The position numbers and the translations under genes are program-made. Below, piece by piece: positions 1 through 64,000 of a stretch of 64,000 bases of DNA; position 1 is the stretch's first letter, and every line of letters starts with the position of its first letter. The notes under the pieces are model-generated. The model was not told the DNA's origin. It saw nothing but the letters and a program-made list of their open reading frames with translations, and searched no databases. The stretch is from Cellvibrionaceae bacterium (lineage in GTDB: Bacteria > Pseudomonadota > Gammaproteobacteria > Pseudomonadales > Cellvibrionaceae). The stretch is from the NCBI GenBank assembly GCA_050300015.1, contig JBNKWZ010000008.1, positions 125,393 to 189,392 on the forward strand, in the 5' to 3' direction.

Positions 1-1372
1 TACTGACCAGTCGGTCCTGCAAAGCCAATAAATCCTTCAGCGCTTCACGCACCAAGTCGATATTGATCGGGCGACCAGTAAAGTGGGCGTTAGCAATCAC
101 CCTTTTTAAGGCGCCTTCAAGCTCACGTACATTTGAACGAATACGCTGTGCAATAAAAAAAGCGGCATCATGTGGTAATTCCATTTTGGCTTGGAATGCC
201 TTTTTCATCAAAATGGCCACTCGCGTTTCTAGCTCCGGGGGTTCAATCGCTACGGTCAAACCCCACCCGAAACGAGATTTAAGACGTTCCTCCAATCCGT
301 TAATCTCTTTAGGATACCGATCACAAGTTAAAATGATTTGTTGCCCACCTTCCAAAAGAGCGTTAAAAGTGTGGAAGAACTCCTCTTGAGAGCGTTCTTT
401 TCCCGCAAAAAACTGTATATCGTCAATCAACAGCGCATCTACCGAACGGTAATAACGTTTAAAGTCGTTAATAGCGTTTAATTGTAAAGCCTTCACCATA
501 TCCGCCACAAAACGCTCAGAGTGAAGATAAACGACTTTTGCATTAGGCTTCCTCTGTAATAGAGCGTTTCCCACCGCATGCATCAAGTGCGTTTTGCCCA
601 GTCCCACCCCACCATAAATAAAAAGTGGGTTGTAGGAGCCTCCAGGGTTTTCAGCCACCTGAGTGGCTGCTGCCAAACCCAATTGGTTGGACTTGCCCTC
701 TACAAAGTTTGAAAACGTAAAATCTGAATTGAGGTAATTTCGGTGGTTTAATCCACCCTCAATATCTTCGCGCGCAATACGGGGCGTACGATAAACATCA
801 CCCATATCGTCAAAACGCTGATGCTTGTATTGACCGTTATTTTCTGAATTGGCTGGGCCCCTCGCCACGTCATTAAAACCTTCGCTCACTATACGTCTGT
901 CTTCATAGTCCGGTAAGCTATAGGTCTCGGCTTCTTGAGCCGCCATTGGGGTATTACGATCGCTGTTGTTATATCCGATTGGTGTTGTCGGCTCAGAGCG
1001 AAACTTTGAGTCCCGATGGTGACGACTGTGGCTGCCGTCAACAACATCGCCGGCCGTATTACTTTGGCTGGCCGATGAGGTATCCCCTCGAGGCTGATGT
1101 GGCTGACCGCTTGTATTCACACGAAAACTGAGTTCCTGGCGGCCGACCACGGCCACCTCTACAGGCTGGTTTCCCACACGTTGTGCAATCTCTTGAATTC
1201 TTTGCAAAAACTTTTCGTTTACCCAGTCCAACACAAAGCGGTTGGGCGCGAGCAAACGCAAGACACTTTGGTCTTCGTCAACTTTTAGCGGACGAATCCA
1301 CGTATTAAATTGCTGCGTCGACAACTCCCCTTGTAGGGTATCCAAGCAACTTTCCCAAACCGAATGAGACAA
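1..1372 (-). CDS. dnaA: Chromosomal replication initiator DnaA (3' end of gene lies outside window start; TTG start near 1372)
   Basis: Minus-strand translation reads [30 protein letters not shown] (DnaA domain I). It continues through Walker [17 protein letters not shown] and [18 protein letters not shown] to [28 protein letters not shown] (domain IV), which runs off the window edge. An in-frame TAG lies two codons upstream of the first TTG. Confidence 0.95.
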
Positions 1373-1754
1373 AAAAGGCAACCTCTATTCGCGCCGTCTA
1401 ACCCTTACTAAAGCCCAATCAGCCTTCGCTCAGACGTACGCGCATCTTATTGTGTGTATTTGAACATTGCTGAGGCAAAAACCACAGCCCCCCAAAGAGC
1501 GCCAGTGTTGTTAACCTGCACTCAATCAATCAGTCCATCAACATACCCAACTCCTTAATACAGAATACCTATATAAAGGAAGGAAGAATTTTGGCGATTG
1601 GCGCCTGCTAAAAACCCGGGGGTTATTTGAAAACTGCACGCAGAAGAACCACGGCTAACAGCGCAATGAAGTTTACAACCTATACAGACTAATATGTTGT
1701 TTTATGCGCCATTATTTTTAACAATATCTGTGGGTAAAACCTCTACGATACGCC

Positions 1755-1763
1755 TTATCCACA
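1755..1763 (+). promoter_or_regulatory. Consensus DnaA box TTATCCACA
   Basis: Exact 9-mer consensus seen in sequence. Confidence 0.7.
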
Positions 1764-1900
1764 GCTCTAAGGTAGTTCTAAATAATTAGAGCTTTTGAGA
1801 TTCCTTTATAATCAAAGGCTTGAATAATTTTTATTGTAGTTTAATTGACTTTCCACACATTATCATCTGTAAGCGCACATAGCAGGTGCAATACACAAAC

Positions 1901-1909
1901 TGTGGATAA
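1901..1909 (-). promoter_or_regulatory. Consensus DnaA box (TGTGGATAA on plus strand)
   Basis: Exact reverse-complement of the 9-mer consensus. Confidence 0.7.
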
Positions 1910-2113
1910 GCCTGTTAATAAACTGGTTACAATATGTTCAAAAGTGAGATTCCACTTCGCGAGGGCCAGTGCTAAGGTATTCGCATCACAATCAACAGCC
2001 TTTGTTTTCCAACGGACTTGATTTTAAGGACCGACTTCTATAAGATCGCGCGTCCAAATTTAGGGCCTGGGTAGCCAGGGTATCGTCAACCGTTCTCACA
2101 TCCTAGGGTCGCT

Positions 2114-2248
2114 ATGAAAAGAACATTCCAACCCAGTAACACATCACGTAAGCGCACTCATGGCTTCCGTGCACGCATGGCCACAAAAAATGGTCGTAAA
2201 ATTTTGGCTCGTCGTCGTGCTAAGGGCCGCAAAGTTCTTTGCGCCTAA
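2114..2248 (+). CDS. rpmH: 50S ribosomal protein L34
   Basis: 44-aa [47 protein letters not shown]. This is the canonical L34 sequence, and it is too short to appear in the ORF track. Confidence 0.95.
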
Positions 2249-2280
2249 AACCAATGACATAACCGCCGAGGTGTTCGGCT

Positions 2281-2718
2281 TTGACTGTTCAACCCAATTT
2301 ACATTGTCAAAGTGACACCACAACCCTCTCTTGCGAGAGGGTTTTCTTTACAAAGCACCAACGCCTCCTTAAACCGAGTGAATTTCAAAACGTCTTTAAC
2401 GACGCGCCTTTTCGTGCCTCCAACCCTCAGATTCTCATCCTTGCTTGCCCCAGCTCTAGTAACACTGCACGCCTTGGGCTCGTGATTGCGAAAAAGCACG
2501 TTAAGCGAGCGGTTGATCGCAACCGAATCAAGCGAGTGGCACGAGAAACCTTTAGGCTCCAACAGCACAAACTGCCACCAATAGATGCTATAGTGCTGGC
2601 CCGTCGCGGGGCACACACACTGTCAACAGAGGAACTGGGGTCAATTTTCAACGGGTTATGGAGACGGGTTCGCAAGCGCGCTCAATCTGTCCTCAATCAA
2701 GAGTCAGTTGAACAATGA
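2281..2718 (+). CDS. rnpA: Ribonuclease P protein component (true start uncertain; probably downstream of the 2324-2350 hairpin)
   Basis: The translation ...[18 protein letters not shown]...[30 protein letters not shown] matches the RnpA RNR motif region. The gene lies immediately after rpmH and overlaps yidD by 4 bp. Confidence 0.8.
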
Positions 2719-2945
2719 CACCTATCCTCAAAGCAGTCATTAAAACCTACCAGTACTTACTCAGTCCTTGGCTAGGCAACCACTGTCGTTTTACCCCCTC
2801 GTGCTCACATTACGCGCTAGAAGCGCTAGACCAACATGGCTCAGCTAAGGGTTCTTGGTTAACTGTGTGTCGACTGTGTAAATGCCACCCTTGGCACACT
2901 GGCGGTTATGACCCCGTACCCGACACAAAACACTGCAAACATTAA
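2715..2945 (+). CDS. yidD: Membrane protein insertion efficiency factor YidD
   Basis: 76 aa with cysteine-rich motifs TPSCSHYA and [13 protein letters not shown]. Canonical position between rnpA and yidC. Confidence 0.88.
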
Positions 2946-2964
2946 ATAATTGGTAACTCTATAA

Positions 2965-4650
2965 ATGAAGATGGATTGGCTACGAACTTCTTTGATAGCA
3001 GCAATTGCTTTAGTCTGCTTCCTATTAATGATCCGCTGGACAAACTTCCAAGAGCAGCGGGTAGAGCTGGTAAACAGTGGGCCGAAGGTTTCTGAAGGTT
3101 CAACGAGTACCCCTTCAAGCCCTTCGATGGCCGTTGAATCCGATAACCCAATGGATTCAACCGATTCAGATATACCGGTGGCAGAGGGTGGTGAAGCAAT
3201 GCCAACCCTCACCACCACAGGTAAAACCATCACAGTTAAAACCGATGTTTTGTCCACCGAAATCAACCTGGTTGGGGGAGACTTTCACTATGTAGGTTTA
3301 CCCACTTATTATGCGAAGTTGAATACGCCTGACACGCCTTTTGAATTGTTGGTGAATGACGCTAACAAAACCTACGCAGCTGAAAGTGGCCTCATCGGTA
3401 AAAACGGTACCGATGCACCAGGTAAACGTCCCCAATTCAAAGCCGAAAAAAATCACTATGAATTACAACCCGGCGAGGAAACCCTCACGGTGGACTTGTT
3501 TTACCAACAAACAGATGCCGTTCGGATTATTAAGCGTTTTAACTTTACCCGAGGTGACCATCTTGTTGATGTGTCTTACATTATCCACAATCAGAGTACT
3601 ACCCCTTGGGAAGGCCAATTATACGGACAAATCAAACGCAACGACTTTAACCCGGTTGCCTCGACTGGGGTAGGTATGAAACCCTTTTTGGGCGCCGCCA
3701 CCACTACAGACGAAGACAATTATAAAAAGTTTTCTTTCGATGACCTTGAAGATGAGAAGGTGAACTTTGAAAAGGCCGGCGGCTGGGTCGCCATGGTTCA
3801 GCATTATTTTATCAGCGCATGGATCCCTAACGCTGAAGACACGAACGAATTCGAATTGTTTCAATCCAAAAAATCAGGCTTGTTTTACTTACGTTTTTTT
3901 AGCCCAAAGTTTGAAGTCGCTGCCGGTAGTGTTGGCGAAAAGCACTTTAGTTTCTACGCAGGCCCCAAAGACATCAAAACACTTGAGACCGTGTCACCTT
4001 ATTTAGATCTTACCGTGGACTACGGCATACTATGGTGGATTGCTAAACCACTGTTTTACGCATTGGATTTAATTCATGGGATTGTGGGTAACTGGGGCAT
4101 TGCGATTATTTTGCTAACCGTCTGTATTAAGGTCTTATTCTTTTATCCATCTGCCGCAAGTTATCGCTCCATGGCCAAGATGCGTAAAGTGCAACCCAAA
4201 ATGGCTGAACTCAAAGAGCGCTGTGGTGACGACCGCCAAAAACTTTCGGCTGAGATGATGAAATTATACCGAACAGAAAAGGTCAACCCCTTAGGTGGTT
4301 GTTTACCGATATTGATACAAATGCCGGTATTTATTTCGCTTTATTGGGTGTTGGGTGAAAGTGTCGATCTTCGTCACGCACCTTTCTTTTTCTGGATTCA
4401 TGATCTGTCGGTGAAGGACCCTCATTTTGTATTACCTCTAATAATGGGCACCACCATGTGGATTCAACAAAAATTAAATCCCACGCCACCCGACCCGATG
4501 CAGGCAAAAGTCATGCAGATGATGCCTGTCTTTTTTACTTTCCTATTTTTAGTGTTTCCAGCAGGTTTGGTACTTTATTGGGTTGTTAATAATACCTTGT
4601 CAATCACCCAGCAATACATCATTACCAAGCAGATTGAAAAAAGCCAATAA
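2965..4650 (+). CDS. yidC: Membrane protein insertase YidC
   Basis: 561 aa with an N-terminal TM helix, a large periplasmic domain and a C-terminal multi-TM Oxa1 core ([20 protein letters not shown]...). Conserved synteny. Confidence 0.95.
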
Positions 4651-6002
4651 TGTACGCAACGAATGAGACCATTGCTGCCATTGCCACAGCACCAGGGCGT
4701 GGCAGCGTGGGTATTGTTCGAATATCCGGCCCTCATACTGCAGCCATCGCACAATTGCTTTTGGGGTTTTCTCCCACACCTCGCCAGGCACACTACACCG
4801 ATTTTTATAATTCCGAAGGGCTTTCCATCGATAAAGGTTTGGCACTCTATTTTAAAGGGCCAAAATCCTTCACTGGAGAGGATGTGTTAGAGCTACAAGG
4901 CCATGGTGGCCCCGTAGTGTTAGATATGCTACTCACCACGGTATTACAACACGGCGCCCGGTTGGCTAAGCCGGGAGAGTTTTCTGAGCGTGCGTTCTTA
5001 AACGACAAGATGGACTTGGCACAAGCCGAGGCCATTGCAGATTTAATTAATGCCTCATCTGAGCAAGCAGCCAAACAGGCCATGGCTTCGTTACAAGGCG
5101 CTTTCTCCCAAAAAATTGATGCCTTACTACAACAGTTAATTCAGTTACGGATGTATGTTGAATCTGCCATTGATTTCCCCGAAGAAGAAATTGATTTTTT
5201 ATCGGACCAAAACATTCACCAAACCTTGCAACAAGTGATTGAGGCAGCACAATCGGTTTTGTCACAGGCCAAGCAAGGTAGCCTGATTAGGGACGGCATG
5301 AAGGTGGTGATTGCAGGACGCCCCAACGCTGGAAAATCCAGTTTATTAAATGCTTTATCTGACAAAAATGTTGCCATTGTCACGGACATTGCAGGCACCA
5401 CACGTGATGTTCTACGCGAACACATTCATATCGATGGTATGCCGTTACACATTGTGGATACCGCAGGTTTACGTGACAGCTCTGATCGGGTGGAAAGCAT
5501 TGGCATTGAGCGCGCATGGGAAGAAATCCACAAGGCAGACCGCATATTACTTATACTCGACAGCACGGATCCAACACAACTGAACGCACAATCACACTGG
5601 CCTGAGTTCTTTAACCACCCAGAACTCGTTCAAAAACTGACGCTGCTCTATAACAAGGTCGACATCCACCCTGTCGAACAAAGCCCCTCTGACGCGGCAA
5701 TCGCCATCAGCGCAAAAACGGGCCAAGGCCTGGACACCCTAAAACACCACCTAAAAGACGTTATGGGCTTTGCCACCACCACAGAAGGTGGATTCAGTGC
5801 CAGAAGACGCCACCTGAGTGCCATACAAACGGCCTTGCGATGCTTAGAGGATGGGCACACGCAACTGGCGGATCACCAAGCAGGTGAATTATTGGCAGAA
5901 GATCTACGAGCTGCTCAAAATGCTCTGAGCGAAGTCACCGGTGCGTTCACACCCGACGATTTACTGGGTGAAATCTTCTCCAGCTTTTGTATTGGCAAAT
6001 AA
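4650..6002 (+). CDS. mnmE: tRNA modification GTPase MnmE (TrmE)
   Basis: 450 aa with an N-terminal [21 protein letters not shown]-domain motifs [14 protein letters not shown] and DTAGLR, and C-terminal CIGK. Confidence 0.95.
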
Positions 6003-6160
6003 CACCACATTCTTCTCATTTCCTACTGCGTTACCAACAAGTCAAGCCTAGACCAACCCCCTCCACCAAAACACCTCTATTACACACTTACTCACACATT
6101 GCAGGCAACTTACCCACACTCACCCCACACCCTTACCAACACCCATCACAAAACGCCAAG

Positions 6161-6169
6161 TTATCCACA
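6161..6169 (+). promoter_or_regulatory. Consensus DnaA box TTATCCACA inside a G-depleted non-coding tract (second box CTATCCACA at 6268-6276)
   Basis: Exact consensus 9-mer. One-mismatch copy 107 bp downstream. Confidence 0.5.
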
Positions 6170-6581
6170 CTTTTCAACAAGCTAACAACAAACTGCACAC
6201 AAGCTTTTACCTGTCTGTGCAAAACCCCTAACTTAACAACTGGACAAACTCTGTGTAGCCATAGAAGCTATCCACAATAATATTGATTGTTTTTTGTACT
6301 GCTTAATAACCCCCGTATTCATACACACCTCATACGCAATTACACAGCGCAAACAAAGCCCCAGTACATAAGTTTTTAGGCCAATAACACTTTGATTTAT
6401 ATACATTTTTTGGGATTACGCACAGATAGCGATTGAGACTATAGATTCAATATCTTTAAAACCTTTACAAATAAACACTATTTTCTTACATACCAAATGC
6501 TTTATTTTTAACTGAGAAAATTGATTTAAACTGATTAAAAAATCAACTAAACTAAGCCCATTCTCGGATAAAGGAAAAACC

Positions 6582-7145
6582 GTGCAGCAATTTTTTATTT
6601 CACAGGGACTTGCAGAGTGCATCCCTCAAGCAGTACAACCTGCACCTTCTCTCGCTACCGAAGTGCTGACTTGGTATGGCCATGTGGTTCCCACCAGTAG
6701 CGGTCAGTTTTTTGTGTTTATGGAGCACAGCACTCGATATTGCCTTGTCGTTCATGAAGACAACGTACCCGACCAATTTGAGCAAACCCAAATTGGCCGA
6801 ATGATTCAGTCATTTCTTACTCAATCCGTTATTGAGCTCACTGGCGTTAATGACAAAATTGGTAAACGAATCAGTGTATTGATGGATGAAATGTGCCAAA
6901 CTTCTCAGGTCAACGTGGGCTTGGATTACGCCATCAGCGCTGATTTATTCGATGTGGCTTGCCAGTTACAAATTGTGATTGAAGATTTGGGCAGTTATTC
7001 AGCAGAGACTTTAAGCGAGGTGAATCTCGCTTATCATTTGAACCAAAATTCTGAGCACGGGGCAGTAGCAGGTAGCACCCCACTTGATCGCTTTAAAAAA
7101 CTATGGGTTCAAAAACTGGGCCTAAATGTGGCGGCCAGTCACTGA
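6582..7145 (+). CDS. Hypothetical protein (187 aa) occupying the mnmE-mnmG junction
   Basis: GTG start 6 nt after a good Shine-Dalgarno AAGGA. No TM segments and no motif I recognise. Uninterrupted ORF flanked by non-coding sequence. Confidence 0.55.
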   Translation: MQQFFISQGLAECIPQAVQPAPSLATEVLTWYGHVVPTSSGQFFVFMEHSTRYCLVVHEDNVPDQFEQTQIGRMIQSFLTQSVIELTGVNDKIGKRISVLMDEMCQTSQVNVGLDYAISADLFDVACQLQIVIEDLGSYSAETLSEVNLAYHLNQNSEHGAVAGSTPLDRFKKLWVQKLGLNVAASH

Positions 7146-7177
7146 GCGACCCAACCTCCAAAAATGGCGATTACTTT

Positions 7178-7206
7178 TTGATCGCCTATGCAAAACCTTC
7201 TATAAT
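7178..7206 (+). promoter_or_regulatory. Sigma70-like promoter for mnmG: -35 TTGATC, 17-bp spacer, -10 TATAAT
   Basis: TTGATC at 7178-7183 and TATAAT at 7201-7206, 36 bp upstream of the mnmG ATG. A GATC site overlaps the -35. Confidence 0.5.
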
Positions 7207-7241
7207 CGCCCGGCTTTTCTCTCTCGAACACGAGCGTCACT

Positions 7242-9131
7242 ATGATTTACCCAAAAACCTTTGATGTAATTGTGATTGGTGGTGGACACGCCGGCACAGA
7301 AGCTTGTTTGGCTTCCGCACGCATGGGCTGTAAAACCCTTTTGCTGACTCACAACATTGAAACCTTGGGCCAAATGAGCTGTAATCCTGCCATTGGCGGC
7401 ATTGGCAAAAGTCATTTGGTCAAAGAAATTGACGCTTTGGGTGGTGCCATGGCCAAAGCCACCGATCGCGGCGGCATTCAATTTAGGGTACTCAATAGTC
7501 GTAAGGGACCTGCCGTTAGGGCCACACGCGCTCAGGCAGACCGCGTGCTGTACAAAGCTGCCGTGCGTGAGATATTAGAAAATCAAGAAAATCTGCAGAT
7601 ATTCCAGCAAGCGGTGGATGACCTTATTGTGGAGGGTGACACTGTACGAGGGGTTGTAACCCAAATGGGGCTGAAATTTTTTGCGCCCTGTGTGGTGCTT
7701 ACCACCGGTACTTTTTTGGGCGGCCGTATTCATATTGGCTTAGAGAATTACTCAGGTGGTCGTGCGGGTGACCCGCCTTCCATAGCGTTGGCGGATCGTT
7801 TGCGGGAGTTACCCTTGCGCGTGGGGCGTTTAAAAACAGGTACGCCGCCCAGAATCGATGCGCGTTCGGTAGATTTCACCAAGGTGCAAGAACAATGGGG
7901 CGACGCCCCGTTGCCGGTGATGAGTTACATGGGGCAAGTGGAAGACCACCCCAAACAAGTGTGCTGTTGGATTACCCACACTAACACCCAAACTCACGAC
8001 ATTATCATGCAGGGGTTGGACCGCTCGCCAATGTATACCGGGGTGATCGAGGGCGTGGGGCCTCGCTATTGCCCTTCAATTGAGGACAAAGTGCACCGCT
8101 TTGCCGACAAAGACAGCCACCAAATTTTTATTGAGCCTGAAGGACTGAATACCCACGAGCTCTACCCCAATGGCATATCTACCAGTCTGCCTTTTGATGT
8201 GCAATTACAACTGGTGCATTCCATCAATGGGTTCGAAAATGCGCACATCGTGCGCCCCGGCTACGCCATTGAGTATGACTATTTCAACCCGCAAGATTTG
8301 CAATACAGCTTTGAAACCAAGCACATTCAAGGCCTGTATTTTGCCGGACAAATTAATGGCACCACTGGCTATGAAGAAGCCGGCGCACAAGGCTTATTGG
8401 CGGGCTTAAATGCTGGGTTAAAATCACAAGGCAAACCCCCTTGGTGCCCCACCAGAGACCAAGCTTACATTGGTGTGTTGGCTGACGATTTGATTACCAT
8501 GGGCACCCGCGAACCCTATCGTATGTTTACCAGCCGTGCCGAATATCGACTATTGTTGCGCGAAGACAACGCTGATTTGCGCCTCACTGAGCAGGGTAGA
8601 AACCTGGGTTTGGTGGATGACGCCCGCTGGCAGGCCTTCAGTGAAAAACGTGAGAGCATTGAACGCGAAACAGAGCGTCTGCGAACCACCTGGATTCAAG
8701 CGGGTAGCCCGGAGGCGAATACGTTGGCGGCCAAATTAAAATCGCCCTTGACCCGTGAATATTGTCTGCTGGATCTACTCAAGCGACCAGAACTCAACTA
8801 TCAAGACATTGGCAACATTAAAGGTGTGGCCCTGCTGGAACCTCAAGCGGCTGAGCAAGTAGAAATTGGTGCGAAATATTCGGGCTATATTACTCGCCAA
8901 CAAGATGAAATAGACCGTCTGCGGGCCAGTGAAAACATGGCTATTCCACCGGAGTTTGATTTCTCAGTGGTGGATGGGCTCTCCAATGAGGTCAAACAAA
9001 AATTGGCAGAGGCAAAACCTGCCACATTGGCGCGCGCATCACGCGTACCGGGTGTTACCCCAGCCGCTGTGTCACTGTTGCTGATCACCTTGAAAAAGCG
9101 TGGTTTGGTCAAAAAAGCTGCGGTTCATTGA
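7242..9131 (+). CDS. mnmG: tRNA uridine 5-carboxymethylaminomethyl modification enzyme MnmG (GidA)
   Basis: 629 aa with FAD-binding N-terminus [14 protein letters not shown] and [23 protein letters not shown]. Confidence 0.97.
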
Positions 9132-9781
9132 GCGTGGTGTTGGACGAACGCCTCCAGCAGCAGTTGGACAAAGGGATAAAGTTGCTGGGGCTGAACCTAA
9201 CCATTGCCCAAACTCAGAGCCTAGAAGCGTACCTGGTGCTGTTTCACAAGTGGAATAAGACCTTTAATTTATCGGCCATCCGGACTTTGGATCAAATGGT
9301 CGCTTTGCATGTGCTCGACAGCTTGAGCGTAGCCCCTTGGATCGAAGGTAAAACCTGGCTCGATGTGGGTACCGGTGGTGGTTTGCCGGGTATACCCTTG
9401 GCCATTACCTTTCCCGATAAGCATTTCACTTTACTCGACAGTACGGGCAAAAAAACGCGTTTCTTACACCAGGTCGTACAAAATTTAGGTTTAACCAATG
9501 TCACCGTGGTGAATGGTCGCGCCGAAGCCATTCACCCGCAAGAGCCTGTGGATGGTATCATCAGTCGAGCTTTTGCCTCCTTGAACGACATGATCACCTG
9601 CACGCATCACTGGCTTGGCCCCAACGGGCATTTTTGGGCCATGAAGGGGCAAATGCCGGAAACCGAGTTGAGCCAGATTCAAAAAGGCTTTATTGTCAGC
9701 AAAGTTCAACCCCTGAGTGTGCCGGGCGTGAAAGCCGAGCGCTGTTTAGTGGTGCTTAAGCCCGATCAACAAGAGACCTAG
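9128..9781 (+). CDS. rsmG: 16S rRNA (guanine527-N7)-methyltransferase RsmG (GidB)
   Basis: 217 aa with SAM-binding motif [16 protein letters not shown]. Overlaps the mnmG stop by 4 bp. Confidence 0.92.
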
Positions 9782-9783
9782 CC

Positions 9784-10590
9784 GTGGCGCAAATATACGC
9801 AATAACCAACCAAAAAGGTGGTGTGGGTAAAACCACCACTACCGTGAACCTTGCGGCGTGCCTAGCCGCCACGAAAAAGCGCGTGTTGTTGGTTGATGTG
9901 GACCCACAGGGAAACGCCACCATGGGCAGTGGTATCAATAAGATGGATTTGGACTACAGCGTTTATGACGTGTTGATGGGCGTTATGGATGTGAATTCCG
10001 CATTGGTGAATTCGGTCGATGCCGGCTATCAAGTACTGGGGGCGAATGCAGATCTCACTGCAGCGGAAGTGCAGCTACTGGAAGAGGAAGGCAAAGAGCA
10101 TCGTTTGGCGAATGCATTGTCGTCCATCGCCGCGCAATATGACTATATATTAATTGATTGCCCACCATCACTGAATATGCTTACCGTTAATGCCTTGGTG
10201 GCTTGTGACGGTGTGATCATTCCTATGCAGTGTGAATACTACGCGCTGGAGGGGCTGTCTGCACTGATGGACACTATTAGTACCATTCAACAAGCGGTCA
10301 ACCCAAAACTGCATGTGGAAGGGTTACTTAGAACCATGTACGACCCCAGAATGAGTTTGACTGGAGAGGTCTCCGCGCAGTTAATTCAACATTTTGGGGA
10401 TAAGGTTTATCGCACGTGTATTCCTCGCAATGTGCGTTTGGCGGAAGCCCCAAGTTTTGGCCAGCCCGTCATCATCTATGATAAACACTCTAAAGGCGCC
10501 TTAGCTTATTTGGCACTTGCCGGCGAAATTATTCGACGCAATGAAGCCAGTAATGCGCCTCCCGCAGCCATGATGGCCCCGACTCAATAA
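9784..10590 (+). CDS. parA: Chromosome partitioning ATPase ParA (Soj)
   Basis: 268 aa with deviant Walker A KGGVGKTTT and VDVDPQGN. Adjacent to parB. Confidence 0.92.
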   Translation: MAQIYAITNQKGGVGKTTTTVNLAACLAATKKRVLLVDVDPQGNATMGSGINKMDLDYSVYDVLMGVMDVNSALVNSVDAGYQVLGANADLTAAEVQLLEEEGKEHRLANALSSIAAQYDYILIDCPPSLNMLTVNALVACDGVIIPMQCEYYALEGLSALMDTISTIQQAVNPKLHVEGLLRTMYDPRMSLTGEVSAQLIQHFGDKVYRTCIPRNVRLAEAPSFGQPVIIYDKHSKGALAYLALAGEIIRRNEASNAPPAAMMAPTQ

Positions 10591-10605
10591 TAACGATGAA
10601 CTCTC

Positions 10606-11520
10606 ATGACCAAACCTAAACGAAAAGGCCTGGGGCGCGGATTGGATGCCCTGTTAAGTACAAATTCTAGTCTTAATGCACCTCAAGGTGCTAATCACGC
10701 TGATGCCTCCTCACTTGACACCAAACCTAAAGATGGGATTTTGGCCGATTTGCCCATAGAGTTTTTGCAACGAGGAAAGTACCAGCCGAGAACCGATATG
10801 CAACAGGAATCCCTACAAGAGTTGGCGGATTCCATTAAAGCCCAAGGGGTGATGCAGCCGATTGTCGTGAGGCCGATCGGTGATCAAAAATACGAAATCA
10901 TTGCCGGTGAACGCCGTTGGCGAGCGAGCCAGTTGGCGGGACTTGATAAAATTCCTGCGGTGATTCGCGATGTGCCCGATGAGGCTGCCATTGCAATGGC
11001 GTTGATTGAAAATATTCAGCGTGAAGACCTGAATCCGGTTGAAGAGGCAGTGGCTTTAAAACGCTTACAGGAAGAATTTGAACTCACGCATCAGGAAGTG
11101 GCCACCGCTGTGGGTAAATCGCGTACTGCCGTGTCAAACACTTTACGCTTGTTAAATTTGTGCGCAGAAGTTCGCACCTTACTTGAGCATGGCGATATTG
11201 AAATGGGGCATGCACGGTCACTGTTAACTTTAGAGACGCAAGCCCAAAAATATTTGGCGAACACCGTTGTGGCCAAATCCCTATCAGTCCGTCAGACCGA
11301 GGCCTTGGTACGAAAATATCAAGCAGAAGAAAATAAACCCAAGCAAGCGCCGGTAAAAGAAAACGCCGATATCACCAAATTACAGGATGCCCTCTCAGAT
11401 AAAATTGGCGTACCCGTGATGGTGCAGCATTCTGCAAAGGGGTCGGGCAAGTTGGTTTTGAAATACAGTAACCTCGACGAGTTGGATGGTATTTTAAACC
11501 ACATGGGTTATGAGGCTTAA
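10606..11520 (+). CDS. parB: Chromosome partitioning protein ParB (Spo0J)
   Basis: 304 aa with ParB box IIAGERRWRAS and a helix-turn-helix region. Confidence 0.92.
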   Translation: MTKPKRKGLGRGLDALLSTNSSLNAPQGANHADASSLDTKPKDGILADLPIEFLQRGKYQPRTDMQQESLQELADSIKAQGVMQPIVVRPIGDQKYEIIAGERRWRASQLAGLDKIPAVIRDVPDEAAIAMALIENIQREDLNPVEEAVALKRLQEEFELTHQEVATAVGKSRTAVSNTLRLLNLCAEVRTLLEHGDIEMGHARSLLTLETQAQKYLANTVVAKSLSVRQTEALVRKYQAEENKPKQAPVKENADITKLQDALSDKIGVPVMVQHSAKGSGKLVLKYSNLDELDGILNHMGYEA

Positions 11521-11753
11521 GGTCTCTTCTAAAAATACATTTTATTGTAATAGCGGCACAAGCCCGGTCATCGAATCCTTACAAATTGGCAGGATAGCCA
11601 ATTAGCTAAGCTCAGTTGCCCGCGGGGCGAATCACAAGGAAGTGATTCATGATTTGCCCCTTGTAAACTTCGGTTCTCGGAAACTGCTCCGTGCGGTGTT
11701 ACTGCTTTCACGAAGAAACTTCCATTTTTATAAGTGTCCTTAAATAAAATCTT

Positions 11754-12557
11754 CTAAAAGTCTTTGCTAATTTGTAAACCAATGGAATAGGTTTCTAATT
11801 CTGTGTGCGGATGAAAAAACACGGCATCCAGTGTTTGACCATTGCGTGCTAGCCATACTGGGCGGCTTTGTTCAATTTCAGTAAATTCATAAATCAAATT
11901 CAAACCCATCATCCAGTCGTAGGGAAGTCTTTTCCCGATATAGAGATGACTCATTAGTGTGTAGTCCATACCTAGGTGAACATCTGAATCATCATAGACC
12001 TCTTCAAAGTCTACGGTCATATGAGATCGAAATGCCATCTTGGCGTTGAATTCAAAATCCACGCGAAATTGGTCGGTGTGAATGATGACTTGTTTGAACC
12101 CTACAAACCCTTGTCGTTGGTCTAAGTATTCATTCAGAGTACCACTCAGGTTATTTGCGCCAATATAGCGGTCTCGAGTATTCGCTTGATACCCTAAATA
12201 CACCACCGTGGTGACAAAGGATTTTCCAAAGATGTAATGGTCACTTTCCAGCTTATAGAAAGTTTGGGTTTTTATGGGTTGGCCTAATTGAGAATAACCT
12301 AGGTAGTCGACTTGATCGTTACCGGTATAATGCCCGTATTCAAAATAGTACTGATTTTGTTTTTGATACCCAATACTAAACCCCATAGTGGGGATGATGC
12401 CGGATTCTTCGTTAATTGCGAAGCCTTCATTCCACTCCACAAAGTTCACATAGTTTAATTGATTGTTTAATTCCAAAAATAATCCGTCGTACGCTTGCGC
12501 GTATGTGGACCAAGCTAAAAAAAATATAAGCAGTATATAGGCTAAAGTCATCAACAC
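11754..12557 (-). CDS. Putative outer-membrane beta-barrel protein (MipA/OmpV-like)
   Basis: 267 aa with a signal peptide (LLIFFLAWSTYAQA), alternating aromatic beta-strand pattern and C-terminal Phe. AT-rich composition relative to neighbours. Confidence 0.55.
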   Translation of the reverse strand: MLMTLAYILLIFFLAWSTYAQAYDGLFLELNNQLNYVNFVEWNEGFAINEESGIIPTMGFSIGYQKQNQYYFEYGHYTGNDQVDYLGYSQLGQPIKTQTFYKLESDHYIFGKSFVTTVVYLGYQANTRDRYIGANNLSGTLNEYLDQRQGFVGFKQVIIHTDQFRVDFEFNAKMAFRSHMTVDFEEVYDDSDVHLGMDYTLMSHLYIGKRLPYDWMMGLNLIYEFTEIEQSRPVWLARNGQTLDAVFFHPHTELETYSIGLQISKDF

Positions 12558-12588
12558 ACCAAACCTATTTCAAGAACCTGTGCGGCAC

Positions 12589-13614
12589 TTACAAAGCATC
12601 TACTGACAATTGACGTAGTGCCAAGTCGTACCACGTAGTGTACTGAACTTCATCAATAATATTATCTGCGCCATAATCCAAAAGTAGTTTGACGCTAGTG
12701 CCATCCAAAATATCAATAATCAAATTATCTGAACCACCATTGACTTTGATTACGCCAGAAACGGGTACGGAATAACCCACGCCCTGTAGAGGTTTGAGTG
12801 TTTCATACTCGATTAAGGTATCATTAAGAGTGAAGTCCACAAACTTTGAAACCATGTTGATTTGGTATTCCCCGGTTTGTGAATTGACCCACTTATGGGA
12901 TTGGAACTCGAGTGTTTGATAGGAAGTATCAGCTGCGTAATAAAGATCCTGTGCATAAATATCGGTATAAATGGTAATGCCATCTTGACTTTCCACTTGA
13001 TAATTCAATTGGCCGTTAATAACAAAAGGCAAAAAACCACTAAATGTGATGGCGAGTTGATTGACCTTAACTTGGCTGGTTATATTGTAGTTTTGCATGG
13101 TAAGCAACTGGTTTAACGCGGCATTAAACTCAATATCTAAAACGCCGTTGAGCGCCATATACCCTTGATTGCAATGACTGAATGAGGTGTTAAACGTCAT
13201 AGCCAAGGTTTCGTCAAAATTGATTTGAATGTTTTGGCCAGTACTGGTTAAGGAGGCCGCTACACCTACGTCACCATCATATAAACATTTAACGGGTAGC
13301 ATGGTGATCACCACGCCGGTGGCCATATCTACAATTTGTTGGTTTTGCTCGCGTATAATCGCTACGTTGGTATCCACTGCGGTAGTGCTAAAGTCGCTTA
13401 ACAAAACAGCCTTTAATGTGCTGCTAGCAACAGCATTGAAGTTTTCGCTGTTAAGTGAAATGGGCGATAAATTTTTACTGTTGGTTTTGTTGTAAACTTG
13501 TGTAATAGGTGTGGAGGTTGAGGCCACCTTTTTGGGCGCGCTCTGCTCACAAGCGCCAAGCAATACGATGTATGTGACGATAAACCCATAATGGATTAGC
13601 TGCGTAATACTCAT
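12589..13614 (-). CDS. Putative lipoprotein, N/Q/T/S-rich
   Basis: Start ATG at 13614 is preceded by GGAGAAAGG. Lipobox LLGAC, then a low-complexity polar beta-rich sequence. The track ORF extends to 13734, but the internal Met with an RBS is preferred. Confidence 0.6.
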   Translation of the reverse strand: MSITQLIHYGFIVTYIVLLGACEQSAPKKVASTSTPITQVYNKTNSKNLSPISLNSENFNAVASSTLKAVLLSDFSTTAVDTNVAIIREQNQQIVDMATGVVITMLPVKCLYDGDVGVAASLTSTGQNIQINFDETLAMTFNTSFSHCNQGYMALNGVLDIEFNAALNQLLTMQNYNITSQVKVNQLAITFSGFLPFVINGQLNYQVESQDGITIYTDIYAQDLYYAADTSYQTLEFQSHKWVNSQTGEYQINMVSKFVDFTLNDTLIEYETLKPLQGVGYSVPVSGVIKVNGGSDNLIIDILDGTSVKLLLDYGADNIIDEVQYTTWYDLALRQLSVDAL

Positions 13615-14520
13615 AACCTTTCTCCGATTCCTAACAACCTGGTGGTTTGTTAAGGCGCTATTTATCATTTTTATAATAGTGTTGTCGCTATATTCGAATA
13701 CAGCTTTTTGCCCTGAAGTGTTTAACTTTTGCAACGAAGTTAATGATCGATTGTTTGCCGTAATATTGATTGATCAGGCACACTCAACCCGCCCTATTTG
13801 CTGGCAGGCTTGCGCCTGAAGAGCAATGGGAGTACAAAAGACTTTTATCCTTTGGCCCAAAGCCGGGCTCAGACTGCTATTTAAGATGCATTGTTATAGG
13901 CTGGTGAAAGGACGCCAATGTGTAATATTTTGTGTATTGGGTATCGGCTTTCCGTCCAACTTGACTAAGACTGTTAAAGCGAGGATGGGTCAAAAAAGCC
14001 CAACCTGCCCTGCGGTGGTTTGTCAAATGAAACTGGATAACTTCAGTATAGAAAGCCATTGAAAAGAAAACCGTGTAAAGGTCACTGTTCGTCGGATTGT
14101 GTGGCACGAAAATCAACCCAAAAGGGGCCAACTCGTGAAATTGTGACTTAGGTATAAATTGTGAGTTATACGAAAGACCCATCATACAAAAGCCTTATAT
14201 CGAGAAGAATCCTATCTAAGCGAGTTACACCACAATTCCACCAAATGGCATTTGGTTAAATATTAACCAATATGCAATCCATCGTCAGTGGTTGAACCCT
14301 GAGCACTTTAAACCTATAATCGGCCTCGCCCTCCCACTGGGAATAAGATCATCTATTAAGGGCGCATTGAGTGTTGGAATTTTGACAGGTCTATTGGGGT
14401 TACCTCCTACCTGGAATGTCAGGCTGATACCGAGCCACTTTGATTTAGGGTTTGATGACGACTTCGCGGATGTTTTTATGATGACGCGAGAATCAGCCTT
14501 GCTCAATCTATGGTAATGGT

Positions 14521-14961
14521 TTGACACCCATCGAGAACAACAAACGCAAAGGTATGCGGCCGGTACTTTCTGTTTTGGTATTTGAAAGTGGTGTCGCATT
14601 GCTGATATTCGTGCTGAGCTTGCCATTTGTGCAATGGCTTACCTCGGTATCGTTATTTGTGGGTGGTGTTATCTTTGTCATACCCAATACTTACTTCACG
14701 TTATATGCCTTTCGCTACCAAGGTGCGCAGTGGTCCCATCTGATCGCGCAGTCTTTTTTGCAGGGGCAGATGGGTAAATTGGCGTTAAGCGCGGTGGCTT
14801 TTGCATTGGTGTTTCGTTTTTATCCAACACTGAATGCAATAGCCCTATTTGGATCGTACGGTGTGTTAATGGTTGTTCACGTTGCTGTGGCCAGTTGGGT
14901 CAGCAATAACCAAAGCCAGGTAATGAATGACAGCCCTAACAACACTGAACGTAAATTTTGA
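14521..14961 (+). CDS. atpI: ATP synthase protein I (AtpI); start may be the ATG at 14554
   Basis: Small hydrophobic 4-TM-like protein directly upstream of atpB. The track start is TTG; the internal MRPVLSV is a more likely start. Confidence 0.75.
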   Translation: MTPIENNKRKGMRPVLSVLVFESGVALLIFVLSLPFVQWLTSVSLFVGGVIFVIPNTYFTLYAFRYQGAQWSHLIAQSFLQGQMGKLALSAVAFALVFRFYPTLNAIALFGSYGVLMVVHVAVASWVSNNQSQVMNDSPNNTERKF

Positions 14962-14978
14962 CTTATATAAGTATTTGA

Positions 14979-15899
<921 letters not shown>

Positions 15900-15931
15900 T
15901 TTTTTAACTTTTCATTCTTAATTCAACTTAA

Positions 15932-16192
<261 letters not shown>

Positions 16193-16232
16193 TTCGTCCC
16201 GTTATCAATGGTTTAACTAAATAGGTGGTGGT

Positions 16233-16703
16233 GTGAACATAACCGCAACGTTAATCGGTCAGTCCATTACTTTTATCGTGTTTGTTTTGTTCTGCATGAA
16301 GTTCGTTTGGCCTGCTCTGCTCGGTGTGATGCAAGAGCGTGAAAAACGAATCGCAGATGGCCTTCAAGCGGCAGAACGCGCAGATAAAGATCTCGAACTG
16401 GCCCAGCAAAAAGCCTCTGATAAATTGCGCGAAGCAAAAGAGCAAGCGAACGAGATACTCGAGCAAGCCAAACGCCGCGCAAATCAGGTGGTTGAGCAAG
16501 CCAGCGAGCAAGCCAAAGAAGAAGCCTTGCGCATTAAGTCTCAGGCAGAGGCAGAGATTTCTCGCGAGATCACCGCGGCAAGAGAGTCCTTACGTGCAGA
16601 AGTGGCGACACTGGCGCTGGCGGGAGCTGAAAAAGTTTTGGCCGAATCTATTGATGCGAACAAACATGCGGCGATGCTGAACAAGCTATCGGCGCAGTTG
16701 TAA
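16233..16703 (+). CDS. atpF: F0F1 ATP synthase subunit b
   Basis: 156 aa (GTG start) with an N-terminal TM helix followed by a long charged coiled coil. Confidence 0.95.
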
Positions 16704-16715
16704 GCGGAGGAACCC

Positions 16716-17252
16716 ATGGCCGAATTAACGACCCCGGCACGGCCCTATGCGAAAGCGGCATTTGAAGTTGCCAAGGAAGGAGGCGCGCTGGATGCGTGGG
16801 CAAAACATTTAGCGATTGTTGAAGCGGTCATTCTCGATGAGAAGATTCAACAGCTTTTAGATTCTCCAGCTTTGACCGCAACACAAAAAAGCGACGCGTT
16901 AATGGGTGTTCTTGGAGACACCGTTGATAAACCTTTTTCGAACTTTTTATCGACACTGGCCTTGAACAAGCGCTTGGCATTGATTCCGACGATAAAACAA
17001 ATGTTTCTCGCGTTAAAAGCACAACAAGAAAAAACCATTGAAGTCGACATTGTTTCTGCTTATGAATTGTCAGCCGAGACCACTGATACGCTTACTAAGG
17101 CGTTGAAGGCGAAGCTAGACAGAGAAGTGAGCATGAAGGCTTCTGTGGATATTAGTTTGATAGGTGGGGCGTTAATTCGCGCCGGTGATACAGTCATAGA
17201 TGGTTCGGTCAAGGGGCGATTAGCCAAACTTGCCGAAGCCATGAACTCCTAA
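16716..17252 (+). CDS. atpH: F0F1 ATP synthase subunit delta
   Basis: 178 aa. N-terminal [11 protein letters not shown] is typical of delta/OSCP. Confidence 0.95.
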
Positions 17253-17275
17253 TCGATAGGATTGAGGATTTAAGC

Positions 17276-18820
17276 ATGCAGCAGCTGAACCCTTCTGAAA
17301 TCAGTGAAATTATCAAGCAGCGAATAGAAAAACTAGACGTTGCGGTTGAAGCGAAAAATGAAGGCACCGTTGTTTCCGTAACAGACGGTATTATTCGCAT
17401 CCACGGGCTTGCCGATGTTATGTACGGCGAGATGATTGAATTTGAAGGGGGTGTTTACGGCATCGCCCTCAACCTTGAGCGCGACTCAGTGGGTGCTGTG
17501 ATCCTTGGTGACTACAAGGGTGTGGCCGAAGGTCAGACATGCAAATGTACCGGTCGTATCTTAGAAGTGCCCGTGGGTGAAGAACTGTTGGGCCGAGTAG
17601 TGGATGCATTGGGGAATGCCATTGATGGCAAGGGCCCTATTAATGCTAAGGCTACCGATGCAGTTGAAAAAATTGCACCAGGTGTTATTGCTCGCCAATC
17701 GGTGGATCAACCTGTGCAAATTGGCCTTAAAGCGATTGATGCCATGGTACCCATTGGGCGTGGCCAGCGTGAGTTGATTATTGGTGACCGTCAAACAGGT
17801 AAAACCGCGGTGGCGGTGGATGCGATCATCAACCAAAAAGGCACGGGTGTTAAATGTGTTTATGTGGCCGTGGGCCAAAAAGCCTCTTCGATTGCGTCGG
17901 TTGTGCGTAAATTGGAAGAGCACGGCGCCATGGATCACACCATTGTTGTAGCCGCCTCTGCGTCCGACCCTGCTGCTATGCAATTTTTGGCACCCTTCGG
18001 GGGTTGTACCATGGGTGAGTACTTCCGGGACCGTGGCGAAGACGCGCTTATTATTTATGATGATTTAACCAAACAAGCATGGGCTTACCGTCAAATCTCC
18101 TTGTTGCTGCGTCGCCCACCCGGCCGTGAAGCTTATCCGGGTGATGTTTTCTATTTACATTCTCGTTTGTTGGAGCGTGCTGCTCGTGTTAACGCAACTT
18201 ATGTTGAGCAATTGACCAAAGGTGCGGTTAAGGGCAAAACCGGTTCGTTAACCGCATTGCCGATTATTGAGACACAAGCGGGCGATGTATCGGCTTTTGT
18301 ACCTACCAACGTGATTTCGATTACTGATGGTCAGATCTTCTTAGAAAGTAGTTTGTTTAACTCCGGTATTCGCCCGGCCATGAACGCTGGTATTTCAGTA
18401 TCGCGTGTGGGTGGGGCTGCGCAAACCAAAGTGATTAAGAAATTGTCGGGTGGTATTCGTACAGCACTGGCTCAATACCGCGAGCTGGCAGCGTTCTCGC
18501 AATTTGCCTCTGATTTGGATGAAGCAACCAAAGCGCAATTGGAACACGGTCAACGCGTAACAGAATTGATGAAGCAAAAGCAATTCGCACCATTGTCCAT
18601 TGCTGAAATGGCGGTTGTACTTTACGCGGCGAACGAAGGCTACTTAAAAGATGTTCCGGTTGAGAAAATTGGTGATTTCGAAGAGTCGTTGCTCGCTTAC
18701 ATGCACAGTGAGAATGGTGAGCTGATGAATACCATTGTAAGCACAGGCAACTTCAACGACGACATTGCACAAGGCATTAAAACGGCGTTGGACAAATTTA
18801 AATCCACGCAAACTTGGTAA
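17276..18820 (+). CDS. atpA: F0F1 ATP synthase subunit alpha
   Basis: 514 aa with P-loop GDRQTGKTA. Confidence 0.97.
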
Positions 18821-18866
18821 CCCCTTTTTTGTTACGGCTTAACGTCGTTAATTAAGAGCATTTAAA

Positions 18867-19727
18867 ATGGCAAGCGGAAAAGAGATACGTTCCCAAATTG
18901 GGAGTATTAAAAATACGCAGAAAATTACCAGCGCGATGGAAATGGTCGCGGCCAGTAAAATGCGCCGTGCTCAAAATCGCATGGAAAAGGGTAAGCCCTA
19001 CGCTGACCGTATCCGTACGGTTGTGGGGCATTTGGCCCACGCAAATCCCGAATACAAGCATGCCTATTTGGAAGATCGAGAAGTTAAACGAATCGGCATT
19101 ATTGTGGTGTCTACCGATCGCGGTTTATGTGGTGGTTTGAACGTCAATGTATTTAAAAAGGCCATTGGCGTTTCTCGAGAGTGGTCAGAGCAAAATGTTC
19201 AGACGGATTTATGCTTGTTGGGGGCCAAAGCGGCTGCGTTTTTTAAGAGCATTGGTGGCAATGTTGTGGCCTCAGCACGAGATTTGGGTGAAGAGCCTTC
19301 GTTAACGCAACTGATCGGCAGTATTAAAGTGATGCTAGATGCCTTTACCGAAGGCAAGATCGATAAGCTTTATTTGGTGGCTAATGAATTCGTCAACACG
19401 ATGACGCAAAAGCCTTTTGCCCACCAGCTGTTACCCATTAAGCCGGATGAAGATTTGCAGGTTAAGCACTCGTGGGATTATATCTATGAGCCTGATGCGC
19501 GCGAATTATTGGATGGCTTATTGGTGCGTTATATCGAGTCGCAAGTGTACCAAGGGTTGGTGGAAAACGGCGCTTGCGAACAATCCGCGCGAATGATCGC
19601 TATGAAAAATGCCACAGACAATGCCGGCAACCTGATTGATGATTTGCAATTGGTTTATAACAAGGCGCGGCAAGCGGCGATTACACAAGAGTTGTCTGAA
19701 ATTGTAAGCGGTGCGGCAGCAGTCTAG
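18867..19727 (+). CDS. atpG: F0F1 ATP synthase subunit gamma
   Basis: 286 aa beginning [33 protein letters not shown]. Confidence 0.95.
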
Positions 19728-19775
19728 CGTAGAGGCGAGCACCCATACCGGTTTTTTATTAATTATTCAGTTTAG

Positions 19776-21191
<1,416 letters not shown>

Positions 21192-21221
21192 CCGTTAGCT
21201 TAAGCTTAACAAGGGGTTCTT

Positions 21222-21647
21222 ATGGCAATGACCTTTCATTGCGACATTGTAAGTGCAGAAGATGAAATCTTCTCCGGCCTTGTGGAGTTGCTTGTGGCAG
21301 CAGGCACTGAGGGTGACGTGGGTATTACCTATGGCCACGCACCTTTATTAACAAGTTTGCGCCCAGGGCCGATTCGAGTGAAACGTCAAGGTGGCGACGA
21401 AGAGGTTTATTATATTTCCAGTGGTTTTTTGGAAGTTCAACCTAACTCGGTCACAGTCTTGGCGGATACAGCTCTACGCGCGGGCGATATGGATGAGGCT
21501 GCCGCACTTGAGGCGAAAAAGCAGGCCGAGGCCGCATTGAGTAATCAAAGCAGTGAATTGGATTATTCGCGCGCTGCGATTCAGCTGGCCGAAGCCGCTG
21601 CACAACTTCGTACATTACAAGCCGTTCGTAAAAACTTGGGCAAATAA
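21222..21647 (+). CDS. atpC: F0F1 ATP synthase subunit epsilon
   Basis: 141 aa. Position and size match epsilon. Confidence 0.95.
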
Positions 21648-21668
21648 AGTCGCTTCAATACAATTTAA

Positions 21669-21763
21669 CTATTAACCCGGCAATTAAATACATCTCCTAT
21701 CTATTTAATTGCGGCATGTCCTTGTGCCGCATTAACCTGAGATAAAAGGTTGCCGAGTTAATG
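21669..21763 (+). mobile_element. MITE-like repeat copy A (95 bp) with terminal inverted repeats CTATTAACCC / GAGTTAATG and internal hairpin GCGGCATGTCCTTGTGCCGC
   Basis: Aligns end to end with the 87-bp copy at 27447-27533 (same TIRs, same core hairpin, same ATAAAAGG segment). Lies between the atpC stop and the atp terminator. Confidence 0.65.
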
Positions 21764-21783
21764 TTCGTGTTCGGGTAAATCAA

Positions 21784-21809
21784 AAGGTGGCTTAGGCCAC
21801 CTTTTTTGT
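21784..21809 (+). terminator. Rho-independent terminator of the atp operon
   Basis: Stem AAGGTGGC / GCCACCTT with loop TTAG, followed by TTTTTTG. Confidence 0.8.
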
Positions 21810-21865
21810 GTGCGTTTGCGCTAAACCAACCCAATGAACATCGCTTGGTAATACAGGACATCAAA

Positions 21866-23224
21866 ATGTTTCAAGCTTATATTTTGGCGGCCGGAAAAGG
21901 CACGCGAATGAAATCGAACCTACCCAAGGTTTTGCATCCTATTGCGGGTAAGCCCATGGTAATGCACGTGATAGACGCCTGTAAGGTACTGTCACCCAGC
22001 CAAATAACTCTGGTTGTTGGTCATGGCGCGGAACACGTTCGTGCAAGACTGGGTGATCAAACGCTTGAGTACGTTGAACAAGAAACACAAAAAGGTACGG
22101 GGCACGCGGTACAAATGGGTTTGTCCGGTTTTTCTCCCGAGCAGACCGTGCTGATTTTATACGGTGATGTGCCATTGATTGCCACCGAGACCTTGTCTGA
22201 AATGTTGAATTTGGTCGATGCCAATAGCATGGGGCTGCTCACGGTAGTACTTGATGATCCTACCGGCTACGGTCGTATTGTGCGAGATGAGCAAGGTGCC
22301 GTCACTCAAATTGTTGAGCACAAAGATGCCGATGCAACAACCCTGGCCATTCAAGAGGTGAACACCGGGATTATGGCCGTTAAGGGTGCTCACCTATTAA
22401 AGTGGTTGCCGTGCTTGAACAACAACAATGCCCAGGGCGAGTACTACTTAACAGACATTATTGCCATGGCCCATGCAGAGGGTGTGACCATCAATAGCTG
22501 TCACCCAGGCGCGGTGTTTGAAGTGATGGGTGTGAATGATCACCAGCAACAGGCGCTATTAGAGCGAATCGCTCAATCTCAAATTGCGAAGACTTTAATG
22601 GCCGAAGGCCTCACGCTAATGGATCCCGCCCGTTTTGATTGTCGGGGACAACTGAGCGTGGGTAGAGATTGTGTGGTGGACGTGAACTGCATTTTTGAAG
22701 GTCAGGTCACGCTTGGGGATGGCGTTGTGGTGGGCGCCAACTGCATCATCAAAAACAGCGTTATTGAAAGTGGTGCAATTCTCTCACCCAATAGCATTGT
22801 CGAAAATGCCACCGTAGGGCCGAATTGCCAGGTGGGGCCCTACGCGCGGTTGCGCCCAGGTAGCGTCATGCACAGTAATGCCAAAGTGGGCAATTTTGTG
22901 GAAGTGAAAAAGTCCACCATCGGTCAGGGCAGCAAGGTGAATCATCTCAGTTACATTGGTGATGCGGTACTGGGTGATAACGTGAACATCGGAGCCGGAA
23001 CCATAACCTGTAACTACGACGGCGTGAATAAGCATCAAACCCATATTGCCAACCATGTGTTTGTGGGGTCGAATTCAGCATTGGTCGCGCCAGTGAGTAT
23101 TGGAACATCCGCTACTATTGCAGCGGGCTCCACTGTTACGGGGGATGTAAAAGACCACCAATTGGCCGTGGCGCGCATGCGCCAAAAAAATCTAGACGGT
23201 TGGCAACGACCTTCCAAAAAATAA
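21866..23224 (+). CDS. glmU: Bifunctional UDP-N-acetylglucosamine pyrophosphorylase / glucosamine-1-phosphate N-acetyltransferase GlmU
   Basis: Start moved to the internal ATG MFQAYILAAGKGTRM, which matches the GlmU N-terminus and carries the nucleotide-binding LAAGKGTRM motif. Hexapeptide-repeat left-handed beta-helix at the C-terminus. Confidence 0.93.
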   Translation: MFQAYILAAGKGTRMKSNLPKVLHPIAGKPMVMHVIDACKVLSPSQITLVVGHGAEHVRARLGDQTLEYVEQETQKGTGHAVQMGLSGFSPEQTVLILYGDVPLIATETLSEMLNLVDANSMGLLTVVLDDPTGYGRIVRDEQGAVTQIVEHKDADATTLAIQEVNTGIMAVKGAHLLKWLPCLNNNNAQGEYYLTDIIAMAHAEGVTINSCHPGAVFEVMGVNDHQQQALLERIAQSQIAKTLMAEGLTLMDPARFDCRGQLSVGRDCVVDVNCIFEGQVTLGDGVVVGANCIIKNSVIESGAILSPNSIVENATVGPNCQVGPYARLRPGSVMHSNAKVGNFVEVKKSTIGQGSKVNHLSYIGDAVLGDNVNIGAGTITCNYDGVNKHQTHIANHVFVGSNSALVAPVSIGTSATIAAGSTVTGDVKDHQLAVARMRQKNLDGWQRPSKK

Positions 23225-23305
23225 ATTAATATTTTAAAACGAAAGTTAATTGGGCTATCATCTTACATTAATACTAGTGCTTAGGCTGAAAAGCCTCAGG
23301 ATATC

Positions 23306-24076
23306 ATGAATATTTCTGAAAGAAAGGCCAAAATAAGCGAATTTTTGCTGAAGTACGGCGAAGTTCGAGTGGATTATCTTTCGAAAGAGCTTTCCACTTC
23401 GGAGGTTACGATTCGAAAGGACTTAGCCGATCTTGAAGCCCAAGGTGCCTTGATTCGTCGTTTTGGAGGGGCTGTTTTACCCAGCCATTCAGCCTTGTCC
23501 TCGCCAGTAACACCTAAGATTACACGCTTAAAGCAGGCCATTGCCCAGCACGCGGCTGCCCTGGTGGTACCAGGTAGTCGGCTGGTGATCGATAGTGGCA
23601 GTACCGCCAGCGCTTTGGTGCCCTATTTGCGTGAAATCCCACAGCTGGTAGTGATGACCAATTCCTTAGAGACCGCCGAAACCCTGATCCACATGCCCAA
23701 TGACATTACCGTGTTAATGCCCGGCGGGACTTGGGATAGGCGTTCCGAAGCCTTTCAAGGCCACTTGGCCGAAAAAATGTTGGCATTTTATGACTTCGAC
23801 TGGGCTTTTATCGGTGCGGATGGACTGGACCTCGCACGGGGAACCACCACTTTTAATGAGTTCACAGGGTTGAGTCGTGCCATGGCAAAAGCGGCCAAAT
23901 CCGTAGTGGTATTGGCCGAGTCGGTCAAAGTGGGCCGTAGGATGCCTAACTTGGAGCTCGCATGGGACCAAATTGACCACTTGATTACCGATCGCGGTTT
24001 GGATGATCAAGACGAACAGCAATTAATGGCTGCCGGCGTTCGTGTGACGCGGGCCATGCCACCGATCAACGATTAG
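23306..24076 (+). CDS. DeoR-family transcriptional regulator (GlmR-like, sits between glmU and glmS as in Pseudomonas)
   Basis: 256 aa with an N-terminal DeoR helix-turn-helix and a C-terminal sugar-phosphate-binding DeoR_C-like domain. Confidence 0.85.
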   Translation: MNISERKAKISEFLLKYGEVRVDYLSKELSTSEVTIRKDLADLEAQGALIRRFGGAVLPSHSALSSPVTPKITRLKQAIAQHAAALVVPGSRLVIDSGSTASALVPYLREIPQLVVMTNSLETAETLIHMPNDITVLMPGGTWDRRSEAFQGHLAEKMLAFYDFDWAFIGADGLDLARGTTTFNEFTGLSRAMAKAAKSVVVLAESVKVGRRMPNLELAWDQIDHLITDRGLDDQDEQQLMAAGVRVTRAMPPIND

Positions 24077-24108
24077 CAAGATAGAGAAATGAAAAATAGG
24101 AGACGCCC

Positions 24109-25941
24109 ATGTGTGGCATAGTCGGAGCGGTTGCCCAACGAGATGTGGGCGAGATACTGTTAGAAGGTTTACGTCGGTTGGAGTACCGTGGGTATGATTC
24201 TGCGGGGCTTGCCATTCTCTGTGAGGGAACGGGATTACGCCGTTTGCGTACCCTGGGTAAAGTCCAAGTACTGACCGACGCTTACACCGAGCAACGGCTT
24301 ACCGGCGGCACGGGCATTGCCCATACGCGCTGGGCCACCCATGGTGCACCAAGCGAAATCAACGCGCATCCACACGTATCCAATGATCGTGTGGCGGTGG
24401 TGCACAATGGCATTATCGAAAACCACGAGGCGCTTAAACGCCGCTTAGAAGAAGCAGGTTACCCCTTTACTTCGCAGACCGATACGGAAGTGATTGCACA
24501 CTTGATGGATCTTTACTTAAAGCAAACGGACAGTTTGCTCAGTGCTTTACATAAAACCGTAACGGAATTGCAGGGCGCTTTTGGTGCTGTGGTTGTCGAT
24601 GGTGAAGACCCCGCCAAAATGGTAGTGGCGCGTTCGGGCAGCCCATTGGTAATTGGCCTTGGCATTGGTGAAAATTTTGTGGCCTCTGATCAATTGGCGT
24701 TGTTGCCAGTGACGCGTCGGTTTATTTTTCTAGAAGAAGGCGACACCGCTGAGATTACCCGCCACAGTATTCAAATTTTTGATGCGCAACAGCAACCTGT
24801 TGAACGCGAAATTCATGAATCCAATGAGTGTTACGACGCGGGTGATAAGGGCCAGCATCGCCACCACATGATCAAAGAGATTCACGAACAGCCCCTGTGT
24901 GTAAGCAATGCTCTAGAAGGTCGGCTAAACGACAAAACCGTATTGGACGAAACCTTTGGCAATGGCGCCACCGAGCTTTTTCAAAAAGTACAACATATCC
25001 AAATCGTCGCCTGCGGTACCAGTTTTCATGCAGGTACAGTGGCGCGCTATTGGTTGGAGGAATATGCCGGTGTCAGTTGCAGTGTGGAGATCGCCTCTGA
25101 GTTTCGCTACCGAAAATCCTTTATTCAACCCAATAGCCTACTGGTGAGCATTTCTCAGTCCGGTGAAACTGCCGATACTTTGGCTGCGTTGCGCTTAGCC
25201 AAAACTTTGGGTTATTTGGGTAGCCTCACCATTTGTAATGTGGCGGGGTCTTCTTTGGTGCGTGAGTCCGACTTGGCTTTTATGACGCGTGCCGGCACTG
25301 AAGTGGGCGTTGCTTCTACCAAAGCGTTTACCACGCAATTGGTAGGGCTTGCCATGCTGGTTATGGCGCTAGGTAAACACAAAAGCTTAAGTGACGCCCA
25401 GCAACAGAGTATGACAGACGCGCTCAAACAACTCCCTGGTAAACTCGAAGGCACACTGGCCCTAGATCAAAGTATTGAGGCCCTGGCAGAAGAATTTGCC
25501 GACAAACATCACGCGTTGTTCTTAGGTCGTGGCGATCAGTATCCCATTGCCATGGAAGGCGCATTAAAACTCAAAGAAATTTCCTATATTCATGCAGAGG
25601 CCTATGCCGCGGGTGAGCTTAAGCATGGCCCTTTGGCCCTGATTGATGCGGAAATGCCCATCATCGTGGTGGCGCCTAATAATGAGTTGTTAGAAAAATT
25701 AAAATCCAATGTGGAAGAAGTGCGCGCGCGCGGTGGCGTCTTGTATGTGTTTGCCGATGAAAACGCACATTTTAAAAGTGACGACACCATGCGTGTGATC
25801 AATGTACCGCATATCGATCCTTGGCTTGCCCCCATTTTGTATACTTTGCCTTTACAGTTGTTGAGCTACTACGTGGCCATTATTAAAGGAACTGATGTGG
25901 ATCAACCACGCAATCTTGCCAAGTCTGTTACGGTGGAATAA
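24109..25941 (+). CDS. glmS: Glutamine--fructose-6-phosphate aminotransferase GlmS
   Basis: 610 aa with the N-terminal nucleophile MCGIVGAV, two SIS domains and C-terminal KSVTVE. Confidence 0.97.
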
Positions 25942-25944
25942 GCC

Positions 25945-26727
25945 ATGGCAGACGCCCGTGTGGATAAACTGTTGTGTGACCAGGGCCTGGCCGCATCACG
26001 GGCGAAAGCGCAAACATTAATTGAAGCCGGCGCCGTTCGGTATGCTAGTGCGGGCGCGTGGCTAACCATTACCAAGGCCTCACAAAAGGTGCCTGCAGAC
26101 AGTCAGTTTCAAATTGACCCCATTCACGTACTTCAATATGTGTCGCGTGCGGGGCTTAAATTGGAAGCGGGGCTCAATTGGCTGGTACAACACGCGCATA
26201 TTGACAATCGAAAATTGAAGCATTGGGTAACTTTAGATGTGGGCCAATCCACCGGTGGTTTTACGGATTGTCTTTTGCAGCACGGCGTGAACAAAGTGGT
26301 GGGCATTGATGTCGGCCATGCACAATTGGATAAAGCCTTGCAGCATCACCCCGCCGTGATAGCCCTTGAAGGCATTAATGCAAAAGAATTACCGGTAGAA
26401 AAACTATTGGCATTCGCGCCCGGCGGATTTGATTGTATTGTGATGGACGTATCTTTTATTTCTCAAACCAAAATTTTGCCAAACTTACCTGCGCTTGCCA
26501 AAACGGGCAGTTGGTTAGTGTCCTTAGTCAAACCCCAATTTGAAGTGGGGCGTAAGGCTGTAGGTAAAAACGGGATCGTTAAAAATACCACCGCCATTAC
26601 CCAAGCCATTCAAAACGTTGAGGTCTGCGCAACAATGAGCGGATTCGATATCAAAACCACGCTCGAGAGTCCTATTCTTGGCGGGGATGGCAACCAAGAG
26701 TACTTGATCATTGCACAAATGCGTTGA
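25945..26727 (+). CDS. tlyA: TlyA-family rRNA 2'-O-methyltransferase (hemolysin A homolog)
   Basis: S4-like N-terminus. YVSRAGLKLE and DVGQSTGGFTDCLLQHG motifs of FtsJ-like TlyA. Confidence 0.85.
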   Translation: MADARVDKLLCDQGLAASRAKAQTLIEAGAVRYASAGAWLTITKASQKVPADSQFQIDPIHVLQYVSRAGLKLEAGLNWLVQHAHIDNRKLKHWVTLDVGQSTGGFTDCLLQHGVNKVVGIDVGHAQLDKALQHHPAVIALEGINAKELPVEKLLAFAPGGFDCIVMDVSFISQTKILPNLPALAKTGSWLVSLVKPQFEVGRKAVGKNGIVKNTTAITQAIQNVEVCATMSGFDIKTTLESPILGGDGNQEYLIIAQMR

Positions 26728-27446
26728 GCCCACTTGTCACAAAGTACAAAAGCACTTGGCGTAAGTTATTTGTGTTCCTGGGTGGCCGAAGTGAACGCTT
26801 AAAGCGGTATCAACACGACATTAGTGCTCGCCATTACCAAAAAAAGGGTTTCCAACTTACCAAAGGCCCTGGATAAGGGCGAAATTGTGTTATTAGTAGC
26901 ACGGACCGTTATTTTGATTTCGTCTAGGAAAGCTTCAGAACCTGCCTGAAAGCCATAATCGATTGTCTATACTGAACGATGTCACTTTGAATGTGTAGTA
27001 TGTGGTACCCCATTATGAGCAAATCGAGTATTCCTGAAAAAATGATATTAGCGCAACTTGAAGAAGCACTTGAAGAACGTCAAAGACCGGATAGACGCCA
27101 GAAGAAAGCCAGTTTGCCCGAAGGGGTTAATGAAGATCGCCGCAAAGGGGATCGCCGAAAAGAGAAGCACTGACCACGAAGGGCTTCCATTTGATTGGTC
27201 CAACCATGGAAGCATGGGCTCCACTGTACGTTGGGCGGTCCCGTGGTGAGTGTACCCCTGTTGTGAGGGTATCGATGATTCATGGGAGACGCGTTGCAGT
27301 TGTGTTTGGACCTCAGGTACGTCTGTACAACTGTTGATCCCCTTCGACGAGGTGAAATACCTTGTCAAATTGAGCTTCGCAGCCCAATCCCTTTGTTCTT
27401 TCCCAGGTTTTAAGCACGTGTGGCGAAAGTACTCATCAGACGTTTT

Positions 27447-27533
27447 CTATTAACCCAGCATTGGATATTTCAGCCAATGGCGGCACGTCCTTGTACCGCA
27501 TTAACCCGACATAAAAGGCTGCCGGGTTAATAG
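27447..27533 (+). mobile_element. MITE-like repeat copy B (87 bp, archetype): TIRs CTATTAACCC / GGGTTAATAG, core GCGGCACGTCCTTGTACCGC
   Basis: Perfect 10-bp terminal inverted repeats. An internal 6-bp-stem hairpin and a second hairpin TTAACCCG...CGGGTTAA. The right TIR contributes the TAA stop of the minus-strand gene ending at 27527. Confidence 0.7.
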
Positions 27534-28816
27534 CGTCCTAATTTTAGGACTTTACCGTCGTCACTGTCGGTCAAAATCCACAGGGCGCCCTCTGGGCCCT
27601 CGGTTACATCTCTCACTCTGCCCACATCCGTGAGCAAACGCTCTTCACCAACAACGCGGTCGCCCTCCAGCATAAGGCGTACGAGGCCGCGGGCTCTTAA
27701 GGCTCCGATAAACAAGTTTCCTTTCCAGGCTTTAAACAAGGCTCCTGAATAAAAAGTCATGCCACCTGGAGCGATGACAGGGTCCCAGTAGTACACAGGC
27801 TGTTCCATGCCATGTTTCTGAGTAATACCTTTGCCGATAGAGTCACCTCCGTATTCTATGCCGTAAGTAATCACTGGCCAGCCATAGTTTTTGCCGGGTT
27901 GGGGCGTATTCAACTCATCGCCCCCACGCGGGCCGTGCTCAATGGTCCACAAAGCGCCGGTCTCAGGATGGATGGCAGCACCTTGTATGTTTCGATGGCC
28001 ATAAGACCAGATTTCGGGCAAGCCGTCACCGTCCGCATAGGGGTTAGATAAGGGGCTGCTACCATCGGCATGGATGCGTACCACCTTACCAAGATGGGTA
28101 TCGAGGTCTTGCGCCAGCACCCGTGCATCCACATTTGAGCGTTCGCCCAAGGTTACATACAAATGGCCCTCTGGGCTCCACACCAGTCGTGAGCCGTAAT
28201 GTAGGTTGGAGTTCCAGCCCGGCATCTGCCGGAAGATCACTTCCACCTGTTCCAGGGCCGTGTTGTTCTCATTCAGGCGTCCGCGCGCCACGGTTGTGCC
28301 ATTGGTGTTATCACCGCGGTCTTCCGCGTAGCTCAAAAACACCATGCGATCGGTTTTAAAGGTGGGCGAGATGTTCACATCCAGTAACCCCCCTTGTCCC
28401 CGAGCCCAAACCTTCGGCACGCCTGTAATGGGTGGTGAAACCTCGCCGTGCTGGGTAACGAGGCGAAGTTGACCGGACCGCTCTGTGACCAACATACGGC
28501 CATCGGGTAAAAATTGGATGCCCCAGGGGTGATTGAGGCCACTGGCAATGACGTTTTGAGTGAGGCTAATGTTAGAAAGCACTTCGGGCGCGCGCGTTTG
28601 CTCTGCAAAGTACGGACGTAAATTTTTGGCTTCCGCTGGGGCCGTTTGCACTGGATCTCCCGTGGGGAGCGCCACACCCGTTGTTTTCACTATCGTATTG
28701 TCGGCCGGTGGTATTGGGCTTTCGGTGCTCGCGCTTTTATGATTGCAGGCGGTGACTGCTACGAGTAAAAGGGTCGTAATAACGGTAGGCGTTTTTGAGG
28801 TCAGCATGGTGTGCAC
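27527..28816 (-). CDS. PQQ-dependent soluble sugar (glucose/sorbosone) dehydrogenase, lipoprotein
   Basis: 429 aa with lipobox LVAVTAC. SGDH-family motifs HPWGIQFLPDGRMLVTER and YGHRNIQG. Confidence 0.9.
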   Translation of the reverse strand: MHTMLTSKTPTVITTLLLVAVTACNHKSASTESPIPPADNTIVKTTGVALPTGDPVQTAPAEAKNLRPYFAEQTRAPEVLSNISLTQNVIASGLNHPWGIQFLPDGRMLVTERSGQLRLVTQHGEVSPPITGVPKVWARGQGGLLDVNISPTFKTDRMVFLSYAEDRGDNTNGTTVARGRLNENNTALEQVEVIFRQMPGWNSNLHYGSRLVWSPEGHLYVTLGERSNVDARVLAQDLDTHLGKVVRIHADGSSPLSNPYADGDGLPEIWSYGHRNIQGAAIHPETGALWTIEHGPRGGDELNTPQPGKNYGWPVITYGIEYGGDSIGKGITQKHGMEQPVYYWDPVIAPGGMTFYSGALFKAWKGNLFIGALRARGLVRLMLEGDRVVGEERLLTDVGRVRDVTEGPEGALWILTDSDDGKVLKLGRY

Positions 28817-28985
28817 CGTTTGATCGTTGTTTTGGTTTAATTGCGGTCAGACACAGTATGATGTACAACCGCCAGAATATCGCAATCACAAAAAGAGTTA
28901 AAAACGAAGAGCGTGGTGTTGTGCCGTTTTGGTTGGGTAGCGCGGGAGATAAATTCATTTCGCTGTTGAACACTCTTATAAAAGG

Positions 28986-30197
28986 TTGAATTTGATGTCC
29001 TCATTGTTCGCTACCATTAAACAGTTTCCCCAAAATGTTTGGGTATTGGCTATTACCTTTTCTTTTGCGATGACGGGTATTTCATTGCTGCTGTTTATCG
29101 GCGGTATTGTGGGTACTCAATTGGCACCAAAAGCAACGTTCGCCACCTTACCCTTAGCTTGCTTTGTGGTGGGCAGTGCTACCATGGTCATACCTGCTGC
29201 ATGGTGCTTGAACCGTTGGGGTCGTAAACAGGGTACGTGGGTTGGGTTAGCCGTTTCACTACTGGCGGCCTGTTTAGGCATACTTGCGGTCAATATAGAG
29301 AGTTTTACGCTACTTTTGGCCACGGGGTTTTGTATTGGGTTGGCCACGCCGTTTTACCAGCAGTTTCGGTTTGCCTTAATTGAAAGTTTGCAGGGTCCCG
29401 AGAGTATGGGGCCTGCGCTGTCCGTATTAATGCTGTTTAATATTGTGGGTGCCTTGGCGGGCCCTGAATTTGGTGTTCTAGGCCGTCAATGGATTCCCGG
29501 TGCGGCAGAATTTACGGGGTCGTTTCTACTGTTTGGATGCTGCATCTTGGCGGCGGGTTTGGTTTTTACGCGCTTTCAAAACCCGCCCAAGCCAGAAGCC
29601 ACCCTACAATCTTTGCCTCGGCCCCTGCTGACCATCGTATTTCAGCCGGTATTTGTGGTGGCACTGATGTCTGCAGCGATTGGTTACGGGGTGATGAGTT
29701 ACCTTATGACATCGACCCCTATCAGCATGCATGAACACCATGGTTACGCGCTTGAAGATGCGAAGTGGGTGATTCAAAGCCATTTGGTGGCCATGTTTTT
29801 ACCCAGCTTGTTCTCAGGATTGCTCTTGCGAAAATTGGGCGTTGGCAAAATGATGTTGATGGGGGCCGGTCTGTATCTGGGTGTGGTGGTGGTGGCCCTA
29901 AGCGGTGAGCATGTTTTGCATTATTGGTGGGCATTGGTTTTGCTCGGTATAGGCTGGAATTTTTTGTTTCTGAGTGGTACCACTTTGTTACCGCAGGCCT
30001 ATACCCACGCCGAGCGCTTTAAAGCACAAGCGGTGAATGACTTTCTCATTTTTACATTTCAAGGTATGGCGTCCTTGAGTGCTGGGTGGGTCCTGTTTCA
30101 GTTGGGTTGGCGCTGGCAAATAATCACTGCGTTGCCTTTTATTTTCCTGGTTTTGCTTGCCAGTATAGTGTGTATTCAACGGTATGATAAAACTTAA
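28986..30197 (+). CDS. MFS transporter
   Basis: 403 aa with about 12 predicted TM helices and MFS loop motifs (LNRWGRKQG). Confidence 0.85.
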   Translation: MNLMSSLFATIKQFPQNVWVLAITFSFAMTGISLLLFIGGIVGTQLAPKATFATLPLACFVVGSATMVIPAAWCLNRWGRKQGTWVGLAVSLLAACLGILAVNIESFTLLLATGFCIGLATPFYQQFRFALIESLQGPESMGPALSVLMLFNIVGALAGPEFGVLGRQWIPGAAEFTGSFLLFGCCILAAGLVFTRFQNPPKPEATLQSLPRPLLTIVFQPVFVVALMSAAIGYGVMSYLMTSTPISMHEHHGYALEDAKWVIQSHLVAMFLPSLFSGLLLRKLGVGKMMLMGAGLYLGVVVVALSGEHVLHYWWALVLLGIGWNFLFLSGTTLLPQAYTHAERFKAQAVNDFLIFTFQGMASLSAGWVLFQLGWRWQIITALPFIFLVLLASIVCIQRYDKT

Positions 30198-30684
30198 GCC
30201 CCTAGTGCGTCCTGCAGCATCCGTTTGTTTGGTGTTGGTGATGATCACTGGGGTGGATCTATGGCGGGCGCGTCAGTTTGTTACTGAACCTCAAGTGCCG
30301 CAAATCTTATCCACCGTGGCTGGTGAGCCCATTAACCTACAGGCCTTAAGTGAGCAGGCGCCGGTGCTACTGTATTTTTGGGCCAGTTGGTGCGGTCCCT
30401 GTAAACTGGTAAGTCCAGCAGTAAACCGGCTGAGTGAATCTCATCAAGTGGTGACGGTGGCACTGGATTCGGGCGATGATCAAATTCTTAGGCGTTATGC
30501 TTTAACAAAAGGCCATACCTTTAAAGTGATCAATGATCAAGATGCCGCCCTTAGCCAGCGTTTTGGCGTATCGGTGACGCCGACAGTACTGATTTTTTAC
30601 CACGGTAAGGTGGTGTCTTCCACTGTGGGGCTGTCCACTCAATTAGGTTTGTGGGCGCGATTGCAGTGGGCAAAATTTCAATAA
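30184..30684 (+). CDS. Membrane-anchored thiol:disulfide oxidoreductase, thioredoxin fold (TlpA/ResA-like)
   Basis: 166 aa with an N-terminal TM helix and WCGPC active site. Confidence 0.85.
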   Translation: MIKLKPLVRPAASVCLVLVMITGVDLWRARQFVTEPQVPQILSTVAGEPINLQALSEQAPVLLYFWASWCGPCKLVSPAVNRLSESHQVVTVALDSGDDQILRRYALTKGHTFKVINDQDAALSQRFGVSVTPTVLIFYHGKVVSSTVGLSTQLGLWARLQWAKFQ

Positions 30685-30881
30685 ACGTCTTCAAAAACCC
30701 CTTTGACGAACGCGCCGTTGAAAAGCCATTGGAACTTGATCAAAAGTTTCCCATTTTTGAAATGGGCTTGTTATTCTGGCGTGGTTCTATTTTTGTGAAA
30801 TTAATTTTTATTAAGATATGGTTTTTATTTATAAAAAATGTCTATAATTACGACAATCAACTATTTTACGGGAAATTTTCA

Positions 30882-31037
30882 ATGTTACATCAACCTTTGA
30901 CAACCGCTGGTGCCAAGCGATCTGCGGCTCACGCATTGCGTTGGCACGCCGTGTGTAAGAGCGCAACAATGGCCGGTTTTCAAATGGACATTTCCCGCAA
31001 ATTTTATGGTATTCAAATTTTTAAGCAGGCCAGTTAA
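30882..31037 (+). CDS. Possible small protein (51 aa) or the coding-looking part of a small transcript
   Basis: ATG preceded by GGGAAA. An upstream TATAAT lies at 30844-30849 and a strong terminator 48 bp downstream. No homolog recognised. Confidence 0.3.
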   Translation: MLHQPLTTAGAKRSAAHALRWHAVCKSATMAGFQMDISRKFYGIQIFKQAS

Positions 31038-31085
31038 CCCAATAGCTGGCAGGCACTAAGCCTTCCAGCAGCAGTTTTTAAAAAA

Positions 31086-31116
31086 CCCGGAAGGCAAAAC
31101 CTTCCGGGTTTTTTTA
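31086..31116 (+). terminator. Rho-independent terminator (bidirectional: A-tract before, T-tract after)
   Basis: Stem CCCGGAAGG / CCTTCCGGG with loop CAAAA, followed by TTTTTTTA and preceded by AAAAA. Confidence 0.8.
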
Positions 31117-31517
31117 TGGGCGATCGAGGAGCGTACTACATGACCGATGTTTTTAGATTATTTATGCATTAAAAATGAATCGAATTTCAACATAAGCATT
31201 TATACATTGCGTTTTGTATGAGTGGCGATGACATTGGCCCAAAATTGCGCTGAACACGTGCAAGGGTTTGTGTCGGCCATAAGTTTATCCAACCTTATAG
31301 CAAACGGTTATGGTGCAAGTTTTTGTGTATTTTACGGGCGTTGTTTTCAGGTTTGGCATCTTCTAAAGTATTTTTCCGTAAAGGCGCACTGAAATGATTT
31401 CAGTATTTGGCGTTGATACCAGGTGAAGAGTGGTTAACGCGGTAGAGTTTATGTGTATGGCTAATGTCTGTTAGCGATGTGTTTGTGATGTTGTACTTGT
31501 AACAAGGACTAAGGATT

Positions 31518-32468
31518 GTGAGGTGGCGTAAAATGTTTTGGAAAACTGTGGATATAGCCGATACTGAACGTGCAGTGGTGTACAGTAAACATCGTTTGTT
31601 GACAGTGCTCTCGCCTGGACGTTATCGCTTCGGGTTTTGGCGTTTTCCACTCAGGTTACAAAAATATTCCATGACCCAATCTGTTGTGTTAGATGCGTGT
31701 GTTCCTTTGTTTGAAAATCGATTTCGATTTTTGTTCAGTGAGTATTGTGAATTTCACAGACTTCGAGCCACTGAGATCGGGTTGGTCTATCAGGGTGATG
31801 CCTTGATAGCTCTGGTGCCACCCGGTAAAACGTTTATGATTTGGAAAGAGGGCAATCTCTCCAGGGTGGTTAAGGTTGATCTCAATCAGGGCCTCGTGAT
31901 TGAGCCCAACATATTGTCCACACTACAGTCTTTGAACACTTCCATACAAGGGTATGAAGCGCTGGTTCAATGTGTTCAGGTGGATGAGGGGCATGTGGGG
32001 CTTCTAAAAATCGACGGCAAAATTATCGATTGCCTGCCTCCAGGCGTCCATGGCTTTTGGCGTGGCTGGCAAACCATTGAGGTGGTAATGCAGGATATGA
32101 GACTGCAAACTTCCCACGGGGTATTGCCGACGTTGCTTACCAAGGAAGGAGAACAAGTCGATGTCGAGTGGTCTATTGTTTTTTGTGCTGTGGATGCCCG
32201 AAAGGCACGAATCAAAGTGCAAAACCCGGATCAATGGGTTGCCAATTGGGTGCCGATTTTGCTGAGCCAACACTTGGCCGATATGACCAAAACACAGTTT
32301 TTGGAGCTCAATGTAGCTTTACAAAACCAATTTGAGCCAACACTCAAATTGGCGTTGAAAAAACTGGGTATGTCGTTGAATGGAATGTCGGTGACCATTC
32401 GGCCAAACGCGTGTTATCAGGCTGCAGCAGCATTTGAGCTTTCCCATCGGTCGGTTGCAAGCGCATAA
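31518..32468 (+). CDS. SPFH/band-7 domain protein with duplicated N-terminal motif
   Basis: C-terminal LTKEGEQVDVEWSIVFCAVDARKARIKVQNPDQWV aligns to the stomatin/HflC SPFH core (LTKD..V.VDAVVYYRV.DP.KAVY). Two N-terminal copies of the ...PG.+.F.W.....RLQ motif. Confidence 0.5.
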   Translation: MRWRKMFWKTVDIADTERAVVYSKHRLLTVLSPGRYRFGFWRFPLRLQKYSMTQSVVLDACVPLFENRFRFLFSEYCEFHRLRATEIGLVYQGDALIALVPPGKTFMIWKEGNLSRVVKVDLNQGLVIEPNILSTLQSLNTSIQGYEALVQCVQVDEGHVGLLKIDGKIIDCLPPGVHGFWRGWQTIEVVMQDMRLQTSHGVLPTLLTKEGEQVDVEWSIVFCAVDARKARIKVQNPDQWVANWVPILLSQHLADMTKTQFLELNVALQNQFEPTLKLALKKLGMSLNGMSVTIRPNACYQAAAAFELSHRSVASA

Positions 32469-32595
32469 GCCGCACTGCACAATTGCCGTGTGGCCCTACT
32501 TGCCTAGGGCTTTTGCCATTGTATGATTACCTTCCCATTTTTATCGACCCTGCTGTGTTAGGTTTACGCCATTCCTGGAAGCGCCCCTCTGGGTA

Positions 32596-34725
32596 ATGCA
32601 CTTATCACCCAGTACACGTGCCTTGCCAAATATTTGTACGTGCATCACGGCGAATACAGAGGGGGGCTGGATAGCGCATCACAAAAAGAGACTATGCATT
32701 TTGGTTGATAAGACAGACAACAAACACTCACACGGTGAGCCCTTTGCCAATATTCTCAATCGTCGGGTCAAGCGTCGCACTCTGATGCAAGCCGCGGGGG
32801 TGTTGGGCGTGCAGATTACCAGTGCGTTGACACTAAAAGGCTGTGCGGAGCGTAATTCGCGAGGCCACTTTCAGGTGGGGTTTCAGCCGGTAAACGCCTT
32901 GGTATCGAATGGTGTTTTGGTTCCAGACGGATATCGCGCGCGGGTTTTGGCCCCCTGGGGGCAACCGTTAAATGACACAGCCAAGGACTGGCAAAACGAT
33001 GGGTCACAGTCCGCATCCGATCAAGCGAATGCAGTGGGCATGCATCACGACGGCATGGCATTTTACCCGTTGGGTACGGGCGCCCATGAGGGTTTGCTGT
33101 GCATCAACCACGAGTACCTAGATGTGTATTTGTTACACGGTGGGAGTATAAGCTTCGACCCTGAAACAGGTTTGCGTAACAGTGTTGATGAAGTTCGCAA
33201 AGAAATAAATGCCCACGGGGTATCGGTGGTGCGTGTTCATAAGCAAAACGGCGAGTGGCAAGTCGCGCTTAATGATCCTCACAATAGACGCTTAACGGGC
33301 GCGACACCTATGGACGTCAGCGGCCCTTTAAGCGGCACGGCCCACCTAATCACACGCTATTCGCCCACGGGCACTCAGGCACGTGGGACACTTAATAATT
33401 GTGGTAGTGGGAAAACCCCTTGGGGCACTTATTTAACCTGTGAAGAAAATTGGCACAATTATTTTAGCTACCAACACACCAACTCGCCGGAACAACTGCA
33501 ACGACAGGGCGTGCTGCCCACTTCAGCTTCTCAATACCAGTGGGAGCAACTGGCTGGGAACAATGATGAAATTGAGGATGAATTCGGGCGCTTTAATATC
33601 ACACCTGGCGATGGGCTACCAGAAGAGGATTATCGCAATGAGGCCAACACCTTTGGCTATGTGGTAGAAATAGACCCCTATACAGTGGATAGCACTCCAG
33701 TTAAACGCACGGCGTTGGGACGGTTTCATCATGAAGGTGCGGCAGTGAGTAAAGTGGAAGTGGGAAAGCCCATTTCAGTGTATTCCGGCCATGATGCGCA
33801 GAATGAGTATGCCTATAAGTTTGTCTCCGATGCCGTGTGGGACCCCGCAGATGCCAGCCCTATAGATAGACTTGCCGTGGGCGCCAAATATTTGGACCAA
33901 GGTACTTTGTATGTAGCACGTTTTAATGACGACGGTACTGGCGAGTGGTTGCCATTAACCTTGACGTCACCCACTCTTGAGGGTGGAACCTTAGCCGACG
34001 CCTTTGATTCGGTTGCCGCCATCTTATTAAATGCTCCGGGTGCGGCAGATCGTGTAGGCGCAACCCCCATGGATCGGCCAGAGTGGAATGCGGTGGATCC
34101 GATTACCGGCGCGGTCTATCTGTCCCTTACCAACAATGTCTCTCGCAGTACCCCCAACGCGGCCAACCCCCGAAGCTATAATACTTTTGGGCACATTATT
34201 CGCTGGCAAGAGCGCGACAGCGTTACGGCGTTTGATTGGGACATTTTTGTGTTTGGTGGCTCACCTGATTTGGACGACGACATTAATCGGTCGGGCTTGA
34301 CGGTGAAGAACCAATTTGGCAGCCCGGATGGTTTGATGTTTGATGACCGTGGTGTTTTGTGGATTCAAACAGATAATGCAGGCAACGTTGTTTCTCGAGC
34401 TGTGAACAATCAACTACTGGCCGTGATCCCGAGTAAAATTCCAGAATTGGATGGTACACCGGCCATTATATCGTCTCACAATCAGCATTTCTTACAGCGT
34501 GTAATGGTGGGCCCCAGTGGTTGTGAAGTGACAGGCCTAGCTTTTACGCCGGATTATAAAACGGTGTTTTGTAACATACAGCACCCCAGTCATTGGCCTG
34601 CCAGTCGAGATGCCACCGAGGCCCCGGAAGTGGGTAGTTCGGTGCAAGCGCGGTCTGCTGTGGTGGTCATCGAGCGTGAAGACGGCAAAGAAGTGGGTTA
34701 CGAGCCGATAATCCCCACGGCGTAA
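32596..34725 (+). CDS. phoX: Alkaline phosphatase PhoX (DUF839 family), Tat-secreted; true start probably between 32596 and 32786
   Basis: RRTLMQAAGVLG twin-arginine-like leader. PhoX motifs NNCGSGKTPWGTYLTCEEN and GSPDGLMFDDRGVLWIQTD. Confidence 0.85.
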   Translation: MHLSPSTRALPNICTCITANTEGGWIAHHKKRLCILVDKTDNKHSHGEPFANILNRRVKRRTLMQAAGVLGVQITSALTLKGCAERNSRGHFQVGFQPVNALVSNGVLVPDGYRARVLAPWGQPLNDTAKDWQNDGSQSASDQANAVGMHHDGMAFYPLGTGAHEGLLCINHEYLDVYLLHGGSISFDPETGLRNSVDEVRKEINAHGVSVVRVHKQNGEWQVALNDPHNRRLTGATPMDVSGPLSGTAHLITRYSPTGTQARGTLNNCGSGKTPWGTYLTCEENWHNYFSYQHTNSPEQLQRQGVLPTSASQYQWEQLAGNNDEIEDEFGRFNITPGDGLPEEDYRNEANTFGYVVEIDPYTVDSTPVKRTALGRFHHEGAAVSKVEVGKPISVYSGHDAQNEYAYKFVSDAVWDPADASPIDRLAVGAKYLDQGTLYVARFNDDGTGEWLPLTLTSPTLEGGTLADAFDSVAAILLNAPGAADRVGATPMDRPEWNAVDPITGAVYLSLTNNVSRSTPNAANPRSYNTFGHIIRWQERDSVTAFDWDIFVFGGSPDLDDDINRSGLTVKNQFGSPDGLMFDDRGVLWIQTDNAGNVVSRAVNNQLLAVIPSKIPELDGTPAIISSHNQHFLQRVMVGPSGCEVTGLAFTPDYKTVFCNIQHPSHWPASRDATEAPEVGSSVQARSAVVVIEREDGKEVGYEPIIPTA

Positions 34726-34883
34726 ACCACCCAAAGGCGTATTGTTGTCTATATTTAAAACCAGGGTACTTGCAGTATTGCAGGATAAAATAGGTTAATC
34801 CTTTTAGCAGATGGCGACTGAGAAGCAGAGGGTGCTTAGTCGACCGCAATCCTGGGACAAAACACCTCTACAGGAAATTCACT

Positions 34884-35783
34884 ATGGCCAATCAATGGCT
34901 TTTCGGCTGGTCATGTCTTTTAATCGCTATGTTTTCGGTGCCCGTTCAGGCAACCGAAGACACTATGATCATACGTCATCTCGGCGCATCTTATTCACCT
35001 GCACTTGGGCGTTACCTGGTGGATGTATTGACTCAAATCTTAGACACCACGGAAGAAGAATATGGGCCCTATCGTCTCGAAGTGATAAAAACGCATTTAA
35101 CGCGTCGTAGAGCGGAGGTGGAAACAGAAAAAGGGCAATTGTTGAATGTATTGTTTACTGCCGGTACGCTCAATGAGGGACATCAAAATTCAAACATCGA
35201 AAGTTTTGAGTTACCGTTATTTAATGACCTATTAGGCCTACGTGATCTATTGGTGGTGAAGCCGCTATTTGACTCTCCGCCGGAGTCGCGACAGGATTTT
35301 ATTCAACCCGCAGCAGGCTTAGGCAATAGTTGGGACGACGTGGCCATATTTCAAAATAGCCATATTCGTGTGGTAGAGGCGCCAAGGTTTGAAGTACTGT
35401 TTTCCATGCTGGCCAATCGTCGTTTTGATTACTTACCTTTGAGTGTCTTAGAGTCACAAGAAACCCTAAAGGCTAGCAACGTGGACTACCCCCAAATCTC
35501 AATAGCCTCCGGGGCCTACATCTTTTACCCTATGGTGTTTGGGCTCCATGTGAATGTGAGTGAGCCCCGACGCGCCGAGCGGTTTCGGTTGGGGGTTAAG
35601 CGTCTAACACCCAAAATGCTGCAAGCTTTATTCGACCAGCATTTTCCAGACTTTGCTTTTGAAAGCAAGACCAACAGCAAGCTTTTTATTGCCCAAAACC
35701 CAAGGTTATCTGCAACTAAAAATCAATTGATCATCGCTCGGTTCCTCGAGCGGTATGGACATCACTTTGACGTTTTGCAATAA
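34884..35783 (+). CDS. Putative periplasmic solute-binding-like protein (family-3 SBP fold)
   Basis: 299 aa with a signal peptide (AMFSVPVQA). Architecture resembles amino-acid-type substrate-binding proteins. No adjacent ABC genes. Confidence 0.5.
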   Translation: MANQWLFGWSCLLIAMFSVPVQATEDTMIIRHLGASYSPALGRYLVDVLTQILDTTEEEYGPYRLEVIKTHLTRRRAEVETEKGQLLNVLFTAGTLNEGHQNSNIESFELPLFNDLLGLRDLLVVKPLFDSPPESRQDFIQPAAGLGNSWDDVAIFQNSHIRVVEAPRFEVLFSMLANRRFDYLPLSVLESQETLKASNVDYPQISIASGAYIFYPMVFGLHVNVSEPRRAERFRLGVKRLTPKMLQALFDQHFPDFAFESKTNSKLFIAQNPRLSATKNQLIIARFLERYGHHFDVLQ

Positions 35784-35849
35784 GCGCGTTCAATTGACTT
35801 TACTTCTGAGCTCGATGGACCGCCGTGTCAGATCAAAACGTTTCGCTTG

Positions 35850-35899
35850 ATGCGGCACAAGGACGTGCCGCCATTGGCCGGAATTTCCGGGCTAATAGT
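35850..35899 (-). repeat. MITE-like repeat copy C (partial, inverted): core GCGGCACAAGGACGTGCCGCC plus TIR-like GGGCTAATAG
   Basis: The reverse complement matches the left half of copy B (CTATTAgCCC...GCCAATGGCGGCACGTCCTTGTGCCGCA). It abuts or overlaps the stop codon of the RND permease gene. Confidence 0.6.
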
Positions 35900-38800
35900 G
35901 CGATTGCGCCGCAAACGGTTTTTCTCGTTGGTGAGACTTAAAAATTCGGCGGAGTAACTTACGCATCTGAATTTTAAGACGCGCGCCGCCATAGTAACAA
36001 CAAGGCACCAAAATTAACGTAACCAGTGAGCTGAACATAACCCCAAAGGCCAGTGACAAAACCATGGGTTTTAAAAACTGTGCCTGCAAACTACGTTCGA
36101 ACATAATTGGCAATAGCCCTACAAAGGTGGTAATGGACGTTAAAATAATGGGGCGAAAACGGTCTACGCCGGATTGCAGTACGGCGTCTAGGGTGGTGAC
36201 CCCACGTCGTTTTAATTCGTTGATGCGTTCCAGTAATACCAAGTTATCGTTGACCACTACGCCCGAGCACGCCAAAAAGCCAAATAGCGAAAACATACTC
36301 ATGCTGGTGCCAAATACAGAATGCCCAATTAAGGCGCCAACAAAACCAAAGGGCACCGCCAGCATGACCAATAAAGGTTGAAAAAATGATTTAAAGGCAA
36401 TGGCGAATATGGCTATTACCAGTACAAATACCTTGAAAAAATCCACCGCAAAATTGTCACCGAACTCAGCTTGAGTTTTTAAGCCCGCATCGGTGGATAA
36501 TTGAAACCCCGTGTGCTTGCGTTTCCATTCGGTTTCATAGGAGGCAAACATCTCATCCACAATGGCTTTTGCGTCGAAGTCGTCTTCCACTTCCGCGGTA
36601 ATGGTAATATTACGCTTTCTATCCACTCGACGAATCACTGCGGCACCCGGAACCAGTTCGAAATCTGCCACGGCACTTAAGGGTACTTCACGACCGTCTT
36701 GTGTACGAATACGAATGGTATCAAGCGTATCCAACGAGCCGCGTTCGGCGTCGTCGTATCGCACCATGACGCGCACATCTTCGCTGCCACGGGGTATACG
36801 TTGAACCTCTTCACCGTAAAAACCCTGCCGAATTTGGCGGGCCACTTCCCCGAGTGTAAGCCCTAGCGTTTGGCCATAAGGTTTGAGTTTTACCTCCACT
36901 TCCGTGCGTTCAGAATCCAGATTAGTCCGTACATTGGACACCCCTGGATAAGCGGCCAAGGTTTGCATGACGTCATCCATGGCCGCCTGTTGTGCGGCTC
37001 GGCGATTGTCCAAAATATTCAGGTTTAAGGTAATCTCGGGCCCGGGGTCACTCATTTGCGCGCTTAAGGAATAACTTTGAGCCTCTGGCAACGGGCCGAT
37101 CAAATCGCGCAACTTGTCACCCACTTCAGCGGCGCTAACATTGCGTTCCTCACTGGGAGTCAAGCCCACAAAAATAGTGGCATTTTGGCCGTTCAAATCG
37201 CTGTTGATTTCGCGAATAAAGGGTTGATTTTGATTTTTGGCTAATAGATCTGGATCTTTAGTAATAATGTCAATTTTTTCAAGCACGTGGTCCGAAATTT
37301 TTTGAACCTGGTTATACGCGGTGCCTTCGGAAAACCCTAGCCGGATCATAATTTGCTCTTGTGGCACATTGGGGAAAAATGACATGGCGATCCATCCGTT
37401 TTTCACATAGACCACAGCAATCAAAAACACAAAGGCAAAACCGATTAAAGTACTACCTTTGCGCTTCAAACACTTATCTAAAAACGGCTGATAGCGATAT
37501 TTGGCAAAATGCACCATATGACCAGAGAACCAGTTGCGGGTGCGCTCCAGTGCACGCGACAAGGGGTTTTGGGCTTTTTTTTCTGGTTTTAGATGTGACA
37601 AATGAGATGGCAGTATGAGTATGGATTCCACTAGAGAGAAGCACAGGCACAACATCACCACATAAAAAATCGACAAGGTATATACCCGCATCTCTGCGGG
37701 GACATCGATCATGGGTAAAAAGAAAATAATGGTACTAATGACAGCCAAAAACACAGGCTTGAGTACCGATTGAGTGCCGTTGATGGCGGCAAGCCTACCG
37801 GTTTCACCGCGTTGCTGATGCCGATAAATGCTTTCACCCACAATAATCGCATCATCTACTACAATGCCGAGTACCATTAAAAATGCAAACATCGACAACA
37901 TATTGATGGACACATTCAAAAACGGCAACAACCATAAGGCGCCGGCAAAAGCAGTGGCAATGCCAGCCACTACCCAAAATGCCAGTAGGGGCCTTAAAAA
38001 TAGCATTAAAATAATAAAGACCAGTACCAGGCCACTCAGGGCGTTGTCTTTTAATAAATTAAAACGGCTGTCAAAAATACTTTTGGCTTCAAAATTAATT
38101 TTGAAGGTCATGCCTTCGGGCAAAAGTTTTTGAAACTCCTCCACATACTGTCGCGCTGCGGCAGTGCCTTCAAACAATTGTGGGTCATCGCTCATTTTCA
38201 CTTCGATGTTGACGCCGGGTTTTCCGTTCATAGTAAAGTCAATGTATTGCTCGGCAAAACCATCGTGAATGCTGGCGATATCCCCCAAGGTCAATTGGCT
38301 GCCATCGGGATTGCTACGCACCACGATGTTGGCAAAATCGTCTTCCGTAAAGGCTTGCTCCCGGGTCTGAATTTGGATGTCACCGTCTTTAGATTTTATC
38401 GCACCGGCGGGTACATTCACGGAGGATTGTGCGATGGCGTTCGCCACCTCTTGAAAACTCAAATGGTAACGTTGCAAATCCATCTCTGAGACTTCAATAC
38501 TCATCTCGTCATTTTTAATACCCGTTAAGCGCACGGTGGAAACGCCTTCGAGCAAAGACATTTCATCCCGTATTTGGTAGGCCCAGGCTTTAATTTGTTT
38601 GGGGTCGGCATCTCCATACAGCGCCATCCAAAGTAAAAAGCGCCTAATAATTTGTTGGCGAATAATGGGGCGCTCGGCGGAAGTGGGGAAAGTGATAATG
38701 GCGTCCACCCGGGTTTTCACATCGCTAATTAGCTTATTGACGTCGTAGCCTTCAACCACTTGTAGGTTGACGGTACCGAAGCCCTGGCGAGACTCGGAAG

Positions 38801-39044
38801 TGATTTGAAAAATACCGGGCAAATCGGCAATGGTTTCTTCAATGCGCACCACAATTTGCTGCTCCACCTCCGTGGATGCGGCACCTGGGTACGCCATGGA
38901 AATGGTTACAACATTGTTAATATGGGTAGGGAAGGCTTCCTTTTTAACATTTTGGGCTCCCATGATGCCGAATGCCAACATGGCAATCATTAACAAATTG
39001 GCAGCGATGGGGTTGTCGACAAACCACTCAACAATACGCTTCAT
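35892..39044 (-). CDS. RND efflux transporter permease (AcrB/AcrD/HAE1 family)
   Basis: 1050 aa with 12 TM helices and two large periplasmic loops. N-terminal MKRIVEWFVDNPIAANLLMIAMLAFG. Confidence 0.95.
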   Translation of the reverse strand: MKRIVEWFVDNPIAANLLMIAMLAFGIMGAQNVKKEAFPTHINNVVTISMAYPGAASTEVEQQIVVRIEETIADLPGIFQITSESRQGFGTVNLQVVEGYDVNKLISDVKTRVDAIITFPTSAERPIIRQQIIRRFLLWMALYGDADPKQIKAWAYQIRDEMSLLEGVSTVRLTGIKNDEMSIEVSEMDLQRYHLSFQEVANAIAQSSVNVPAGAIKSKDGDIQIQTREQAFTEDDFANIVVRSNPDGSQLTLGDIASIHDGFAEQYIDFTMNGKPGVNIEVKMSDDPQLFEGTAAARQYVEEFQKLLPEGMTFKINFEAKSIFDSRFNLLKDNALSGLVLVFIILMLFLRPLLAFWVVAGIATAFAGALWLLPFLNVSINMLSMFAFLMVLGIVVDDAIIVGESIYRHQQRGETGRLAAINGTQSVLKPVFLAVISTIIFFLPMIDVPAEMRVYTLSIFYVVMLCLCFSLVESILILPSHLSHLKPEKKAQNPLSRALERTRNWFSGHMVHFAKYRYQPFLDKCLKRKGSTLIGFAFVFLIAVVYVKNGWIAMSFFPNVPQEQIMIRLGFSEGTAYNQVQKISDHVLEKIDIITKDPDLLAKNQNQPFIREINSDLNGQNATIFVGLTPSEERNVSAAEVGDKLRDLIGPLPEAQSYSLSAQMSDPGPEITLNLNILDNRRAAQQAAMDDVMQTLAAYPGVSNVRTNLDSERTEVEVKLKPYGQTLGLTLGEVARQIRQGFYGEEVQRIPRGSEDVRVMVRYDDAERGSLDTLDTIRIRTQDGREVPLSAVADFELVPGAAVIRRVDRKRNITITAEVEDDFDAKAIVDEMFASYETEWKRKHTGFQLSTDAGLKTQAEFGDNFAVDFFKVFVLVIAIFAIAFKSFFQPLLVMLAVPFGFVGALIGHSVFGTSMSMFSLFGFLACSGVVVNDNLVLLERINELKRRGVTTLDAVLQSGVDRFRPIILTSITTFVGLLPIMFERSLQAQFLKPMVLSLAFGVMFSSLVTLILVPCCYYGGARLKIQMRKLLRRIFKSHQREKPFAAQSHY

Positions 39045-39055
39045 GTGTGACCCTC

Positions 39056-40222
39056 TTATTGTTGTGTGTCGGCGGTGCTGCGGGTTTCTATTATTGGCTC
39101 GATCAAAGTGCCGGCAGGCGTAAAGGCATGTTTTTCAAGCGTGAATCGAGTATTGTCGGGAAGGTCAGCCTTCGCCCAAAGGGTCTCATCGGTTTTAGAC
39201 AACACATCCACTTTAACCGGCTTGATACTGCTGCTGTCATCTAGGGTTAACAGAATATTACGTTGGTATAAGGCGCTTTTGGGAAGTACCCAAACATCTG
39301 CCAGGGGCTTACCTTCAATTTCAGCCTCCACAAAAAGACCGGGTATTAACGGAACATCTCCGGCAAAGGGGTCTTTCACCTCCACCACTGCGTAATACAT
39401 ACGGCTTTGTTGGTCCACAAAAGCGTCCGCGCGTACCAAGGCTCCTACCCATTGGTGCGCTTGGCCTGCCACGGTACCGCGCAGAGTCACCTGAGGCATA
39501 GAGCTTCTGTTTTGGGCAAGCAGCGGAAGTTCCACTAAGGCCGCTTGGCGCTCGGTTAAGGGTAGGCGTACCTCTACCACCTGGGAGTCAAATACCTGCC
39601 CGAGCGATGCGCCGCGCGACACAAACTGGCCGAGGTCGGCGCGGGCAGTGTGCACGCGCCCGTCAAAGGGCAACTTGATGCGCGTGCGTTCGAGGTTGAG
39701 TTCGGCCGTTTGCAATTCTGCTTGGGCCGCAGCCACCTCGGCTTTGGCGGCCGCCAATTGAGGTTTACGCATAAACAAGTCGTTGGCGGCGCTGTTACCC
39801 AAATCACGCCACTCGCGTTTGGCTTGACGGTTTAAACCCTGTTCTTCGGCTAAACGCCTCTCAGCCTCTGCCAATTGGGCTTGGGCACGGAGAAGTGCGG
39901 CTTGGTAATCACTGTCGTCAATTTGTAACAGGGTTTCACCGGCTTTAAAAAAGCCACCTTCATTAAATTGCTCGGAGACAGCCACAATTTCGCCGGTGAC
40001 CTGGGCGACCAAATCGATATGGCGTTTGGGCGTCACGCTGCCTTGAGCGGTGACATTCAAGCGTGCAGTCTGAGGACTTGCCTCAATGACTTTCACCGCC
40101 ACGTGGGTGGGTACGGCTTCAGTCGGGTTGGCTTCGGGTTTGGGTTTGGCCACCACCAAAACCACGATTGTGAAAGAACCCACTAATAAAATGGCCAGTG
40201 GTAAAACCATGCGCTTGAGCAT
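39056..40222 (-). CDS. RND efflux periplasmic adaptor (membrane fusion protein)
   Basis: Start placed at the internal MLKRMVLPLAILLVG signal anchor. Coiled-coil plus beta-barrel MFP architecture. Immediately upstream of the RND permease. Confidence 0.88.
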   Translation of the reverse strand: MLKRMVLPLAILLVGSFTIVVLVVAKPKPEANPTEAVPTHVAVKVIEASPQTARLNVTAQGSVTPKRHIDLVAQVTGEIVAVSEQFNEGGFFKAGETLLQIDDSDYQAALLRAQAQLAEAERRLAEEQGLNRQAKREWRDLGNSAANDLFMRKPQLAAAKAEVAAAQAELQTAELNLERTRIKLPFDGRVHTARADLGQFVSRGASLGQVFDSQVVEVRLPLTERQAALVELPLLAQNRSSMPQVTLRGTVAGQAHQWVGALVRADAFVDQQSRMYYAVVEVKDPFAGDVPLIPGLFVEAEIEGKPLADVWVLPKSALYQRNILLTLDDSSSIKPVKVDVLSKTDETLWAKADLPDNTRFTLEKHAFTPAGTLIEPIIETRSTADTQQ

Positions 40223-40374
40223 ATGCAATTCCCCGAAAATCAATATGACATCCTTTTTGCAATGCCAAGTGATGTGATGCAAAGAAGTATAACTTTAGGG
40301 CTTATTTGTAGATTGGTAAGGCTACCAATGACGCCAAAAATTTCATTATAAGCATCATCGTTCGTCGTGCCACT

Positions 40375-41481
40375 TTAATCCAAGGTTTTCTTAAAGCGCA
40401 AGGAGGCAAGGGCTAGGCCTAGAACGGTAAAGCCGATCAGCCAAAGGGCGTCGTTTACCAAGATGGATAGCTCGGCACCGCGCAACACTACCGCTCGAAT
40501 CATACGCATAAAATGGGTAGCTGGCAGTGCTTCGGCAATAACTTGTGCAGCAAAGGGCATGGCATCAAAAGGGAACATAAAGCCGCTCAACAAAATTGAA
40601 GGCAGTAATACGAATACGGTCATTTGCATGGCTTGCAGTTGGGTTTTAGCAAGCGTCGAGATCACCAGCCCAATGGCCAAACTTGCTGCGATAAACAATA
40701 GTGTGGCCAAGTAAATTTGGTGGATGGCGCCATTAATGGGCACGTCAAATACGCTGTATCCCAGCACCAATATCAACGTCATTTGCAATAAGCCTATGGC
40801 AATGTAGGGCAGTATCTTGCCCAGCATGAGTTCAATTGGACGAATGGGCGTGGTGATCAACAGTTCTAAATTGCCGCGTTCACGTTCACGCACAATGGCC
40901 GTTGATGTGAATAAAATCATGGTCATAGTCAAGATGGTGCCAATTAAACCCGGCACAATGTTCACCGCGGCACGGCGTGTGGGGTTAAAAAACAACGCCA
41001 CTTCAAAGGTCGGTGGAGGGGCATGGCGCGCGAGCGTCGGGTCAATCAATACCTGGGACAGCGGCATGGTACGAAGCGGCAACAGAGCAGCACTGATCAT
41101 GGTGTCCGAGCCATCCACTATCCACTGCCCCAGCGGCCTTTGCTGCACAATGCGTTGTGCCAAGTCCTCCGGTAATACCAGAGCCGCGCGCACTTCACCG
41201 CGCACGATAGCCGCTTCTGCCGCTCGTGGCGTGGGGTAGTGTTGAGTCACCTCCACCACCTGAGTGGCCTCCAGGGCTTCTACAATTAACCGCGCGGCGG
41301 TGTGCTGACTCATATCCACCACGGCCACAGGTATACCACGCACTTCAGTATTAATGGCGTAACCAAACAACAGCAGTTGAATGATGGGAATCATCACCAC
41401 CATGCCAAAGGTCATGCGGTCGCGGCGCAACTGCCGAAACTCTTTGATCACAATGGCAAATACTCGACCCAACGCTTTCAT
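40375..41481 (-). CDS. ABC-2 type transporter permease
   Basis: Start at the internal MKALGRVFAIVIKEFRQL, which overlaps the ATPase stop by 4 bp. Six TM helices of the ABC-2 fold. Confidence 0.85.
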   Translation of the reverse strand: MKALGRVFAIVIKEFRQLRRDRMTFGMVVMIPIIQLLLFGYAINTEVRGIPVAVVDMSQHTAARLIVEALEATQVVEVTQHYPTPRAAEAAIVRGEVRAALVLPEDLAQRIVQQRPLGQWIVDGSDTMISAALLPLRTMPLSQVLIDPTLARHAPPPTFEVALFFNPTRRAAVNIVPGLIGTILTMTMILFTSTAIVRERERGNLELLITTPIRPIELMLGKILPYIAIGLLQMTLILVLGYSVFDVPINGAIHQIYLATLLFIAASLAIGLVISTLAKTQLQAMQMTVFVLLPSILLSGFMFPFDAMPFAAQVIAEALPATHFMRMIRAVVLRGAELSILVNDALWLIGFTVLGLALASLRFKKTLD

Positions 41482-42413
41482 CGGTGACCCCGAGGTTTGT
41501 GGCGCTCGGTCACTTTCACAAATACGTCTTCCAAACTGGGGTTGGCGGGGCGGCATTCGGTGTTTAAACCTTTGAGTTTATCGTTCACCCAGGCCACAGG
41601 ATGAGAGAGTTGATCACTCACCAACACGCGTAACCGCAACCCTTGCTGGGCCAGTGAACGAACCTCCGGTGCGCCACTGAGGGACTGTTTAACCGGTCGC
41701 ATATCGGGCGCGTCCACCTCAACCACTTGTGCGCCAAGCGATTGCATAAGGGTTCGTGGCTCGCCTTCCGCGCAGAGTTCGCCTTCGGCCAAAATGGCCA
41801 GGCGATGGCAGCGTTCGGCCTCGTCCATATAGTGGGTTGACACCAAAATGGTGGTGCCCTGATCACAAAGATCAAACAGCTTTTCCCAAAACTGGCGACG
41901 GTTTTCGGGGTCTACTGCCGAGGTTGGTTCATCCAAAAATAAGATGTTGGGTTTGTGTAAAGTGGCTGCGGCAAGGGCGAGCCGCTGTTTTTGACCTCCA
42001 CTCAAACTGCCGGACTGTTGCCTTTGCCGTGAATTGAGTTGGTAGGTATCGAGAAGTTCGGGAATGCGGGTGCTGAGGTAAGTGTTGTCGAGGCCATAGA
42101 TGGCACCCAAAAAACGCAAGTTTTCAAAAACGGTTAAATCTTCATACAGGGAAAACTTTTGTGTCATATACCCCATGCGCAGGCGCAAGGCTTCTGCTTC
42201 CTTGGGCAGGGTATGGCCCAGTACCTCCACCTCGCCAGCGGTGGGAATGAGCAAGCCGCACAACATACGAATGGTGGTGGACTTACCACAGCCATTGGGA
42301 CCCAAAAACCCGTAAATCGTACCTTTGTCCACTGATAGGTCGAGGCCATTGACCGCTTTTAGTGTGCCAAATACACGTGTGAGCCCTCGAGCCTTGATGG
42401 CGATTGTACTCAT
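41478..42413 (-). CDS. ABC transporter ATP-binding protein
   Basis: Walker A GPNGCGKST, signature LSGGQKQRL and Walker B ILFLDEPT. Confidence 0.93.
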   Translation of the reverse strand: MSTIAIKARGLTRVFGTLKAVNGLDLSVDKGTIYGFLGPNGCGKSTTIRMLCGLLIPTAGEVEVLGHTLPKEAEALRLRMGYMTQKFSLYEDLTVFENLRFLGAIYGLDNTYLSTRIPELLDTYQLNSRQRQQSGSLSGGQKQRLALAAATLHKPNILFLDEPTSAVDPENRRQFWEKLFDLCDQGTTILVSTHYMDEAERCHRLAILAEGELCAEGEPRTLMQSLGAQVVEVDAPDMRPVKQSLSGAPEVRSLAQQGLRLRVLVSDQLSHPVAWVNDKLKGLNTECRPANPSLEDVFVKVTERHKPRGHR

Positions 42414-43360
42414 GGGGATTCACTTAAAGTGGCTTGTACGGGTACCCCGACAGGCAGTGATTGATCACCGGGTAGGTTGATTTCTGCAAGGTACATTAGG
42501 CGCGCCCGATCCCGTTCGTTGAGTGCGTAATAGGGGGTAAAGGCCGGTTCGAGCGAAATCCATCGCACTTTTCCATGAAGGGGCTCCGCCATACCATCCA
42601 TGGTCACGATCATTTCTGTGCCAACTGTGACTTTCGCGCGCCATGCCTCGGGTATGTAAACGCGGGCGTAAGCATTGGTGTCGGTCAGTAATACGGCCAC
42701 AGCGGTACCGCTGGCGACGCGCTCGCCCTCGTTCCAGGGTAAAGCATCCAAATACCCTGTGCGAGTGGCCGTAATACTCAGGTCATTCAAGGCCAGTTTT
42801 TCCAATTCCCATTGGGCCTTGGCGGCCTTAAATTGCGCTTCAGCTTGGTCTAATGTTTCTTTGCGGGTGCCATTGGTAAGCGCCAGTAAGTGCTTTTCGG
42901 CGGACTTTAATGCTGCGTTGGCCGAATCGCGCGCGGCCAGAGCTTGGTCTAATGCGCTGGCCGCGCTCAAGTGTTTGTCTTGCAGCTCTTTGGCGCGGGT
43001 GTAGTTTTTCTCGGCCACTTTCACCTCGGCCTGGGCGCCTTCCACACTCGCTTTAGCGGCATCGATATCTTCTTCGCGGGCGCCGTTTTTCAACTGATCC
43101 CACTGAGCCTTGGCGCTTTCCATTTCGGCTTTGGCTTTGGAGACCTTGGCCATTTGGCGACGATCGTCCAGTTGTACCAGCAGGGTTCCTGCAGTGACCG
43201 TTTGACCTTCTTTTATGGGCAACGCGGTTATCACTTCATTGGCAGTGGCTTTCAGTACCACACGATCGCGCTCGAGGGTACCCAGCGCCTGATGAAGGGA
43301 GGTATCTTTACAGCCGCAAAGGGCGGCCAGCAATAAGGAGATCAATAGGCGCCAGAGCAT
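42410..43360 (-). CDS. HlyD-family periplasmic adaptor lipoprotein (YbhG-like)
   Basis: Lipobox LAALCGC, a long alanine/lysine-rich coiled coil, then a beta-barrel. First gene of an operon with the ABC ATPase and ABC-2 permease. Confidence 0.85.
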   Translation of the reverse strand: MLWRLLISLLLAALCGCKDTSLHQALGTLERDRVVLKATANEVITALPIKEGQTVTAGTLLVQLDDRRQMAKVSKAKAEMESAKAQWDQLKNGAREEDIDAAKASVEGAQAEVKVAEKNYTRAKELQDKHLSAASALDQALAARDSANAALKSAEKHLLALTNGTRKETLDQAEAQFKAAKAQWELEKLALNDLSITATRTGYLDALPWNEGERVASGTAVAVLLTDTNAYARVYIPEAWRAKVTVGTEMIVTMDGMAEPLHGKVRWISLEPAFTPYYALNERDRARLMYLAEINLPGDQSLPVGVPVQATLSESP

Positions 43361-43489
43361 ACGAGCCTCGCTTTCGATGTCTTAGGGTTTCCCTGTGAAC
43401 CAGGGATTGTTTCTTATTGGGCTAGGTGATGCAATCATGGGGAAGTTTCGTTAATGACATGGTACGCCAATGTGCGAAGGAGATTAACG

Positions 43490-43684
43490 ATGAATTTGTT
43501 AGATAGCCAGAAATTGCAGTGCCCTTATTGTGGTGAACCCATTGAAGTGGTGGTGGATTATACCGCTGTTGATGACGATTGGATTGAAGATTGTAGTGTG
43601 TGCTGCCGTCCAATGGAGCTAACGACATTCGAAGTGGCCTTGGGTGAATGGGTCGTAACAGCCAAGCGTGAGGATGAGGTTTAA
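43490..43684 (+). CDS. CPXCG-motif cysteine-rich zinc-ribbon protein
   Basis: Motifs CPYCGE and CSVCCRP. 64 aa from the internal MNLL start. Confidence 0.6.
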   Translation: MNLLDSQKLQCPYCGEPIEVVVDYTAVDDDWIEDCSVCCRPMELTTFEVALGEWVVTAKREDEV

Positions 43685-43747
43685 TGGCGCACGGGCCGGC
43701 GCTTTCGGTTAACATAGACGGCTTTTCAAATTCGGCTTAACAAGTTT

Positions 43748-44734
43748 ATGTCCAAAAAAACCACGATTCGGATCCAGCTGCAACCTAAAGCTCATAGTTC
43801 GCCAGCGCCACAGGCTTCTGCTCAGGAGTGGGAAATTTTGTGGGGTCGAATTTTTGGAGCGGGCGCCCTATTGGTGGGTTTAGTGGTTGCGGTCGCTTGG
43901 GGCATGCATCGGTTTGGCGCGGAGCCTGTTCCTCAAGGTGCTGAGGCTCTGCATACCGTAACACCCGTGGAGATCGCTGTCCCGTTAGACAACCGTGTGG
44001 CAGAAACCGGCATGAACCCTATTCAGGCGACTGACGAGCAAGTATCTGGCGCCTTTGCAACTGTAGAGGCTGAGGTAAAAGCGCAAATCCAGGCGTCGCA
44101 AGTAGATCAGCCGTTGGCCCAGGTGCAAAAGGCGCAACCGATAAAGAACGCTGCGTTGATTGATGGCACACCGTCAACGGCAGTGGCATCAACACCCACC
44201 GGTGAAAGCAATGGGCCAAAGTCACCAAAGGTTGCAACCGAAGCAGCTGCAGTCAGTTCTCAGCCCGAAGAGCCCAACAAAAACCTCAACCGCGCTGCAC
44301 AACTGGCACCAACCCTGGCGCAAGTGAGTGAGTTGCCTCAAGCGGTAAAAAGCGTTCGCGTGATGCAAGCTTCCAATGGTGTTGCCGAAGTGGCCATCTT
44401 GTCGCCCAAAATTAATTCTGCAGTCGTGAGTGATGAACGTGTTCAGCGTGAGCCCGGTAGGGCGTTGCCAAAAACGTTACGCATGGGCGCGTCTGATTTA
44501 TTAACGGTCTATTTCTTTACCGACTATCGCAATTTACAGGGCCAATGGGTATACCACGATTGGTATCTGAACGGGAAGAGAATGGCACGGGTAAAATCAC
44601 GCCCTCACAAGCAAAACTTCAGCGCCTATTCCAGCAAATACATTGACCGCCATATGACCGGTGACTGGCAGGTGAAGGTGGTGGATGAAAATAACCAGTT
44701 GTTGGCGCGAACAGGGTTTGAAGTGCTTCCCTAA
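43748..44734 (+). CDS. DUF2914-domain membrane protein
   Basis: Single TM helix (ALLVGLVVAVAWG) followed by a P/A/Q-rich linker. C-terminal TVYFFTDYRNLQGQWVYHDWYLNGKRM...GDWQVKVVDENNQLLARTGFEV is typical of DUF2914. Confidence 0.65.
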   Translation: MSKKTTIRIQLQPKAHSSPAPQASAQEWEILWGRIFGAGALLVGLVVAVAWGMHRFGAEPVPQGAEALHTVTPVEIAVPLDNRVAETGMNPIQATDEQVSGAFATVEAEVKAQIQASQVDQPLAQVQKAQPIKNAALIDGTPSTAVASTPTGESNGPKSPKVATEAAAVSSQPEEPNKNLNRAAQLAPTLAQVSELPQAVKSVRVMQASNGVAEVAILSPKINSAVVSDERVQREPGRALPKTLRMGASDLLTVYFFTDYRNLQGQWVYHDWYLNGKRMARVKSRPHKQNFSAYSSKYIDRHMTGDWQVKVVDENNQLLARTGFEVLP

Positions 44735-44735
44735 T

Positions 44736-44782
44736 CTATTAACCCGGCAATCTTTTAGGTTGGATTAATACGGGGTTAATAG
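44736..44782 (+). mobile_element. MITE-like repeat copy F (minimal 47-bp form: TIR CTATTAACCC, 27-bp core, TIR GGGTTAATAG)
   Basis: Perfect 10-bp TIRs. Wedged exactly between the stop codons of two convergent genes (TAA at 44732-44734, minus-strand TAG at 44785-44787). Confidence 0.65.
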
Positions 44783-44784
44783 CT

Positions 44785-46101
44785 CTAGTGTTTTAGAAAT
44801 TTAGACAAAAAGCCGCGCTTGGGCTCGAACAAAAATCGATGCGCATCCTGCACCAAGGTTTGGGGTACAGCCTGCACCGGCAAGCCGCGTTTAATCATCA
44901 GTTTAGAGGAGGATTCATCGCCTCGACGGGCCAAGTCTAAGTCTACAATTCTGAATTCGGTATAGGGCTTCCCTGAGCGTCTAATCAGTGGAATTACTGA
45001 GGCTTGAATCCGCTTTTCATAGCTGTTTTCCACCACCATGGCCACGGTGCCATTGCTAATTTGTACCACACTGCCTGTGGGATAAATGCCAATGGCTTGC
45101 ACAAAAGCTTCCACCAGAGGCGCATCAAACAATTGGCCCTTCAGTTTGTTGAGGCGAGATATCGCTTGCGCCGGGGATAGGGCGTGCTGGTTAAAAGGGT
45201 GCACCAGGTATTCAAAGGTATCTACCAGCCCCACGATGCGCGCGTGAAATGGAATGTTATTGCTTGCCAAGCGATTGGGGTAACCGCTGCCGTCGTGTCG
45301 TTCACAGTAATGCTTTAGGGTGTTGATGACATCCTTACAGGAAAAATGCTCCTGCTCCAGTTGGTACGTGATTTCACTTAGGTGCTCACGATAGGCTTCA
45401 GAATGCTGCAATACGTTGTGCGATTTGAGCGTCTTGTCGCTCAAGGTGCTTTTGCCAATGCCAGTGAGCATTTGTGCCAAGCTCACATGCAACAGAGAAA
45501 ACCGGTTTAAGCCCAACTGCCTGCCCACTATCCCCGCCCACACCGCAGAGCGCACCATATGCAAGAGTACGGGCTTGCGGGTTTGCATGATTTGACACAC
45601 CCAAGCCAGGGCGTCGGGGTTACGAATGATGCTTTCCATCAGATCTGAAGTGCACTCCACCAATGGCTCAAGGTGCAGGGATTGGTGTCCAGCAACACGT
45701 TGATGCAACAAGGTGACCTGGTGCTCAACTAGGGCGATCAACGGGGTAACCTGTTTGAGTTCGTCGGTCATCTTTGAGCTGACCGAGTAGTGCTCAACGC
45801 AGTGACGTCGTTTCCATTTAGAGGGTTCGATAAACAGTGGCGATGTCTTGGGGCTGACAATACGGGCTACAGGTGGCTTATGTCGTTTGGCTGTGGACAG
45901 GGGGGCTCTGCGTGAACGACGCTGATCCACATACACGGTCTGGCAAAATCGTGTGAGGGTATCGATATCCTTTTGGCTTTCGATGGCAAGCCCTTGCAGG
46001 GGAAATGGGGTGTCCGACCAGGGGCGATCCAAGCGCGAGATGTACATACCCACTTCCAGGGCGCTCACTGAGACCGCCTTTTCTACCAGTTCCATGCTCA
46101 T
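44785..46101 (-). CDS. HD-GYP domain protein with degenerate HD dyad (TG instead of HD), N-terminal DUF3391-like
   Basis: GYP motif HYCERHDGSGYPNRL is present. The upstream metal-binding position reads AQMLTGIGK where HD-GYP phosphodiesterases have LLHDIGK. Confidence 0.8.
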   Translation of the reverse strand: MSMELVEKAVSVSALEVGMYISRLDRPWSDTPFPLQGLAIESQKDIDTLTRFCQTVYVDQRRSRRAPLSTAKRHKPPVARIVSPKTSPLFIEPSKWKRRHCVEHYSVSSKMTDELKQVTPLIALVEHQVTLLHQRVAGHQSLHLEPLVECTSDLMESIIRNPDALAWVCQIMQTRKPVLLHMVRSAVWAGIVGRQLGLNRFSLLHVSLAQMLTGIGKSTLSDKTLKSHNVLQHSEAYREHLSEITYQLEQEHFSCKDVINTLKHYCERHDGSGYPNRLASNNIPFHARIVGLVDTFEYLVHPFNQHALSPAQAISRLNKLKGQLFDAPLVEAFVQAIGIYPTGSVVQISNGTVAMVVENSYEKRIQASVIPLIRRSGKPYTEFRIVDLDLARRGDESSSKLMIKRGLPVQAVPQTLVQDAHRFLFEPKRGFLSKFLKH

Positions 46102-46259
46102 GGTTCCGCGCTCACTTTGCTTTACTACCGGGGTCGCCTGACAATTTTTGTCAAAAATGTACTTAAAGCGTAGAGGGTGTAAAAGTAAAAGACAATGAAA
46201 GAAAAGGCGTTAAGCAATATTCGAATCAACGCATAAAATTTAGATTTAAACGTTCTAAA

Positions 46260-46946
46260 TCAGATAGATAGGGGCAGAGAAGTTGGCATAGATTTGTGGT
46301 CCAGCCAGTCAATCAGCGGCTCCCAGGCGTCTATATCATCTTTTGTGCGGTTGCTTTTTAACTCGTGGATGCCGAGCCCTAAATCAGAGGCTTTTACATA
46401 TTGAGTGGTGTCTCTGAGGGTTGTGATAAAGGGGATGCCCAAAGAATCCAAAAAGCGACACAGGCGGTGATAGACCAAAGCGTTTTTGCGTACACGGTTG
46501 GCTACTACGGCAATACGCTCTCGCCGTTTGTGTTGCTTGGCCACGAGTAGCAGGTCGGCAATACAGTGTGAGGCGGCGTGAATGTCGATGTCCGAAGGCA
46601 ATACCGGGATCAGAATGGCATCGGCTTTGTCCAGCATATGCGAAAACCCCGTTAAATCCAGGCCTGCGGGAGAGTCCACCACCACATTTTGGGTGTCGGG
46701 CTCGGCCCTTAAAAACCAACTGCGGGTGACACTGTGGGTATGTTTATAGGCGGGAATAGATTGAATCGGCGGCAAATGGCTGGCGCGTTTGCTCAACCAA
46801 AAGGTGGCCGAACCTTGGCCATCATAATCGATCAATGCCGTTTTTCGGCCTTGCTGAGCATAATAGGCGGCTAAATTGGTGGCCAGGGTGGTTTTGCCGG
46901 AGCCACCTTTGGAGTTCAACACAACAACACGTTTTGGGTCAGACAT
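46260..46946 (-). CDS. Orphan ParA/MinD-family ATPase (no cognate ParB adjacent)
   Basis: Start at the internal MSDPKRVVVLNSKGGSGKTT (deviant Walker A). The track ORF extends further upstream but would collide with the divergent neighbour. Confidence 0.78.
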   Translation of the reverse strand: MSDPKRVVVLNSKGGSGKTTLATNLAAYYAQQGRKTALIDYDGQGSATFWLSKRASHLPPIQSIPAYKHTHSVTRSWFLRAEPDTQNVVVDSPAGLDLTGFSHMLDKADAILIPVLPSDIDIHAASHCIADLLLVAKQHKRRERIAVVANRVRKNALVYHRLCRFLDSLGIPFITTLRDTTQYVKASDLGLGIHELKSNRTKDDIDAWEPLIDWLDHKSMPTSLPLSI

Positions 46947-47077
46947 AGCGGTACAACTTTTGATTCTCCGTAGTGTGAGTATAGAAGCTCCCATGAGGCG
47001 TGCAGGGCAATATAGCGATTGCCTCATCACGGGTTTCGGCGTATACCGACGTTTTTTAACAGAGGTGAGCAACGACT

Positions 47078-47761
47078 ATGTGCGCTGTAGGCTTGACGTT
47101 GATAAAGGGTCACCAGGGCAGTGGTGGTGATGACGAAGACACGCTCTTCAACGCGATTGCTGCGAGCATCCGTACAAAAGGCTATGCGGTGTTACCGGGC
47201 GTACTGCCCGCACAGGTGACCGATAATTTAATGGAAACGCTCGCGCGTACACACGAGGCTTCGTTTAATCAAGCCGGTGTTGGGCGCGGCGAACAGCAGC
47301 TGTTAAACCCTTTTATTCGCCGCGATAAGATCCATTGGATCGACCCTGTATCTGCCAATGCCCAAGATTGGTTGGCGTGGACTGCGCGCTTGCAAGTGGC
47401 GCTCAATCGGAGCCTGTTGTTGGGGTTATTTTCGTTCGAGAGTCATTTCGCCATTTATGAACCTGGCGACTTTTATCAAAAACACGTGGATGCCTTTAAA
47501 GGGGCGAGTAACCGTGTGCTGTCTATTGTTACCTACCTCAATCGCGATTGGGAGCCCAACCAAGGTGGTGAATTGGTGTTGTACCACCCTTCGACAGACG
47601 ATGTGCTCACTAAAGTCACTCCGGCATTTGGTACAGTTGTGGTGTTTCTCAGTGAAGAATTTCCCCATGAGGTGTTGGCGGCGAACCGCACGCGTTATAG
47701 TGTGGCAGGGTGGTTTCGCGTCAATACCTCCCTTCCGTACCGAGTGGACCCGCCAAGATAG
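47078..47761 (+). CDS. 2OG-Fe(II) oxygenase, prolyl-4-hydroxylase-like
   Basis: HVDAF...NRVLSIVTYLNRDWEPNQGGELVLY...H gives the HxD...H facial triad pattern of P4H/PhyH-like enzymes. Confidence 0.7.
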   Translation: MCAVGLTLIKGHQGSGGDDEDTLFNAIAASIRTKGYAVLPGVLPAQVTDNLMETLARTHEASFNQAGVGRGEQQLLNPFIRRDKIHWIDPVSANAQDWLAWTARLQVALNRSLLLGLFSFESHFAIYEPGDFYQKHVDAFKGASNRVLSIVTYLNRDWEPNQGGELVLYHPSTDDVLTKVTPAFGTVVVFLSEEFPHEVLAANRTRYSVAGWFRVNTSLPYRVDPPR

Positions 47762-47825
47762 TGCTTGAGTTGTCGCATCCATCACCGGTTATACACAGAC
47801 ACAAGAGGAGCCACCCGGCAACGCT

Positions 47826-48647
47826 TTGAAGTTTATAACGTTACGCGGATTAGAACTCGCTTACTGCGATGAAGGTACGGGTACGCCCGTGGTCATGGTG
47901 CATTGCTCCAGTGGCAATCACCGCATGTGGTTGCCCTACCAGGTGCAAAATCAACATCGCTTAGTGGCACCGGATTTCTATGGTTATGGGCAATCGGAGA
48001 TTTTTGATGCGGCGCATGCTGTCGATGGTGATGTGGACATTGAGTTTGTGAAGGCATTGGTGAATAAATTGGAATCGCCAGTGCATATTGTTGGGCACTC
48101 CTACGGCGGTGCTGTGGTTCTGGAGGTTATGCGTCGGTTTGCCGAGCAGGCGCCTCAAAAAATCAAAAGTGCGTGCTTAATCGAGCCGGTGGCGTTTCAC
48201 CTGCTTCGGGAAGATGCCCACTCACAAAATGAGTGGCAAGTCACATCCAGTTTAGGCGAACGTTTTATTCACGACTGTGGGCTTGGTAAAACACAAAGAG
48301 CCAGCCGAATGTACATGCAATTTTGGATTGGTCGTGTAGGCTGGTGGCTAATGGGTCGTCACAATCAACAAAAAATAGCCAGTACTGCACGAAAAGTCGC
48401 GCTAGAGTTTCGTATGGCTTGGGCCGATGACTTAAAGCCTGAGCAACATGGTGTGATTCAAACACCAACGCTATTATTATACGGTGCGAATACCCCTCGC
48501 CCGGCAAAGCGAATGATCGAATTATTGTACCGATACTTACCGGTCAGCCAAGTTTCAGAGATTCCCAAGGCGGGCCACCTTTGCCCCATAACACATGTGA
48601 ACGACGTCAAGGCACAGTTGCAGGCGCATTGGCAAGCGCACGCTTAA
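47826..48647 (+). CDS. Alpha/beta-fold hydrolase
   Basis: Nucleophile elbow VGHSYGG and N-terminal HGxP-like VVMVHCSSGN. Confidence 0.8.
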   Translation: MKFITLRGLELAYCDEGTGTPVVMVHCSSGNHRMWLPYQVQNQHRLVAPDFYGYGQSEIFDAAHAVDGDVDIEFVKALVNKLESPVHIVGHSYGGAVVLEVMRRFAEQAPQKIKSACLIEPVAFHLLREDAHSQNEWQVTSSLGERFIHDCGLGKTQRASRMYMQFWIGRVGWWLMGRHNQQKIASTARKVALEFRMAWADDLKPEQHGVIQTPTLLLYGANTPRPAKRMIELLYRYLPVSQVSEIPKAGHLCPITHVNDVKAQLQAHWQAHA

Positions 48648-48773
48648 AAAGCGCTTGTTCTTGCCCTAAAGATAATTAAAAAGTTTTGAACCATTGAAAC
48701 ACTAGCCAATTCGCACAGTGGCGCCAGTGTTTTAAGGGCGGTGATCAAAAAGGTAAGGAGGAGCTATTTGATC

Positions 48774-48811
48774 ACCGGGTTAATATCCCCCTGAGTTACC
48801 TAAACCCGGTG
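48774..48811. repeat. Degenerate mini-copy of the MITE-like repeat (hairpin CACCGGGTT...AACCCGGTG containing GGGTTAATA / TAAACCC)
   Basis: Shares the GGGTTAAT TIR core. Overlaps the stop codon of the minus-strand gene ending at 48796. Confidence 0.4.
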
Positions 48812-49962
48812 AGGTCGGAACCAAGCACGGCTTCTTGGTCCACAAAAATGCCGCTTTGCCGAAGGGTTGGCAGTATAACTTCATCGGTATAGACACAACC
48901 GGTGGTCTCGGGGTCCACTTGGAATTCCTTCCCGCAGGTTGTGTGACCATGACCTTCGCCGCGCTCTACCATGGTAAGTAATGGACGATAGCCTGCCTGC
49001 CAAGCCACTAAGGCTGTAAAACTTTGGCGCAGATTTTTTAAAATGGCACATCCGGCAAAATCCAAATCTCCCCAAAAATGGGTGGGCCAATCTTCGTGAC
49101 TGCGTTCAAACCACCAGTTTTGAAATTGTTTCACCGACGCCAGATGCTGGCCGCCACTTAAAATCGCAAACGCTGCATTGCCCTGATCGCGCACGCGTGG
49201 CGCGCTACCAGAAAAACCTGCGCTGTATACCAGTGCAGTATGAGAGGGGTTCAAATTGTTGAGTAGGTGAAAAGTGTCTTGATTTTCCACAAATAGGACG
49301 CTTTCAATGTGCTCGGGCAATGTTATATTCAGAAGGATTGGACGTGGGGTGACCAGGTGACTAATGCTGGGATAGAGGGTCTGAATCAAACCTTCACGAC
49401 GATCTAAAAATTTCGAATCCCCCCAAAAGCATCGAGCAGACAAGGCGCGTAAACTCATGGGTTTGCGTAGTTCGCTGCCAATTTTTGCAAAGCCTTTCAA
49501 AATATGTTCTGGGGATTTATGTGAAACACGAATAGTCTCTGCCAAAGCCTCACCAAAATCTTCAAACTGGTGCGACATCTTTTGTAAGGACTTTTCCCAT
49601 AATAAAGCATAGGGATCGAGGCGAGGGCGGTTTAACCACTCGCGAACCAAGGCTTCTTTTTCTGGAACAAAATTAACGTGCGCGCCTTCATACGGTGGTT
49701 GGTAGGGCTTGGTGGGCACGAGCTTAATTGAAAGAATATGATATTCCTTGTCTAGCGCTTTGATTAAGGCCCAGAGGTATGCGGGGTCGTAGTCGAGGGT
49801 GTTGTAAAGCTCCGGTAAGTTTTTGCTGGAGATTCGTATACTTAAGCGCTCGATTTGTTCGACCTTATCTAAAAATCGTGAGAGTAAATTTTGCAGGATG
49901 GGTTCTTCATCGAGCCAGTGAGGGCGGCGGGGAAACACATCGGGTTTGGGTTCTGCCATCAT
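48796..49962 (-). CDS. Orphan Toprim-like protein resembling Wadjet JetD / DUF3322-DUF2220
   Basis: C-terminal half has a Toprim-like acidic pattern VLFVENQDTF ... FWGDLDFAGCAIL (E ... DxD). 388 aa with no TM. No jetABC/SMC genes nearby. Confidence 0.5.
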   Translation of the reverse strand: MMAEPKPDVFPRRPHWLDEEPILQNLLSRFLDKVEQIERLSIRISSKNLPELYNTLDYDPAYLWALIKALDKEYHILSIKLVPTKPYQPPYEGAHVNFVPEKEALVREWLNRPRLDPYALLWEKSLQKMSHQFEDFGEALAETIRVSHKSPEHILKGFAKIGSELRKPMSLRALSARCFWGDSKFLDRREGLIQTLYPSISHLVTPRPILLNITLPEHIESVLFVENQDTFHLLNNLNPSHTALVYSAGFSGSAPRVRDQGNAAFAILSGGQHLASVKQFQNWWFERSHEDWPTHFWGDLDFAGCAILKNLRQSFTALVAWQAGYRPLLTMVERGEGHGHTTCGKEFQVDPETTGCVYTDEVILPTLRQSGIFVDQEAVLGSDLTGFR

Positions 49963-50557
49963 AAGAACGCTCCTTATGGTTTACGCATCGGGCAAGGCCC
50001 CGGCGGCGCTTGGTTGGCTGCAATGTGCGCGCCACCGTTACCAAAAACCGCGTCGTTTGGCAGCGGGCCAAGCGCTTCGTGTCTTTCCCAGACCGGTTGC
50101 GCCTTATGGTCGGCTCAAGCGGCACTGATCTGTACAAGACCATAGCCTCATACGTTTGACTCCTAAGGTCAAGTAATATTCCCTCATAGTCTGCGCCGAC
50201 TTACGGGGCATTTGACTTTAAAATGGCACACAATGTGAGCCCTGTGTGGTCAAAAGCGCACCCCCGAATTTTTATCACCAGCCCACTCCGTGAAACATGG
50301 ATGTAAAAGTAAGCGTCCGGTGCCATTGTTGGGGGTTGGGTCAGTAACGTTTGGTAGCGCATTGAACCCATTCGTATATTGCTACATTTGCCTCAACGGC
50401 TTTTAAAGTGCGCTCGAACTTGGGAGGAGGCTTTATTTCCCAAGGAATTGTCTAGGGGCTTTTACGCCTTCAGCTAGGTTAAAATCGCCCTTTGGCGTGT
50501 AGAACTGATTACCATCTTCACGCCCTCTAAAGTGTTTTGGCAAGGCGTCTGATGACT

Positions 50558-51262
50558 CTAGGCCGCGGTGGCCTCCAGGTAGCCCCAGCCCAATGACCTG
50601 CCGCCTTCATCAACTTGCATCACAATGGGAGTGCCCGTTGGAATTTCAAAAGCTTCCACCTGACGCTCGCTCATACCACCCAACGCCATAATCAGGGCTC
50701 GTAAGGTATTGCCGTGCGCGGCAATCAGTAGCCTTTGTTCGTTTTGCAGCTGCGGTATAACGGATGTTTGCCAAAAATCCACAACACGGTTGCGTGTATC
50801 GGCCAAGCTCTCTACAGCAGGTAATAGGTGTTCGGGTAGGTCTTTAAACTGCTCAGAAAACCTGGGATGTCGAGGGTCTGTTAAGCTTAGGGCCGGCGCG
50901 GTATCTCGGTACCCTCTGCGCCACCGCCATACTTGTTTCTCACCCACCTTTTCGATCAACGCCTGTTTGCTTTCTCCCTGCAATGCCCCGTAATGACGTT
51001 CGTTAAGGCGCCAATCTGAAATCATTGTAGCGGTGTTTTGCCCTAGGGACCCCAAAATAATCCGCGCCGTGAGCATGGCCCTTTGCAGGCGAGAACTAAA
51101 GGTTTGGTCAAAATAGAAGCCCCGTTCGCGCAGCAGTCTTCCGGCGCGCTCAGCCTCTGCCATGCCTTGTGACGTAAGCGGCGGATTTGCCCAGCCAGTA
51201 AAGCGGCCCTCGGCATTCCAGGTACTTTGAGCGTGTCGAATCAATACCACATTGTGTGTTTT
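50558..51262 (-). CDS. gpmA: 2,3-bisphosphoglycerate-dependent phosphoglycerate mutase
   Basis: Start at the internal MKTHNVVLIRHAQSTWNAEGRFTGW (catalytic RHG-type His). C-terminal HGNTLRAL motif. Confidence 0.9.
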   Translation of the reverse strand, partial: KTHNVVLIRHAQSTWNAEGRFTGWANPPLTSQGMAEAERAGRLLRERGFYFDQTFSSRLQRAMLTARIILGSLGQNTATMISDWRLNERHYGALQGESKQALIEKVGEKQVWRWRRGYRDTAPALSLTDPRHPRFSEQFKDLPEHLLPAVESLADTRNRVVDFWQTSVIPQLQNEQRLLIAAHGNTLRALIMALGGMSERQVEAFEIPTGTPIVMQVDEGGRSLGWGYLEATAA

Positions 51263-51266
51263 CATA

Positions 51267-51470
51267 TTAAGCCTCCAAGGTTTGGGCTGAGGGCGTATTG
51301 GACTGGACATTGCCTGTCCAGAATTTCTCGTGAAACCAATAGGCCACGGTGTTTACGGTGGGCTCGACGATGGCCACCAGGCCTCCCACCAAAAGATCGC
51401 CCGTGAGTAACCAGGCCACACTGAAGGCAATGGAAAAATGCATACAAGCAAAGGAAACGGTCTTTTTCAT
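51267..51470 (-). CDS. DUF2061-like small membrane protein
   Basis: 67 aa with two TM segments. Four bp upstream of gpmA on the same strand. Confidence 0.55.
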   Translation of the reverse strand: MKKTVSFACMHFSIAFSVAWLLTGDLLVGGLVAIVEPTVNTVAYWFHEKFWTGNVQSNTPSAQTLEA

Positions 51471-51507
51471 GGTTTTTAACAGCCTTTTCGTAATGTCATG
51501 CTTTCAG

Positions 51508-51526
51508 TGTAATGAGAATCATTATC
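51508..51526. promoter_or_regulatory. Fur box candidate TGTAATGAGAATCATTATC (16/19 match to GATAATGATAATCATTATC)
   Basis: Seen in sequence 38 bp upstream of the DUF2061-gpmA start. gpmA is Fur-regulated in E. coli. Confidence 0.55.
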
Positions 51527-51815
51527 ATATTAAAATTAATTAAAAACATAAATTTAATAAACAATTACTATCGTGATGGGTGGCCAACACCCGCCAGGGC
51601 CAATGCAGACAGACGTCTTTCGGTGGGTTTAAAGCGACGGTTAAACCTTTCTCTAGATCCGTGTTACAGGTTTTCGGCAGGTCGATGACACGCAGGGGGG
51701 TGACGCTTATTGATGACAAATGTCATGTGAAAGGGGTGACTTTTGACAATGGTGGGTTCACACGTGAAAAACAACAATGGCGGTGTTGTTAAATAAACCC
51801 AAAGGAGCAATAGCC

Positions 51816-52019
51816 ATGAAAGCCATGTCGAATTTAATCGAAACCTTCAGTAAAAGTTGTTTACTTATTCTGGTCTTCGCAAGTTTGATGGTTTCGGCCC
51901 ATCAAGCCAGTGCCGAGGTGGGCGGATCAAACCGTGCCGTCACTGAAGCCATGAGTAAACTCTACGCAACCTCGCGCGTTGAAGCTGCAAAAATCGCCAG
52001 AGAAAAGGGTTGGCTTTAA
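51816..52019 (+). CDS. Small secreted protein (67 aa) with signal peptide
   Basis: Strong SD AAGGAG 8 nt upstream of the ATG. Signal peptide LLILVFASLMVSAHQASA. Confidence 0.5.
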   Translation: MKAMSNLIETFSKSCLLILVFASLMVSAHQASAEVGGSNRAVTEAMSKLYATSRVEAAKIAREKGWL

Positions 52020-52064
52020 AGGTTGAGTTTCCTCACTTCACCCCCCTACTAAAGCTGGGATGCC

Positions 52065-52502
52065 CTAAGGTTTTTTGTAGTGATCACACATAAGCCGAAT
52101 GCTTTCTGCGGGCACGGATAACTGTTTGATTAAATAGTTTTTAAAAGTCTCGGGGTATTCCAAATCGGTAAGGGCTTTTTCCATACACAGTAACCAGGCG
52201 TCTCTGCCTGCCGTGTCTATGGGCAAGTGACAGTGGGCTCTCGGAATACTGATAGGCCCGAAATGCTCACGGTATAACTTGGGACCACCCATCCAACCCG
52301 ACAGGAAAAAAGCCAATTTTTTTCGCGACAGTGTTAAATCTTTGGGGTGCATATCACGTATAGTCTTGGCTTCTGGTAGTTGATCCATACGTTGATAAAA
52401 TGCATCGACCAAACATGTAATACCGTCCAATTCGCCCGCCGCGCGATAGGTGGCGTCGCCCTGACCGTATTCGTTGAATGTGTTGAGGTTGCTGGGGCTC
52501 AT
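52065..52502 (-). CDS. Group II truncated hemoglobin (trHbO-like)
   Basis: FYQRM...GGPKLY...PRAHCHLPI...RDAWLLCMEKAL matches trHbO landmarks (FYAQV...GGPRTY...RDAWLRCM). Confidence 0.7.
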   Translation of the reverse strand: MSPSNLNTFNEYGQGDATYRAAGELDGITCLVDAFYQRMDQLPEAKTIRDMHPKDLTLSRKKLAFFLSGWMGGPKLYREHFGPISIPRAHCHLPIDTAGRDAWLLCMEKALTDLEYPETFKNYLIKQLSVPAESIRLMCDHYKKP

Positions 52503-52699
52503 AAGGTTTCCGAAATCAAAAATCGAGTGGGGCTGTTGTGGCGCTCCTGATAAATCAGCGCCAGTATTTTTAGGGCGTGTAATAAAACCAATAGGAAATC
52601 TATTTTATTGCTAGAAAACCTCAGATTAATAAGTTACTAATTTAAGCGTCTTCAAATTAAGTGCCTTCAAAAATTTAAAGAGGCGATCCGGTGTTTAAC

Positions 52700-54007
52700 T
52701 TATGCCAACACATTTGCCAGCCAACCGATAAATCCCCCCGCTAAAATAACCCAAGGGATGGAGATTTTAAACCGAACCAGTGCAATAAAGGCCGCCAGCG
52801 CCAGGAACCCCTCCAACCAATGGTTGCCGGTGTCGAACCACAAAACGGCCGAGGCAAAATACACGCACAAGTGTACGATCACACCCACCACCGCACAGGT
52901 AACCGCGGCGAGCGGCGCCTGCCATTGACTGAGGTTTTGGGTGCGTTGAATCCAAGGTGCACCGGCCAAAATCCACAAAAAGCAGGGCAAGAAGGTATAC
53001 CAAGCCACCCAAATGGCGCCTAAGGTGCCAGCCCATAAGGGTGCGGTTTCGGCAAGTGGTGCTTGGTGGTAAGCACCCAAATAACCTACAAATACCGTCA
53101 CCATAATCAGCGGGCCGGGTGTGGTTTCGCCTAAAGCCAGGCCGTCCATCATTTGCGCGGCACTTAACCATTGGTATTGTGTGGCGGCGTGATCCGCTAT
53201 ATAGGGTAACACCGCGTAGGCACCACCAAAGGTCACCATGGCGGCTTTGGTAAAAAAAATTGCCATGGTCATAAACGGTGTGCTGGAATCAAACGTGGCC
53301 CAAAGTGCCGCCAGGGGCAACAGCCAAAGCCCAAGGCACAACAGCAGGACTTTAATGCTAAACCACAGCAAAGTGCGGCTTGGCTCGGGGGTGGTTTCAC
53401 CCTGTGCCTGTGCAGTGGGCGGCGGCAGTGGCCACCAGCGCGGCTGCCAACGATGTAAGAGCCAACCGGTGAGTGCCGCAATCGCAATCACTAAGGGATA
53501 GGGCAGATGCAAAACGGCCAAGGCCCCGCCTGCGGCGATGGCAATGCCATAAGCGGCGGGTGTATTCAGTACGCGACGCCCTAAACGCCAGGCCGCAAAA
53601 GCCACAATGGCGACAACGGTAGGTTTAATCCCGGCGAGCACAAAAGCCAACGTGTCCCACTCGACGTAGGTGACGTACACACCGCAAAAGCCGATAAACA
53701 AAAGCAGCGCCGGTAACACAAACAAAACCCCAGCGATCACGCCCCCTAGGGTTTTGTGTAATATCCAACCTAAATAAATGGCCAGTTGTTGTGCTTCGGG
53801 GCCGGGCAATAACATGCAATAATTGAGAGCGCGAATAAATTGCGCATCACTGACCCACTTTTTATTGTCCACCAACTCCTGGTGCATAATGGCTATTTGA
53901 CCGGCGGGACCCCCAAAACTGATGCACCCCAATTTGGCCCAAAACCAAAAGGCTTCGAGCATTGTCGGTGCGCAAGGTGTTGCGGCGTCGGTGCGGGCAT
54001 GGGCCAT
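52700..54007 (-). CDS. chrA: Chromate transporter ChrA
   Basis: 435 aa with duplicated CHR domains. FGGPAGQIAIMHQELV and a second FGGAYAVLPYI. Confidence 0.88.
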   Translation of the reverse strand: MAHARTDAATPCAPTMLEAFWFWAKLGCISFGGPAGQIAIMHQELVDNKKWVSDAQFIRALNYCMLLPGPEAQQLAIYLGWILHKTLGGVIAGVLFVLPALLLFIGFCGVYVTYVEWDTLAFVLAGIKPTVVAIVAFAAWRLGRRVLNTPAAYGIAIAAGGALAVLHLPYPLVIAIAALTGWLLHRWQPRWWPLPPPTAQAQGETTPEPSRTLLWFSIKVLLLCLGLWLLPLAALWATFDSSTPFMTMAIFFTKAAMVTFGGAYAVLPYIADHAATQYQWLSAAQMMDGLALGETTPGPLIMVTVFVGYLGAYHQAPLAETAPLWAGTLGAIWVAWYTFLPCFLWILAGAPWIQRTQNLSQWQAPLAAVTCAVVGVIVHLCVYFASAVLWFDTGNHWLEGFLALAAFIALVRFKISIPWVILAGGFIGWLANVLA

Positions 54008-54089
54008 AAGGCTCCCCTGTCAATTCATTCAGGCAGTATCACACGGGGTTGCGTTTCTCTAAGCCATTTTACTTTAAGGCTACAGGCGG

Positions 54090-54446
54090 CTAAGCGTTCT
54101 CTGGCGCAATGGGTGTAGACTGAATGGCGTGTTGAATATTGGATAATTGGGTTTCGAGATTTTTCAGTTCGCGCAATAAAGACAAGCGATGCATTTCAAG
54201 CAATAGCCAGATTCGCAACACCAACATTACCAACAACGTGGCAAGCGCACCAACTGCCCAATGGAGTTTATCGGCCATAACCGGGGTATTGAACATTTGC
54301 CAGGCACAAAAAAGCGCAAGACTGCCAAAAACGAGGGCCGCTATTACCACAACAGGCGCGACCCAGCGAAAAGTGCGCGAAGCGAAACTTCGCAACATTA
54401 ATTGAAAGGGGTTTAAAGACGCTTCGTCGTATTTGGAATTTTGCAT
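54090..54446 (-). CDS. Hypothetical small membrane protein (2 TM)
   Basis: 118 aa with two hydrophobic helices and a C-terminal coiled-coil-like segment. No recognised motif. Confidence 0.4.
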   Translation of the reverse strand: MQNSKYDEASLNPFQLMLRSFASRTFRWVAPVVVIAALVFGSLALFCAWQMFNTPVMADKLHWAVGALATLLVMLVLRIWLLLEMHRLSLLRELKNLETQLSNIQHAIQSTPIAPENA

Positions 54447-54618
54447 GGGGAGTACCTTTTGATCTAACGGTACCAGGCAGCATGCAGGGTTAAAGTCACG
54501 GATTCAATACCAGCATATTAAATCATCTACCCCTATTCGGTTTTCTTGGCGAACTGTTTCACTATTAAAGCGGCGCACCATGATCGGTGCGCCGATGACG
54601 ATCAACATCTTTATTAGC

Positions 54619-55557
54619 TCAAATGCAGGTGACGCAAACCGCTTCGATATGACGGTGGTCCGTGCCGCAACAACCACCGTAAATTCGCAGATTTTTTAAT
54701 AGACTTTTTAGCTTCAAGTAATCCAAGCCTAGAGCCTTGGGGTTGCCCTCGTCTAACACCTCGGCTTCATCCAGCTCTTGATGACTGCACTGCGAGGCGT
54801 TCGCACGAATGGCAAAAATTCGTTGCGTCCAAGGTGCATTGCCATCGAGTAGGGCTTGAAAATGCGTGGGGTGCGCGCAGTTGACCATGTAGTACGCCGG
54901 GTAGGCTTGCGTGTCCTCGTCCACCGCTTCGATGGCGCTTTGTAAGGTCTCTCCCGTGGGCAAGCGCCCGTCGGTTTCCACAGTAAAAGACAAACACACG
55001 GGCATATTGGCGCGCTTCGCGGCACGTGCAATGCCAATGCCTTCTTCAATGGTATTGAGCGTCATGGCGCACACCATATCGGCAGCTGTTGTCGCAAAAC
55101 TTTGAATTTGTGGCAAATGGTAATCACAGGCTTCACGGGCGGTCATTTGGTGGTTAGGCACGTATCCATCACCGCGTGGGCCGATATTGCCGCTGATGAC
55201 CATGGGAAAGGTTGCATTGGCATGTTGTGCACGCAGCTTTTCAATCTCTGCTACGGCCTGAAGGTTTACACGATGCAGGGCTTCGGCGTCATACCCAAGC
55301 TTTTGGCCCCAGTCTGGGTTCGCCCGCCAGGTGGGGGTCTCTAGAATCATGCCGGCACCATGACGTTTGGCAATGTCGATATAGGGCTGCCAGTAATCCA
55401 TTAGCGCCTGCCTTCCTTGCTCGGTTGCCAATAATGTAAATGCGGCAAAACTCGGTAAATCCATTTTACGATGGAACACCAGTGTGGTTTCCATGCCACC
55501 ATCGGTAATAAAGGGCTGCTTCCCCAGTTGGGGTAAAGTGCTGCGGTATTGGCTCAT
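54619..55557 (-). CDS. mmuM: Homocysteine S-methyltransferase
   Basis: 312 aa with C-terminal zinc-binding GGCCGTDHRHI and N-terminal DGGMETTL. Confidence 0.85.
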   Translation of the reverse strand: MSQYRSTLPQLGKQPFITDGGMETTLVFHRKMDLPSFAAFTLLATEQGRQALMDYWQPYIDIAKRHGAGMILETPTWRANPDWGQKLGYDAEALHRVNLQAVAEIEKLRAQHANATFPMVISGNIGPRGDGYVPNHQMTAREACDYHLPQIQSFATTAADMVCAMTLNTIEEGIGIARAAKRANMPVCLSFTVETDGRLPTGETLQSAIEAVDEDTQAYPAYYMVNCAHPTHFQALLDGNAPWTQRIFAIRANASQCSHQELDEAEVLDEGNPKALGLDYLKLKSLLKNLRIYGGCCGTDHRHIEAVCVTCI

Positions 55558-55655
55558 GGTCTCTCTCCTTTTTGAGCATTAAACACAGGTATAAGGTAGA
55601 GCCAAAAGGGCTTTTGGGTTAAAGTCATTTCCGTTCAAAATGAGTCGAATCGGAC

Positions 55656-56696
55656 ATGGCGGCAAAAAACCCCCTGAATATTGCGCTATTGGTCACTGCA
55701 GAGTCCTCTGCTTCTACCCTCTTTGGTATGTATGACCTGTTTTGCTCGGTGGGCAGGGATTGGCCGCTGCTGACTGAAGGGGTAGCGGGTGAGAGTTTGG
55801 TGACCCCAACTTTAGTGTCTGACACCGGCAGAGGCTTTTATTCTACCAATGGGGTGTGGATTCAGCCGCAGGCCGCGTTTGCCAAGTGTGCGGATCCAGA
55901 TGTTATCTGCATTCCCGATTTATTGGTGGCCCCCAGTGAGACCATGATGGGGCGTTATGCGGGCGAATGTGACTGGCTGCAAACGCAGTTTACGCGGGGC
56001 GCCTACATTGCCACAGCGTGTACCGGTGCTTTGTTACTGGCCGAGGCAGGCCTATTGGCCGGTGAGGCCACTACCACCCATTGGGCCTATTGTGATGCCA
56101 TGCGTGCGCAGTACCGCAATGTTCAAGTTCATGGTGAACGTGCCATGGTGGTGGGCGGCGAGGGCCAGCGTTTATTGATGGCTGGGGGCGGTACGTCGTG
56201 GATGGATTTGGCACTATTAATTGTTGCGCGTTTTATCAACGTTGAAGAGGCCATGCGCTTAGCACGGCTGTACTTGATTGATTGGCACCACTTAGGTCAA
56301 CAACCCTACACGGTGTTAACCGGTAGAAGTCAGACAGAGGACGCCTTAATGGCCGAATGCCAAGTTTGGGCGGCGCAACACTATGAGCAGGAATCCCCCG
56401 TAGCCAAAATGGCGGCCATCAGTGGGTTAACGGATCGCACCTTTAATCGCCGTTTTGTCAAAGCCACTGGACTGACGCCCTTGGAGTATGTACACGCCTT
56501 AAGATTGGAGGAAGCCAAGCATCTACTGGAGACCACGGTGGATCCTGTTGAGGCCGTAGCCAATACCATTGGGTATGAAGATGCGGGTTTTTTCGGCCGC
56601 CTGTTTAAACGTAAGGTGGGTTTAAGCCCCGCACAGTATCGAAGGCGTTTTGGAGCGCTCCGGCAATCGCTCAACCTGTTGCCCTCATTGCGATAG
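55656..56696 (+). CDS. GlxA-family transcriptional regulator (DJ-1/PfpI domain + AraC HTH)
   Basis: N-terminal class I glutamine amidotransferase-like domain with conserved Cys (IATACTGALLLA). C-terminal AraC-type dual helix-turn-helix. Confidence 0.85.
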   Translation: MAAKNPLNIALLVTAESSASTLFGMYDLFCSVGRDWPLLTEGVAGESLVTPTLVSDTGRGFYSTNGVWIQPQAAFAKCADPDVICIPDLLVAPSETMMGRYAGECDWLQTQFTRGAYIATACTGALLLAEAGLLAGEATTTHWAYCDAMRAQYRNVQVHGERAMVVGGEGQRLLMAGGGTSWMDLALLIVARFINVEEAMRLARLYLIDWHHLGQQPYTVLTGRSQTEDALMAECQVWAAQHYEQESPVAKMAAISGLTDRTFNRRFVKATGLTPLEYVHALRLEEAKHLLETTVDPVEAVANTIGYEDAGFFGRLFKRKVGLSPAQYRRRFGALRQSLNLLPSLR

Positions 56697-56815
56697 TGCA
56701 AGCGGTTTTATCAAACGGCTGACCAGGTTTTCGTACCTAGCTGAGAGGCGAATAAACCGTTGGTGGGATGGTTCATTTGGGGTGTACTGATGGCTCGTAC
56801 TGAAAGGAACACACT

Positions 56816-57274
56816 ATGCATATTTGGGTCGATGCCGATGCCTGCCCGGTGCCGGTGAAAGAAATGTTATTCCGCGCGGCCGAGCGCACTCAAACTCCAG
56901 TGACGTTAGTGGCCAATCAGCCTATGCGTGTGCCGCCGTCATCTTTTATCACCACTATTCAAGTGATGCAGGGTTTTGATGTTGCAGATAATGAAATCGT
57001 CAAACGCTTGAACGCAGGCGACTTGGTGGTAACCGGTGATATTCCGCTCGCCGCAGAGGTGATCGAAAAAGGCGGTGATGTGATCAATACGCGGGGCGAA
57101 GCCTTAACGCACAATAACATTCAAGCGCGCTTGACCTTGCGCAACTTCATGGACACCCTGCGCGGCAGTGGCGTGGACACGGGTGGCCCTGCAGCCTATA
57201 GTCAACAAGACCGTCAAGCGTTTGCCAATCAATTGGATAAATGGTTAACGCGTGCGCGCCGTATTAGTACCTAG
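56816..57274 (+). CDS. yaiI: UPF0178 protein YaiI (DUF188)
   Basis: [26 protein letters not shown]...[20 protein letters not shown] closely parallels E. coli YaiI. Confidence 0.85.
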
Positions 57275-57411
57275 TTTTTAGTTTTGAGCGCGGTGATATC
57301 GACCGATTAACTTTTTTACATTTTTTAACAAAAACAATGTGTCGGGTTTATGCACGCCGGTTTACAGTCACCTGCACACATAACGCTTAAGCATTACCCA
57401 AAATTTAAGGA

Positions 57412-58851
57412 TTGAGAATGTCTAAAAAGAAGTCCAAAGTGCCAGAGTCTGTAACGGTGGAGTCGCCATCTTTGGTGCAGCCCACGGGTAACGAGCCGTG
57501 GGTGACAGATACCGCCTGGATAACAGGCATTGCAGGGACACTTACCATTATTTTTAGCGCGTATTACTTCCAAGTCGCCAACATATTGGGTGGTGGTGCG
57601 CACCTTTTTGGGTTGACCTTAACGGATACACGTCACGAAGGCATTTTACTATCCATTGGCATCGTCACGTTGGTGATGGCAAGCCTCGAAATTGTTCGGT
57701 TGCGGCTGTTTTACGGTAAAAACTATTTTAAGCCCTCGCCTTGGCTTGCAAAAAAACAATACGGTGCCTTATTTAAAGAGTCTTTTAAACGTTATTGTTT
57801 GCTGCTATTGCTATTATGGTTGACCAAGGTGGGTTATCACTCGATTGTAGAATATGGCTTTAAGCATCACAACGCGTATTATCAACCTTGGTTTTTAGCA
57901 CTTGAGGTACTTTGGACGATTTATCTGTATTTAGGCTTTCCATATATTCTGTTAACCACAGCCTTGAAGCACGATGCTGAAATTGATAAAAAAGATTTGG
58001 CCACTTTAACTGAAAAATGTTTACGCTTTGGCATGGCCAAAATCCCGCTTTTAGGCGTTAGAACCTATGACTTTAACCTTTACGATAAGCGAGCAGCTTT
58101 AGGTTATTTGGTAAAATTCTTTTTCTGTCCGGTGATCACCGTTTTCTATTTTGATAATTTTAGTACTCTGGCAAATAATTTTGATTACTTAACCCATGGT
58201 TTTGTTGACCATTTGCGCAATGGCACCTATACGATGGAATTGTTTGGCAATGATTTTGGCAATGTGGCCACCTCCATGATATTCAGCATTGATGTGGGGC
58301 TTGCTTGGGTGGGTTATGTGGTGTCTTCACGTTGGCTGGATAACCAAACCGTTTCGGCGGAGCCTACTTTGTTGGGTTGGTCCGTTTGTTTGGTCAGCTA
58401 CCCGCCATTTCGAGTGATTACTGGCTGGTTTGTTACAGGCCCCGGTGAAAACCTTTACGCCCACATTCCGGATCAATTTATCGTGGGCGTATTCGGGACC
58501 ATGATGATTATCAGTTATTTTGTCTATATGTTGCCCACCGTTTGGTTTGGCGTGCGATTTTCCAACCTAACTCATCGGGGCATTATCCGTAAAGGGCCTT
58601 TTGCGATTGTTCGCCACCCCGCCTATGCCTCCAAAAATTTTGCGTGGTGGTGTGTGGGCCTTCCTGCATCTATTTACGTAATGTTCACCTCAAGTTTTAG
58701 CCAAGGTCTTATGTATATTGCGGGTTTGATTGTGGCATCAGGAATATACTATCTACGTGCCATTACCGAGGAGCGACACTTGAGTTTTGACCCGGATTAC
58801 GAGGCCTATTGTAAACAGGTGAAGTATCGGTTTATTCCTGGTGTTATCTAA
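57412..58851 (+). CDS. Polytopic membrane protein with C-terminal isoprenylcysteine carboxyl methyltransferase (ICMT/PEMT)-like domain
   Basis: C-terminal GIIRKGPFAIVRHPAYASKNFAWWCVGL matches the ICMT motif. A 350-aa N-terminal multi-TM region is of unknown family. Confidence 0.6.
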   Translation: MRMSKKKSKVPESVTVESPSLVQPTGNEPWVTDTAWITGIAGTLTIIFSAYYFQVANILGGGAHLFGLTLTDTRHEGILLSIGIVTLVMASLEIVRLRLFYGKNYFKPSPWLAKKQYGALFKESFKRYCLLLLLLWLTKVGYHSIVEYGFKHHNAYYQPWFLALEVLWTIYLYLGFPYILLTTALKHDAEIDKKDLATLTEKCLRFGMAKIPLLGVRTYDFNLYDKRAALGYLVKFFFCPVITVFYFDNFSTLANNFDYLTHGFVDHLRNGTYTMELFGNDFGNVATSMIFSIDVGLAWVGYVVSSRWLDNQTVSAEPTLLGWSVCLVSYPPFRVITGWFVTGPGENLYAHIPDQFIVGVFGTMMIISYFVYMLPTVWFGVRFSNLTHRGIIRKGPFAIVRHPAYASKNFAWWCVGLPASIYVMFTSSFSQGLMYIAGLIVASGIYYLRAITEERHLSFDPDYEAYCKQVKYRFIPGVI

Positions 58852-58897
58852 AGGCTGTGTTATTCAGAGTTTGGCGGAAGCAACAATTAGCGTTAAG

Positions 58898-59070
58898 CTA
58901 TTAACCCCGCCATCTTTTATGTCGGGTTATGCGGTACAAGGACGTGCCGCCATTGGCCGAAATGGCCAATGCAAGCCCTTACAATACAAGGAAATTTACA
59001 TATTTTTGCCAGTATTTTATGGGCGCGCAATTCAATAGATAGGAGATCTATCGAATTGCGGGGTTAATAG
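58898..59070 (-). mobile_element. MITE-like repeat copy D (long 173-bp variant, inverted orientation)
   Basis: 58898-58972 is the reverse complement of copy B (CTATTAACCCcGCcaTCTTTTATGTCGGGTTA-TGCGGTACAAGGACGTGCCGCCATTGGC...). An 86-bp extra segment follows, then GCGGGGTTAATAG at 59058-59070. Confidence 0.6.
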
Positions 59071-59074
59071 GAAG

Positions 59075-59121
59075 CCTTCGATTAAGTCCTTGCGCAAAGG
59101 TCACAAGGACTTAATCGAAGG
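59075..59121. repeat. Perfect 18-bp-stem hairpin CCTTCGATTAAGTCCTTG / CAAGGACTTAATCGAAGG with 11-nt loop, abutting MITE copy D
   Basis: The stem interior GTCCTTG...CAAGGAC echoes the MITE core GTCCTTGT. Confidence 0.55.
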
Positions 59122-59152
59122 TTCCCTGTTAAAATGCACAGCAATTTTGGGG

Positions 59153-59371
59153 GTGCCCGTGCCATACCGATGTCAAGCTTGTGGACATGCCATGCGCCGC
59201 GCTGCGCCCCATGGCGGGTGCGAGGCCTGCGGTGCGGCAGCCATAAAACCGATAAAATCGAATATCAATATCCAACCCGAAACCAAAACAAAATCCAAAA
59301 TTGAGATCGCCATTATGATTTTATTGTGGGGATTATTGATTTACGGGTTATACGACAAGTTTATTGCCTAG
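59153..59371 (+). CDS. Possible small membrane-anchored zinc-ribbon protein (about 70 aa)
   Basis: CQACGH...CEACG (CxxC-x14-CxxC) followed by a K/T-rich linker and a C-terminal TM helix IAIMILLWGLLIYGLY. A GTG start after a GGGGG stretch. The track ORF start at 59090 lies inside the hairpin and is rejected. Confidence 0.3.
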   Translation: MPVPYRCQACGHAMRRAAPHGGCEACGAAAIKPIKSNINIQPETKTKSKIEIAIMILLWGLLIYGLYDKFIA

Positions 59372-59410
59372 CGGCATTTTTATCTTTTACATAACCAATA
59401 GGAATAAATC

Positions 59411-60475
59411 ATGTGCCCAGTGACGTTGCGAGCCGCATTCAGCTTTATCGTATTGATGGGGTTTGGGCTTTTGCCCGTATCGGCGGTTTTGGCAGAACAA
59501 AAACCTAAAACGAATGTACCTCAATCGGGTTTGGAGGAAACCATTGTCGTTCATGGTAAGTCGCTTGAAGGCAACCTAGAGGGCGACAGCGCAGACCGCG
59601 ATGTCACAGTGTTACTACCGCCCAGCTATTACAACCAACCCAAATCGCGGTACCCGGTGGTGTATGCACTACATGGCTACACCATTGATAATACTATTTT
59701 TAAGGCAATGTTAGGTGCTCGGCTGAGTTTGGGCGAAGCATTTAAAGCGGGTGTTGCCGAAATGATTGTGGTGATACCTAGCGCGCTAACGCTACACAAC
59801 GGTTCCATGTATTCGAGTTCGGTTACCATTGGGGATTGGGAAACCTTTATCGCGGAAGATTTAGTCAGTTATATTGATGCGCATTACCGAACGCTTCCTG
59901 TTCGCGCTAATCGAGGTTTGATGGGGCATTCCATGGGGGGCTACGGTGCGTCGCGCATTGGAATGAAACGGCCCGATGTATTTTCAGCGCTTTATATCAT
60001 GAGCCCTTGTTGCCTGTCTGCCCGAGAAGCGCCACCAACGCCACTGTTGAAGTCGCTGCAGGCCATTCAAGAGGCGGAAGCAGCAACTAAACTGGGATTT
60101 TTGGAGCGTGCCACTTTGGCGGTGGCGGCAGCTTGGTCGCCCAACCCCAATAAACCACCATTTTATGCGGATTTACCTCTGGGTGATCAGCAACACGTGC
60201 AAACGGTTTTGGCCAACTGGGCAGCCAATGCACCGCTTTCAATGGCCTCTCAATATATTCCTAACCTCAAACGTTACAGTGCCATTGCCATGGATGTGGG
60301 AGACCAAGATAATTTTAAACACGATACTAAACGCCTTAGCGACATTTTGACCGCATCGGGGGTGCGCAACACGTTTGAAATTTATGAAGGGGATCACGGC
60401 AACCGCGTGGGCGAACGATTTAAACAAAAGGTATTGCCTTTTTTTGGCCGCCACATTTCCCAACCCTCTCCCTAA
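59411..60475 (+). CDS. Secreted esterase (putative esterase / esterase-D family alpha/beta hydrolase)
   Basis: Signal peptide. YPVVYALHGYT and nucleophile elbow GHSMGGYGA. Confidence 0.8.
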   Translation: MCPVTLRAAFSFIVLMGFGLLPVSAVLAEQKPKTNVPQSGLEETIVVHGKSLEGNLEGDSADRDVTVLLPPSYYNQPKSRYPVVYALHGYTIDNTIFKAMLGARLSLGEAFKAGVAEMIVVIPSALTLHNGSMYSSSVTIGDWETFIAEDLVSYIDAHYRTLPVRANRGLMGHSMGGYGASRIGMKRPDVFSALYIMSPCCLSAREAPPTPLLKSLQAIQEAEAATKLGFLERATLAVAAAWSPNPNKPPFYADLPLGDQQHVQTVLANWAANAPLSMASQYIPNLKRYSAIAMDVGDQDNFKHDTKRLSDILTASGVRNTFEIYEGDHGNRVGERFKQKVLPFFGRHISQPSP

Positions 60476-60512
60476 AGGTACGGCACGCTGAAAGTTCATG
60501 AAGCTTAGATCA

Positions 60513-60546
60513 AGTCCAAATGGTTTTTCGGTTTGGACTTTTTGTG
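60513..60546 (+). terminator. Rho-independent terminator after the esterase gene
   Basis: Stem GTCCAAA / TTTGGAC with an 11-nt loop, followed by TTTTTGTG. Confidence 0.7.
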
Positions 60547-60751
60547 TCGTTCTACCTCCTGCTACCAAGCAGTCGTGCGTGCGTGAATGAAAGCAAGGAA
60601 TGGAAAATAAAGGCATGCATTTACAAAATCGGATTGTGTAAATCGCAATGGTGGCATGCCTGTCCCTCGTAAAAGCATTTGCTCAACCATTCCGTTAAGC
60701 GATTAAACTTTCAGTGCCTCCTAGTTGCTCATGTTTGCCAAGTACATCGCA

Positions 60752-62338
60752 CTAAATGCGCTGTAGACCAAATTGGTGAATCTTATTAATTAATTCTCTA
60801 TTGCTTGGCAGTTGAGTTGTCAATTGGCTTTTTATTTTCCCGACCTTTTCGAAGTACGGCTTGGCCGTCAATTGCCCAGTAGCAGTGTTGCGGGTTTCGG
60901 TGCGAAACCCCATGCCGTATAGAACGTATTGCCAGCTGGCTGTTGGAAACATTTCCTCTGCTAATGGAAAATCGTATTTGTTTGGCTTGTGGTAGCGCCA
61001 TAGTCGTAAACGTTCCTGCAAAGATTCCGGCACCGAGGTGTTATCGCGATGGTCCAACCAGTAATCGGAATCAGTTCTCCGACTTAAAATATAATGCAAC
61101 TTCAAAAATTCAATGATGATATCCCAATGGTGTGTAAAGCGTTGATTGAAACGTTTGCTGACAATATCCATGACTTCACGGTTAGCTGGTAACTCGGCGC
61201 TGATCATAGCCGCAGATAACTCCACCAGCACCAGTGCGGAAGCCTCCAGTGGCTCGAGGAACCCGGCGGCCATGCCAACCGCGACGCAGTTGCGATGCCA
61301 GAATTTTGCGCGGTGGCCCGGGTTAATATTGATTGTGCGAAACGAAAGCTCTGCCAAGTGCGGCGGGTCCAATGACTCGCCAATGTAAGCGACCAGGTTG
61401 GCGTGGGCCTGGTCGTCGGAGCAATGGCTGCTGGAATACACGCTGCCGACGCCGCGGCGGCTTGGCAGACCAATATCCCATATCCACCCGGCTGAATGGG
61501 CAGTGGAGATGGTATGTGATGTAATGGGGCTGTCGGGCTCCCGGTAAGGTACTTGCACAGCGATGGCGCGGTCGTTGAATAACACATCTCGCCTGGTTAA
61601 AAAAGGCACACCGTAATGTTGCCCGAGTAAAAGACTCGCAAAACCGGAACAATCAATAAACAAATTACCTTTCACGGCACTATTCGCGCGCGTTACGAGA
61701 GCAGCGATATCGCCATTGTCGGCTGCCAGAACGGTATCGACATGGTCGATGATGTGCCGCACATTCAGCTTCTCTATACAGTGTTTTTTCAGTAGCTCAC
61801 CGAGTTTGTGCGAATTCAGATGGTAGGCGTAATTGGCGACGCTTTCATATTCAGGTGTTTTGATTTGCTTAGGGGCAAGACCTTGATCGCACAGAGCGCC
61901 CTGAAAACAAACGGCATCATCGAAAGCCAACCCTTGGTCGTCATTTAGCCAAGGGCCAATCAGATCCGTTTCAAAATATCCTACCGGTAATACCAAAGGA
62001 TGGTAATAAGCGTCTTGTGGTTCCCCCGTTACCCATTTTGCAAATTTTGCCCCCTGTTTAAAAGATGCTTCGCACTCTACGAACAATTCGGTTTCTGTTA
62101 TGCCGATCTTTTTCAGCGTGCCACGCATGGTCGGCCACGTGCCTTCACCTACCCCTATGGGGGGGATGCCGGGTGATTCGATCAGCGTAATGCTTAATTG
62201 AGGGGGCGCTCCCCCCTCGGGTTTTATGCTTGCCTGATGCTCGGCGGCAATCACCCCCGCGGTCAGCCAGCCTGCGGAGCCGCCGCCGAGAATGACAATA
62301 TGTTTGGTGGGTTCTGCGGTCTTTACTTTATCGAGCAC
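60752..62338 (-). CDS. Flavin-dependent tryptophan halogenase family protein
   Basis: N-terminal FAD motif IVILGGGSAGW. Halogenase-family motifs GWIWDIGL and EPLEASAL (variant of FLEPLESTGI). Confidence 0.88.
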   Translation of the reverse strand: MLDKVKTAEPTKHIVILGGGSAGWLTAGVIAAEHQASIKPEGGAPPQLSITLIESPGIPPIGVGEGTWPTMRGTLKKIGITETELFVECEASFKQGAKFAKWVTGEPQDAYYHPLVLPVGYFETDLIGPWLNDDQGLAFDDAVCFQGALCDQGLAPKQIKTPEYESVANYAYHLNSHKLGELLKKHCIEKLNVRHIIDHVDTVLAADNGDIAALVTRANSAVKGNLFIDCSGFASLLLGQHYGVPFLTRRDVLFNDRAIAVQVPYREPDSPITSHTISTAHSAGWIWDIGLPSRRGVGSVYSSSHCSDDQAHANLVAYIGESLDPPHLAELSFRTININPGHRAKFWHRNCVAVGMAAGFLEPLEASALVLVELSAAMISAELPANREVMDIVSKRFNQRFTHHWDIIIEFLKLHYILSRRTDSDYWLDHRDNTSVPESLQERLRLWRYHKPNKYDFPLAEEMFPTASWQYVLYGMGFRTETRNTATGQLTAKPYFEKVGKIKSQLTTQLPSNRELINKIHQFGLQRI

Positions 62339-62458
62339 GATTTTTCTCTCGGATTACAGCTAAATGCATTTAATGACAAACAGTAGAAGATTTATTCGAG
62401 CGTTCAAGGCGTTCAGTGCAAGATAGAGTTTGTTGAGATTCGCTCGACGCGTATTCTG

Positions 62459-63169
62459 TTAAATGTGATTGCTTATAAGTTTGTTCTTCTTCTCAATCAA
62501 ACGATAAAATTGGCCCGTGGATGCAACGATCATATGCAGCGGTGTTAAGTAGCCACTGTGCTGCAAGCCCACCAGTTTATCGCTCTCTAGACTGTTCAGC
62601 TTTTTCTCATCGATGGTATAAAAACCCTTCACCGAGCGCTTGTCGCCATTGCCGAATGTGACCTCCATTGGCATCGGTATTAATAACTCGAGTTCCACCA
62701 AAGTTTCGGTAAACGTTTTGGTCGCACGTTCCGCGGCCAGAAGGTCGCTCAGCATGCGCTTGACCTCTTTGAGGTACTCAGTCTCACCGCCTTGCTGGTC
62801 AAACATGGCAGAGCCTTGCTCTCGGGTCACACAAGTGGCGTGTTCGTCTATGCAGATAACGCTTCGACCCTCATCGTAACCGATAAAAAAAGGTTGGCGG
62901 AGCACGTTCAATGGTGTGTAAATTCCAGTCCATGCCCCATTTTGCCAGAATAAATTTTCATCACGATCAAAGCCGAGTACGGCCACGCACACAAACCTGC
63001 CTGTTTCCTCGTGCTTGGTGAACACGATTGGGTATTCGATAACAAGCTTTGGGAATTCGGATATCACCACAGGCACAATTCGCTCGTTGGCACCTTGTGC
63101 TTGCAAGGCGTCAGTATTGATTTTGAGTTCCTTATGGGCACTGGGGTCCAGCGCGACATATTTCGTCAT
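62459..63169 (-). CDS. SapC-family protein
   Basis: 236 aa beginning ...LKINTDALQAQGANERIVPVVISEFPKLVIEYPIVF, typical of SapC. Sits between the TonB-dependent receptor and halogenase genes, as in polysaccharide-utilisation loci. Confidence 0.85.
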   Translation of the reverse strand: MTKYVALDPSAHKELKINTDALQAQGANERIVPVVISEFPKLVIEYPIVFTKHEETGRFVCVAVLGFDRDENLFWQNGAWTGIYTPLNVLRQPFFIGYDEGRSVICIDEHATCVTREQGSAMFDQQGGETEYLKEVKRMLSDLLAAERATKTFTETLVELELLIPMPMEVTFGNGDKRSVKGFYTIDEKKLNSLESDKLVGLQHSGYLTPLHMIVASTGQFYRLIEKKNKLISNHI

Positions 63170-63223
63170 CTTGCCATCCCGTTGGAGTCTTATGATTTAT
63201 CTTTGCTTGATTATATTACGGAT

Positions 63224-63249
63224 AAAAAAAGTCGCTGCATAGCAGCGAC
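63224..63249 (-). terminator. Rho-independent terminator (minus strand) downstream of the TonB-dependent receptor gene
   Basis: Stem GTCGCTGC / GCAGCGAC with loop ATA and an A7 tract on the plus strand (T7 on the minus strand). Confidence 0.7.
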
Positions 63250-63307
63250 TAAGTTGAGGAACGACTATCTCTGGGTAGATAATCGATTATTCGCTTGCGC
63301 GAATGAA

Positions 63308-64000
63308 CTAAAAACTCGCTCTCACGCCTAATGCCCAACGTGTGCCACTGTCCTCCATCAGCAATAGATGGTTGTCATAACGGCCTCGTTTGTGCAGATA
63401 TTCTCCGGTCAAATTGATGCCTTCAACAAAAACAGTGACTTCATCGGTGACGTCGTAAGATGCGCTCAGATCAAGTTGGCTGTAATCTTCCACAAGCGTG
63501 GGGCCGTTGCCCTGAACCTGCGTGAGATCTTGTACGAATTGGTCTCGCCAGTTATAAGCAAGCCGGAACTGAATCCCGTTTTTCTCATAGAAGCCGACCA
63601 GGTTCATTGAATCGCTCAAGCCCGTTAAAGCAAATACTTGGCTGGTGTCCGCTGGGTCGAGCTCAGCGTTACTGTCAACCACCGTTGCGTTGAAAATCAC
63701 CCCGAAGCCCGTTTCAGCAAAATTGTGTTGAACCGTGAATTCCACACCGTCAACACTGGCTGTCTCCCCGTTGGTGGGCAACGTATTGGTAAATACCGCT
63801 ACACCATCTTCAGCGTCCGGGTTGTTGGGGTCGTTACCCGTAGATGGGTCGGTCAGTAAGCTGCCATTGGGTAGCTCGAACGTTGTTTCAGCTTGCGTAT
63901 TGACGATGAAGTTAGATACTTCCTTAGCGAAGTAACCCACCGAGAGGTAACTGGCTTCGTCGTAATACCATTCCCAAGATAAATCAAAGTTCTCGGATGA
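63308..64000 (-). CDS. TonB-dependent receptor, C-terminal portion (gene continues beyond window end)
   Basis: Beta-barrel C-terminus ending ...RWALGVRASF with terminal Phe. The minus-strand reading frame stays open to position 64000. Confidence 0.85.
   Translation of the reverse strand, partial: SSENFDLSWEWYYDEASYLSVGYFAKEVSNFIVNTQAETTFELPNGSLLTDPSTGNDPNNPDAEDGVAVFTNTLPTNGETASVDGVEFTVQHNFAETGFGVIFNATVVDSNAELDPADTSQVFALTGLSDSMNLVGFYEKNGIQFRLAYNWRDQFVQDLTQVQGNGPTLVEDYSQLDLSASYDVTDEVTVFVEGINLTGEYLHKRGRYDNHLLLMEDSGTRWALGVRASF

Follow-up and report, generated by a model that had tools for sequence, protein, structure and literature searches.

The spacer downstream of mnmE and its neighbours

The window considered here, a stretch of 64,000 nucleotides in all, contains the gene order dnaA, a dnaA-rpmH spacer, rpmH-rnpA-yidD-yidC-mnmE, a second long spacer, ORF187 and mnmG-rsmG-parAB. 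The spacer that follows mnmE, which is our subject, extends from 6003 to 6581. It had originally been taken to separate mnmE directly from mnmG, and this proved wrong: a real gene of 187 codons, ORF187, stands before mnmG (7242-9131, plus strand). Compared with its counterpart in a close relative, L085, whose contig was reached through this gene only, ORF187 shows differences distributed 13/10/59 over the three codon positions. Its family comprises only two proteins among 5.8 billion, no homologue was found in 80 related loci, and a search for function returned a weak, sub-threshold match to DUF6933 only, with no relative among solved structures. Past ORF187, mnmG has its own promoter at least 750 bp from the DnaA boxes of the spacer, and mnmG of L019, a Cellvibrionaceae metagenome-assembled genome (MAG) with a box-rich origin upstream of that gene, is preceded by a similar promoter (TTGACC...TATAAT). 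ORF187 thus lies between the predicted DNA unwinding element (DUE) and the promoter of mnmG, which rules out any direct effect of the boxes on that promoter; within the spacer itself no sigma-70 promoter was found at the threshold of the tool.

As originally described, the plus strand is C/A-rich and G-poor over roughly 6010-6280 (A 34%, C 36%, T 21% and G 8.3%, or 23 of 278 nucleotides, measured over 6003-6280), with G at 6.1% and C at 40% in 6003-6200. To call it almost G-free was an overstatement, yet nothing else in the window is as poor in G: the 270-nt stretch with the lowest G content in the 64 kb is 5971-6240 (7.4%), the next non-adjacent stretch having 14.8%. Runs without any G occur at 6052-6100 and 6106-6154 (49 nt each) and at 6445-6498 (54 nt), and the 3' end is strongly AT-rich, as had been noted (27% G+C over 6400-6581, with a minimum of 20% in 100-nt windows). 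The spacer also proved to be non-coding, as claimed. A 97-codon ORF at 5987-6280 was considered as a gene and rejected, having no family match and a frame broken in L085 by one 5-nt and two 1-nt indels; it is open because the G-poor strand has no TAG or TGA stop codons. A G-quadruplex candidate on the minus strand (6110-6150, four tracts of at least three G) is, to judge by eye, not conserved in L085 and was likewise set aside, and no parS match with three or fewer mismatches was found anywhere in the window.

The poverty in G has two sources, a one-directional array of a G-free motif and an additional C-rich tract after the mnmE stop codon. When the box-like 9-mers are masked, the remaining tract still has 10% G and 38% C, so the DnaA boxes alone are insufficient to explain it. 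The C-rich tract, the 3' half of which overlaps the outer DnaA boxes, has C/G ratios of 5.3-12 in 78-nt windows over 6000-6120, with a peak of 10.7 at 6053 that is the maximum of the whole 64 kb, and 14-19 YC dinucleotides per 78-nt window; L085 keeps this composition (C 39%, G 11%) though only 47% of positions in 6003-6070 are identical. RNA transcribed from 6003-6200 is predicted to be unstructured (minimum free energy -5.7 kcal/mol over 198 nt, z = +0.73, a centroid without pairs), and folding of the whole spacer gives z = -0.56 against shuffles. No intrinsic terminator was found after mnmE, and Rfam returned no match at E <= 1 over 1300-7400. The structured leader RNA offered as an alternative in the original prediction finds no support in the Rfam search or the folding score, while its G-less part survives in altered form, as an unstructured, C-rich transcript tail that fits a rut site. 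Like known rut sites, the tract provides at least 78 nt of untranslated, unstructured RNA with C well above G, immediately after a stop codon and with no hairpin terminator, and its composition is that sought by RhoTermPredict (at least 78 nt untranslated, C > G, regularly spaced C, little structure). Unlike them, it overlaps DnaA boxes and has a C/G ratio of 5-12, far above the typical range; among Rho-terminator predictions in E. coli, a C/G of at least 3 is found in only 37 of 4494 validated cases. That this predicted Rho-utilisation site ends the rpmH-to-mnmE transcript is, in our judgement, an evenly balanced proposition.

The DnaA-box array, IHF site and predicted unwinding element

The two DnaA boxes of the original prediction, TTATCCACA (6161-6169) and CTATCCACA (6268-6276), lie where it had placed them and belong to a larger array (Table 1). 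Only three boxes in the spacer are within one mismatch of TTATCCACA, one of them perfect, but only 0.30 would be expected (P = 0.005) from 2000 shuffles of the spacer's own sequence that preserve its dinucleotides. With up to two mismatches there are 11 matches against 3.05 expected, a count that none of the 2000 shuffles reached, and 10 of the 11 are on the plus strand. Under the relaxed consensus TTWTNCACA, ten boxes with at most one mismatch occur between 6078 and 6424, nine of them in the same orientation. These ten, enriched over shuffles and mostly kept in L085, make up a contiguous array, the one-directional part of which spans 6088-6327 with one opposite box at 6216, and nowhere else in the window do DnaA boxes cluster as strongly as in this spacer and the dnaA-rpmH spacer. 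Boxes 6088 and 6110 form a direct repeat with 22-bp spacing, a short secondary unwinding signal (6260-6312) accompanies box 6268, and a further relaxed box, TCATACGCA, read from the sequence, occurs at 6330, 11 bp past box 6319.

Table 1. Features of the spacer and its surroundings (positions in the window; R1, the R1-type box)
Feature	Position	Strand	Remarks
oriC1-type core, dnaA-rpmH spacer	1729-1909		boxes 1755 (+) and 1901 (-) perfect; 1729 (-) with 1 mismatch
C-rich, G-poor, unstructured tract	6003-6150	+	starts at mnmE stop codon; candidate rut site
DnaA box TTACTCACA	6088-6096	+	1 mismatch to TTWTNCACA; TTATTCACA in L085, a perfect match
DnaA box TTACCCACA	6110-6118	+	306 bp before R1; identical in L085
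Relaxed DnaA box TTACCAACA	6133-6141	+	aligns with CTATCCACA of L019; 23 bp from box 6110
Perfect DnaA box TTATCCACA	6161-6169	+	TTATTCACA in L085, differing at consensus N position
DnaA box TTTTGCACA	6216-6224	-	200 bp before R1; identical in L085
DnaA box CTATCCACA	6268-6276	+	148 bp before R1; identical in L085
DnaA box TCATACACA	6319-6327	+	97 bp before R1; identical in L085
IHF consensus site AATCAAAGTGTTA (WATCARNNNNTTR)	6385-6397	-	conserved C at 6394; 21 nt to R1
R1-type DnaA box TTACGCACA	6416-6424	+	1 mismatch to TTWTNCACA; points toward DUE
DUE, predicted	6440-6560		AT-rich; best-conserved part of spacer
ORF187, lineage-specific protein gene	6582-7145	+	between DUE and mnmG promoter; transcribed away from DUE
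mnmG promoter, sigma-70-type	7178-7206	+	TTGATC, 17 nt, TATAAT; conserved in L085

At the downstream end of the array the R1-type box departs from the consensus at position 4 (T to C), and the L085 version, TTACACACA, differs from it at the N position. The IHF consensus has just 10 exact matches on both strands of the 64 kb; the match beside R1 is kept in L085, its sole change being at an N position, and its spacing from R1 equals that in E. coli oriC. The same spacing, counted as a box-to-C distance of 22, is also a sharp peak among related mnmG-upstream regions (13 of 83). The DUE was predicted not with SIST but with a simplified in-house model of stress-induced duplex destabilisation (SIDD) of the Benham type; this model was validated on E. 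coli oriC, whose DUE it recovers. At a sigma of -0.05 to -0.06, G(x) is 0.1-2 kcal/mol across 6440-6555 and deepest at 6500-6550, and in a joint 9-kb domain the predicted DUE is the element that opens first. From the R1-type box, which faces it, to the G-free, AT-rich run at 6445-6498 is 20 bp, or about two helical turns. Identity to L085 is 93% across the DUE, against 69-75% at third codon positions of the neighbouring genes. A DnaA-trio, which is an optional element of oriC2, was looked for by reading, and 6425-6445 contains no run of three or more NAN in the three frames of the relevant strand.

A search by MnmE for closer relatives in genome and metagenome contig collections found nothing above 65% identity, and an nhmmer search of the spacer against 165 loci gave matches in the same lineage only. 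The similarity to L019 is too weak for that method, and homology with L019 is therefore argued from the colinear motifs and from an alignment by MAFFT. Measured from R1, the boxes of the two genomes are colinear at -306/-307, -200 (the opposite box), -148/-149, -97/-98 and 0, a positional match with P = 0.0025 for a fixed anchor and 0.054 when the choice of anchor is free. Box 6110 aligns with ATATCCACA, 307 bp before the R1 of L019; box 6216 with the only perfect box in minus orientation nearby in that genome, likewise at 200 bp; box 6268 with TTATTCACA at -149; box 6319 with TTAACCACA at -98; and the R1-type box with a perfect TTATCCACA located ahead of the AT-rich element in L019. Both genomes carry the junction motif CACAGA.A.CG...CAATAT.TTTAAAA between R1 and DUE and the short motif ATAGTC..AA.CGC in the same interval; in both, the plus strand is poor in G along the array, and their mnmG promoters resemble each other. 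They differ in the number of boxes: the 800 bp upstream of mnmG in L019 contain 13 that match TTATCCACA with at most one mismatch, six of them perfectly, where the spacer of the window has three and one, and 19 under the relaxed consensus against ten. ORF187 is absent from L019, in which a gene on the minus strand separates mnmE from the array. Several perfect boxes of L019 have degenerate counterparts in the window, while substitutions between the window and L085 within boxes fall at the N position or go toward the consensus.

The original prediction had proposed comparing this spacer across related genera, and such a comparison bears it out. Over about 100 loci, DnaA-box clusters go with mnmG and not with mnmE, and the layout of a plus-oriented R1-type box, a SIDD site and mnmG recurs in 14 relatives, including Pseudomonas and Photobacterium; it is also found in Marinomonas.

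Comparison with known origins and alternative explanations

Origins of the oriC2/oriCII class have been described (Weigel 2025, preprint, bioRxiv 10.1101/2025.08.05.668638; Wawrzyniak et al. 2026), and with the full anatomy of that kind the spacer would be a further example of a known feature. We consider it highly probable that it is an origin-type region of the oriC2 class, and the best overall account of it is probably a chromosomal origin region that is linked to mnmG and belongs to the oriC2/oriCII class. The original idea of an origin-like, DnaA-binding region tied to the linkage between oriC and mnmG is thus upheld by both anatomy and comparison.

In Pseudomonas aeruginosa, oriC2/oriCII lies upstream of gidA/mnmG (Yee & Smith 1990; Jiang et al. 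2006). DnaA is reported to bind five oriCII boxes and to regulate gidAB-parAB, and oriCII to be capable of autonomous replication and DnaA-dependent unwinding, yet dispensable on the chromosome, whose replication needs only oriCI; oriCII there is a DnaA-regulated promoter region. The gene neighbourhood from dnaA/oriC1 to mnmG-rsmG-parAB is the same in the window, as are the box cluster leading to a plus-oriented R1-type box and then a predicted DUE, the genes transcribed away, and the presence of a second origin-like region some 4-5 kb off at dnaA-rpmH. Unlike the window, where nine of ten boxes point one way, Pseudomonas has mixed boxes (about three plus and three minus); moreover, the window has ORF187 between the DUE and the mnmG promoter, a far stronger C/G asymmetry, and a GC3-skew step outside the Pseudomonas range. 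In the Halomonadaceae, the predicted oriC2 is the more constant of two origins (Weigel 2025, bioRxiv 10.1101/2025.08.05.668638). Much of what defines it there is present in the window, namely the DUE, R1, the IHF C, the array and a flanking gene transcribed away from the DUE (ORF187, then mnmG, both on the plus strand). The twin R1 box and TGT repeats are not seen in the window, the array of which extends over about 330 bp, and the opposite-oriented box is 108 and 135 bp from R1 in Halomonadaceae but 200 bp in the window and L019.

E. coli oriC, between mnmG and mioC, resembles the spacer in its position at mnmG, in the order of boxes, IHF site, R1, DUE and mnmG, and in having opposite box(es) about 200 bp from R1, like R4; the window differs in lacking mioC and in a longer array that reaches the 3' end of mnmE. 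The GATC content by which the E. coli dam clade is recognised is absent, 6003-6581 containing neither GATC sites nor GATC-containing 13-mers, and Dam/SeqA control therefore does not apply; in the window as a whole GATC is not over-represented (181 found against 249 expected). Clusters of DnaA boxes outside the dnaA-linked origin are also known as titration and inactivation loci, from datA in E. coli and from B. subtilis, and datA has an IHF site as well. These clusters, however, lack a DUE, the R1-DUE geometry and mnmG as a neighbour, whereas the spacer has all origin elements; its strong predicted DUE with R1 geometry sets it apart from a datA-like combination of boxes and IHF site without unwinding in a non-origin context.

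The spacer might instead be a DnaA-controlled promoter region only, tuning ORF187, and by read-through mnmG-rsmG-parAB, to the replication cycle without firing. Such a role is reported for P. aeruginosa oriCII, ORF187 is immediately preceded by the best-conserved part of the spacer, and the oriC1-type spacer is intact in the window. We nevertheless think this reading rather unlikely: the spacer shows no sigma-70-type promoter, mnmG has a strong one of its own beyond ORF187, and origin function is indicated by the spacing of IHF site, R1 and DUE, by an unwinding signal stronger than any other and by the change in skew. Promoter and origin roles are, in any case, not mutually exclusive. The original prediction had allowed for a remnant or DnaA-binding locus, and of these the DnaA-binding locus is supported, but the region is more than a remnant, given its R1-type box, correctly spaced IHF site, top-ranking predicted DUE of the first 9 kb and position at a skew minimum. 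It is improbable, we believe, that the spacer is a decaying relic of an ancestral mnmG-linked origin, at most a DnaA-titration site, with the dnaA-rpmH spacer active. Boxes that are perfect in L019 have degenerated, few remain close to TTATCCACA, ORF187 has been inserted beside the DUE, and repeated down-grading of one of two origins has been proposed for Halomonadaceae; against this, the DUE is conserved, box substitutions respect the consensus, the IHF site is changed only at an N position, the spacer is the easiest part to unwind in 9 kb, the skew step resembles that of genomes with an mnmG-adjacent origin, and a titration site needs neither a DUE nor R1-IHF geometry. With its degenerate boxes, mismatched R1 and one perfect box, the region could nonetheless be a down-graded origin.

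Two further readings concern RNA. The asymmetry could reflect only a Rho-dependent terminator or the mnmE 3' untranslated region, with box matches as a by-product of C/A-rich composition, and the extreme C/G, the lack of predicted structure and of an intrinsic terminator, and the composition that survives masking of the boxes all accord with this. We hold it to be very unlikely, however, as the boxes are enriched against dinucleotide-preserving local shuffles, run on for 250 bp past the C-rich part, and are both colinear with L019 and tied to the IHF site and DUE. Lowest of all we place a structured or regulatory non-coding RNA, such as a G-less leader or sRNA: the spacer is long and partly conserved, but Rfam and the folding scores speak against it, neither promoter nor terminator was found in the spacer, and its 5' part is conserved in composition only.

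Origin usage and its implications

In the partner locus, the dnaA-rpmH spacer, the R1-type box is a perfect match and the SIDD signal is likewise strong, with a predicted DUE at 1761-1880. This oriC1-type spacer, 4.3 kb upstream, and the mnmG-linked spacer together constitute the dual-origin layout of Pseudomonadaceae and Halomonadaceae. As to which of them is used, cumulative G-C has its minimum at 6827 in the 67 kb analysed, and at this scale the spacer lies upstream of mnmG near the GC-skew minimum, with ORF187 intervening. The GC3-skew step from yidC+mnmE to mnmG+rsmG+parA is +0.139, a value resting on a few kb with a standard error of about 0.06 (a rough estimate from third-position G+C sites); the step ranges from -0.116 to +0.082 in 19 Pseudomonas/Stutzerimonas loci and from 0.003 to 0.198 in six dam-clade genomes. 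GC3 skew of individual genes was rejected as a discriminator, yidC and mnmE being negative in Pseudomonas too, and the pooled left/right step compared across clades is more informative. The skew minimum and the GC3-skew step therefore favour the spacer as the origin in use, without proving it, and we lean slightly toward the view that replication in this lineage starts mainly at the mnmG-linked spacer.

In the mechanism that we propose for such an origin, DnaA would occupy the stronger boxes (6161, 6216, 6268, 6110 and 6416), after which DnaA-ATP would fill the weaker boxes of the same orientation, giving an oligomer that points to the 3' end of the spacer. IHF would bend the DNA at 6385-6397, and the oligomer, anchored at the R1-type box, would open the AT-rich element, allowing the origin to fire in vivo. 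The opened DUE would be followed by ORF187 and then mnmG, whose transcription leads away from it, while the putative Rho-utilisation tract may stop mnmE transcription from entering the origin.

A more specific proposal, which we advance tentatively and regard as rather doubtful, is that the mnmG-linked origin is mainly used despite a Pseudomonas-type gene order and an intact dnaA-linked origin, having been remodelled by the weak-box array, the Rho-loading tract and ORF187. If it were true, assembly on a long one-directional array of weak boxes may depend more on DnaA-ATP, the C-rich Rho-loading tract would shield the origin from the convergent rpmH-mnmE transcript, and ORF187 at the edge of the DUE would be a third remodelling of the mnmG-linked origin. 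The deep-branching lineage would then stand naturally between the Pseudomonas-type and the E. coli-type use of origins, with two origins a short distance apart sharing the work between them.

The kind of element described here is not new; the feature is a known one, and the gammaproteobacterium that carries it has been sampled poorly. Our analysis provides an origin annotation for an uncultured organism whose MnmE shares no more than 65% identity with its best matches in the two collections scanned, and would extend the dual-origin layout of dnaA-linked oriC1 and mnmG-linked oriC2 beyond the Pseudomonadaceae and Halomonadaceae. The comparison with L019 shows that single boxes drift in strength, whereas their positions, the distance from R1 to the IHF site and the junction of R1 with the DUE are retained. 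A possible Rho-loading tract at the border of an origin adds a small idea on how origins may be shielded from head-on transcription, and the locus as a whole bears on the move of the gammaproteobacterial origin from dnaA to mnmG.

Anatomy of the spacer downstream of mnmE

The spacer between mnmE and ORF187, the 187-codon gene that precedes mnmG (gidA), corresponds in its anatomy to an mnmG-linked origin region of the oriC2 (oriCII) type, a class that has already been published. Of the features by which a 2025 preprint (Weigel, bioRxiv 10.1101/2025.08.05.668638) recognises such regions, the spacer has a predicted DNA unwinding element (DUE), an R1-type DnaA box (one mismatch to the consensus), a flanking gene transcribed away from the DUE, a contiguous box array and the IHF spacing, so that the window carries both oriC1 and oriC2 members. 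As to DnaA-trio repeats, an optional feature, each frame of 6425-6445 was read and showed no run of at least three on the relevant strand. The 'second origin-like region' of the original prediction can thus be read as the oriC2 member of the pair. The preprint predicts this dual layout for 88 of 91 Pseudomonadaceae and for 138 of 163 Halomonadaceae, and oriC2 alone for 23 Halomonadaceae. The gene order from dnaA to the atp operon is that of Pseudomonas.

The DnaA boxes first picked out here, 6161 and 6268, were both confirmed, and a further one with at most one mismatch lies at 6110. Since the box motif is itself C/A-rich, enrichment was judged against 2000 dinucleotide-preserving shuffles of the spacer alone: there are three matches with at most one mismatch where 0.30 are expected (P=0.005), and 11 with at most two where 3.05 are expected, a count reached by 0 of the 2000 shuffles. 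The plus strand carries ten of these 11. Under the relaxed consensus TTWTNCACA (up to one mismatch) ten boxes occupy 6078-6424, nine in the same orientation, and box-plus-flank units repeat directly with a spacing of 22-23 bp (6086, 6108, 6132). No other part of the window stands out as a box cluster except the dnaA-rpmH spacer, itself an oriC1-type region. Lone perfect TTATCCACA boxes lie inside yidC (3581-3589) and just past the start of ORF 25945-26727 (25959-25967).

Between the conserved C of the IHF site and the R1-type box (R1) there are 21 nt, the spacing of E. coli oriC and one reported to be nearly invariant among gammaproteobacterial origins. Exact IHF matches number just 10 in the window, both strands counted, which makes a chance placement unlikely. 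When plus-oriented boxes were measured against IHF-like Cs in 83 mnmG-upstream regions of relatives, one distance stood out sharply, this same value (13 loci); every other distance was seen at most twice. In the dnaA-rpmH spacer no exact IHF consensus has the canonical 21-nt distance from an R1-type box. The spacer after mnmE has no GATC sites, so Dam/SeqA-type control is absent.

Unwinding was predicted as stress-induced duplex destabilisation (SIDD) with our own implementation of Benham's model (copolymeric energetics, at most three open runs). On a 2.5-kb stretch around E. coli oriC it placed the strongest internal site at 1116-1196, beside R1 (1202), that is, at the known DUE. The strongest site around our spacer is 6362-6572 (minimum G(x) 0.1 kcal/mol at sigma -0.06); its continuous low-energy stretch, 6440-6555, begins about 20 bp past box 6416 and is deepest at 6500-6550, and a weaker site follows box 6268 (6260-6312). 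The dnaA-rpmH spacer has a strong site of its own at 1761-1880, directly past box 1755.

Features of the locus, with identities and changes relative to L085, the one close contig of the same lineage
Feature	Position	Strand	Detail
dnaA	window start	-	gene runs off the window
dnaA-rpmH spacer	1373-2113		741 bp
DnaA box	1729	-	one mismatch
DnaA box	1755	+	perfect
IHF consensus	1810-1822	+	exact; inside predicted unwinding element 1761-1880
DnaA box	1901	-	perfect
rpmH, rnpA, yidD, yidC, mnmE	after dnaA-rpmH spacer		mnmE ends at 6002
Spacer	6003-6581		579 bp
Spacer segment	6003-6070		47% identity
Spacer segment	6071-6180		77% identity
Spacer segment	6181-6280		85% identity
Spacer segment	6281-6360		75% identity
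Spacer segment	6361-6440		78% identity
Spacer segment	6441-6581		93% identity
DnaA box	6088		TTACTCACA; L085 TTATTCACA, a perfect match
DnaA box	6161		TTATCCACA; L085 TTATTCACA, change at N position
DnaA box	6216	opposite orientation	perfect match; identical in L085
DnaA boxes	6110, 6268, 6319		identical in L085
IHF consensus WATCARNNNNTTR	6385-6397	-	exact; L085 differs solely at N position
R1-type DnaA box (R1)	6416-6424	+	TTACGCACA, one mismatch; L085 TTACACACA, change at N position
Boxes relative to R1, window	-306, -200 (opposite orientation), -148, -97, 0 bp
Boxes relative to R1, L085	-307, -200 (opposite orientation), -148, -97, 0 bp
Boxes relative to R1, L019 (Cellvibrionaceae MAG)	-307, -200 (opposite orientation), -149, -98, 0 bp
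ORF187	6582-7145		187 codons
mnmG, rsmG, parA, parB, atp operon	downstream of ORF187

Composition and the upstream border

The plus strand had been described as almost G-free, which overstates the case; its G-poverty is real, at 8.3% G in 6003-6280 and 6.1% in 6003-6200, with three G-free runs of 49-54 nt in the spacer. Among 270-nt stretches of the window, the one beginning at 5971 has the least G (7.4%), and the next non-adjacent stretch has twice that. The TTATCCACA strand of a DnaA box lacks G, and a one-directional array therefore depletes G; with all box-like 9-mers masked, however, the remainder of 6003-6280 is still 10% G and 38% C. The tract is most extreme at 6000-6150, where 78-nt windows have C/G ratios of 5-12; this part starts at the mnmE stop codon. 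No hairpin terminator was found after mnmE, the RNA of the C-rich tract is predicted to be unstructured, and the composition is kept in L085 (C 39%, G 11%), though the first 70 nt (6003-6070) have diverged in sequence. These are properties of Rho-utilisation sites, and from composition we infer a Rho-dependent terminator that would end transcription coming from rpmH-mnmE in the direction of the origin; a probable Rho-loading tract lies at the upstream border of the oriC2-type region.

The minus strand of 6110-6150 has four runs of at least three G (GGG N9 GGG N3 GGGG N7 GGG) that could form a G-quadruplex; read by eye, they are not kept in L085. ORF 5987-6280 was rejected as a gene, having no family hit and a frame broken in L085, and the spacer stands as non-coding.

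Conservation among relatives

At third codon positions the neighbouring genes differ from L085 (GCA_964351375.1) by 25-31%; with its 93% identity the AT-rich element is therefore under purifying selection, and the first 70 nt are not. The substitutions within boxes respect the consensus. L085 is the sole other close contig of an isolated lineage, that of an uncultured gammaproteobacterium found as MAG GCA_050295935.1 and in several Logan assemblies: among GTDB species representatives and JGI metagenome contigs, the best MnmE matches recovered reach no more than 64-65% identity. By synteny and protein identity the closest locus is L019 (MnmG 78%, YidC 61%), where the 800 bp upstream of mnmG hold 13 boxes that depart from TTATCCACA by at most one mismatch, six of them perfect, or 19 by the relaxed consensus. 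This region (L019:11637-12411) has nearly all boxes in one orientation and an AT-rich element at 12189-12265; the dnaA-rpmH spacer of L019 has just two boxes, and L019 probably has its origin in the mnmG-linked region.

In a MAFFT alignment the window, L085 and L019 are nearly gap-free across 440 columns and boxes align with boxes; past R1 all three have the junction motif CACAGA.A.CG...CAATAT.TTTAAAA. Random placement gives at least four such coincidences of box position with P = 0.0025, or 0.054 with the anchor sliding by +/-15 bp. An nhmmer search with the spacer did not detect L019, so what is conserved is architecture and not sequence.

Comparison of the mnmE-mnmG spacer across relatives, proposed with the original prediction, shows box clusters recurring upstream of mnmG and remaining with mnmG where other genes separate it from mnmE. 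Clusters of 4-8 boxes are found both there and in the dnaA-rpmH spacer in Pseudomonas, Stutzerimonas, Marinomonas, Amphritea, Oceanospirillum, Photobacterium, Pseudoalteromonas and many metagenome contigs, and all 14 relatives examined in detail have a plus-oriented R1-type box 170-270 bp before the mnmG start with the strongest SIDD site directly after it. In an Oceanicoccus MAG (L010:12092-12507) most boxes of the mnmE-mnmG cluster have the opposite orientation and minus-strand ORFs flank it; this origin-like region appears to be inverted relative to mnmG.

Origin use and transcription

In P. aeruginosa a second origin, oriC2, lies upstream of gidA/mnmG; it can replicate plasmids and, in vitro, form pre-priming complexes, although the chromosome needs no more than oriCI at rpmH-dnaA, and DnaA binding at oriC2 regulates the gidAB-parAB operon. 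The dnaA-linked spacer could be the origin in use here: it too has the core features of an origin, and the boxes of the mnmG-linked spacer are weaker than those of L019. We lean toward the latter spacer, however. The cumulative G-C curve (67 kb) has its minimum at 6827; rpmH-mnmE, like the left arm, lowers it (-106 over 3.9 kb) and mnmG-parB raises it (+115 over 4.3 kb). The pooled GC3-skew step from yidC+mnmE to mnmG+rsmG+parA, which rests on few sites (SE about 0.06, our own estimate from the number of third-position G+C sites), is +0.139 in the window lineage and +0.146 in L019, resembling the mean of +0.122 in six dam-clade genomes with the origin beside mnmG; the mean of 19 Pseudomonas/Stutzerimonas loci is -0.007 (range -0.116 to +0.082). 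When both spacers are placed in one 9-kb domain of the SIDD model, 6383-6578 is the first to open, out-competing the dnaA-rpmH DUE. A parS-like site (TGTTCCACGTGGAACA, up to three mismatches) was not found in the whole 64 kb, yet parA and parB are present (9784-11520); two genes on the minus strand that separate parB from the atp operon (11754-13734; L001:15173-17033) have no Pfam hit on record.

ORF187, found only in this lineage, sits precisely in the gap that separates the unwinding element from the mnmG promoter. It is 89% identical in L085, and its differences by codon position (13/10/59) identify a real gene under purifying selection. Of 5.8 billion proteins just two belong to its family, 80 related loci lack a homologue, and the sole domain match, to DUF6933, is sub-threshold (E 1.8e-4; 21.8 bits, cut-off 27). 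The 96-bp spacer that follows (7146-7241) differs from L085 at just 5 of 96 positions and has a near-consensus sigma-70 promoter at 7178-7206 (TTGATC, 17 nt, TATAAT), similar to the TTGACC...TATAAT upstream of mnmG in L019. Given the position of ORF187, the mnmG promoter is out of direct reach of the box array, unlike in P. aeruginosa; if the array regulates transcription, its target would be ORF187.

Follow-up and report, generated by a model that had tools for sequence, protein, structure and literature searches.

A lipoprotein and beta-barrel gene pair between parB and the atp operon in Cellvibrionaceae-like Gammaproteobacteria

Must a pair of low-GC genes on the opposite strand be foreign DNA when it lies in an origin region of textbook synteny, and what could its two products do together in the outer membrane? 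Here, we addressed both questions for a 64,000-nucleotide stretch of a Cellvibrionaceae genome (the window). The pair need not be foreign: it has been kept at the parB-atpI junction over deep divergence, and amino acid composition accounts for the dip in GC content. Furthermore, the pair defines two uncharacterized protein families that co-occur and diverge in step.

The gene pair and its setting

The gene order, confirmed with Pfam, is rpmH-rnpA-yidD-yidC-mnmE-(DUF6933)-gidA-gidB-parA-parB-pair-atpIBEFHAGDC. In Pseudomonas aeruginosa, parB and atpI are adjacent (PA5562/PA5561), and the first-pass annotation had described two minus-strand genes that break this Pseudomonas-type adjacency. Indeed, the open reading frame list places a lipoprotein gene and a barrel gene between parB and atpI, both on the minus strand and opposite to all neighboring genes, and the flanking genes are assigned by Pfam. 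The features of the locus are as follows.

11521..11753: convergent spacer between the parB stop and the barrel stop, 233 bp (open reading frame coordinates and terminator scan)
11754..12557, minus strand: outer-membrane beta-barrel gene, 267 aa, GTG start at 12557
12558..12588, minus strand: spacer between the lipoprotein stop and the barrel start, 31 nt
12589..13614, minus strand: lipoprotein gene, 341 aa (open reading frame, homologue alignments, and deposited annotation)
13615..14284, minus strand: region upstream of the pair, containing the open reading frame 13877-14185
14285..14410, plus strand: conserved non-coding block (promoter scan and nucleotide identity in relatives)

The NCBI record calls the barrel at 265 aa from an ATG at 12551. 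The longest reading of the lipoprotein gene begins with a TTG codon (12589-13734, 381 aa); the true start is the ATG at 13614, as indicated by all homologues, by the deposited annotation (the lipoprotein is a 100% match to P0007, annotated at 341 aa), and by a ribosome-binding site (GGAG, 6-9 nt upstream of the ATG). Hence, the span of 11754-13734 given earlier for the pair is right at its lower end and about 120 bp too long at its upper end.

Since the terminator scan found no terminator-like site in the 31-nt spacer, the two genes are likely to be co-transcribed. In the relatives, the order of lipoprotein and then barrel and the tight spacing are mostly kept (12-101 bp), with 332 bp in L010. 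The same scan gave no clear intrinsic terminator in the 233-bp spacer between parB and the barrel gene, and no parS site was found near the pair.

Inheritance or acquisition

The pair had been taken for a horizontally acquired module, and its higher A+T content compared to the flanks is real. The GC content of 11754-13734 is 0.403, compared to 0.486 for the window; among 1241 sliding windows of this length, only 2 have so low a value, and the pair makes up the lowest-GC 2 kb of the window. Homologues are very rare, with 6 and 3 matches among 5.8 billion proteins and only one matching GTDB species representative. Together with the opposite strand and the broken parB-atpI adjacency, this would fit a recently acquired AT-rich islet, brought in between parB and atpI by horizontal transfer in this genome or its close kin. 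However, such a recent islet is very improbable in light of codon usage, synonymous divergence, the junction in relatives, and the surroundings of the pair.

The CAI-like index of the two genes (0.72 and 0.71) lies within the range of the window (0.655-0.774), and their GC3 (0.43 and 0.44) is at the low end of the range of 0.426-0.62; a check of codon adaptation against core genes, proposed with the claim of acquisition, thus puts the pair inside the core range. GC1 and GC2, on the other hand, are the lowest in the window. The low GC content is therefore mainly a matter of amino acid composition (codon positions 1 and 2), and we infer that it has no foreign origin but follows from the N/Q/T/Y/F/I-rich makeup usual for such proteins. 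Among the relatives, the GC3 of the pair follows that of each host genome. At the level of sequence comparison, both are real genes under purifying selection, with dN/dS ratios of 0.107 (barrel) and 0.067 (lipoprotein), alongside 0.05-0.12 for parA, parB, and gidB. The dS of the barrel against its closest relative is on a par with that of the neighbors (0.52 and 0.37-0.46, respectively), which argues against a recent islet; the dS of the lipoprotein, by contrast, is 1.02, about twice that of the neighbors, and does not fit this picture.

The junction itself speaks against recent transfer as well. In ten independent loci (the window/L001, L004, L005, L006/L007, L008, L010, L011, L012, L015, and L016), the pair has the same orientation and lies at the parB-atpI junction or adjoins parB at a contig end. 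Identity to the window across these loci is 69-95% for ParB, 24-90% for the barrel, and 34-87% for the lipoprotein, and the divergence of the pair scales with that of its flanks. Presence at this junction in relatives had been named beforehand as the observation that would speak against acquisition, and it is largely what we found: the pair sits there in every relative retrieved, each locus having been found via the pair itself. Furthermore, the 64-kb window contains no tRNA, and no integrase, transposase, or flanking direct repeats were found; the repeats seen are short pairs at chance level, and PHROG or PADLOC matches are absent. With the same junction in ten loci, a core-like codon index, and no mobility signatures, recent transfer is not supported.

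We therefore favor, with about even confidence, a lineage-specific, old, and vertically inherited operon of Cellvibrionaceae-like Gammaproteobacteria that encodes two outer-membrane proteins working together. This still implies that the pair was inserted once, long ago, in the ancestor of the clade.

The two proteins and how they may work

That the upstream gene encodes a lipoprotein with the lipobox LLGAC is well founded. With a lipobox of the form [LVI][ASTVIG][GAS]C expected at the end of an N-terminal signal peptide, the protein has LLGAC at residues 18-22 of 341 (codons 13549-13563; ...IVLLGAC from residue 16), and the lipobox is kept, with an invariant Cys, in all 12 homologues that have their N terminus. 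The description as N/Q/T-rich also holds, these residues making up 23.7% of the protein compared to 15.1% of ParB. The lipidated Cys is directly followed by a tether of about 35 aa, which is variable and rich in S, T, N, P, and Q, and then by a conserved helix (NAxxVAxSxLKAxLLSD); C-terminal of the helix are two invariant cysteines (C110 and C148), and the C-terminal part is beta-rich, contains a DYGxDxxxD motif, and ends in TWxDL. Residues +2 to +4 would bear on outer- versus inner-membrane sorting; at +2, the window protein has E, most homologues have G or S, and the L010 protein has D. The family has no detectable relatives: the lipoprotein matched nothing in Pfam, NCBIfam, PADLOC, PHROGs, or PDB sequences, and a Pfam scan of 13 relatives gave no family match beyond a weak one to LPAM_1 in a single homologue. 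An AF2 model from a 3-sequence alignment reached a pLDDT of only 33.7. An internal duplication was rejected on the basis of hhalign of the thirds of the protein (probability of 0.3%).

The downstream gene had been read as a beta-barrel outer-membrane protein ending in Phe, and this reading stands. A signal peptide (...STYA/QA) leaves a mature protein of 246 residues, the model is a closed antiparallel barrel, and the C terminus carries an aromatic beta-signal (...SKDF; Phe codon at 11757-11759). In the AF2 prediction, the whole mature protein forms a 10-stranded barrel, in which the strands are long and the loops short; one of the five models is confident (78.8), and the others are at 43-52. 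The family comprises about 95 clusters at 50% identity. In an alignment of 42 members (the window protein and 41 relatives), conservation is 0.47 in the loops versus 0.21 in the periplasmic turns and 0.45 in the outer versus 0.32 in the inner halves of the strands. Invariant residues are E41, E51, G53, G87, R130, I132, E143, and P250, the first seven of which all lie near the outer tips of the modeled barrel. The residues conserved family-wide are polar, mostly lumen facing, and clustered at one rim, the predicted extracellular one, on the side away from the termini; in the model, those of the rim are mostly acidic or polar. PF13505 (OMP_b-brl, clan MBB) matches 9 of the 42 aligned members (best E value of 5e-9), the window protein not being among them; the latter has no match in Pfam, NCBIfam, PADLOC, or PHROGs, and searches of PDB sequences with four profiles gave nothing significant.

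At the level of the fold, the family resembles OpcA and the omptins and is set apart by its unusually conserved outer rim. The 10-stranded fold of the model is shared with OpcA, an adhesin/invasin of Neisseria meningitidis (PDB 1k24 and 2vdf), although sequence identity is only 9-11%, the OpcA family PF07239 matches neither the window barrel nor its 41 relatives, and the profile reaches only an E value of 0.058 against 1k24. OpcA functions by means of long extracellular loops, which shape a basic ligand-binding crevice, whereas the outer-side connections of the window barrel are 2-6 residues long and its rim is acidic and conserved, according to the one confident model. Unlike the window barrel, OpcA is not encoded together with a partner lipoprotein. 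Identity to Porin I ("major outer membrane protein"), which is associated with the Legionella Dot/Icm machine (PDB 9nh1), is 7-10%, and the window has no type IV secretion context.

The omptins (OmpT and Pla) are about 30 residues longer than the window barrel. The window barrel could itself be an enzyme of the outer membrane, for example, a hydrolase similar to omptins or an enzyme that modifies lipids or LPS. The conserved acidic/Arg/Tyr cluster of its extracellular rim would then be the active site, and the lipoprotein would act as substrate, cofactor, or regulator. The conserved acidic rim would be equally compatible with catalysis. However, the omptin family PF01278 matches neither the window barrel nor its relatives, and neither does any enzyme family; there is no family-wide conserved His and no conserved Asp-His pair, the Asp-Asp/Asp-His arrangement of omptins being absent, and conserved polar residues facing the lumen also fill small non-catalytic barrels. 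We thus regard an enzyme as unlikely.

A lipoprotein gene directly followed by an outer-membrane barrel gene, as in the window, is also found with Slam and TbpB/TbpA. Slam (DUF560, type 11 secretion) consists of a 14-stranded barrel and an N-terminal periplasmic TPR domain, and the TbpA-type partners are 22-stranded TonB-dependent transporters. The adhesin or surface-lipoprotein translocon suggested in the first-pass annotation is speculative: the window barrel lacks the long loops of OpcA, and it was rejected as a Slam/DUF560 translocon, since it has no DUF560 or TPR match, 10 strands, and no extra domain. In the interlocked RcsF-OMP complexes, a lipoprotein with a disordered N-terminal tether is assembled together with a small or medium-sized beta-barrel (PMC4942254). 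The variable tether of the window lipoprotein, about 35 residues long, likewise comes right behind the lipidated Cys. The two lipoproteins are unrelated in sequence, and the partners of RcsF are general porins and OmpA, not a dedicated neighboring barrel.

For the operon that we favor, these features could be combined as follows. The lipoprotein would be sorted by Lol and would consist of a long flexible tether and a beta-rich body with a disulfide bond and possibly a loop that binds Ca2+. The other protein would be a small 10-stranded barrel of the OpcA/omptin fold that is inserted by BAM. Embedded in the membrane, the barrel may dock or display the lipoprotein, in which case its conserved outer rim would be an interface as opposed to a free variable surface, and the putative complex could have a cell-surface or envelope role, for example, in binding or adhesion.

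Do the two proteins belong together at all? They might be independent envelope proteins that merely share a transcript, that is, a periplasm-facing lipoprotein and a generic structural or small-solute barrel without specific interaction. Consistent with this, distant lipoprotein homologues occur without a neighboring barrel (in L018 and L020; a metagenome scan added only three distant lipoprotein loci), and small OMP_b-brl proteins often stand alone. However, adjacency and order are kept while barrel identity falls from 90% to about 23%, and they hold at two genomic positions: in the more distant L017, the lipoprotein gene again precedes the barrel gene at a site away from parB, and the upstream protein matches the lipoprotein profile with an E value of 5e-17. 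Both proteins diverge much faster than the neighboring genes, and they do so in step with each other; their pairwise identities correlate with a Spearman coefficient of 0.86, compared to 0.63-0.70 for either protein versus ParB (the pairs being phylogenetically non-independent). The conserved outer rim of the barrel would also need explaining if the proteins were independent, and we consider their independence doubtful.

A bolder version of the joint function is a long shot. The pair could be a dedicated and previously unrecognized outer-membrane display system, in which the conserved extracellular rim or the lumen of the barrel holds or threads the cognate lipoprotein and presents it at the cell surface. 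This route would be neither that of Slam, nor an interlocking with general porins of the BAM/RcsF type, nor one that uses the lipoprotein export signal of Bacteroidota. The system would have become fixed beside the chromosome partition genes, at a distance of about 10 kb from oriC, in a marine lineage that resembles Cellvibrionaceae. If the two proteins do form a dedicated complex, they would offer a small and tractable model for the docking or display of lipoproteins by outer-membrane barrels. As things stand, there is nothing extraordinary about this hypothetical outer-membrane operon, and its evolutionary story is clean.

The spacer toward atpI

Between the pair and atpI, a non-coding gap of 790 bp had been described. 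Its size is about right (786 bp by the longest open reading frames and approximately 906-940 bp with corrected starts), but it is not empty, since it holds a conserved promoter block. The open reading frame 13877-14185 (minus strand; 101 aa in the deposited record and 102 aa as the longest frame) is probably not a gene, judging from the comparison with L005, in which nucleotide identity (76% over 96 nt) exceeds amino acid identity (40% over 47 aa). It has no match in L006 or L010 and none in Pfam, PADLOC, or PHROGs. A 74-aa open reading frame over the promoter block (14292-14516, plus strand) was rejected as coding because of 1-nt indels, which also make the block 14285..14410 non-coding, and it has no Pfam match. 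A structured RNA in the block was rejected, there being no Rfam match and no covarying pairs.

A sigma-70-like promoter, TTGAAC-17 nt-TATAAT, lies at 14292-14320 (10/12 in the promoter scan), with about 90 nt of conserved leader behind it. Nucleotide identity of the block is 75-82% in L005, L006, and L010, and the promoter part is also kept in L015 and L016. Most likely, the block is the promoter and leader of the atp operon and belongs to that operon rather than to the pair. All six loci that include both flanking genes have a long divergent spacer at this place, with a length of about 0.8-1.3 kb.

Gene models and conservation of the junction

The gene order in the window is rpmH, rnpA, yidD, yidC, mnmE, a DUF6933-like ORF, gidA, gidB, parA, parB, the pair, atpI and the rest of the atp operon. 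The pair consists of two minus-strand ORFs placed directly after parB and before atpI.

Features of the parB-atpI region and rpmH (positions in the window)
2114-2248: rpmH
10606-11520: parB
11754-12557, minus strand: barrel ORF, 267 aa (265 aa in the deposited annotation), with an N-terminal signal sequence and Phe as the last residue
12589-13614, minus strand: lipoprotein gene, 341 aa from ATG 13614, lipobox LLGAC at residues 18-22
14285-14410, plus strand: conserved non-coding block of about 125 bp upstream of atpI
About 14521/14554-14961, plus strand: atpI; the remainder of the atp operon is also on the plus strand

Both ORFs, the lipobox and the terminal Phe are as described in the first-pass annotation, but the upper coordinate of the lipoprotein gene is 13614 and not 13734. 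The reading 12589-13734 is an over-extended ORF, since the start at ATG 13614 is supported by all homologues, by the deposited record and by a GGAG ribosome-binding site. No promoter of the pair was identified in the stretch upstream of the lipoprotein gene.

Direct searches of 5.8 billion proteins returned just 6 homologues of the barrel and 3 of the lipoprotein, the latter number rising to 7 with a profile search. For the barrel, an exhaustive HMMER profile search of 1.84 billion representatives yielded 95 relatives (E ≤ 1e-3), most of them 20 to 28% identical and 265 to 290 aa long. Among GTDB species representatives, one was matched, an uncultured Cellvibrionaceae MAG. Genomic context was obtained for 11 independent barrel homologues, every locus having been found via the pair itself. 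Ten of the 11 loci (the window's own, L001, and L004, L005, L006/L007, L008, L010, L011, L012, L015 and L016) share one arrangement: parA-parB is followed by the barrel and lipoprotein genes in opposite orientation, which a long spacer separates from atpI; some lie on contigs that end early, and there the order is present as far as the contig covers. Over these ten loci, identity to the window is 69 to 95% for ParB, 24 to 90% for the barrel and 34 to 87% for the lipoprotein. In the eleventh locus, L017, the barrel (about 23 to 25% identical) lies among signalling genes, away from parB, and directly upstream of it is a 328-aa lipoprotein that matches the lipoprotein profile (E = 5e-17). Since L017 keeps both genes, the two-gene module is conserved as a unit in two genomic positions.

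The two genes are separated by 31 nt, and a terminator scan found no terminator-like site in this spacer. That they encode two independent envelope proteins sharing one transcript is rather unlikely in our view; from one pair of loci to the next, barrel identity tracks lipoprotein identity with a Spearman coefficient of 0.86, compared with 0.63 to 0.70 for either against ParB, in pairs that are not phylogenetically independent. More distant lipoprotein homologues in two further loci, L018 and L020, have no adjoining barrel, and in L020 the barrel may have been lost. A short ORF beside the stand-alone homologue (L020, 4268-4483) has a translation that resembles, by eye, the C-terminal end of a transposase; the expected place of the barrel gene is otherwise non-coding.

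Composition, divergence and the question of transfer

The pair had been proposed to be an AT-rich, horizontally acquired surface module. Indeed, the GC content of 11754-13734 is 0.403 compared to 0.486 for the window, and just 2 of 1,241 equal-length sliding windows are as low. The deficit lies in codon positions 1 and 2 (GC1, 0.474 for the barrel and 0.450 for the lipoprotein; GC2, 0.291 and 0.333), and N, Q, T, Y, F and I are abundant in both proteins. GC3 (0.429 and 0.444, respectively) is at the low end of the window range of 0.426 to 0.62 and tracks the local genome in each relative (0.595 and 0.498 in the GC-richer L005). The codon-adaptation index, built from the window's other 44 ORFs, is 0.724 and 0.708, within the range of 0.655 to 0.774. 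The AT-richness is real, yet, with GC3 and the index both inside the window range, there is no foreign codon-usage signature.

Against the closest relative, L008, dN/dS is 0.107 for the barrel and 0.067 for the lipoprotein, with values of 0.060 for parB, 0.051 for parA and 0.123 for gidB. The dS of the barrel (0.52) matches that of its neighbors (0.37 to 0.46). Despite its low dN/dS, the lipoprotein has a dS of 1.02 (12589-13614 versus L008 3-839), roughly double the 0.37 to 0.52 of the barrel and flanking genes; noise, mutational bias or local recombination may explain the excess. Around the pair there is no tRNA gene, integrase or transposase and no flanking repeat of note, and neither protein matched a defence-system or phage family. 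The overall picture is of real genes that are inherited together with their flanks and evolve fast, as is common among envelope proteins. A recent acquisition by horizontal transfer, to which the AT-richness had pointed, is highly improbable: comparison of the parB-atpI junction in relatives places the pair there in ten loci, all found via the pair, with ParB identity down to 69%, codon usage is core-like, the barrel dS is like that of its neighbors, and mobility genes are lacking. Compared with the Pseudomonas gene order, the insertion is an ancient one.

The two proteins and their putative complex

The lipoprotein, alone or as a profile, matched nothing in Pfam, NCBIfam or PDB sequences and contains no internal repeat; it is an unannotated family whose relatives are undetectable in these databases. 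In a 13-sequence alignment, a low-complexity, variable tether of ~35 residues links the lipobox to a conserved amphipathic helix; two invariant cysteines (C110 and C148) come after the helix, and then a beta-rich body. The cysteines probably form a disulfide, which would imply a non-cytoplasmic, folded domain. The C-terminal region reads GxGxxxPxxG...D(Y/L)GxDxxxD...TWxDL, and we take its Asp-rich loop to resemble DxDxDG-type Ca2+ sites.

For the barrel, one of five AF2 models built from a 7-sequence alignment was confident (pLDDT 78.8, pTM 0.72; the other four, 43 to 52). It has long strands and short connections, and the predicted fold is 10-stranded, of the OpcA/omptin type. The signal peptide, the terminal Phe and alternating polar and hydrophobic strand faces agree with it, and PF13505 matches 9 of 42 aligned members (the window protein and 41 relatives). 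The fold is common to OpcA and the omptins. By sequence, the barrel belongs to neither family; it represents a new, unannotated family inside a well-known fold class. The omptin catalytic pattern is absent. We assign a low probability to the reading that the barrel is an omptin-like enzyme of the outer membrane and the lipoprotein its substrate or cofactor.

In the 42-sequence alignment, conservation is concentrated opposite the termini. Provided that the termini face the periplasm, as they do in every known outer-membrane barrel, the conserved side must be extracellular. Conservation is 0.47 in the outer-side connections versus 0.21 in the periplasmic turns, and 0.45 in the outer strand halves versus 0.32 in the inner halves. 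Nearly all invariant or near-invariant residues (E41, N49, E51, G53, Y85, G87, Q90, G92, R130, I132, L141, E143, D189, S231 and P250) lie no more than about ten residues from the outer tips, and the majority have the lumen-facing parity. In ordinary porins and adhesins, the outer rim is the most variable place. The conserved rim points to a partner interface, or to a catalytic or ion-binding site.

We propose, as the likeliest reading, that the pair forms a two-protein outer-membrane complex, in which the tethered lipoprotein would have the small barrel as its partner in the membrane and would be docked or displayed via the conserved rim, in a cell-surface or envelope role. The chances of this mechanistic part are about even; our confidence in the descriptive part is much higher. 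Lipoprotein-barrel pairs as such are already known, for example, Slam, TbpBA and LptDE. RcsF/OMP is a further pairing (PMC4942254). Here, both protein families are unannotated, and a dedicated small-barrel display mechanism for the lipoprotein, which we regard as very unlikely, would raise the interest of the finding if demonstrated.

The spacer before atpI and the replication origin

The gap to atpI, described before as 790 bp and non-coding, is long indeed, but it measures about 0.9 kb with corrected starts and holds the conserved block 14285-14410. It is similarly long (about 0.8 to 1.3 kb) in all six of the loci that span both flanks. The block has 75 to 82% nucleotide identity in L005, L006 and L010, where ParB is about 76 to 81% identical as protein, and its first ~57 nt are also kept in L015 and L016. 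It opens with TTGAAC-17-TATAAT on the atp strand (14292-14320, 10 of 12 matches), followed by a conserved leader, CGCCCxCCC...GGG...GGGCG and then ...GACAGGTCTATTGGGGT. A coding function is excluded by 1-nt indels, and a search of the block for structured RNA gave no Rfam match and no covarying pair. We interpret the block as the probable promoter of the atp operon together with its 5' leader. The ORF at 13877-14185 (minus strand) in the divergent spacer, a hypothetical protein of 101 aa in the deposited record and 102 aa as the longest ORF, has similarity in L005 only, with nucleotide identity (76%) above amino-acid identity (40%); it is probably spurious, a conserved non-coding patch being likelier than a gene.

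DnaA-box matches (33 in the whole window versus 15 expected) cluster at 1729-1909, upstream of rpmH, which is the Pseudomonas-type oriC position, and at 6110-6276 in the mnmE-gidA spacer. Together with a GC skew that is positive toward the right of the window, they place the origin to the left, so that replication would meet transcription of the pair head-on, at a distance of roughly 10 kb from the origin. No parS-like site (TGTTNCACGTGNAACA, up to 2 mismatches, positions 1-64000) is found near parAB; the sole match in the window, at 31489, is at chance level. The mnmE-gidA spacer is AT-rich (at 6200-6599 the GC content is 0.33), and the GC skew is strongly negative there. Between mnmE and gidA, the gene order departs a second time from the Pseudomonas type through the 187-aa ORF 6582-7145 (plus strand), which has a weak DUF6933 match (E = 1.8e-4); a 209-aa DUF6933 gene is at the same position in L012.

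What the first reader, a model, noticed from the sequence alone, without database searches (positions are those of the whole stretch)
27447..27533. Recurring MITE-like intergenic element family (TIR CTATTAACCC/GGGTTAATAG, core hairpin GCGGCAyGTCCTTGTrCCGC)
The same element occurs in at least seven places in this 64-kb window in full, long, minimal and partial forms. Coordinates are 21669-21763, 27447-27533, 35850-35899 (inverted, half), 44736-44782 (47-bp minimal), 58898-59070 (173-bp long, inverted), 48774-48811 (degenerate) and a related hairpin at 59075-59121. The copies share 10-bp terminal inverted repeats, a conserved 6-bp-stem hairpin with loop GTCCTTG, a second hairpin TTAACCCG...CGGGTTAA and an ATAAAAGG segment. 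They always lie at gene ends, often overlapping stop codons. This is not the 35-bp Pseudomonas-type REP, and I do not recognise it as a described family. Its density suggests hundreds of copies genome-wide.
Basis: seen in the sequence. Interest (0 to 1): 0.72.

Follow-up and report, generated by a model that had tools for sequence, protein, structure and literature searches.

The report
Hairpin-rich miniature transposon (MITE) family
Short, non-coding, hairpin-forming mobile DNA elements (MITEs) sit at gene ends in this uncultured gammaproteobacterium; the kind is ordinary, but they carry a 20-base hairpin that recurs base for base in differently-ended mini-transposons of distant bacteria and resembles a binding site for the RNA regulator CsrA.

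Summary
The window holds five clear copies of one repeat family: 21669-21763, 27447-27533, 35850-35898, 44736-44782 and 58898-59070. The hairpin at 59070-59126 is a different element.

The 173-nt copy is the full form: 13-bp terminal inverted repeats (CTATTAACCCSGC) around five hairpins. The shorter copies are internal-deletion derivatives. No transposase lies in the window and no Rfam family matches. The ends are C-TA-TTAACC...GGTTAA-TA-G. Two flanking genes end ...TAT-TAA/TAG inside the repeat, which fits insertion into a CTAG/TAG stop codon with TA duplication. I read it as a Correia/RUP-like MITE, undescribed in the literature I could search.

The core hairpin GCGGCACGTCCTTGTRCCGC is also the centre of 148-154-nt, five-hairpin MITEs in other Gammaproteobacteria, Deltaproteobacteria and a Nitrospirae MAG. 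Those have IS5-like ends and 4-bp target duplications. Its reverse complement, ACAAGGACGU in a hexaloop hairpin, fits the CsrA-binding consensus. Strand asymmetry and orientation hint at an RNA role, which is untested.

Genome-wide copy number and the mobilising transposase remain unknown.

The parts
58898..59070 (-). Full-length 173-nt copy. On the - strand (archetype orientation) it reads: left terminal repeat 59058-59070; hairpin H1 59029-59057; H2 module 58972-59028; H3 58951-58971; core hairpin 58931-58950; H5 plus right terminal repeat 58898-58930.
   Evidence: (I1, I2, I5). Folds into five hairpins with z = -6.3 (archetype strand) and -7.2 (opposite strand). Same length and module order as L111.
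27447..27533 (+). Left terminal repeat 27447-27459; H3 27458-27479; core 27480-27499; H5 plus right terminal repeat 27500-27533. H1 and H2 are missing.
   Evidence: The deletion junction lies at a GCA(A)TT microhomology, seen by comparing with the long copy.
21669..21763 (+). 95-nt copy between atpC and glmU. Left terminal repeat 21669-21681; H1 21682-21710; core 21711-21730; H5 21731-21763 with a degenerate right end (GAGTTAATG). H2 and H3 are missing.
   Evidence: (D2). A compensatory C-G to T-A change keeps H5 paired (CCTG/CGAG here against CCCG/CGGG in copy A). The deletion junction lies at AAT(T/G)GCG.
35850..35898 (-). Truncated 49-nt copy: left terminal repeat (CTATTAGCCCGG, 35887-35898), a short hairpin, and core 35852-35871. 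H5 and the right end are missing.
   Evidence: D13, I3; E 1.4e-13.
44736..44782 (.). Minimal 47-nt form: both terminal repeats plus the H5 spacer, without the core. It fills almost the whole gap between convergent genes 43748..44734(+) and 44785..46101(-).
   Evidence: D17, I4; E 1.4e-8.
52560..52633 (-). Decayed left-half fragment: degenerate left end TTATTAATCTGA, H1, and the start of the H2 module.
   Evidence: D5, 75% identity to 59008-59059; E 0.02; this sequence was in the training set.
48758..48786 (-). Doubtful remnant of a left end (ATATTAACCCGG plus an H1-like stretch).
   Evidence: E 0.29 only.
27527..27529 (-). TAA stop codon of the glucose/sorbosone dehydrogenase gene (27527..28816), inside the right terminal repeat. 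The protein ends ...GRY*.
   Evidence: None of 120 homologues ends in Y and 34 end in R.
35892..35894 (-). TAG stop codon of the AcrB-family gene (35892..39044), inside the left terminal repeat and in the same frame (C|TAT|TAG). The protein ends ...SHY*.
59070..59126 (.). Neighbouring 57-nt perfect-stem palindrome, not a family member. It is two inverted copies of an IS5-like end, GGAAGCCTTCGATTAAGTCCTTG. It abuts the long copy and shares the G of its terminal TAG.
   Evidence: I7; unique in the window; z = -9.2. Compare the class-2 end GGAAGGTCTGATTAAG and the IS5 end GGAAGGTGCGAATAAG.

Best explanation
This is a family of non-autonomous DNA transposons (a bacterial MITE). The full element is 173 nt: 13-bp terminal inverted repeats (CTATTAACCCSGC) around five hairpins (H1, H2, H3, the 20-nt core, H5).

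Shown:
- The 95-, 87-, 49- and 47-nt copies are the same element with internal deletions whose junctions lie at 3-6-nt microhomologies.
- No copy codes for a protein, and no transposase lies in the window.
- Every complete copy has TA at both tips.

Inferred:
- A DDE transposase encoded elsewhere binds the ends and inserts the element at a TA, which is duplicated. In this genome the TA usually lies within CTAG. The transposase type would be IS630/Tc1-mariner-like, or a 2-3-bp-duplicating IS5-family subgroup.
- CTAG often contains a TAG stop codon, and the end sequence TA|TTAA rebuilds a stop one codon later (TAT-TAA). Insertions exactly at gene ends are therefore tolerated and accumulate there.
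- The element is then transcribed as part of the neighbouring 3' region.

The H3-core module is shared with a widespread group of 148-154-nt MITEs that have IS5-like ends and 4-bp duplications. So the hairpin body is an old, conserved cargo that travels with more than one kind of transposon end.
For: Repeat family above chance.

Modular alignment and deletion forms: with the sequences.

Strong folding on both strands: z from -3.2 to -9.4.

Non-autonomous: Pfam annotation of the window genes shows no transposase.

TA at both tips in all 4 complete copies, including L111 from another organism, where the outer bases are T/T rather than C/G. The outermost C...G is therefore flank, not element.

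Two genes end ...C|TAT|TAR in the same frame inside the repeat. The GSDH tail without the final Y ends in R, the commonest terminal residue among homologues (34/120), whereas none ends in Y.

Mobility:
- L111 lies in a different gene context.
- Contigs of three short-read assemblies break inside copies.

Relatives that share the core:
- 19 of 26 have identical 4-bp direct flanks, 9 of them non-palindromic (TTAG, CCAA, ATAG, ATAA, CTGG).
- The control (next 4 bp outward) gave 0 of the 19 copies it was run on.
- Their ends match the IS5 end at 13 of 16 positions.

TA termini, sizes under 200 bp, long/short forms differing by an internal segment, and IS630-type mobilisation are the described properties of Correia and RUP elements (PMC2229807).
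Against: - No empty site was found, so the TA duplication cannot be told apart from a TA that belongs to the inverted repeat.
- No transposase with matching ends was found.
- Copies differ by about 10-12% and several are truncated, so the family may no longer be active.
- Only 84 kb of the genome could be examined.
- CTAG is merely under-represented in the window (66 against 114 expected), not rare enough to explain the location by itself.
- The window family's ends are unrelated in sequence to the IS5-like ends of the relatives. Common descent of the whole element, as opposed to the H3-core module, is not shown.
Confidence: 0.72

Rival explanations
1. The conserved body is a functional RNA module and the MITE is only its vehicle. 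Transcribed from the strand opposite the archetype, the element shows two hairpins with GGA in the loop: core' GC-ACAAGGACGU-GC, and H1' such as CCAGGAUGG. These would bind CsrA/RsmA. They would either tie the upstream mRNA's 3' end to the Csr system or, across many copies, titrate CsrA. This adds to the MITE reading and does not exclude it.
For: - Core' matches the CsrA SELEX consensus RUACARGGAUGU at 10 of 12 positions, including the invariant ACA and GGA, with GGA in a hexaloop (consensus from PMC4347634).
- The reverse strand has exactly two GGA loops in 15 of 18 class-2 relatives and in the window's long copy. The archetype strand has none in those 18, nor in the three window copies folded; L111 has one on each strand.
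- The same apical hairpins (ccaGGAugg, cgcAGGACgcg, ucAAGGAug) occur in E. coli CsrB.
- The two loop variants found (ATCCCT, GTCCCT) keep GGA.
- Reverse-strand RNA is the more stable in 24 of 28 elements and in all 10 lineages, although the core alone favours the other strand.
- The recurrent core variant GTACCGC is a C.A mismatch on one strand and a U.G wobble on the reverse strand.
- Genes abut the core/H5 end on the reverse strand in 12 cases, against 3 at the other end.
- H3 covaries.
Against: - The motif match was noticed after the fact.
- There are only two GGA sites per element, against about 22 in CsrB.
- No Csr/Rsm family of Rfam matches, even at E up to 10.
- In the window the orientation is mixed: copy B is sense to atpC on the non-GGA strand.
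- In L111, H1 carries its GGA on the other strand.
- The full invariance of the stem is more than CsrA needs.
- The gene calls behind the orientation count are crude.
- Transcription-linked mutation bias could produce the wobble asymmetry.
- The core's 'invariance' is partly ascertainment, because hits were collected with the exact 20-mer.
Confidence: 0.22
2. This is a REP/BIME-like system. The 20-nt palindrome is a REP recognised and spread by a RAYT (Y1/HUH) transposase, or the elements are IS200/IS605-type ends.
For: The core is a 20-nt GC-rich imperfect palindrome in extragenic positions, present in several copies. REPs are likewise structured and intergenic.
Against: - The copies have 13-bp terminal inverted repeats and TA tips.
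- Relatives with the same core have clear 4-bp target duplications and IS5-like ends. HUH elements make no such duplications.
- There is no GTAG/GGAG-type REP head, no alternating BIME arrangement, and no Y1 transposase among the window's genes.
Confidence: 0.05
3. This is purely selfish DNA with no RNA role. The hairpins exist because each is a pair of transposase-binding end copies or a subterminal site needed for transposition. They stay palindromic through DNA-level template-switch correction. The core is conserved because the parent insertion sequences need it.
For: - H1 and H5 of the relatives, and H5 of the window family, are literally an end sequence plus its inverted copy.
- The H3 stems of the relatives resemble the GTTGAAAA-type ends.
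- Quasi-palindrome correction is an established mutational mechanism (general knowledge).
Against: - The core is identical in elements with three unrelated end types. A site bound by a transposase should co-vary with that transposase.
- There are strand asymmetries, which DNA-level symmetry does not predict.
Confidence: 0.35
4. The element acts like a generic REP or Correia element. The stable hairpins in 3' untranslated regions protect upstream mRNA from 3'-5' exonucleases. When they lie within a few nucleotides of the stop codon they may also impede terminating ribosomes. No specific protein partner is involved.
For: - Copies lie 0-46 nt after stop codons.
- Predicted folding is very stable.
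- Copy B lies between the atpC stop and the hairpin AAAAGGTGGCTTAGGCCACCTTTT (21782-21805), so it should be part of the atp transcript.
- Such roles are described for MITE and REP transcripts (PMC2229807; REP effects on translation from my own knowledge of Liang, Rudd and Deutscher 2015).
Against: A generic stabiliser would not need a sequence-invariant loop and stem across phyla. No expression data are available. The terminator scan did not list the 21782-21805 hairpin.
Confidence: 0.3

Closest known systems
Correia / NEMIS elements of Neisseria
   Same: Under 200 bp, non-coding and multi-copy. Terminal inverted repeats with 5'-TA-3' at the tips and TA target duplication. Long and short forms differ by an internal segment of about 50 bp. 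Co-transcribed with neighbours and fold into long stem-loops (PMC2229807).
   Different: No sequence similarity. The terminal repeat here is 13 bp rather than about 24-26 bp. The body here is five separate hairpins with a hyper-conserved 20-nt core shared with other MITE types. No IHF site or outward promoter was found.
RUP of Streptococcus pneumoniae (mobilised by IS630-Spn1)
   Same: A small MITE inserting at TA, with ends resembling an IS630-family element. This is the mechanism I infer here.
   Different: No IS630-family partner with matching ends was found for the window family. The link rests on the TA tips and the C-TA-G context only.
IS5-group insertion sequences and their MITEs (the 'class-2' relatives found here in Halothiobacillus, Pseudomonadales, Thiotrichales, Deltaproteobacteria and Nitrospirae MAGs)
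   Same: They share the junction ..ATGGCGGCACGTCCTTGTRCCGC, with H3 abutting the core. They share the five-hairpin order, an end-plus-inverted-end hairpin at the right tip, and placement at stop codons.
   Different: The relatives are 148-154 nt, with IS5-like ends (13/16 to GGAAGGTGCGAATAAG) or CAGYCYGTTGAAAA ends, and 4-bp duplications. The window family is 173 nt, has unrelated ends (CTATTAACCCSGC) and no 4-bp duplication, and its H1 and H2 sequences are unrelated.
REP/BIME elements with RAYT transposases
   Same: Extragenic GC-rich palindromes of about 20-35 nt, in many copies, transcribed into 3' regions.
   Different: REPs have no terminal inverted repeats or target duplications, have a conserved tetranucleotide head, and flank a Y1 transposase gene. 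None of these was seen here.
CsrB / RsmX-Y-Z sRNAs (CsrA/RsmA sponges)
   Same: Hairpins that present GGA in the loop. The apical hairpins ccaGGAugg and AGGAC are identical to ones in E. coli CsrB.
   Different: There are only two such loops per element. No own promoter or terminator was found. No Rfam Csr/Rsm model matches. The elements are dispersed and mobile rather than a single gene. Binding is untested.

Membership tests
Bacterial MITE (non-autonomous DDE transposon) | Small (under about 300 bp) with no coding capacity | tested here: met
   Copies are 47-173 nt. No ORF lies inside them, and they sit between annotated genes.
Bacterial MITE (non-autonomous DDE transposon) | Terminal inverted repeats | tested here: met
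   13-bp CTATTAACCCSGC / GSSGGGTTAATAG in copies A, minimal, long and L111.
Bacterial MITE (non-autonomous DDE transposon) | Several dispersed copies in unrelated contexts | tested here: met
   Five copies plus 1-2 fragments in 64 kb. L111 lies in another organism and context. Assembly contigs break inside copies. The genome-wide count was not obtainable.
Bacterial MITE (non-autonomous DDE transposon) | Target-site duplication | tested here: inconclusive
   TA flanks TTAACC...GGTTAA in 4/4 complete copies, and the stop-codon frames fit a C-TAG target. TA could equally be part of the inverted repeat. No empty site was found.
Bacterial MITE (non-autonomous DDE transposon) | A cognate autonomous element with the same ends | not testable with these tools
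   None in the window or in the fetched loci.
IS5-group-derived MITE | Ends similar to IS5-group inverted repeats | tested here: not met
   The window family's CTATTAACCCSGC has no similarity to GGAAGGTGCGAATAAG. The feature is met only by the class-2 relatives (13/16) and by the separate palindrome at 59070-59126.
IS5-group-derived MITE | 4-bp (YTAR-type) target duplication | tested here: not met
   The 4-bp flanks of the window copies are inverted, not direct (NCTA...TAGN), and nothing further out matches. The feature is met in 19/26 class-2 relatives.
REP / RAYT system | Palindromes without terminal repeats or duplications, with a conserved tetranucleotide head and an associated Y1 transposase | tested here: not met
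   Terminal repeats are present. Relatives have 4-bp duplications. There is no Y1 transposase in the window.
Any curated RNA family (Rfam 15) | Covariance-model match | tested here: not met
   No hit at gathering thresholds in the window. In 12 related loci the only hits were tRNAs and an SRP RNA elsewhere in the loci. At E up to 10 the long copy gave only microRNA noise.
CsrA/RsmA-binding RNA | GGA in hairpin loops within an ACA..GGA context | tested here: met
   Core' GCACAAGGACGU matches RUACARGGAUGU at 10/12 positions. There are two GGA loops on the reverse strand in 15/18 relatives and in the long copy. This shows a motif match only.
CsrA/RsmA-binding RNA | Physical binding of CsrA and a regulatory effect | not testable with these tools
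   This needs gel shift, CLIP or genetics.

The most novel reading that the evidence does not exclude
The 20-nt core, together with the GGA-loop H1, is a portable CsrA/RsmA-binding RNA module. It has been carried for a long time by miniature transposons with at least three unrelated kinds of ends, in Gamma- and Deltaproteobacteria and Nitrospirae. By landing in stop codons in a preferred orientation, the elements would place CsrA sites in the 3' ends of many mRNAs. Transposition would then rewire the Csr regulon, or the copies would together act as a distributed sponge.
Probability: 0.2. Interest if true: 0.8.

Novelty: new variant of a known kind. Interest (0 to 1): 0.5.

Why it matters
On its own, a new MITE family in an uncultured gammaproteobacterium is routine. 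Its practical uses are annotation (two genes borrow their last codon and stop from it), explaining assembly breaks, and strain typing.

The unusual part is the cargo. A 20-nt hairpin is kept identical while the transposon ends, the other hairpin sequences and the host phylum all change. The strand asymmetries point to RNA.

If the hairpin is a CsrA-type site, or any other host-factor site, it would show how mobile elements spread post-transcriptional control sites through genomes. It would also give a directly testable ligand.

Tried and rejected
- Rfam: gathering thresholds on the window and on 12 related loci, and E up to 10 on the long copy. Nothing relevant.
- BLAST of the long copy against 72,556 plasmids: only chance 25-30-nt hits.
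- Core 20-mer in viral contigs: 4 hits, all inside high-GC coding sequence.
- Literature: the core sequence string, MITE/CTAG/IS630 (the Thiomargarita MITEs are unrelated), CsrA with MITE, CsrA with REP. No prior description found.
- Search for a parent insertion sequence among 106 fetched loci, by end sequences. Only more MITE copies and solo ends turned up. The ORF dump was uninformative.
- Empty sites: other assemblies of the same organism all carry the copies. The closest GSDH homologue's locus is not syntenic and carries no element.
- An automated choice of element boundaries by best inverted repeat failed, because palindromic duplications extend the repeat. It was replaced by fixed-register rules.
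- A TTAA 4-bp duplication model for the window family was rejected, because it would need a 10-bp palindromic target at every site.
- A sigma-54 promoter reading of GGCAC-N-TTGT was rejected, because the -12 GC is absent.
- The same 20-mer lies upstream of traG in Tn4371-like conjugative elements. I treated this as a separate, possibly coincidental, occurrence amplified by the spread of those elements.
Full report
**1. Observation**

The core GCGGCAYGTCCTTGTRCCGC occurs four times exactly in the window (21711+, 27480+, 35852-, 58931-), against 0.02 expected. CTATTAACCC occurs seven times exactly, and 11 times with at most one mismatch, against 3.4 expected. Repeat finding links the sites pairwise at 83-90% identity over 33-56 nt (D2, D13, D17, I1-I6).

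A profile built from the aligned copies finds five solid matches, a fragment at about 52584-52636 and a weak match at about 48739-48785. The strong matches are the training sequences, so searches are the independent evidence. No further copy lies in the 10 kb on either side of the window.

Two listed sites need correction. 48774-48811 is at best a decayed left end. 59075-59121 is a different element (see section 8).

**2. Anatomy**

The 173-nt copy at 58898-59070 (- strand) is then the full form:

- left terminal repeat CTATTAACCCCGC;
- H1 (AATTCGATAGAT-CTCC-TATCTATTGAATT);
- a 57-nt H2 module;
- H3 (CATTGGCC-atttc-GGCCAATG), directly abutting the core;
- the core (GCGGCAC-GTCCTT-GTACCGC);
- H5, which is an inner copy of the end sequence paired with the right terminal repeat GCGGGGTTAATAG.

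The other copies are this element with internal deletions:

| Copy | Missing parts |
|---|---|
| B (21669-21763) | H2 and H3 |
| A (27447-27533) | H1 and H2 |
| 35850-35898 | everything right of the core |
| 44736-44782 | everything except the ends and the H5 spacer |

The A and B junctions lie at short direct repeats (GCA(A)TT and AAT(T/G)GCG), read. This is the usual signature of slippage deletion.

All forms fold far better than shuffled sequence, with z from -3.2 to -9.4 on either strand. Between A and B, a C-G to T-A double change keeps H5 paired.

**3. Context**

The window covers the origin-proximal region of a gammaproteobacterial chromosome. The genes run dnaA...rnpA-yidC-mnmE-mnmG-rsmG-parAB-atpIBEFHAGDC-glmU-glmS and onward.

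The organism is an unnamed MAG. Its AtpD and MnmG have no relative at 90% identity or above among about 15 billion proteins. The best named matches of its GSDH, at about 60-64%, are Gynuella, Marinagarivorans and Kushneria.

Pfam annotation of the genes shows no transposase of any kind in the window. The elements are therefore non-autonomous. All copies are intergenic and lie 0-46 nt from a stop codon.

**4. Ends and target**

Every complete copy reads N-TA-TTAACC...GGTTAA-TA-N. The outer bases are C...G in the three complete window copies. They are T...T in the relative L111. So the outermost base is flank rather than element, and TA is the only candidate duplication. No 4-bp direct repeat exists at any register.

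The genes at 27527..28816 (glucose/sorbosone dehydrogenase, full-length Pfam match) and 35892..39044 (AcrB family) both run into the repeat in the same frame. They end ...C|TAT|TAA and ...C|TAT|TAG, giving proteins ending ...GRY* and ...SHY*. None of 120 GSDH homologues ends in Y, and 34 end in R.

The simplest reading is insertion into the TA of a C-TAG stop codon. The element's own TA|TTAA then restores a stop one codon later. This is inference, because I found no empty site: all assemblies of this organism carry the copies.

TA tips, TA duplication, size and long/short forms are the textbook properties of Correia and RUP elements. RUP is attributed to an IS630-family transposase (PMC2229807).

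**5. Evidence for multiple copies and mobility**

One metagenome contig (L111, Ga0172382) holds a 173-nt relative with the same module order, upstream of a universal-stress-protein gene. That is a different context. Its H1 stem is entirely different in sequence but still 13-15 bp long, and its H2 has compensatory changes.

Short-read contigs of the window organism end inside copy A (window 27498) and inside the long copy (59022). This is expected if 31-mers of the element recur elsewhere in the genome.

The density of 6-7 copies in 84 kb would extrapolate to a few hundred per genome. That extrapolation is not a measurement.

**6. A wider family**

About four are expected by chance from size alone. 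The hits fall into three groups.

(a) Scattered single hits in high-GC coding sequence. These look like chance.

(b) One conserved site just upstream of the traG/VirD4-type coupling-protein gene of Tn4371-like conjugative elements, in about 50 genomes. This may be one coincidence amplified by the spread of those elements, and I leave it open.

(c) Multi-copy intergenic elements, which I call 'class 2'. They occur in Halothiobacillus (three genomes), two Pseudomonadales MAGs, Thiotrichales, Wenzhouxiangellaceae, Acidiferrobacterales and other gammaproteobacterial MAGs, two deltaproteobacterial MAGs and a Nitrospirae MAG.

Class-2 elements have these properties:

- They are 148-154 nt long, apart from one copy of 163 nt and one of 118 nt.
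- 19 of 26 have identical 4-bp direct flanks. Nine are non-palindromic (TTAG, CCAA, ATAG, ATAA, CTGG), so they are duplications and not repeat extensions.
- The control (the next 4 bp outward) gave 0 of the 19 copies it was run on.
- Their ends, for example GGAAGGTCTGATTAAG, match the IS5 end GGAAGGTGCGAATAAG at 13 of 16 positions. I read the IS5 end from E. coli IS5A.
- Other lineages have CAGYCYGTTGAAAA ends instead.

Class-2 elements have the same plan as the window family: five hairpins, H3 abutting the core through ..(A/T)TGGCGGCAC, and a right tip made of an inverted end copy plus the end. The sequences of H1-H3 and H5 differ between lineages while pairing is kept. In H3, 8 of 9 predicted pairs show double changes.

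The window family thus shares the H3-core module and the architecture with IS5-type MITEs. It has unrelated ends and a different duplication.

One caveat applies. The relatives were collected with the exact 20-mer, so the core's 'invariance' is partly ascertainment. Copies found by other means show loop variants ATCCCT and GTCCCT with the stem unchanged.

**7. What the conserved hairpin might do**

On the strand opposite the archetype, the core reads GCGGC-ACAAGGACGU-GCCGC, a 7-bp stem with hexaloop AAGGAC. The CsrA SELEX consensus is RUACARGGAUGU, with ACA and GGA invariant and GGA in a hairpin loop (PMC4347634). The core matches 10 of 12 positions, including both invariant triplets.

On the same strand the apex of H1 reads CCAGGAUGG, CAUGGACG, CAGGGAAG, CAGGACG or UGGAU in the relatives. 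In the window copies it reads UAGGAGAU. Folding gives exactly two GGA loops on this strand in 15 of 18 relatives and in the long copy. The archetype strand has none in those 18 relatives, nor in the three window copies folded; L111 has one on each strand. The same small hairpins (ccaGGAugg, cgcAGGACgcg, ucAAGGAug) are present in E. coli CsrB. Both loop variants keep GGA.

Three asymmetries point to the same strand as RNA:

- Reverse-strand RNA is the more stable in 24 of 28 elements and in all 10 lineages, although the core alone favours the other strand.
- The recurrent core variant GTACCGC (window A and long copy, L048, L067, L069, L076) is a C.A mismatch on one strand and a U.G wobble on the reverse strand.
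- With crude gene calls, a gene ends at the core/H5 tip on the reverse strand in 12 relatives, against 3 at the other tip. In the window the counts are 2 for, 1 against and 1 ambiguous.

These hints are suggestive and not decisive. The motif was recognised after the fact. Two sites per element is few. No Csr/Rsm model of Rfam matches. L111's H1 carries its GGA on the other strand. Mutation bias could mimic the wobble asymmetry. I found no paper linking CsrA to MITEs or REPs.

The alternatives are a generic 3'-end stabiliser, a site needed by the parent insertion sequences, or palindromes kept by DNA-level correction. They are listed as rivals.

**8. The neighbour at 59070-59126**

This 57-nt palindrome (z = -9.2; unique in the window) is two inverted copies of GGAAGCCTTCGATTAAGTCCTTG. 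That is an IS5-like end of the class-2 type followed by the GTCCTTG of the core loop. It abuts the long copy. It suggests that an IS5-type element related to class 2 also lives in this genome. It is not a member of the window family.

**9. Verdict**

It is a new family of a known kind: a TA-tipped bacterial MITE, closest in behaviour to Correia and RUP elements. Its unusual feature is a hairpin module shared base for base with IS5-type MITEs of distant phyla.

Membership in the REP/RAYT, IS5-MITE or any Rfam family fails on tested features. The mobilising transposase, the exact duplication and the genome-wide copy number remain unknown. The CsrA-site reading is the most novel one the evidence allows, at about 20%.

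Noticed in passing
L002-L105 (about 50 loci, e.g. L010 7054-7073-, L003 4472-4491+): The identical 20-mer GCGGCACGTCCTTGTGCCGC lies 42-44 nt upstream of the start of a traG/VirD4-type coupling-protein gene. That gene is followed by a CopG-like gene and a trbB-like gene, in Tn4371-like conjugative elements of Comamonas, Xanthomonas, Stenotrophomonas, Dechloromonas, Cupriavidus, Bordetella and others. Here the sense strand carries the UCC loop, not the GGA loop. I could not tell whether this is coincidence or shared function.
   Followed up: partly
window 59070-59126: A 57-nt near-perfect palindrome made of two IS5-like ends (GGAAGCCTTCGATTAAG) plus GTCCTTG. It abuts the long copy. The terminator scan flags it on the - strand.
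   Followed up: partly
window 48796-49962 (-): This ORF matches the Wadjet JetD C-terminal domain (PF09983, E 7e-11), so an anti-plasmid defence gene may lie next to the doubtful remnant copy. The neighbouring genes were not examined for JetABC.
   Followed up: no
L079 about 2876-3042; L005 6503-6768: Two oddities in class-2 relatives. In L079 two elements lie back to back and share one CTAG. In L005 one copy carries an insertion of about 110 nt inside the H3 region.
   Followed up: no
L082 and L086 (Saccharibacteria and Paceibacteria MAGs); L021 and L070: The same 20-mer occurs inside longer hairpins followed by T-runs (GAGAAAGGCGGCAC...GTGCCGCCTTTTCT), which look like ordinary terminators. 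L021 and L070 share further flanking sequence with each other.
   Followed up: no
window 21782-21805: The hairpin AAAAGGTGGC-TTAG-GCCACCTTTT lies just after copy B and before glmU. It looks like the atp operon terminator, so copy B lies inside the transcript. The tool's terminator scan did not list it.
   Followed up: partly
whole window: AtpD and MnmG of this organism have no relative at 90% identity or above in a collection of 15 billion proteins. The best GSDH homologues are only about 60-66% identical. The host is a poorly sampled gammaproteobacterial lineage.
   Followed up: partly
class-2 loci: Class-2 elements are strikingly uniform in length (148-154 nt) across phyla. On the reverse strand they often carry GNRA-type tetraloops (GCAA in H3', GAAA in H5') and an A4-5/U4-5 stem in H2' with a YCRCRY loop.
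   Followed up: no

Follow-up and report, generated by a model that had tools for sequence, protein, structure and literature searches.

A solitary, conserved jetD gene in a Cellvibrionaceae genome and the recurrent stranding of this Wadjet nuclease gene in marine Gammaproteobacteria

The nuclease subunit of Wadjet anti-plasmid systems, JetD, is a dimer with CAP and Toprim domains. It is described as autoinhibited and essentially inactive alone until JetABC has extruded the whole circular DNA (PMC10586767; 10.1101/2023.11.03.565488), and restriction of plasmids requires all four Jet subunits (10.1101/2023.11.03.565488; PMC10586767). E. coli JetD docks on the head of JetC through its aCAP domain (10.1101/2023.11.03.565488). 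When isolated and highly concentrated, JetD and the related MksG cut DNA without specificity (PMC10586767, PMC10123090, 10.1101/2023.11.03.565488); isolated MksG cuts plasmid DNA, and substitutions E236A and D279A abolish this cleavage (PMC10123090). In Geobacillus, separately supplied jetD restores restriction (10.64898/2026.03.21.713436). Current models see JetD as an autoinhibited effector, meaningless without its loop-extruding sensor JetABC, and no account of conserved solitary jetD genes turned up in the literature searched.

Here we describe such a gene. It lies in a stretch of 64,000 nucleotides (below, the window) from a Cellvibrionaceae bacterium, assembly GCA_050300015.1, contig JBNKWZ010000008.1.

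Identity of the jetD gene and its genomic setting

The gene and its parts have the following positions in the window:

48796 to 49962, minus strand: jetD coding sequence, 388 aa plus stop codon, encoding a type I Wadjet JetD/MksG-family nuclease subunit
49970 to 49975, minus strand: ribosome-binding site AAGGAG, seen in the sequence (AAGGGG in the related locus L004, described below)
49348 to 49962, minus strand: N-terminal arm+CAP ('aCAP') domain, residues about 1-205
48799 to 49347, minus strand: C-terminal Toprim domain and conserved C-terminal motif block, residues about 206-388
49273 to 49293, minus strand: VENQDTF motif, residues 224-230, with the Toprim catalytic glutamate E226 and with D229
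49051 to 49071, minus strand: GDLDFAG motif, residues 298-304, with D299 and D301, the metal-binding aspartates of the Toprim DxD motif

The reading frame starts with ATG, 7 nt 3' of the AAGGAG sequence. A reading made from the sequence alone had assigned the product to the JetD family by its size, its two-part layout and a Toprim-like signature in the C-terminal half, and profile and fold comparisons bear this out. The PADLOC model JetD1 (PDLC00527) matched residues 12-380 over model positions 3-382 of 387 (E 2.4e-116, 387 bits). The proposed relationship to DUF2220 was recovered by Pfam under its present name, JetD_C (PF09983), with E 7.3e-11 and 42.2 bits against a gathering threshold of 22. 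The companion proposal for the N-terminal half failed, Pfam DUF3322 giving no match even at E <= 10. This half is recognised only by the full-length PADLOC model and by its fold, and the missing match leaves membership in the JetD family unaffected. NCBIfam contained no model matching the protein.

With a family alignment of 25 sequences (alignment A1) as input, AlphaFold2 gave a confident model with a pLDDT of 89.1. The model's best Foldseek matches in the PDB were MksG (8b7f_A, E 9.8e-8) and JetD (7til_B, E 1.1e-5), both in alignments of about 420 columns, and together with the model they confirm the division into arm/CAP and Toprim domains. Global TM values against 8b7f and 7til are low, about 0.3, which may be caused by the flexible linker that joins the two parts of JetD (10.1101/2023.11.03.565488). 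According to the secondary structure of the model, the aCAP domain is mostly helical with a winged-helix-like segment; its boundary was placed approximately, with the model and alignment A1 as guides. The Toprim half is supported by the Pfam match and by HMM alignment to MksG at both catalytic motifs. MksG was the sole and weak match in a profile search of PDB sequences, in which VENQDTF aligned to VENLD and GDLDFAG to WGDLDLDG. Residues E226, N227 and D229, as well as the D299/D301 motif, are invariant among the 25 homologues of alignment A1.

Taken together, the profile matches, the fold and the catalytic motifs aligned to those of MksG identify the gene as a genuine full-length type I jetD with an intact active site. 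The protein is apparently catalytically competent, and metal-dependent cleavage of DNA is predicted from its conserved residues.

The same reading had found no partner genes nearby, and none came to light. With the JetA, JetB and JetC proteins of three related operons as queries, tblastn gave nothing in the 64-kb window (best E 0.14), not even a remnant of jetABC in the gap upstream of jetD, and no Wadjet component was matched by PADLOC among 10 flanking genes (positions 44785-56696), only two of which received weak or generic matches. Upstream of jetD, a gap of 596 bp is followed by a histidine phosphatase gene (His_Phos_1), so that jetABC does not lie just outside in the same operon, and then by DUF2061, globin, chromate transporter and other genes. 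Downstream, the neighbours named from the sequence were confirmed. The genes for an alpha/beta hydrolase and for a 2OG-Fe(II) oxygenase lie on the other strand and converge on jetD; a ParA/MinD-like ATPase and then an HD_5/DUF3391 protein are encoded beyond them. Lacking jetA, jetB and jetC, the locus does not qualify as a Wadjet system, even though jetD itself is a Wadjet component.

The left part of the window appears to be replication-origin-proximal (yidC-mnmE-mnmG-rsmG-parAB-atp operon-glmUS, genes named only from the order of open reading frames and N-terminal sequences). With this gene set, jetD seems to be set in core chromosome and not in a mobile island.

Selection on jetD and its upstream region

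An identical protein is encoded on five NCBI contigs, the longest of 346 kb, including JBNKQP010000013.1 of GCA_050295935.1. A second species, represented by L004 (GCA_964351375.1) and L090 (GCA_030432895.1), carries a JetD with 92% identical amino acids, the two copies of this species being 99.7% identical to each other. Here too jetD is solitary and shares its flanks on both sides with the window: the hydrolase-2OG-ParA-like block lies downstream, and His_Phos_1 upstream, together with an additional 234-aa ORF of no known family that is absent from the window. The shared flanks and the solitary state of jetD in both species show that this state is older than the species split.

Comparison of the two species allowed us to estimate the constraint acting on the gene. 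Between the window and L004, the dN/dS of jetD is 0.063 at dS 0.59 (Nei-Gojobori), with 0.085 for the N-terminal domain and 0.042 for the Toprim half; flanking genes of the same species pair gave 0.09-0.16. None of the three assemblies shows a disrupted reading frame. Of 60 positions conserved at 93% or more among 61 operonic JetDs, the window protein retains 59, the lone change being L363I. The catalytic residues E226, D299 and D301 and the DQE motif (375-377) are present in all 16 solitary copies collected in this work (next section), as are N227 and D229.

These values bear directly on the possibility that jetD is a functionless leftover of a degraded Wadjet operon in which disabling mutations have not yet accumulated. 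Wadjet loci do decay, as illustrated by one locus with jetABC and a 95-aa jetD remnant (L088), and from the window jetABC has been lost without trace. However, neutral drift at dS 0.59 would have broken the gene, whereas jetD is intact in frame, in catalytic residues and in nearly all conserved positions, and it shows low dN/dS between two species with the same solitary arrangement. Recent independent losses of jetABC in the two lineages are disfavoured by the common flanking synteny. Evidently, jetD is under strong purifying selection and is not a decaying relic; the relic explanation is largely refuted by the selection data and we consider it very improbable. The unaltered constraint, which includes the JetC-docking domain, fits equally well a continued JetC-like partner and an intrinsic structural requirement.

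Part of the upstream gap is conserved as well. In a three-way alignment of the window, L004 and L090, one block is near-invariant while its flanks have diverged:

about 50150 to 50260, minus strand: conserved non-coding block of approximately 110 bp, candidate promoter/operator

It contains two short palindromes, TTGACC-N5-GTCAA at about 50172-50156 (TTGACC...GGTCAA type) and CACA-N3-TGTG at about 50237-50227, both known from the alignment only, the repeat finder having missed them. No Rfam family was found in or around this region, no significant sigma-70 consensus was present on the minus strand, and the promoter/terminator scan performed no better than on shuffled sequences. The block may be a regulated promoter of jetD itself.

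Solitary jetD genes in related genomes and the search for their partners

Next, we examined how jetD is arranged in other genomes. A protein database search returned 419 homologues of the window JetD. In relatives at 52-56% identity (Teredinibacter purpureus, Marinimicrobium, uncultured Cellvibrionaceae), jetD is the last gene of jetABCD operons with jetA of 480-488 aa, jetB of 243-256 aa and jetC of 1212-1224 aa. A genome collection was then scanned with the family alignment (closest match 56%) and the best 80 of 239 loci were examined. Sixty of these have jetABC directly upstream; one more, L009, was rejected as a solitary locus, being an operon split by a contig break. We called a locus solitary when at least 3 kb of upstream sequence was available and the fetched flanks held no jetABC. 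By this definition, 14 of the 75 resolvable loci are solitary, the remaining 5 of the best 80 not being resolvable.

The solitary genes occupy about 8 separate places in a neighbour-joining tree (drawn without support values). The window and L004 form one solitary lineage, whose sister, L010, is operonic. A Saccharophagus-type clade comprises L052, L072, L055 and L056, and a Gilvimarinus clade comprises four species (L022, L023, L025 and L026, the last on a closed chromosome); L064 and L075, plus four singletons, account for the other placements. A metagenome scan added one more solitary lineage (L094/L095) and no closer relatives of the window JetD. The stranding of jetD is thus a recurrent event in marine Gammaproteobacteria.

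All solitary JetDs are full length, and several of the lineages cover multiple species. Pairwise omega within solitary clades is 0.05-0.14, compared with 0.11-0.18 among operonic Gilvimarinus JetDs, and some clades have stayed intact across dS > 1-2, which speaks further against a relic. In the Saccharophagus-type clade, one of the older ones, replacements have been fixed at otherwise invariant sites (A94G, D350H, G355Q, R368E) and P14/W16 have been lost; judged from the sequences, this looks like a functional shift rather than decay.

A substitute for JetABC was sought among the neighbours of solitary jetD genes; the sequence-only reading had raised the idea of a new defence or repair context. 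In a multi-gene system formed with the adjacent genes, JetD would act with the alpha/beta hydrolase, the 2OG-Fe oxygenase, the ParA-like ATPase and the HD-GYP-like protein. The hydrolase-2OG-ParA-like block is syntenic beside jetD in L090 also, and the 2OG protein matches a PADLOC 'CAS-associated' model. Yet that PADLOC model describes a generic domain, both the hydrolase and the 2OG gene converge on jetD from the opposite strand, and the synteny is confined to one genus-level lineage. When all ORFs within 6 kb were clustered, no neighbour family was common to separate solitary clades; neighbours were shared only within a clade, as in the orders ftsX-rpoH-jetD-ROK kinase-DUF481 of the Saccharophagus type and jetD-HTH-hipA-dehydrogenase of Gilvimarinus, other solitary genes adjoining TonB receptors. 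By their Pfam identities, neighbours across solitary loci are unrelated housekeeping or toxin-antitoxin genes. The neighbourhood is therefore conserved in L004 and L090 and nowhere among the other solitary lineages, whose neighbours are entirely different, and we find a new system of this composition hardly credible. A divergent SMC-like protein was sought too and rejected: no SMC-sized ATPase is encoded within 10 kb of solitary jetD genes, the large ORFs there being unrelated (TonB receptors, AcrB pumps, sensor kinases and helicases).

It is also conceivable that the Wadjet system is merely split, as the sequence-only reading allowed. In this case, jetABC would reside at another chromosomal locus, on a plasmid or on an unbinned contig, and JetD, as the canonical effector, would join the JetC heads in trans once a circular plasmid has been loop-extruded. 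Several observations agree with this. JetD is reported to be inactive alone and to dock on JetC via aCAP (10.1101/2023.11.03.565488), and the Geobacillus experiment shows that a separately supplied jetD can restore restriction (10.64898/2026.03.21.713436). The aCAP domain of the window protein is constrained (omega 0.085) and the conserved sites are retained. Intact jetABC loci without jetD do exist, and assemblies GCA_041156845.1 and GCA_053999595.1 have jetABC but no jetD. L091 and L092, two loci to which JetC matches were traced, carry jetA-jetB-jetC with neither jetD nor a remnant of it downstream. (Apparent JetD matches inside these two loci overlap the 3' end of jetC and probably stem from some query ORFs running upstream into jetC.) Finally, the window assembly is probably a MAG and likely incomplete, its accession belonging to a series common to MAG records. 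Bins often miss defence islands and plasmids.

As an indirect test, we searched for a JetC in the protein database with a profile from eight related operons, and considered the best 120 matches, which reach down to about 53% identity; divergent type I, type II/III or MksBEF proteins would escape this set. Among these operons JetC is more conserved than JetD, so a cognate JetC is expected to share about 60% identity or more with the JetC of the sister locus L010. Among the best 120 matches, no JetC of this similarity came from the seven assemblies of the lineage that this database contains. All NCBI-sourced matches with at least 57% identity to the L010 JetC belong to other genomes, either named or traced to L008, L010, L088, L089 and L110. 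Eight operon-bearing Gilvimarinus species or strains are represented in the JetC clusters, whereas G. polysaccharolyticus and G. agarilyticus JEA5, near-complete isolate genomes with JetD in the database, have no same-clade JetC among the matches; the same probably applies to G. japonicus, whose JetD is also in the database.

Gilvimarinus further allows us to trace what happened to the operon. In L110, jetABCD is followed by hipB and hipA, while the solitary clade has jetD-hipBA in the same order; hipB is 79-80% and hipA 66-69% identical between the two, and the L110 JetD falls in the sister group of the solitary Gilvimarinus JetDs. Comparison of these arrangements shows that jetABC was deleted in place and jetD retained, rather than jetD having moved away from its partners. 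Half-systems of both kinds thus exist, solitary jetD on one side and, on the other, the jetABC loci L091, L092 and L088, the last with its jetD reduced by an in-frame internal deletion. No jetD-less jetABC locus could be linked to any genome with a solitary jetD. L088 was considered as the missing half of the window system and rejected, since it comes from an unrelated GC-rich organism and its jetD is internally deleted. We infer that the window genome lacks jetABC. Of the two possibilities raised from the sequence, the evidence leans to a stand-alone nuclease; a JetABC encoded elsewhere persists as its rival, and a split Wadjet seems to us possible, if rather unlikely.

Interpretation and comparison with known systems

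The explanation that we favour is a JetD retained after loss of the SMC motor and working without cognate JetABC, to which we give even credence. In its favour we count the strong purifying selection, the recurrence, the lack of same-clade JetC among the matches, the in-situ deletion of jetABC in Gilvimarinus and the cleavage of plasmid DNA by isolated MksG. Against it we count the published inactivity of JetD alone and the need for all four subunits in restriction, the existence of jetABC loci without jetD, the probable MAG status of the assembly, the retention of 59 of 60 conserved sites and the constrained aCAP domain, as if the protein still docked on a JetC-like head.

According to this explanation, jetABC would have disappeared in a common ancestor of the window's species and one or more others, while jetD stayed on the chromosome and was vertically inherited. 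Its product would be a dimeric CAP+Toprim metal-dependent dsDNA endonuclease, kin to Topo VI-A and Spo11, that binds and cuts DNA via the conserved E226/D299/D301 Toprim site. Cutting would either proceed autonomously at low activity, which isolated MksG achieves in vitro, or depend on licensing by a non-cognate partner. The substrate and role that the enzyme has today are inferred.

More tentatively, solitary JetDs in general could be a domesticated Wadjet nuclease, repeatedly retained for a JetABC-independent function, such as stand-alone or differently licensed cleavage of DNA in defence, repair or chromosome/plasmid maintenance. Replacements fixed in the older solitary clades, for example D350H, G355Q, R368E and loss of P14/W16 in the Saccharophagus type, would then mark the change.

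If JetD is indeed maintained without cognate JetABC, then it either has an SMC-independent activity in vivo or is licensed by a non-cognate partner, and either option alters the view of how the effector is regulated. There is a practical consequence as well: defence-system finders that demand all four genes skip solitary loci, which make up about one in five of the related loci sampled.

As a protein, the window JetD is an ordinary member of its family; the novelty lies in its genomic state, which is conserved, recurrent and without partners. With the type I Wadjet JetDs of E. coli GF4-3 and P. aeruginosa PA14 (PDB 7TIL) it shares the family, the arm/CAP+Toprim fold, the catalytic E/DxD residues and the length. 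The difference lies in gene arrangement. Its nearest relatives (52-56%) end jetA-jetB-jetC-jetD operons, whereas the window gene has no jetABC in 64 kb and stands among vertically inherited housekeeping genes, with an upstream region of its own that carries a conserved block.

The CAP+Toprim architecture is common to JetD and Topo VI-A/Spo11, and the Spo11 core complex 8urq was among the fold matches, with a probability of 0.84. Unlike the topoisomerases, JetD has a CAP domain without the catalytic tyrosine (PMC10586767), and no gene for a B-subunit or ATPase partner is found at the window locus.

The best structural match, C. glutamicum MksG (8B7F, from MksBEFG), is only about 14% identical in sequence. 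The MksG dimer cuts plasmid DNA in vitro without SMC subunits (PMC10123090), which is the activity proposed here for the window JetD; unlike the latter, MksG is still encoded with mksBEF and requires them in vivo.

A precedent for the survival of half a system is provided by P. aeruginosa MksBEF, a JetABCD derivative that is devoid of JetD and has a different role (PMC10586767). In that case the motor has outlived the nuclease; at the window locus it is the nuclease that has outlived the motor. If JetD is truly maintained on its own, its history would be the reciprocal of that proposed for MksBEF, both halves of Wadjet having been separately co-opted.

Setting and upstream region of the solitary jetD

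Window positions 2965-26727 carry apparent yidC-like, mnmE, mnmG, rsmG, parA, parB, glmU and glmS genes and an F1Fo ATP synthase operon, assigned only by ORF order and N-terminal sequences, and this appears to be a replication-origin-proximal gene set. If this assignment is correct, the window is part of the core chromosome near oriC.

One non-coding segment is of note beside the solitary jetD gene:
Window 50150-50260, minus strand: non-coding block upstream of jetD, nearly invariant between two species.

The block, which has no match in Rfam, contains two short palindromes, TTGACC-N5-GTCAA and CACA-N3-TGTG, and could possibly be an operator or promoter. Comparison with L004, the same arrangement in a related species, revealed a 234-aa ORF between His_Phos_1 and jetD (L004:1679-2383), assignable to no Pfam family. 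The window is devoid of this ORF, about 650 bp being missing at the corresponding place (approximately 50382-50622).

Divergence of solitary jetD genes

Comparison of window positions 48796-51470 with L004 gave a dS of 0.59 for jetD, far below that of the adjacent His_Phos_1 (2.3) and DUF2061 (1.0) genes. Either codon usage is constrained, or the lineages may have exchanged the jetD segment by recombination more recently; both are possible explanations.

In the Saccharophagus-type clade of solitary JetDs (L052, L055, L056 and L072), replacements A94G, D350H, G355Q and R368E are fixed and both P14 and W16 are lost, all at sites conserved in at least 95% of operonic JetDs. Omega in this clade is nonetheless very low (0.05-0.06), and the pattern suggests that these proteins have changed in function rather than decayed.

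Break-up of Wadjet operons

A HipB-like HTH and HipA toxin-antitoxin pair lies directly downstream of jetD in the complete jetABCD operon of L110 (377-8645), whose JetD belongs to the sister group of the Gilvimarinus solitary JetDs. The same pair directly follows solitary Gilvimarinus jetD genes (L022, L023, L025 and L026, around 11200-12800), and the jetD-hipBA linkage has thus outlived deletion of jetABC.

Some metagenomic Wadjet operons (L101, L107 and L108) either carry a 1.4-3 kb insert between jetC and jetD (in L101, JetC ends at 6608 and JetD starts at 7986) or have a truncated jetC, and may represent intermediates in operon break-up. Decay through loss of the nuclease core is seen in L088 (GCA_964399955.1), where a 95-aa ORF 3' of jetABC (9632-9919) is a jetD remnant with an in-frame internal deletion, joining approximately residues 14-50 to 350-384.

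Two further loci lack the nuclease gene:
L091 (GCA_041156845.1), JetC at 2501-6142: intact jetA-jetB-jetC, jetD absent.
L092 (GCA_053999595.1), JetC at 2501-6145: intact jetA-jetB-jetC, jetD absent.

Downstream of jetABC, neither jetD nor its remnant was found in either locus; a molybdate-type ABC transporter follows in L091 and GGDEF/HopJ genes in L092. Both are half-systems, the mirror image of solitary jetD.
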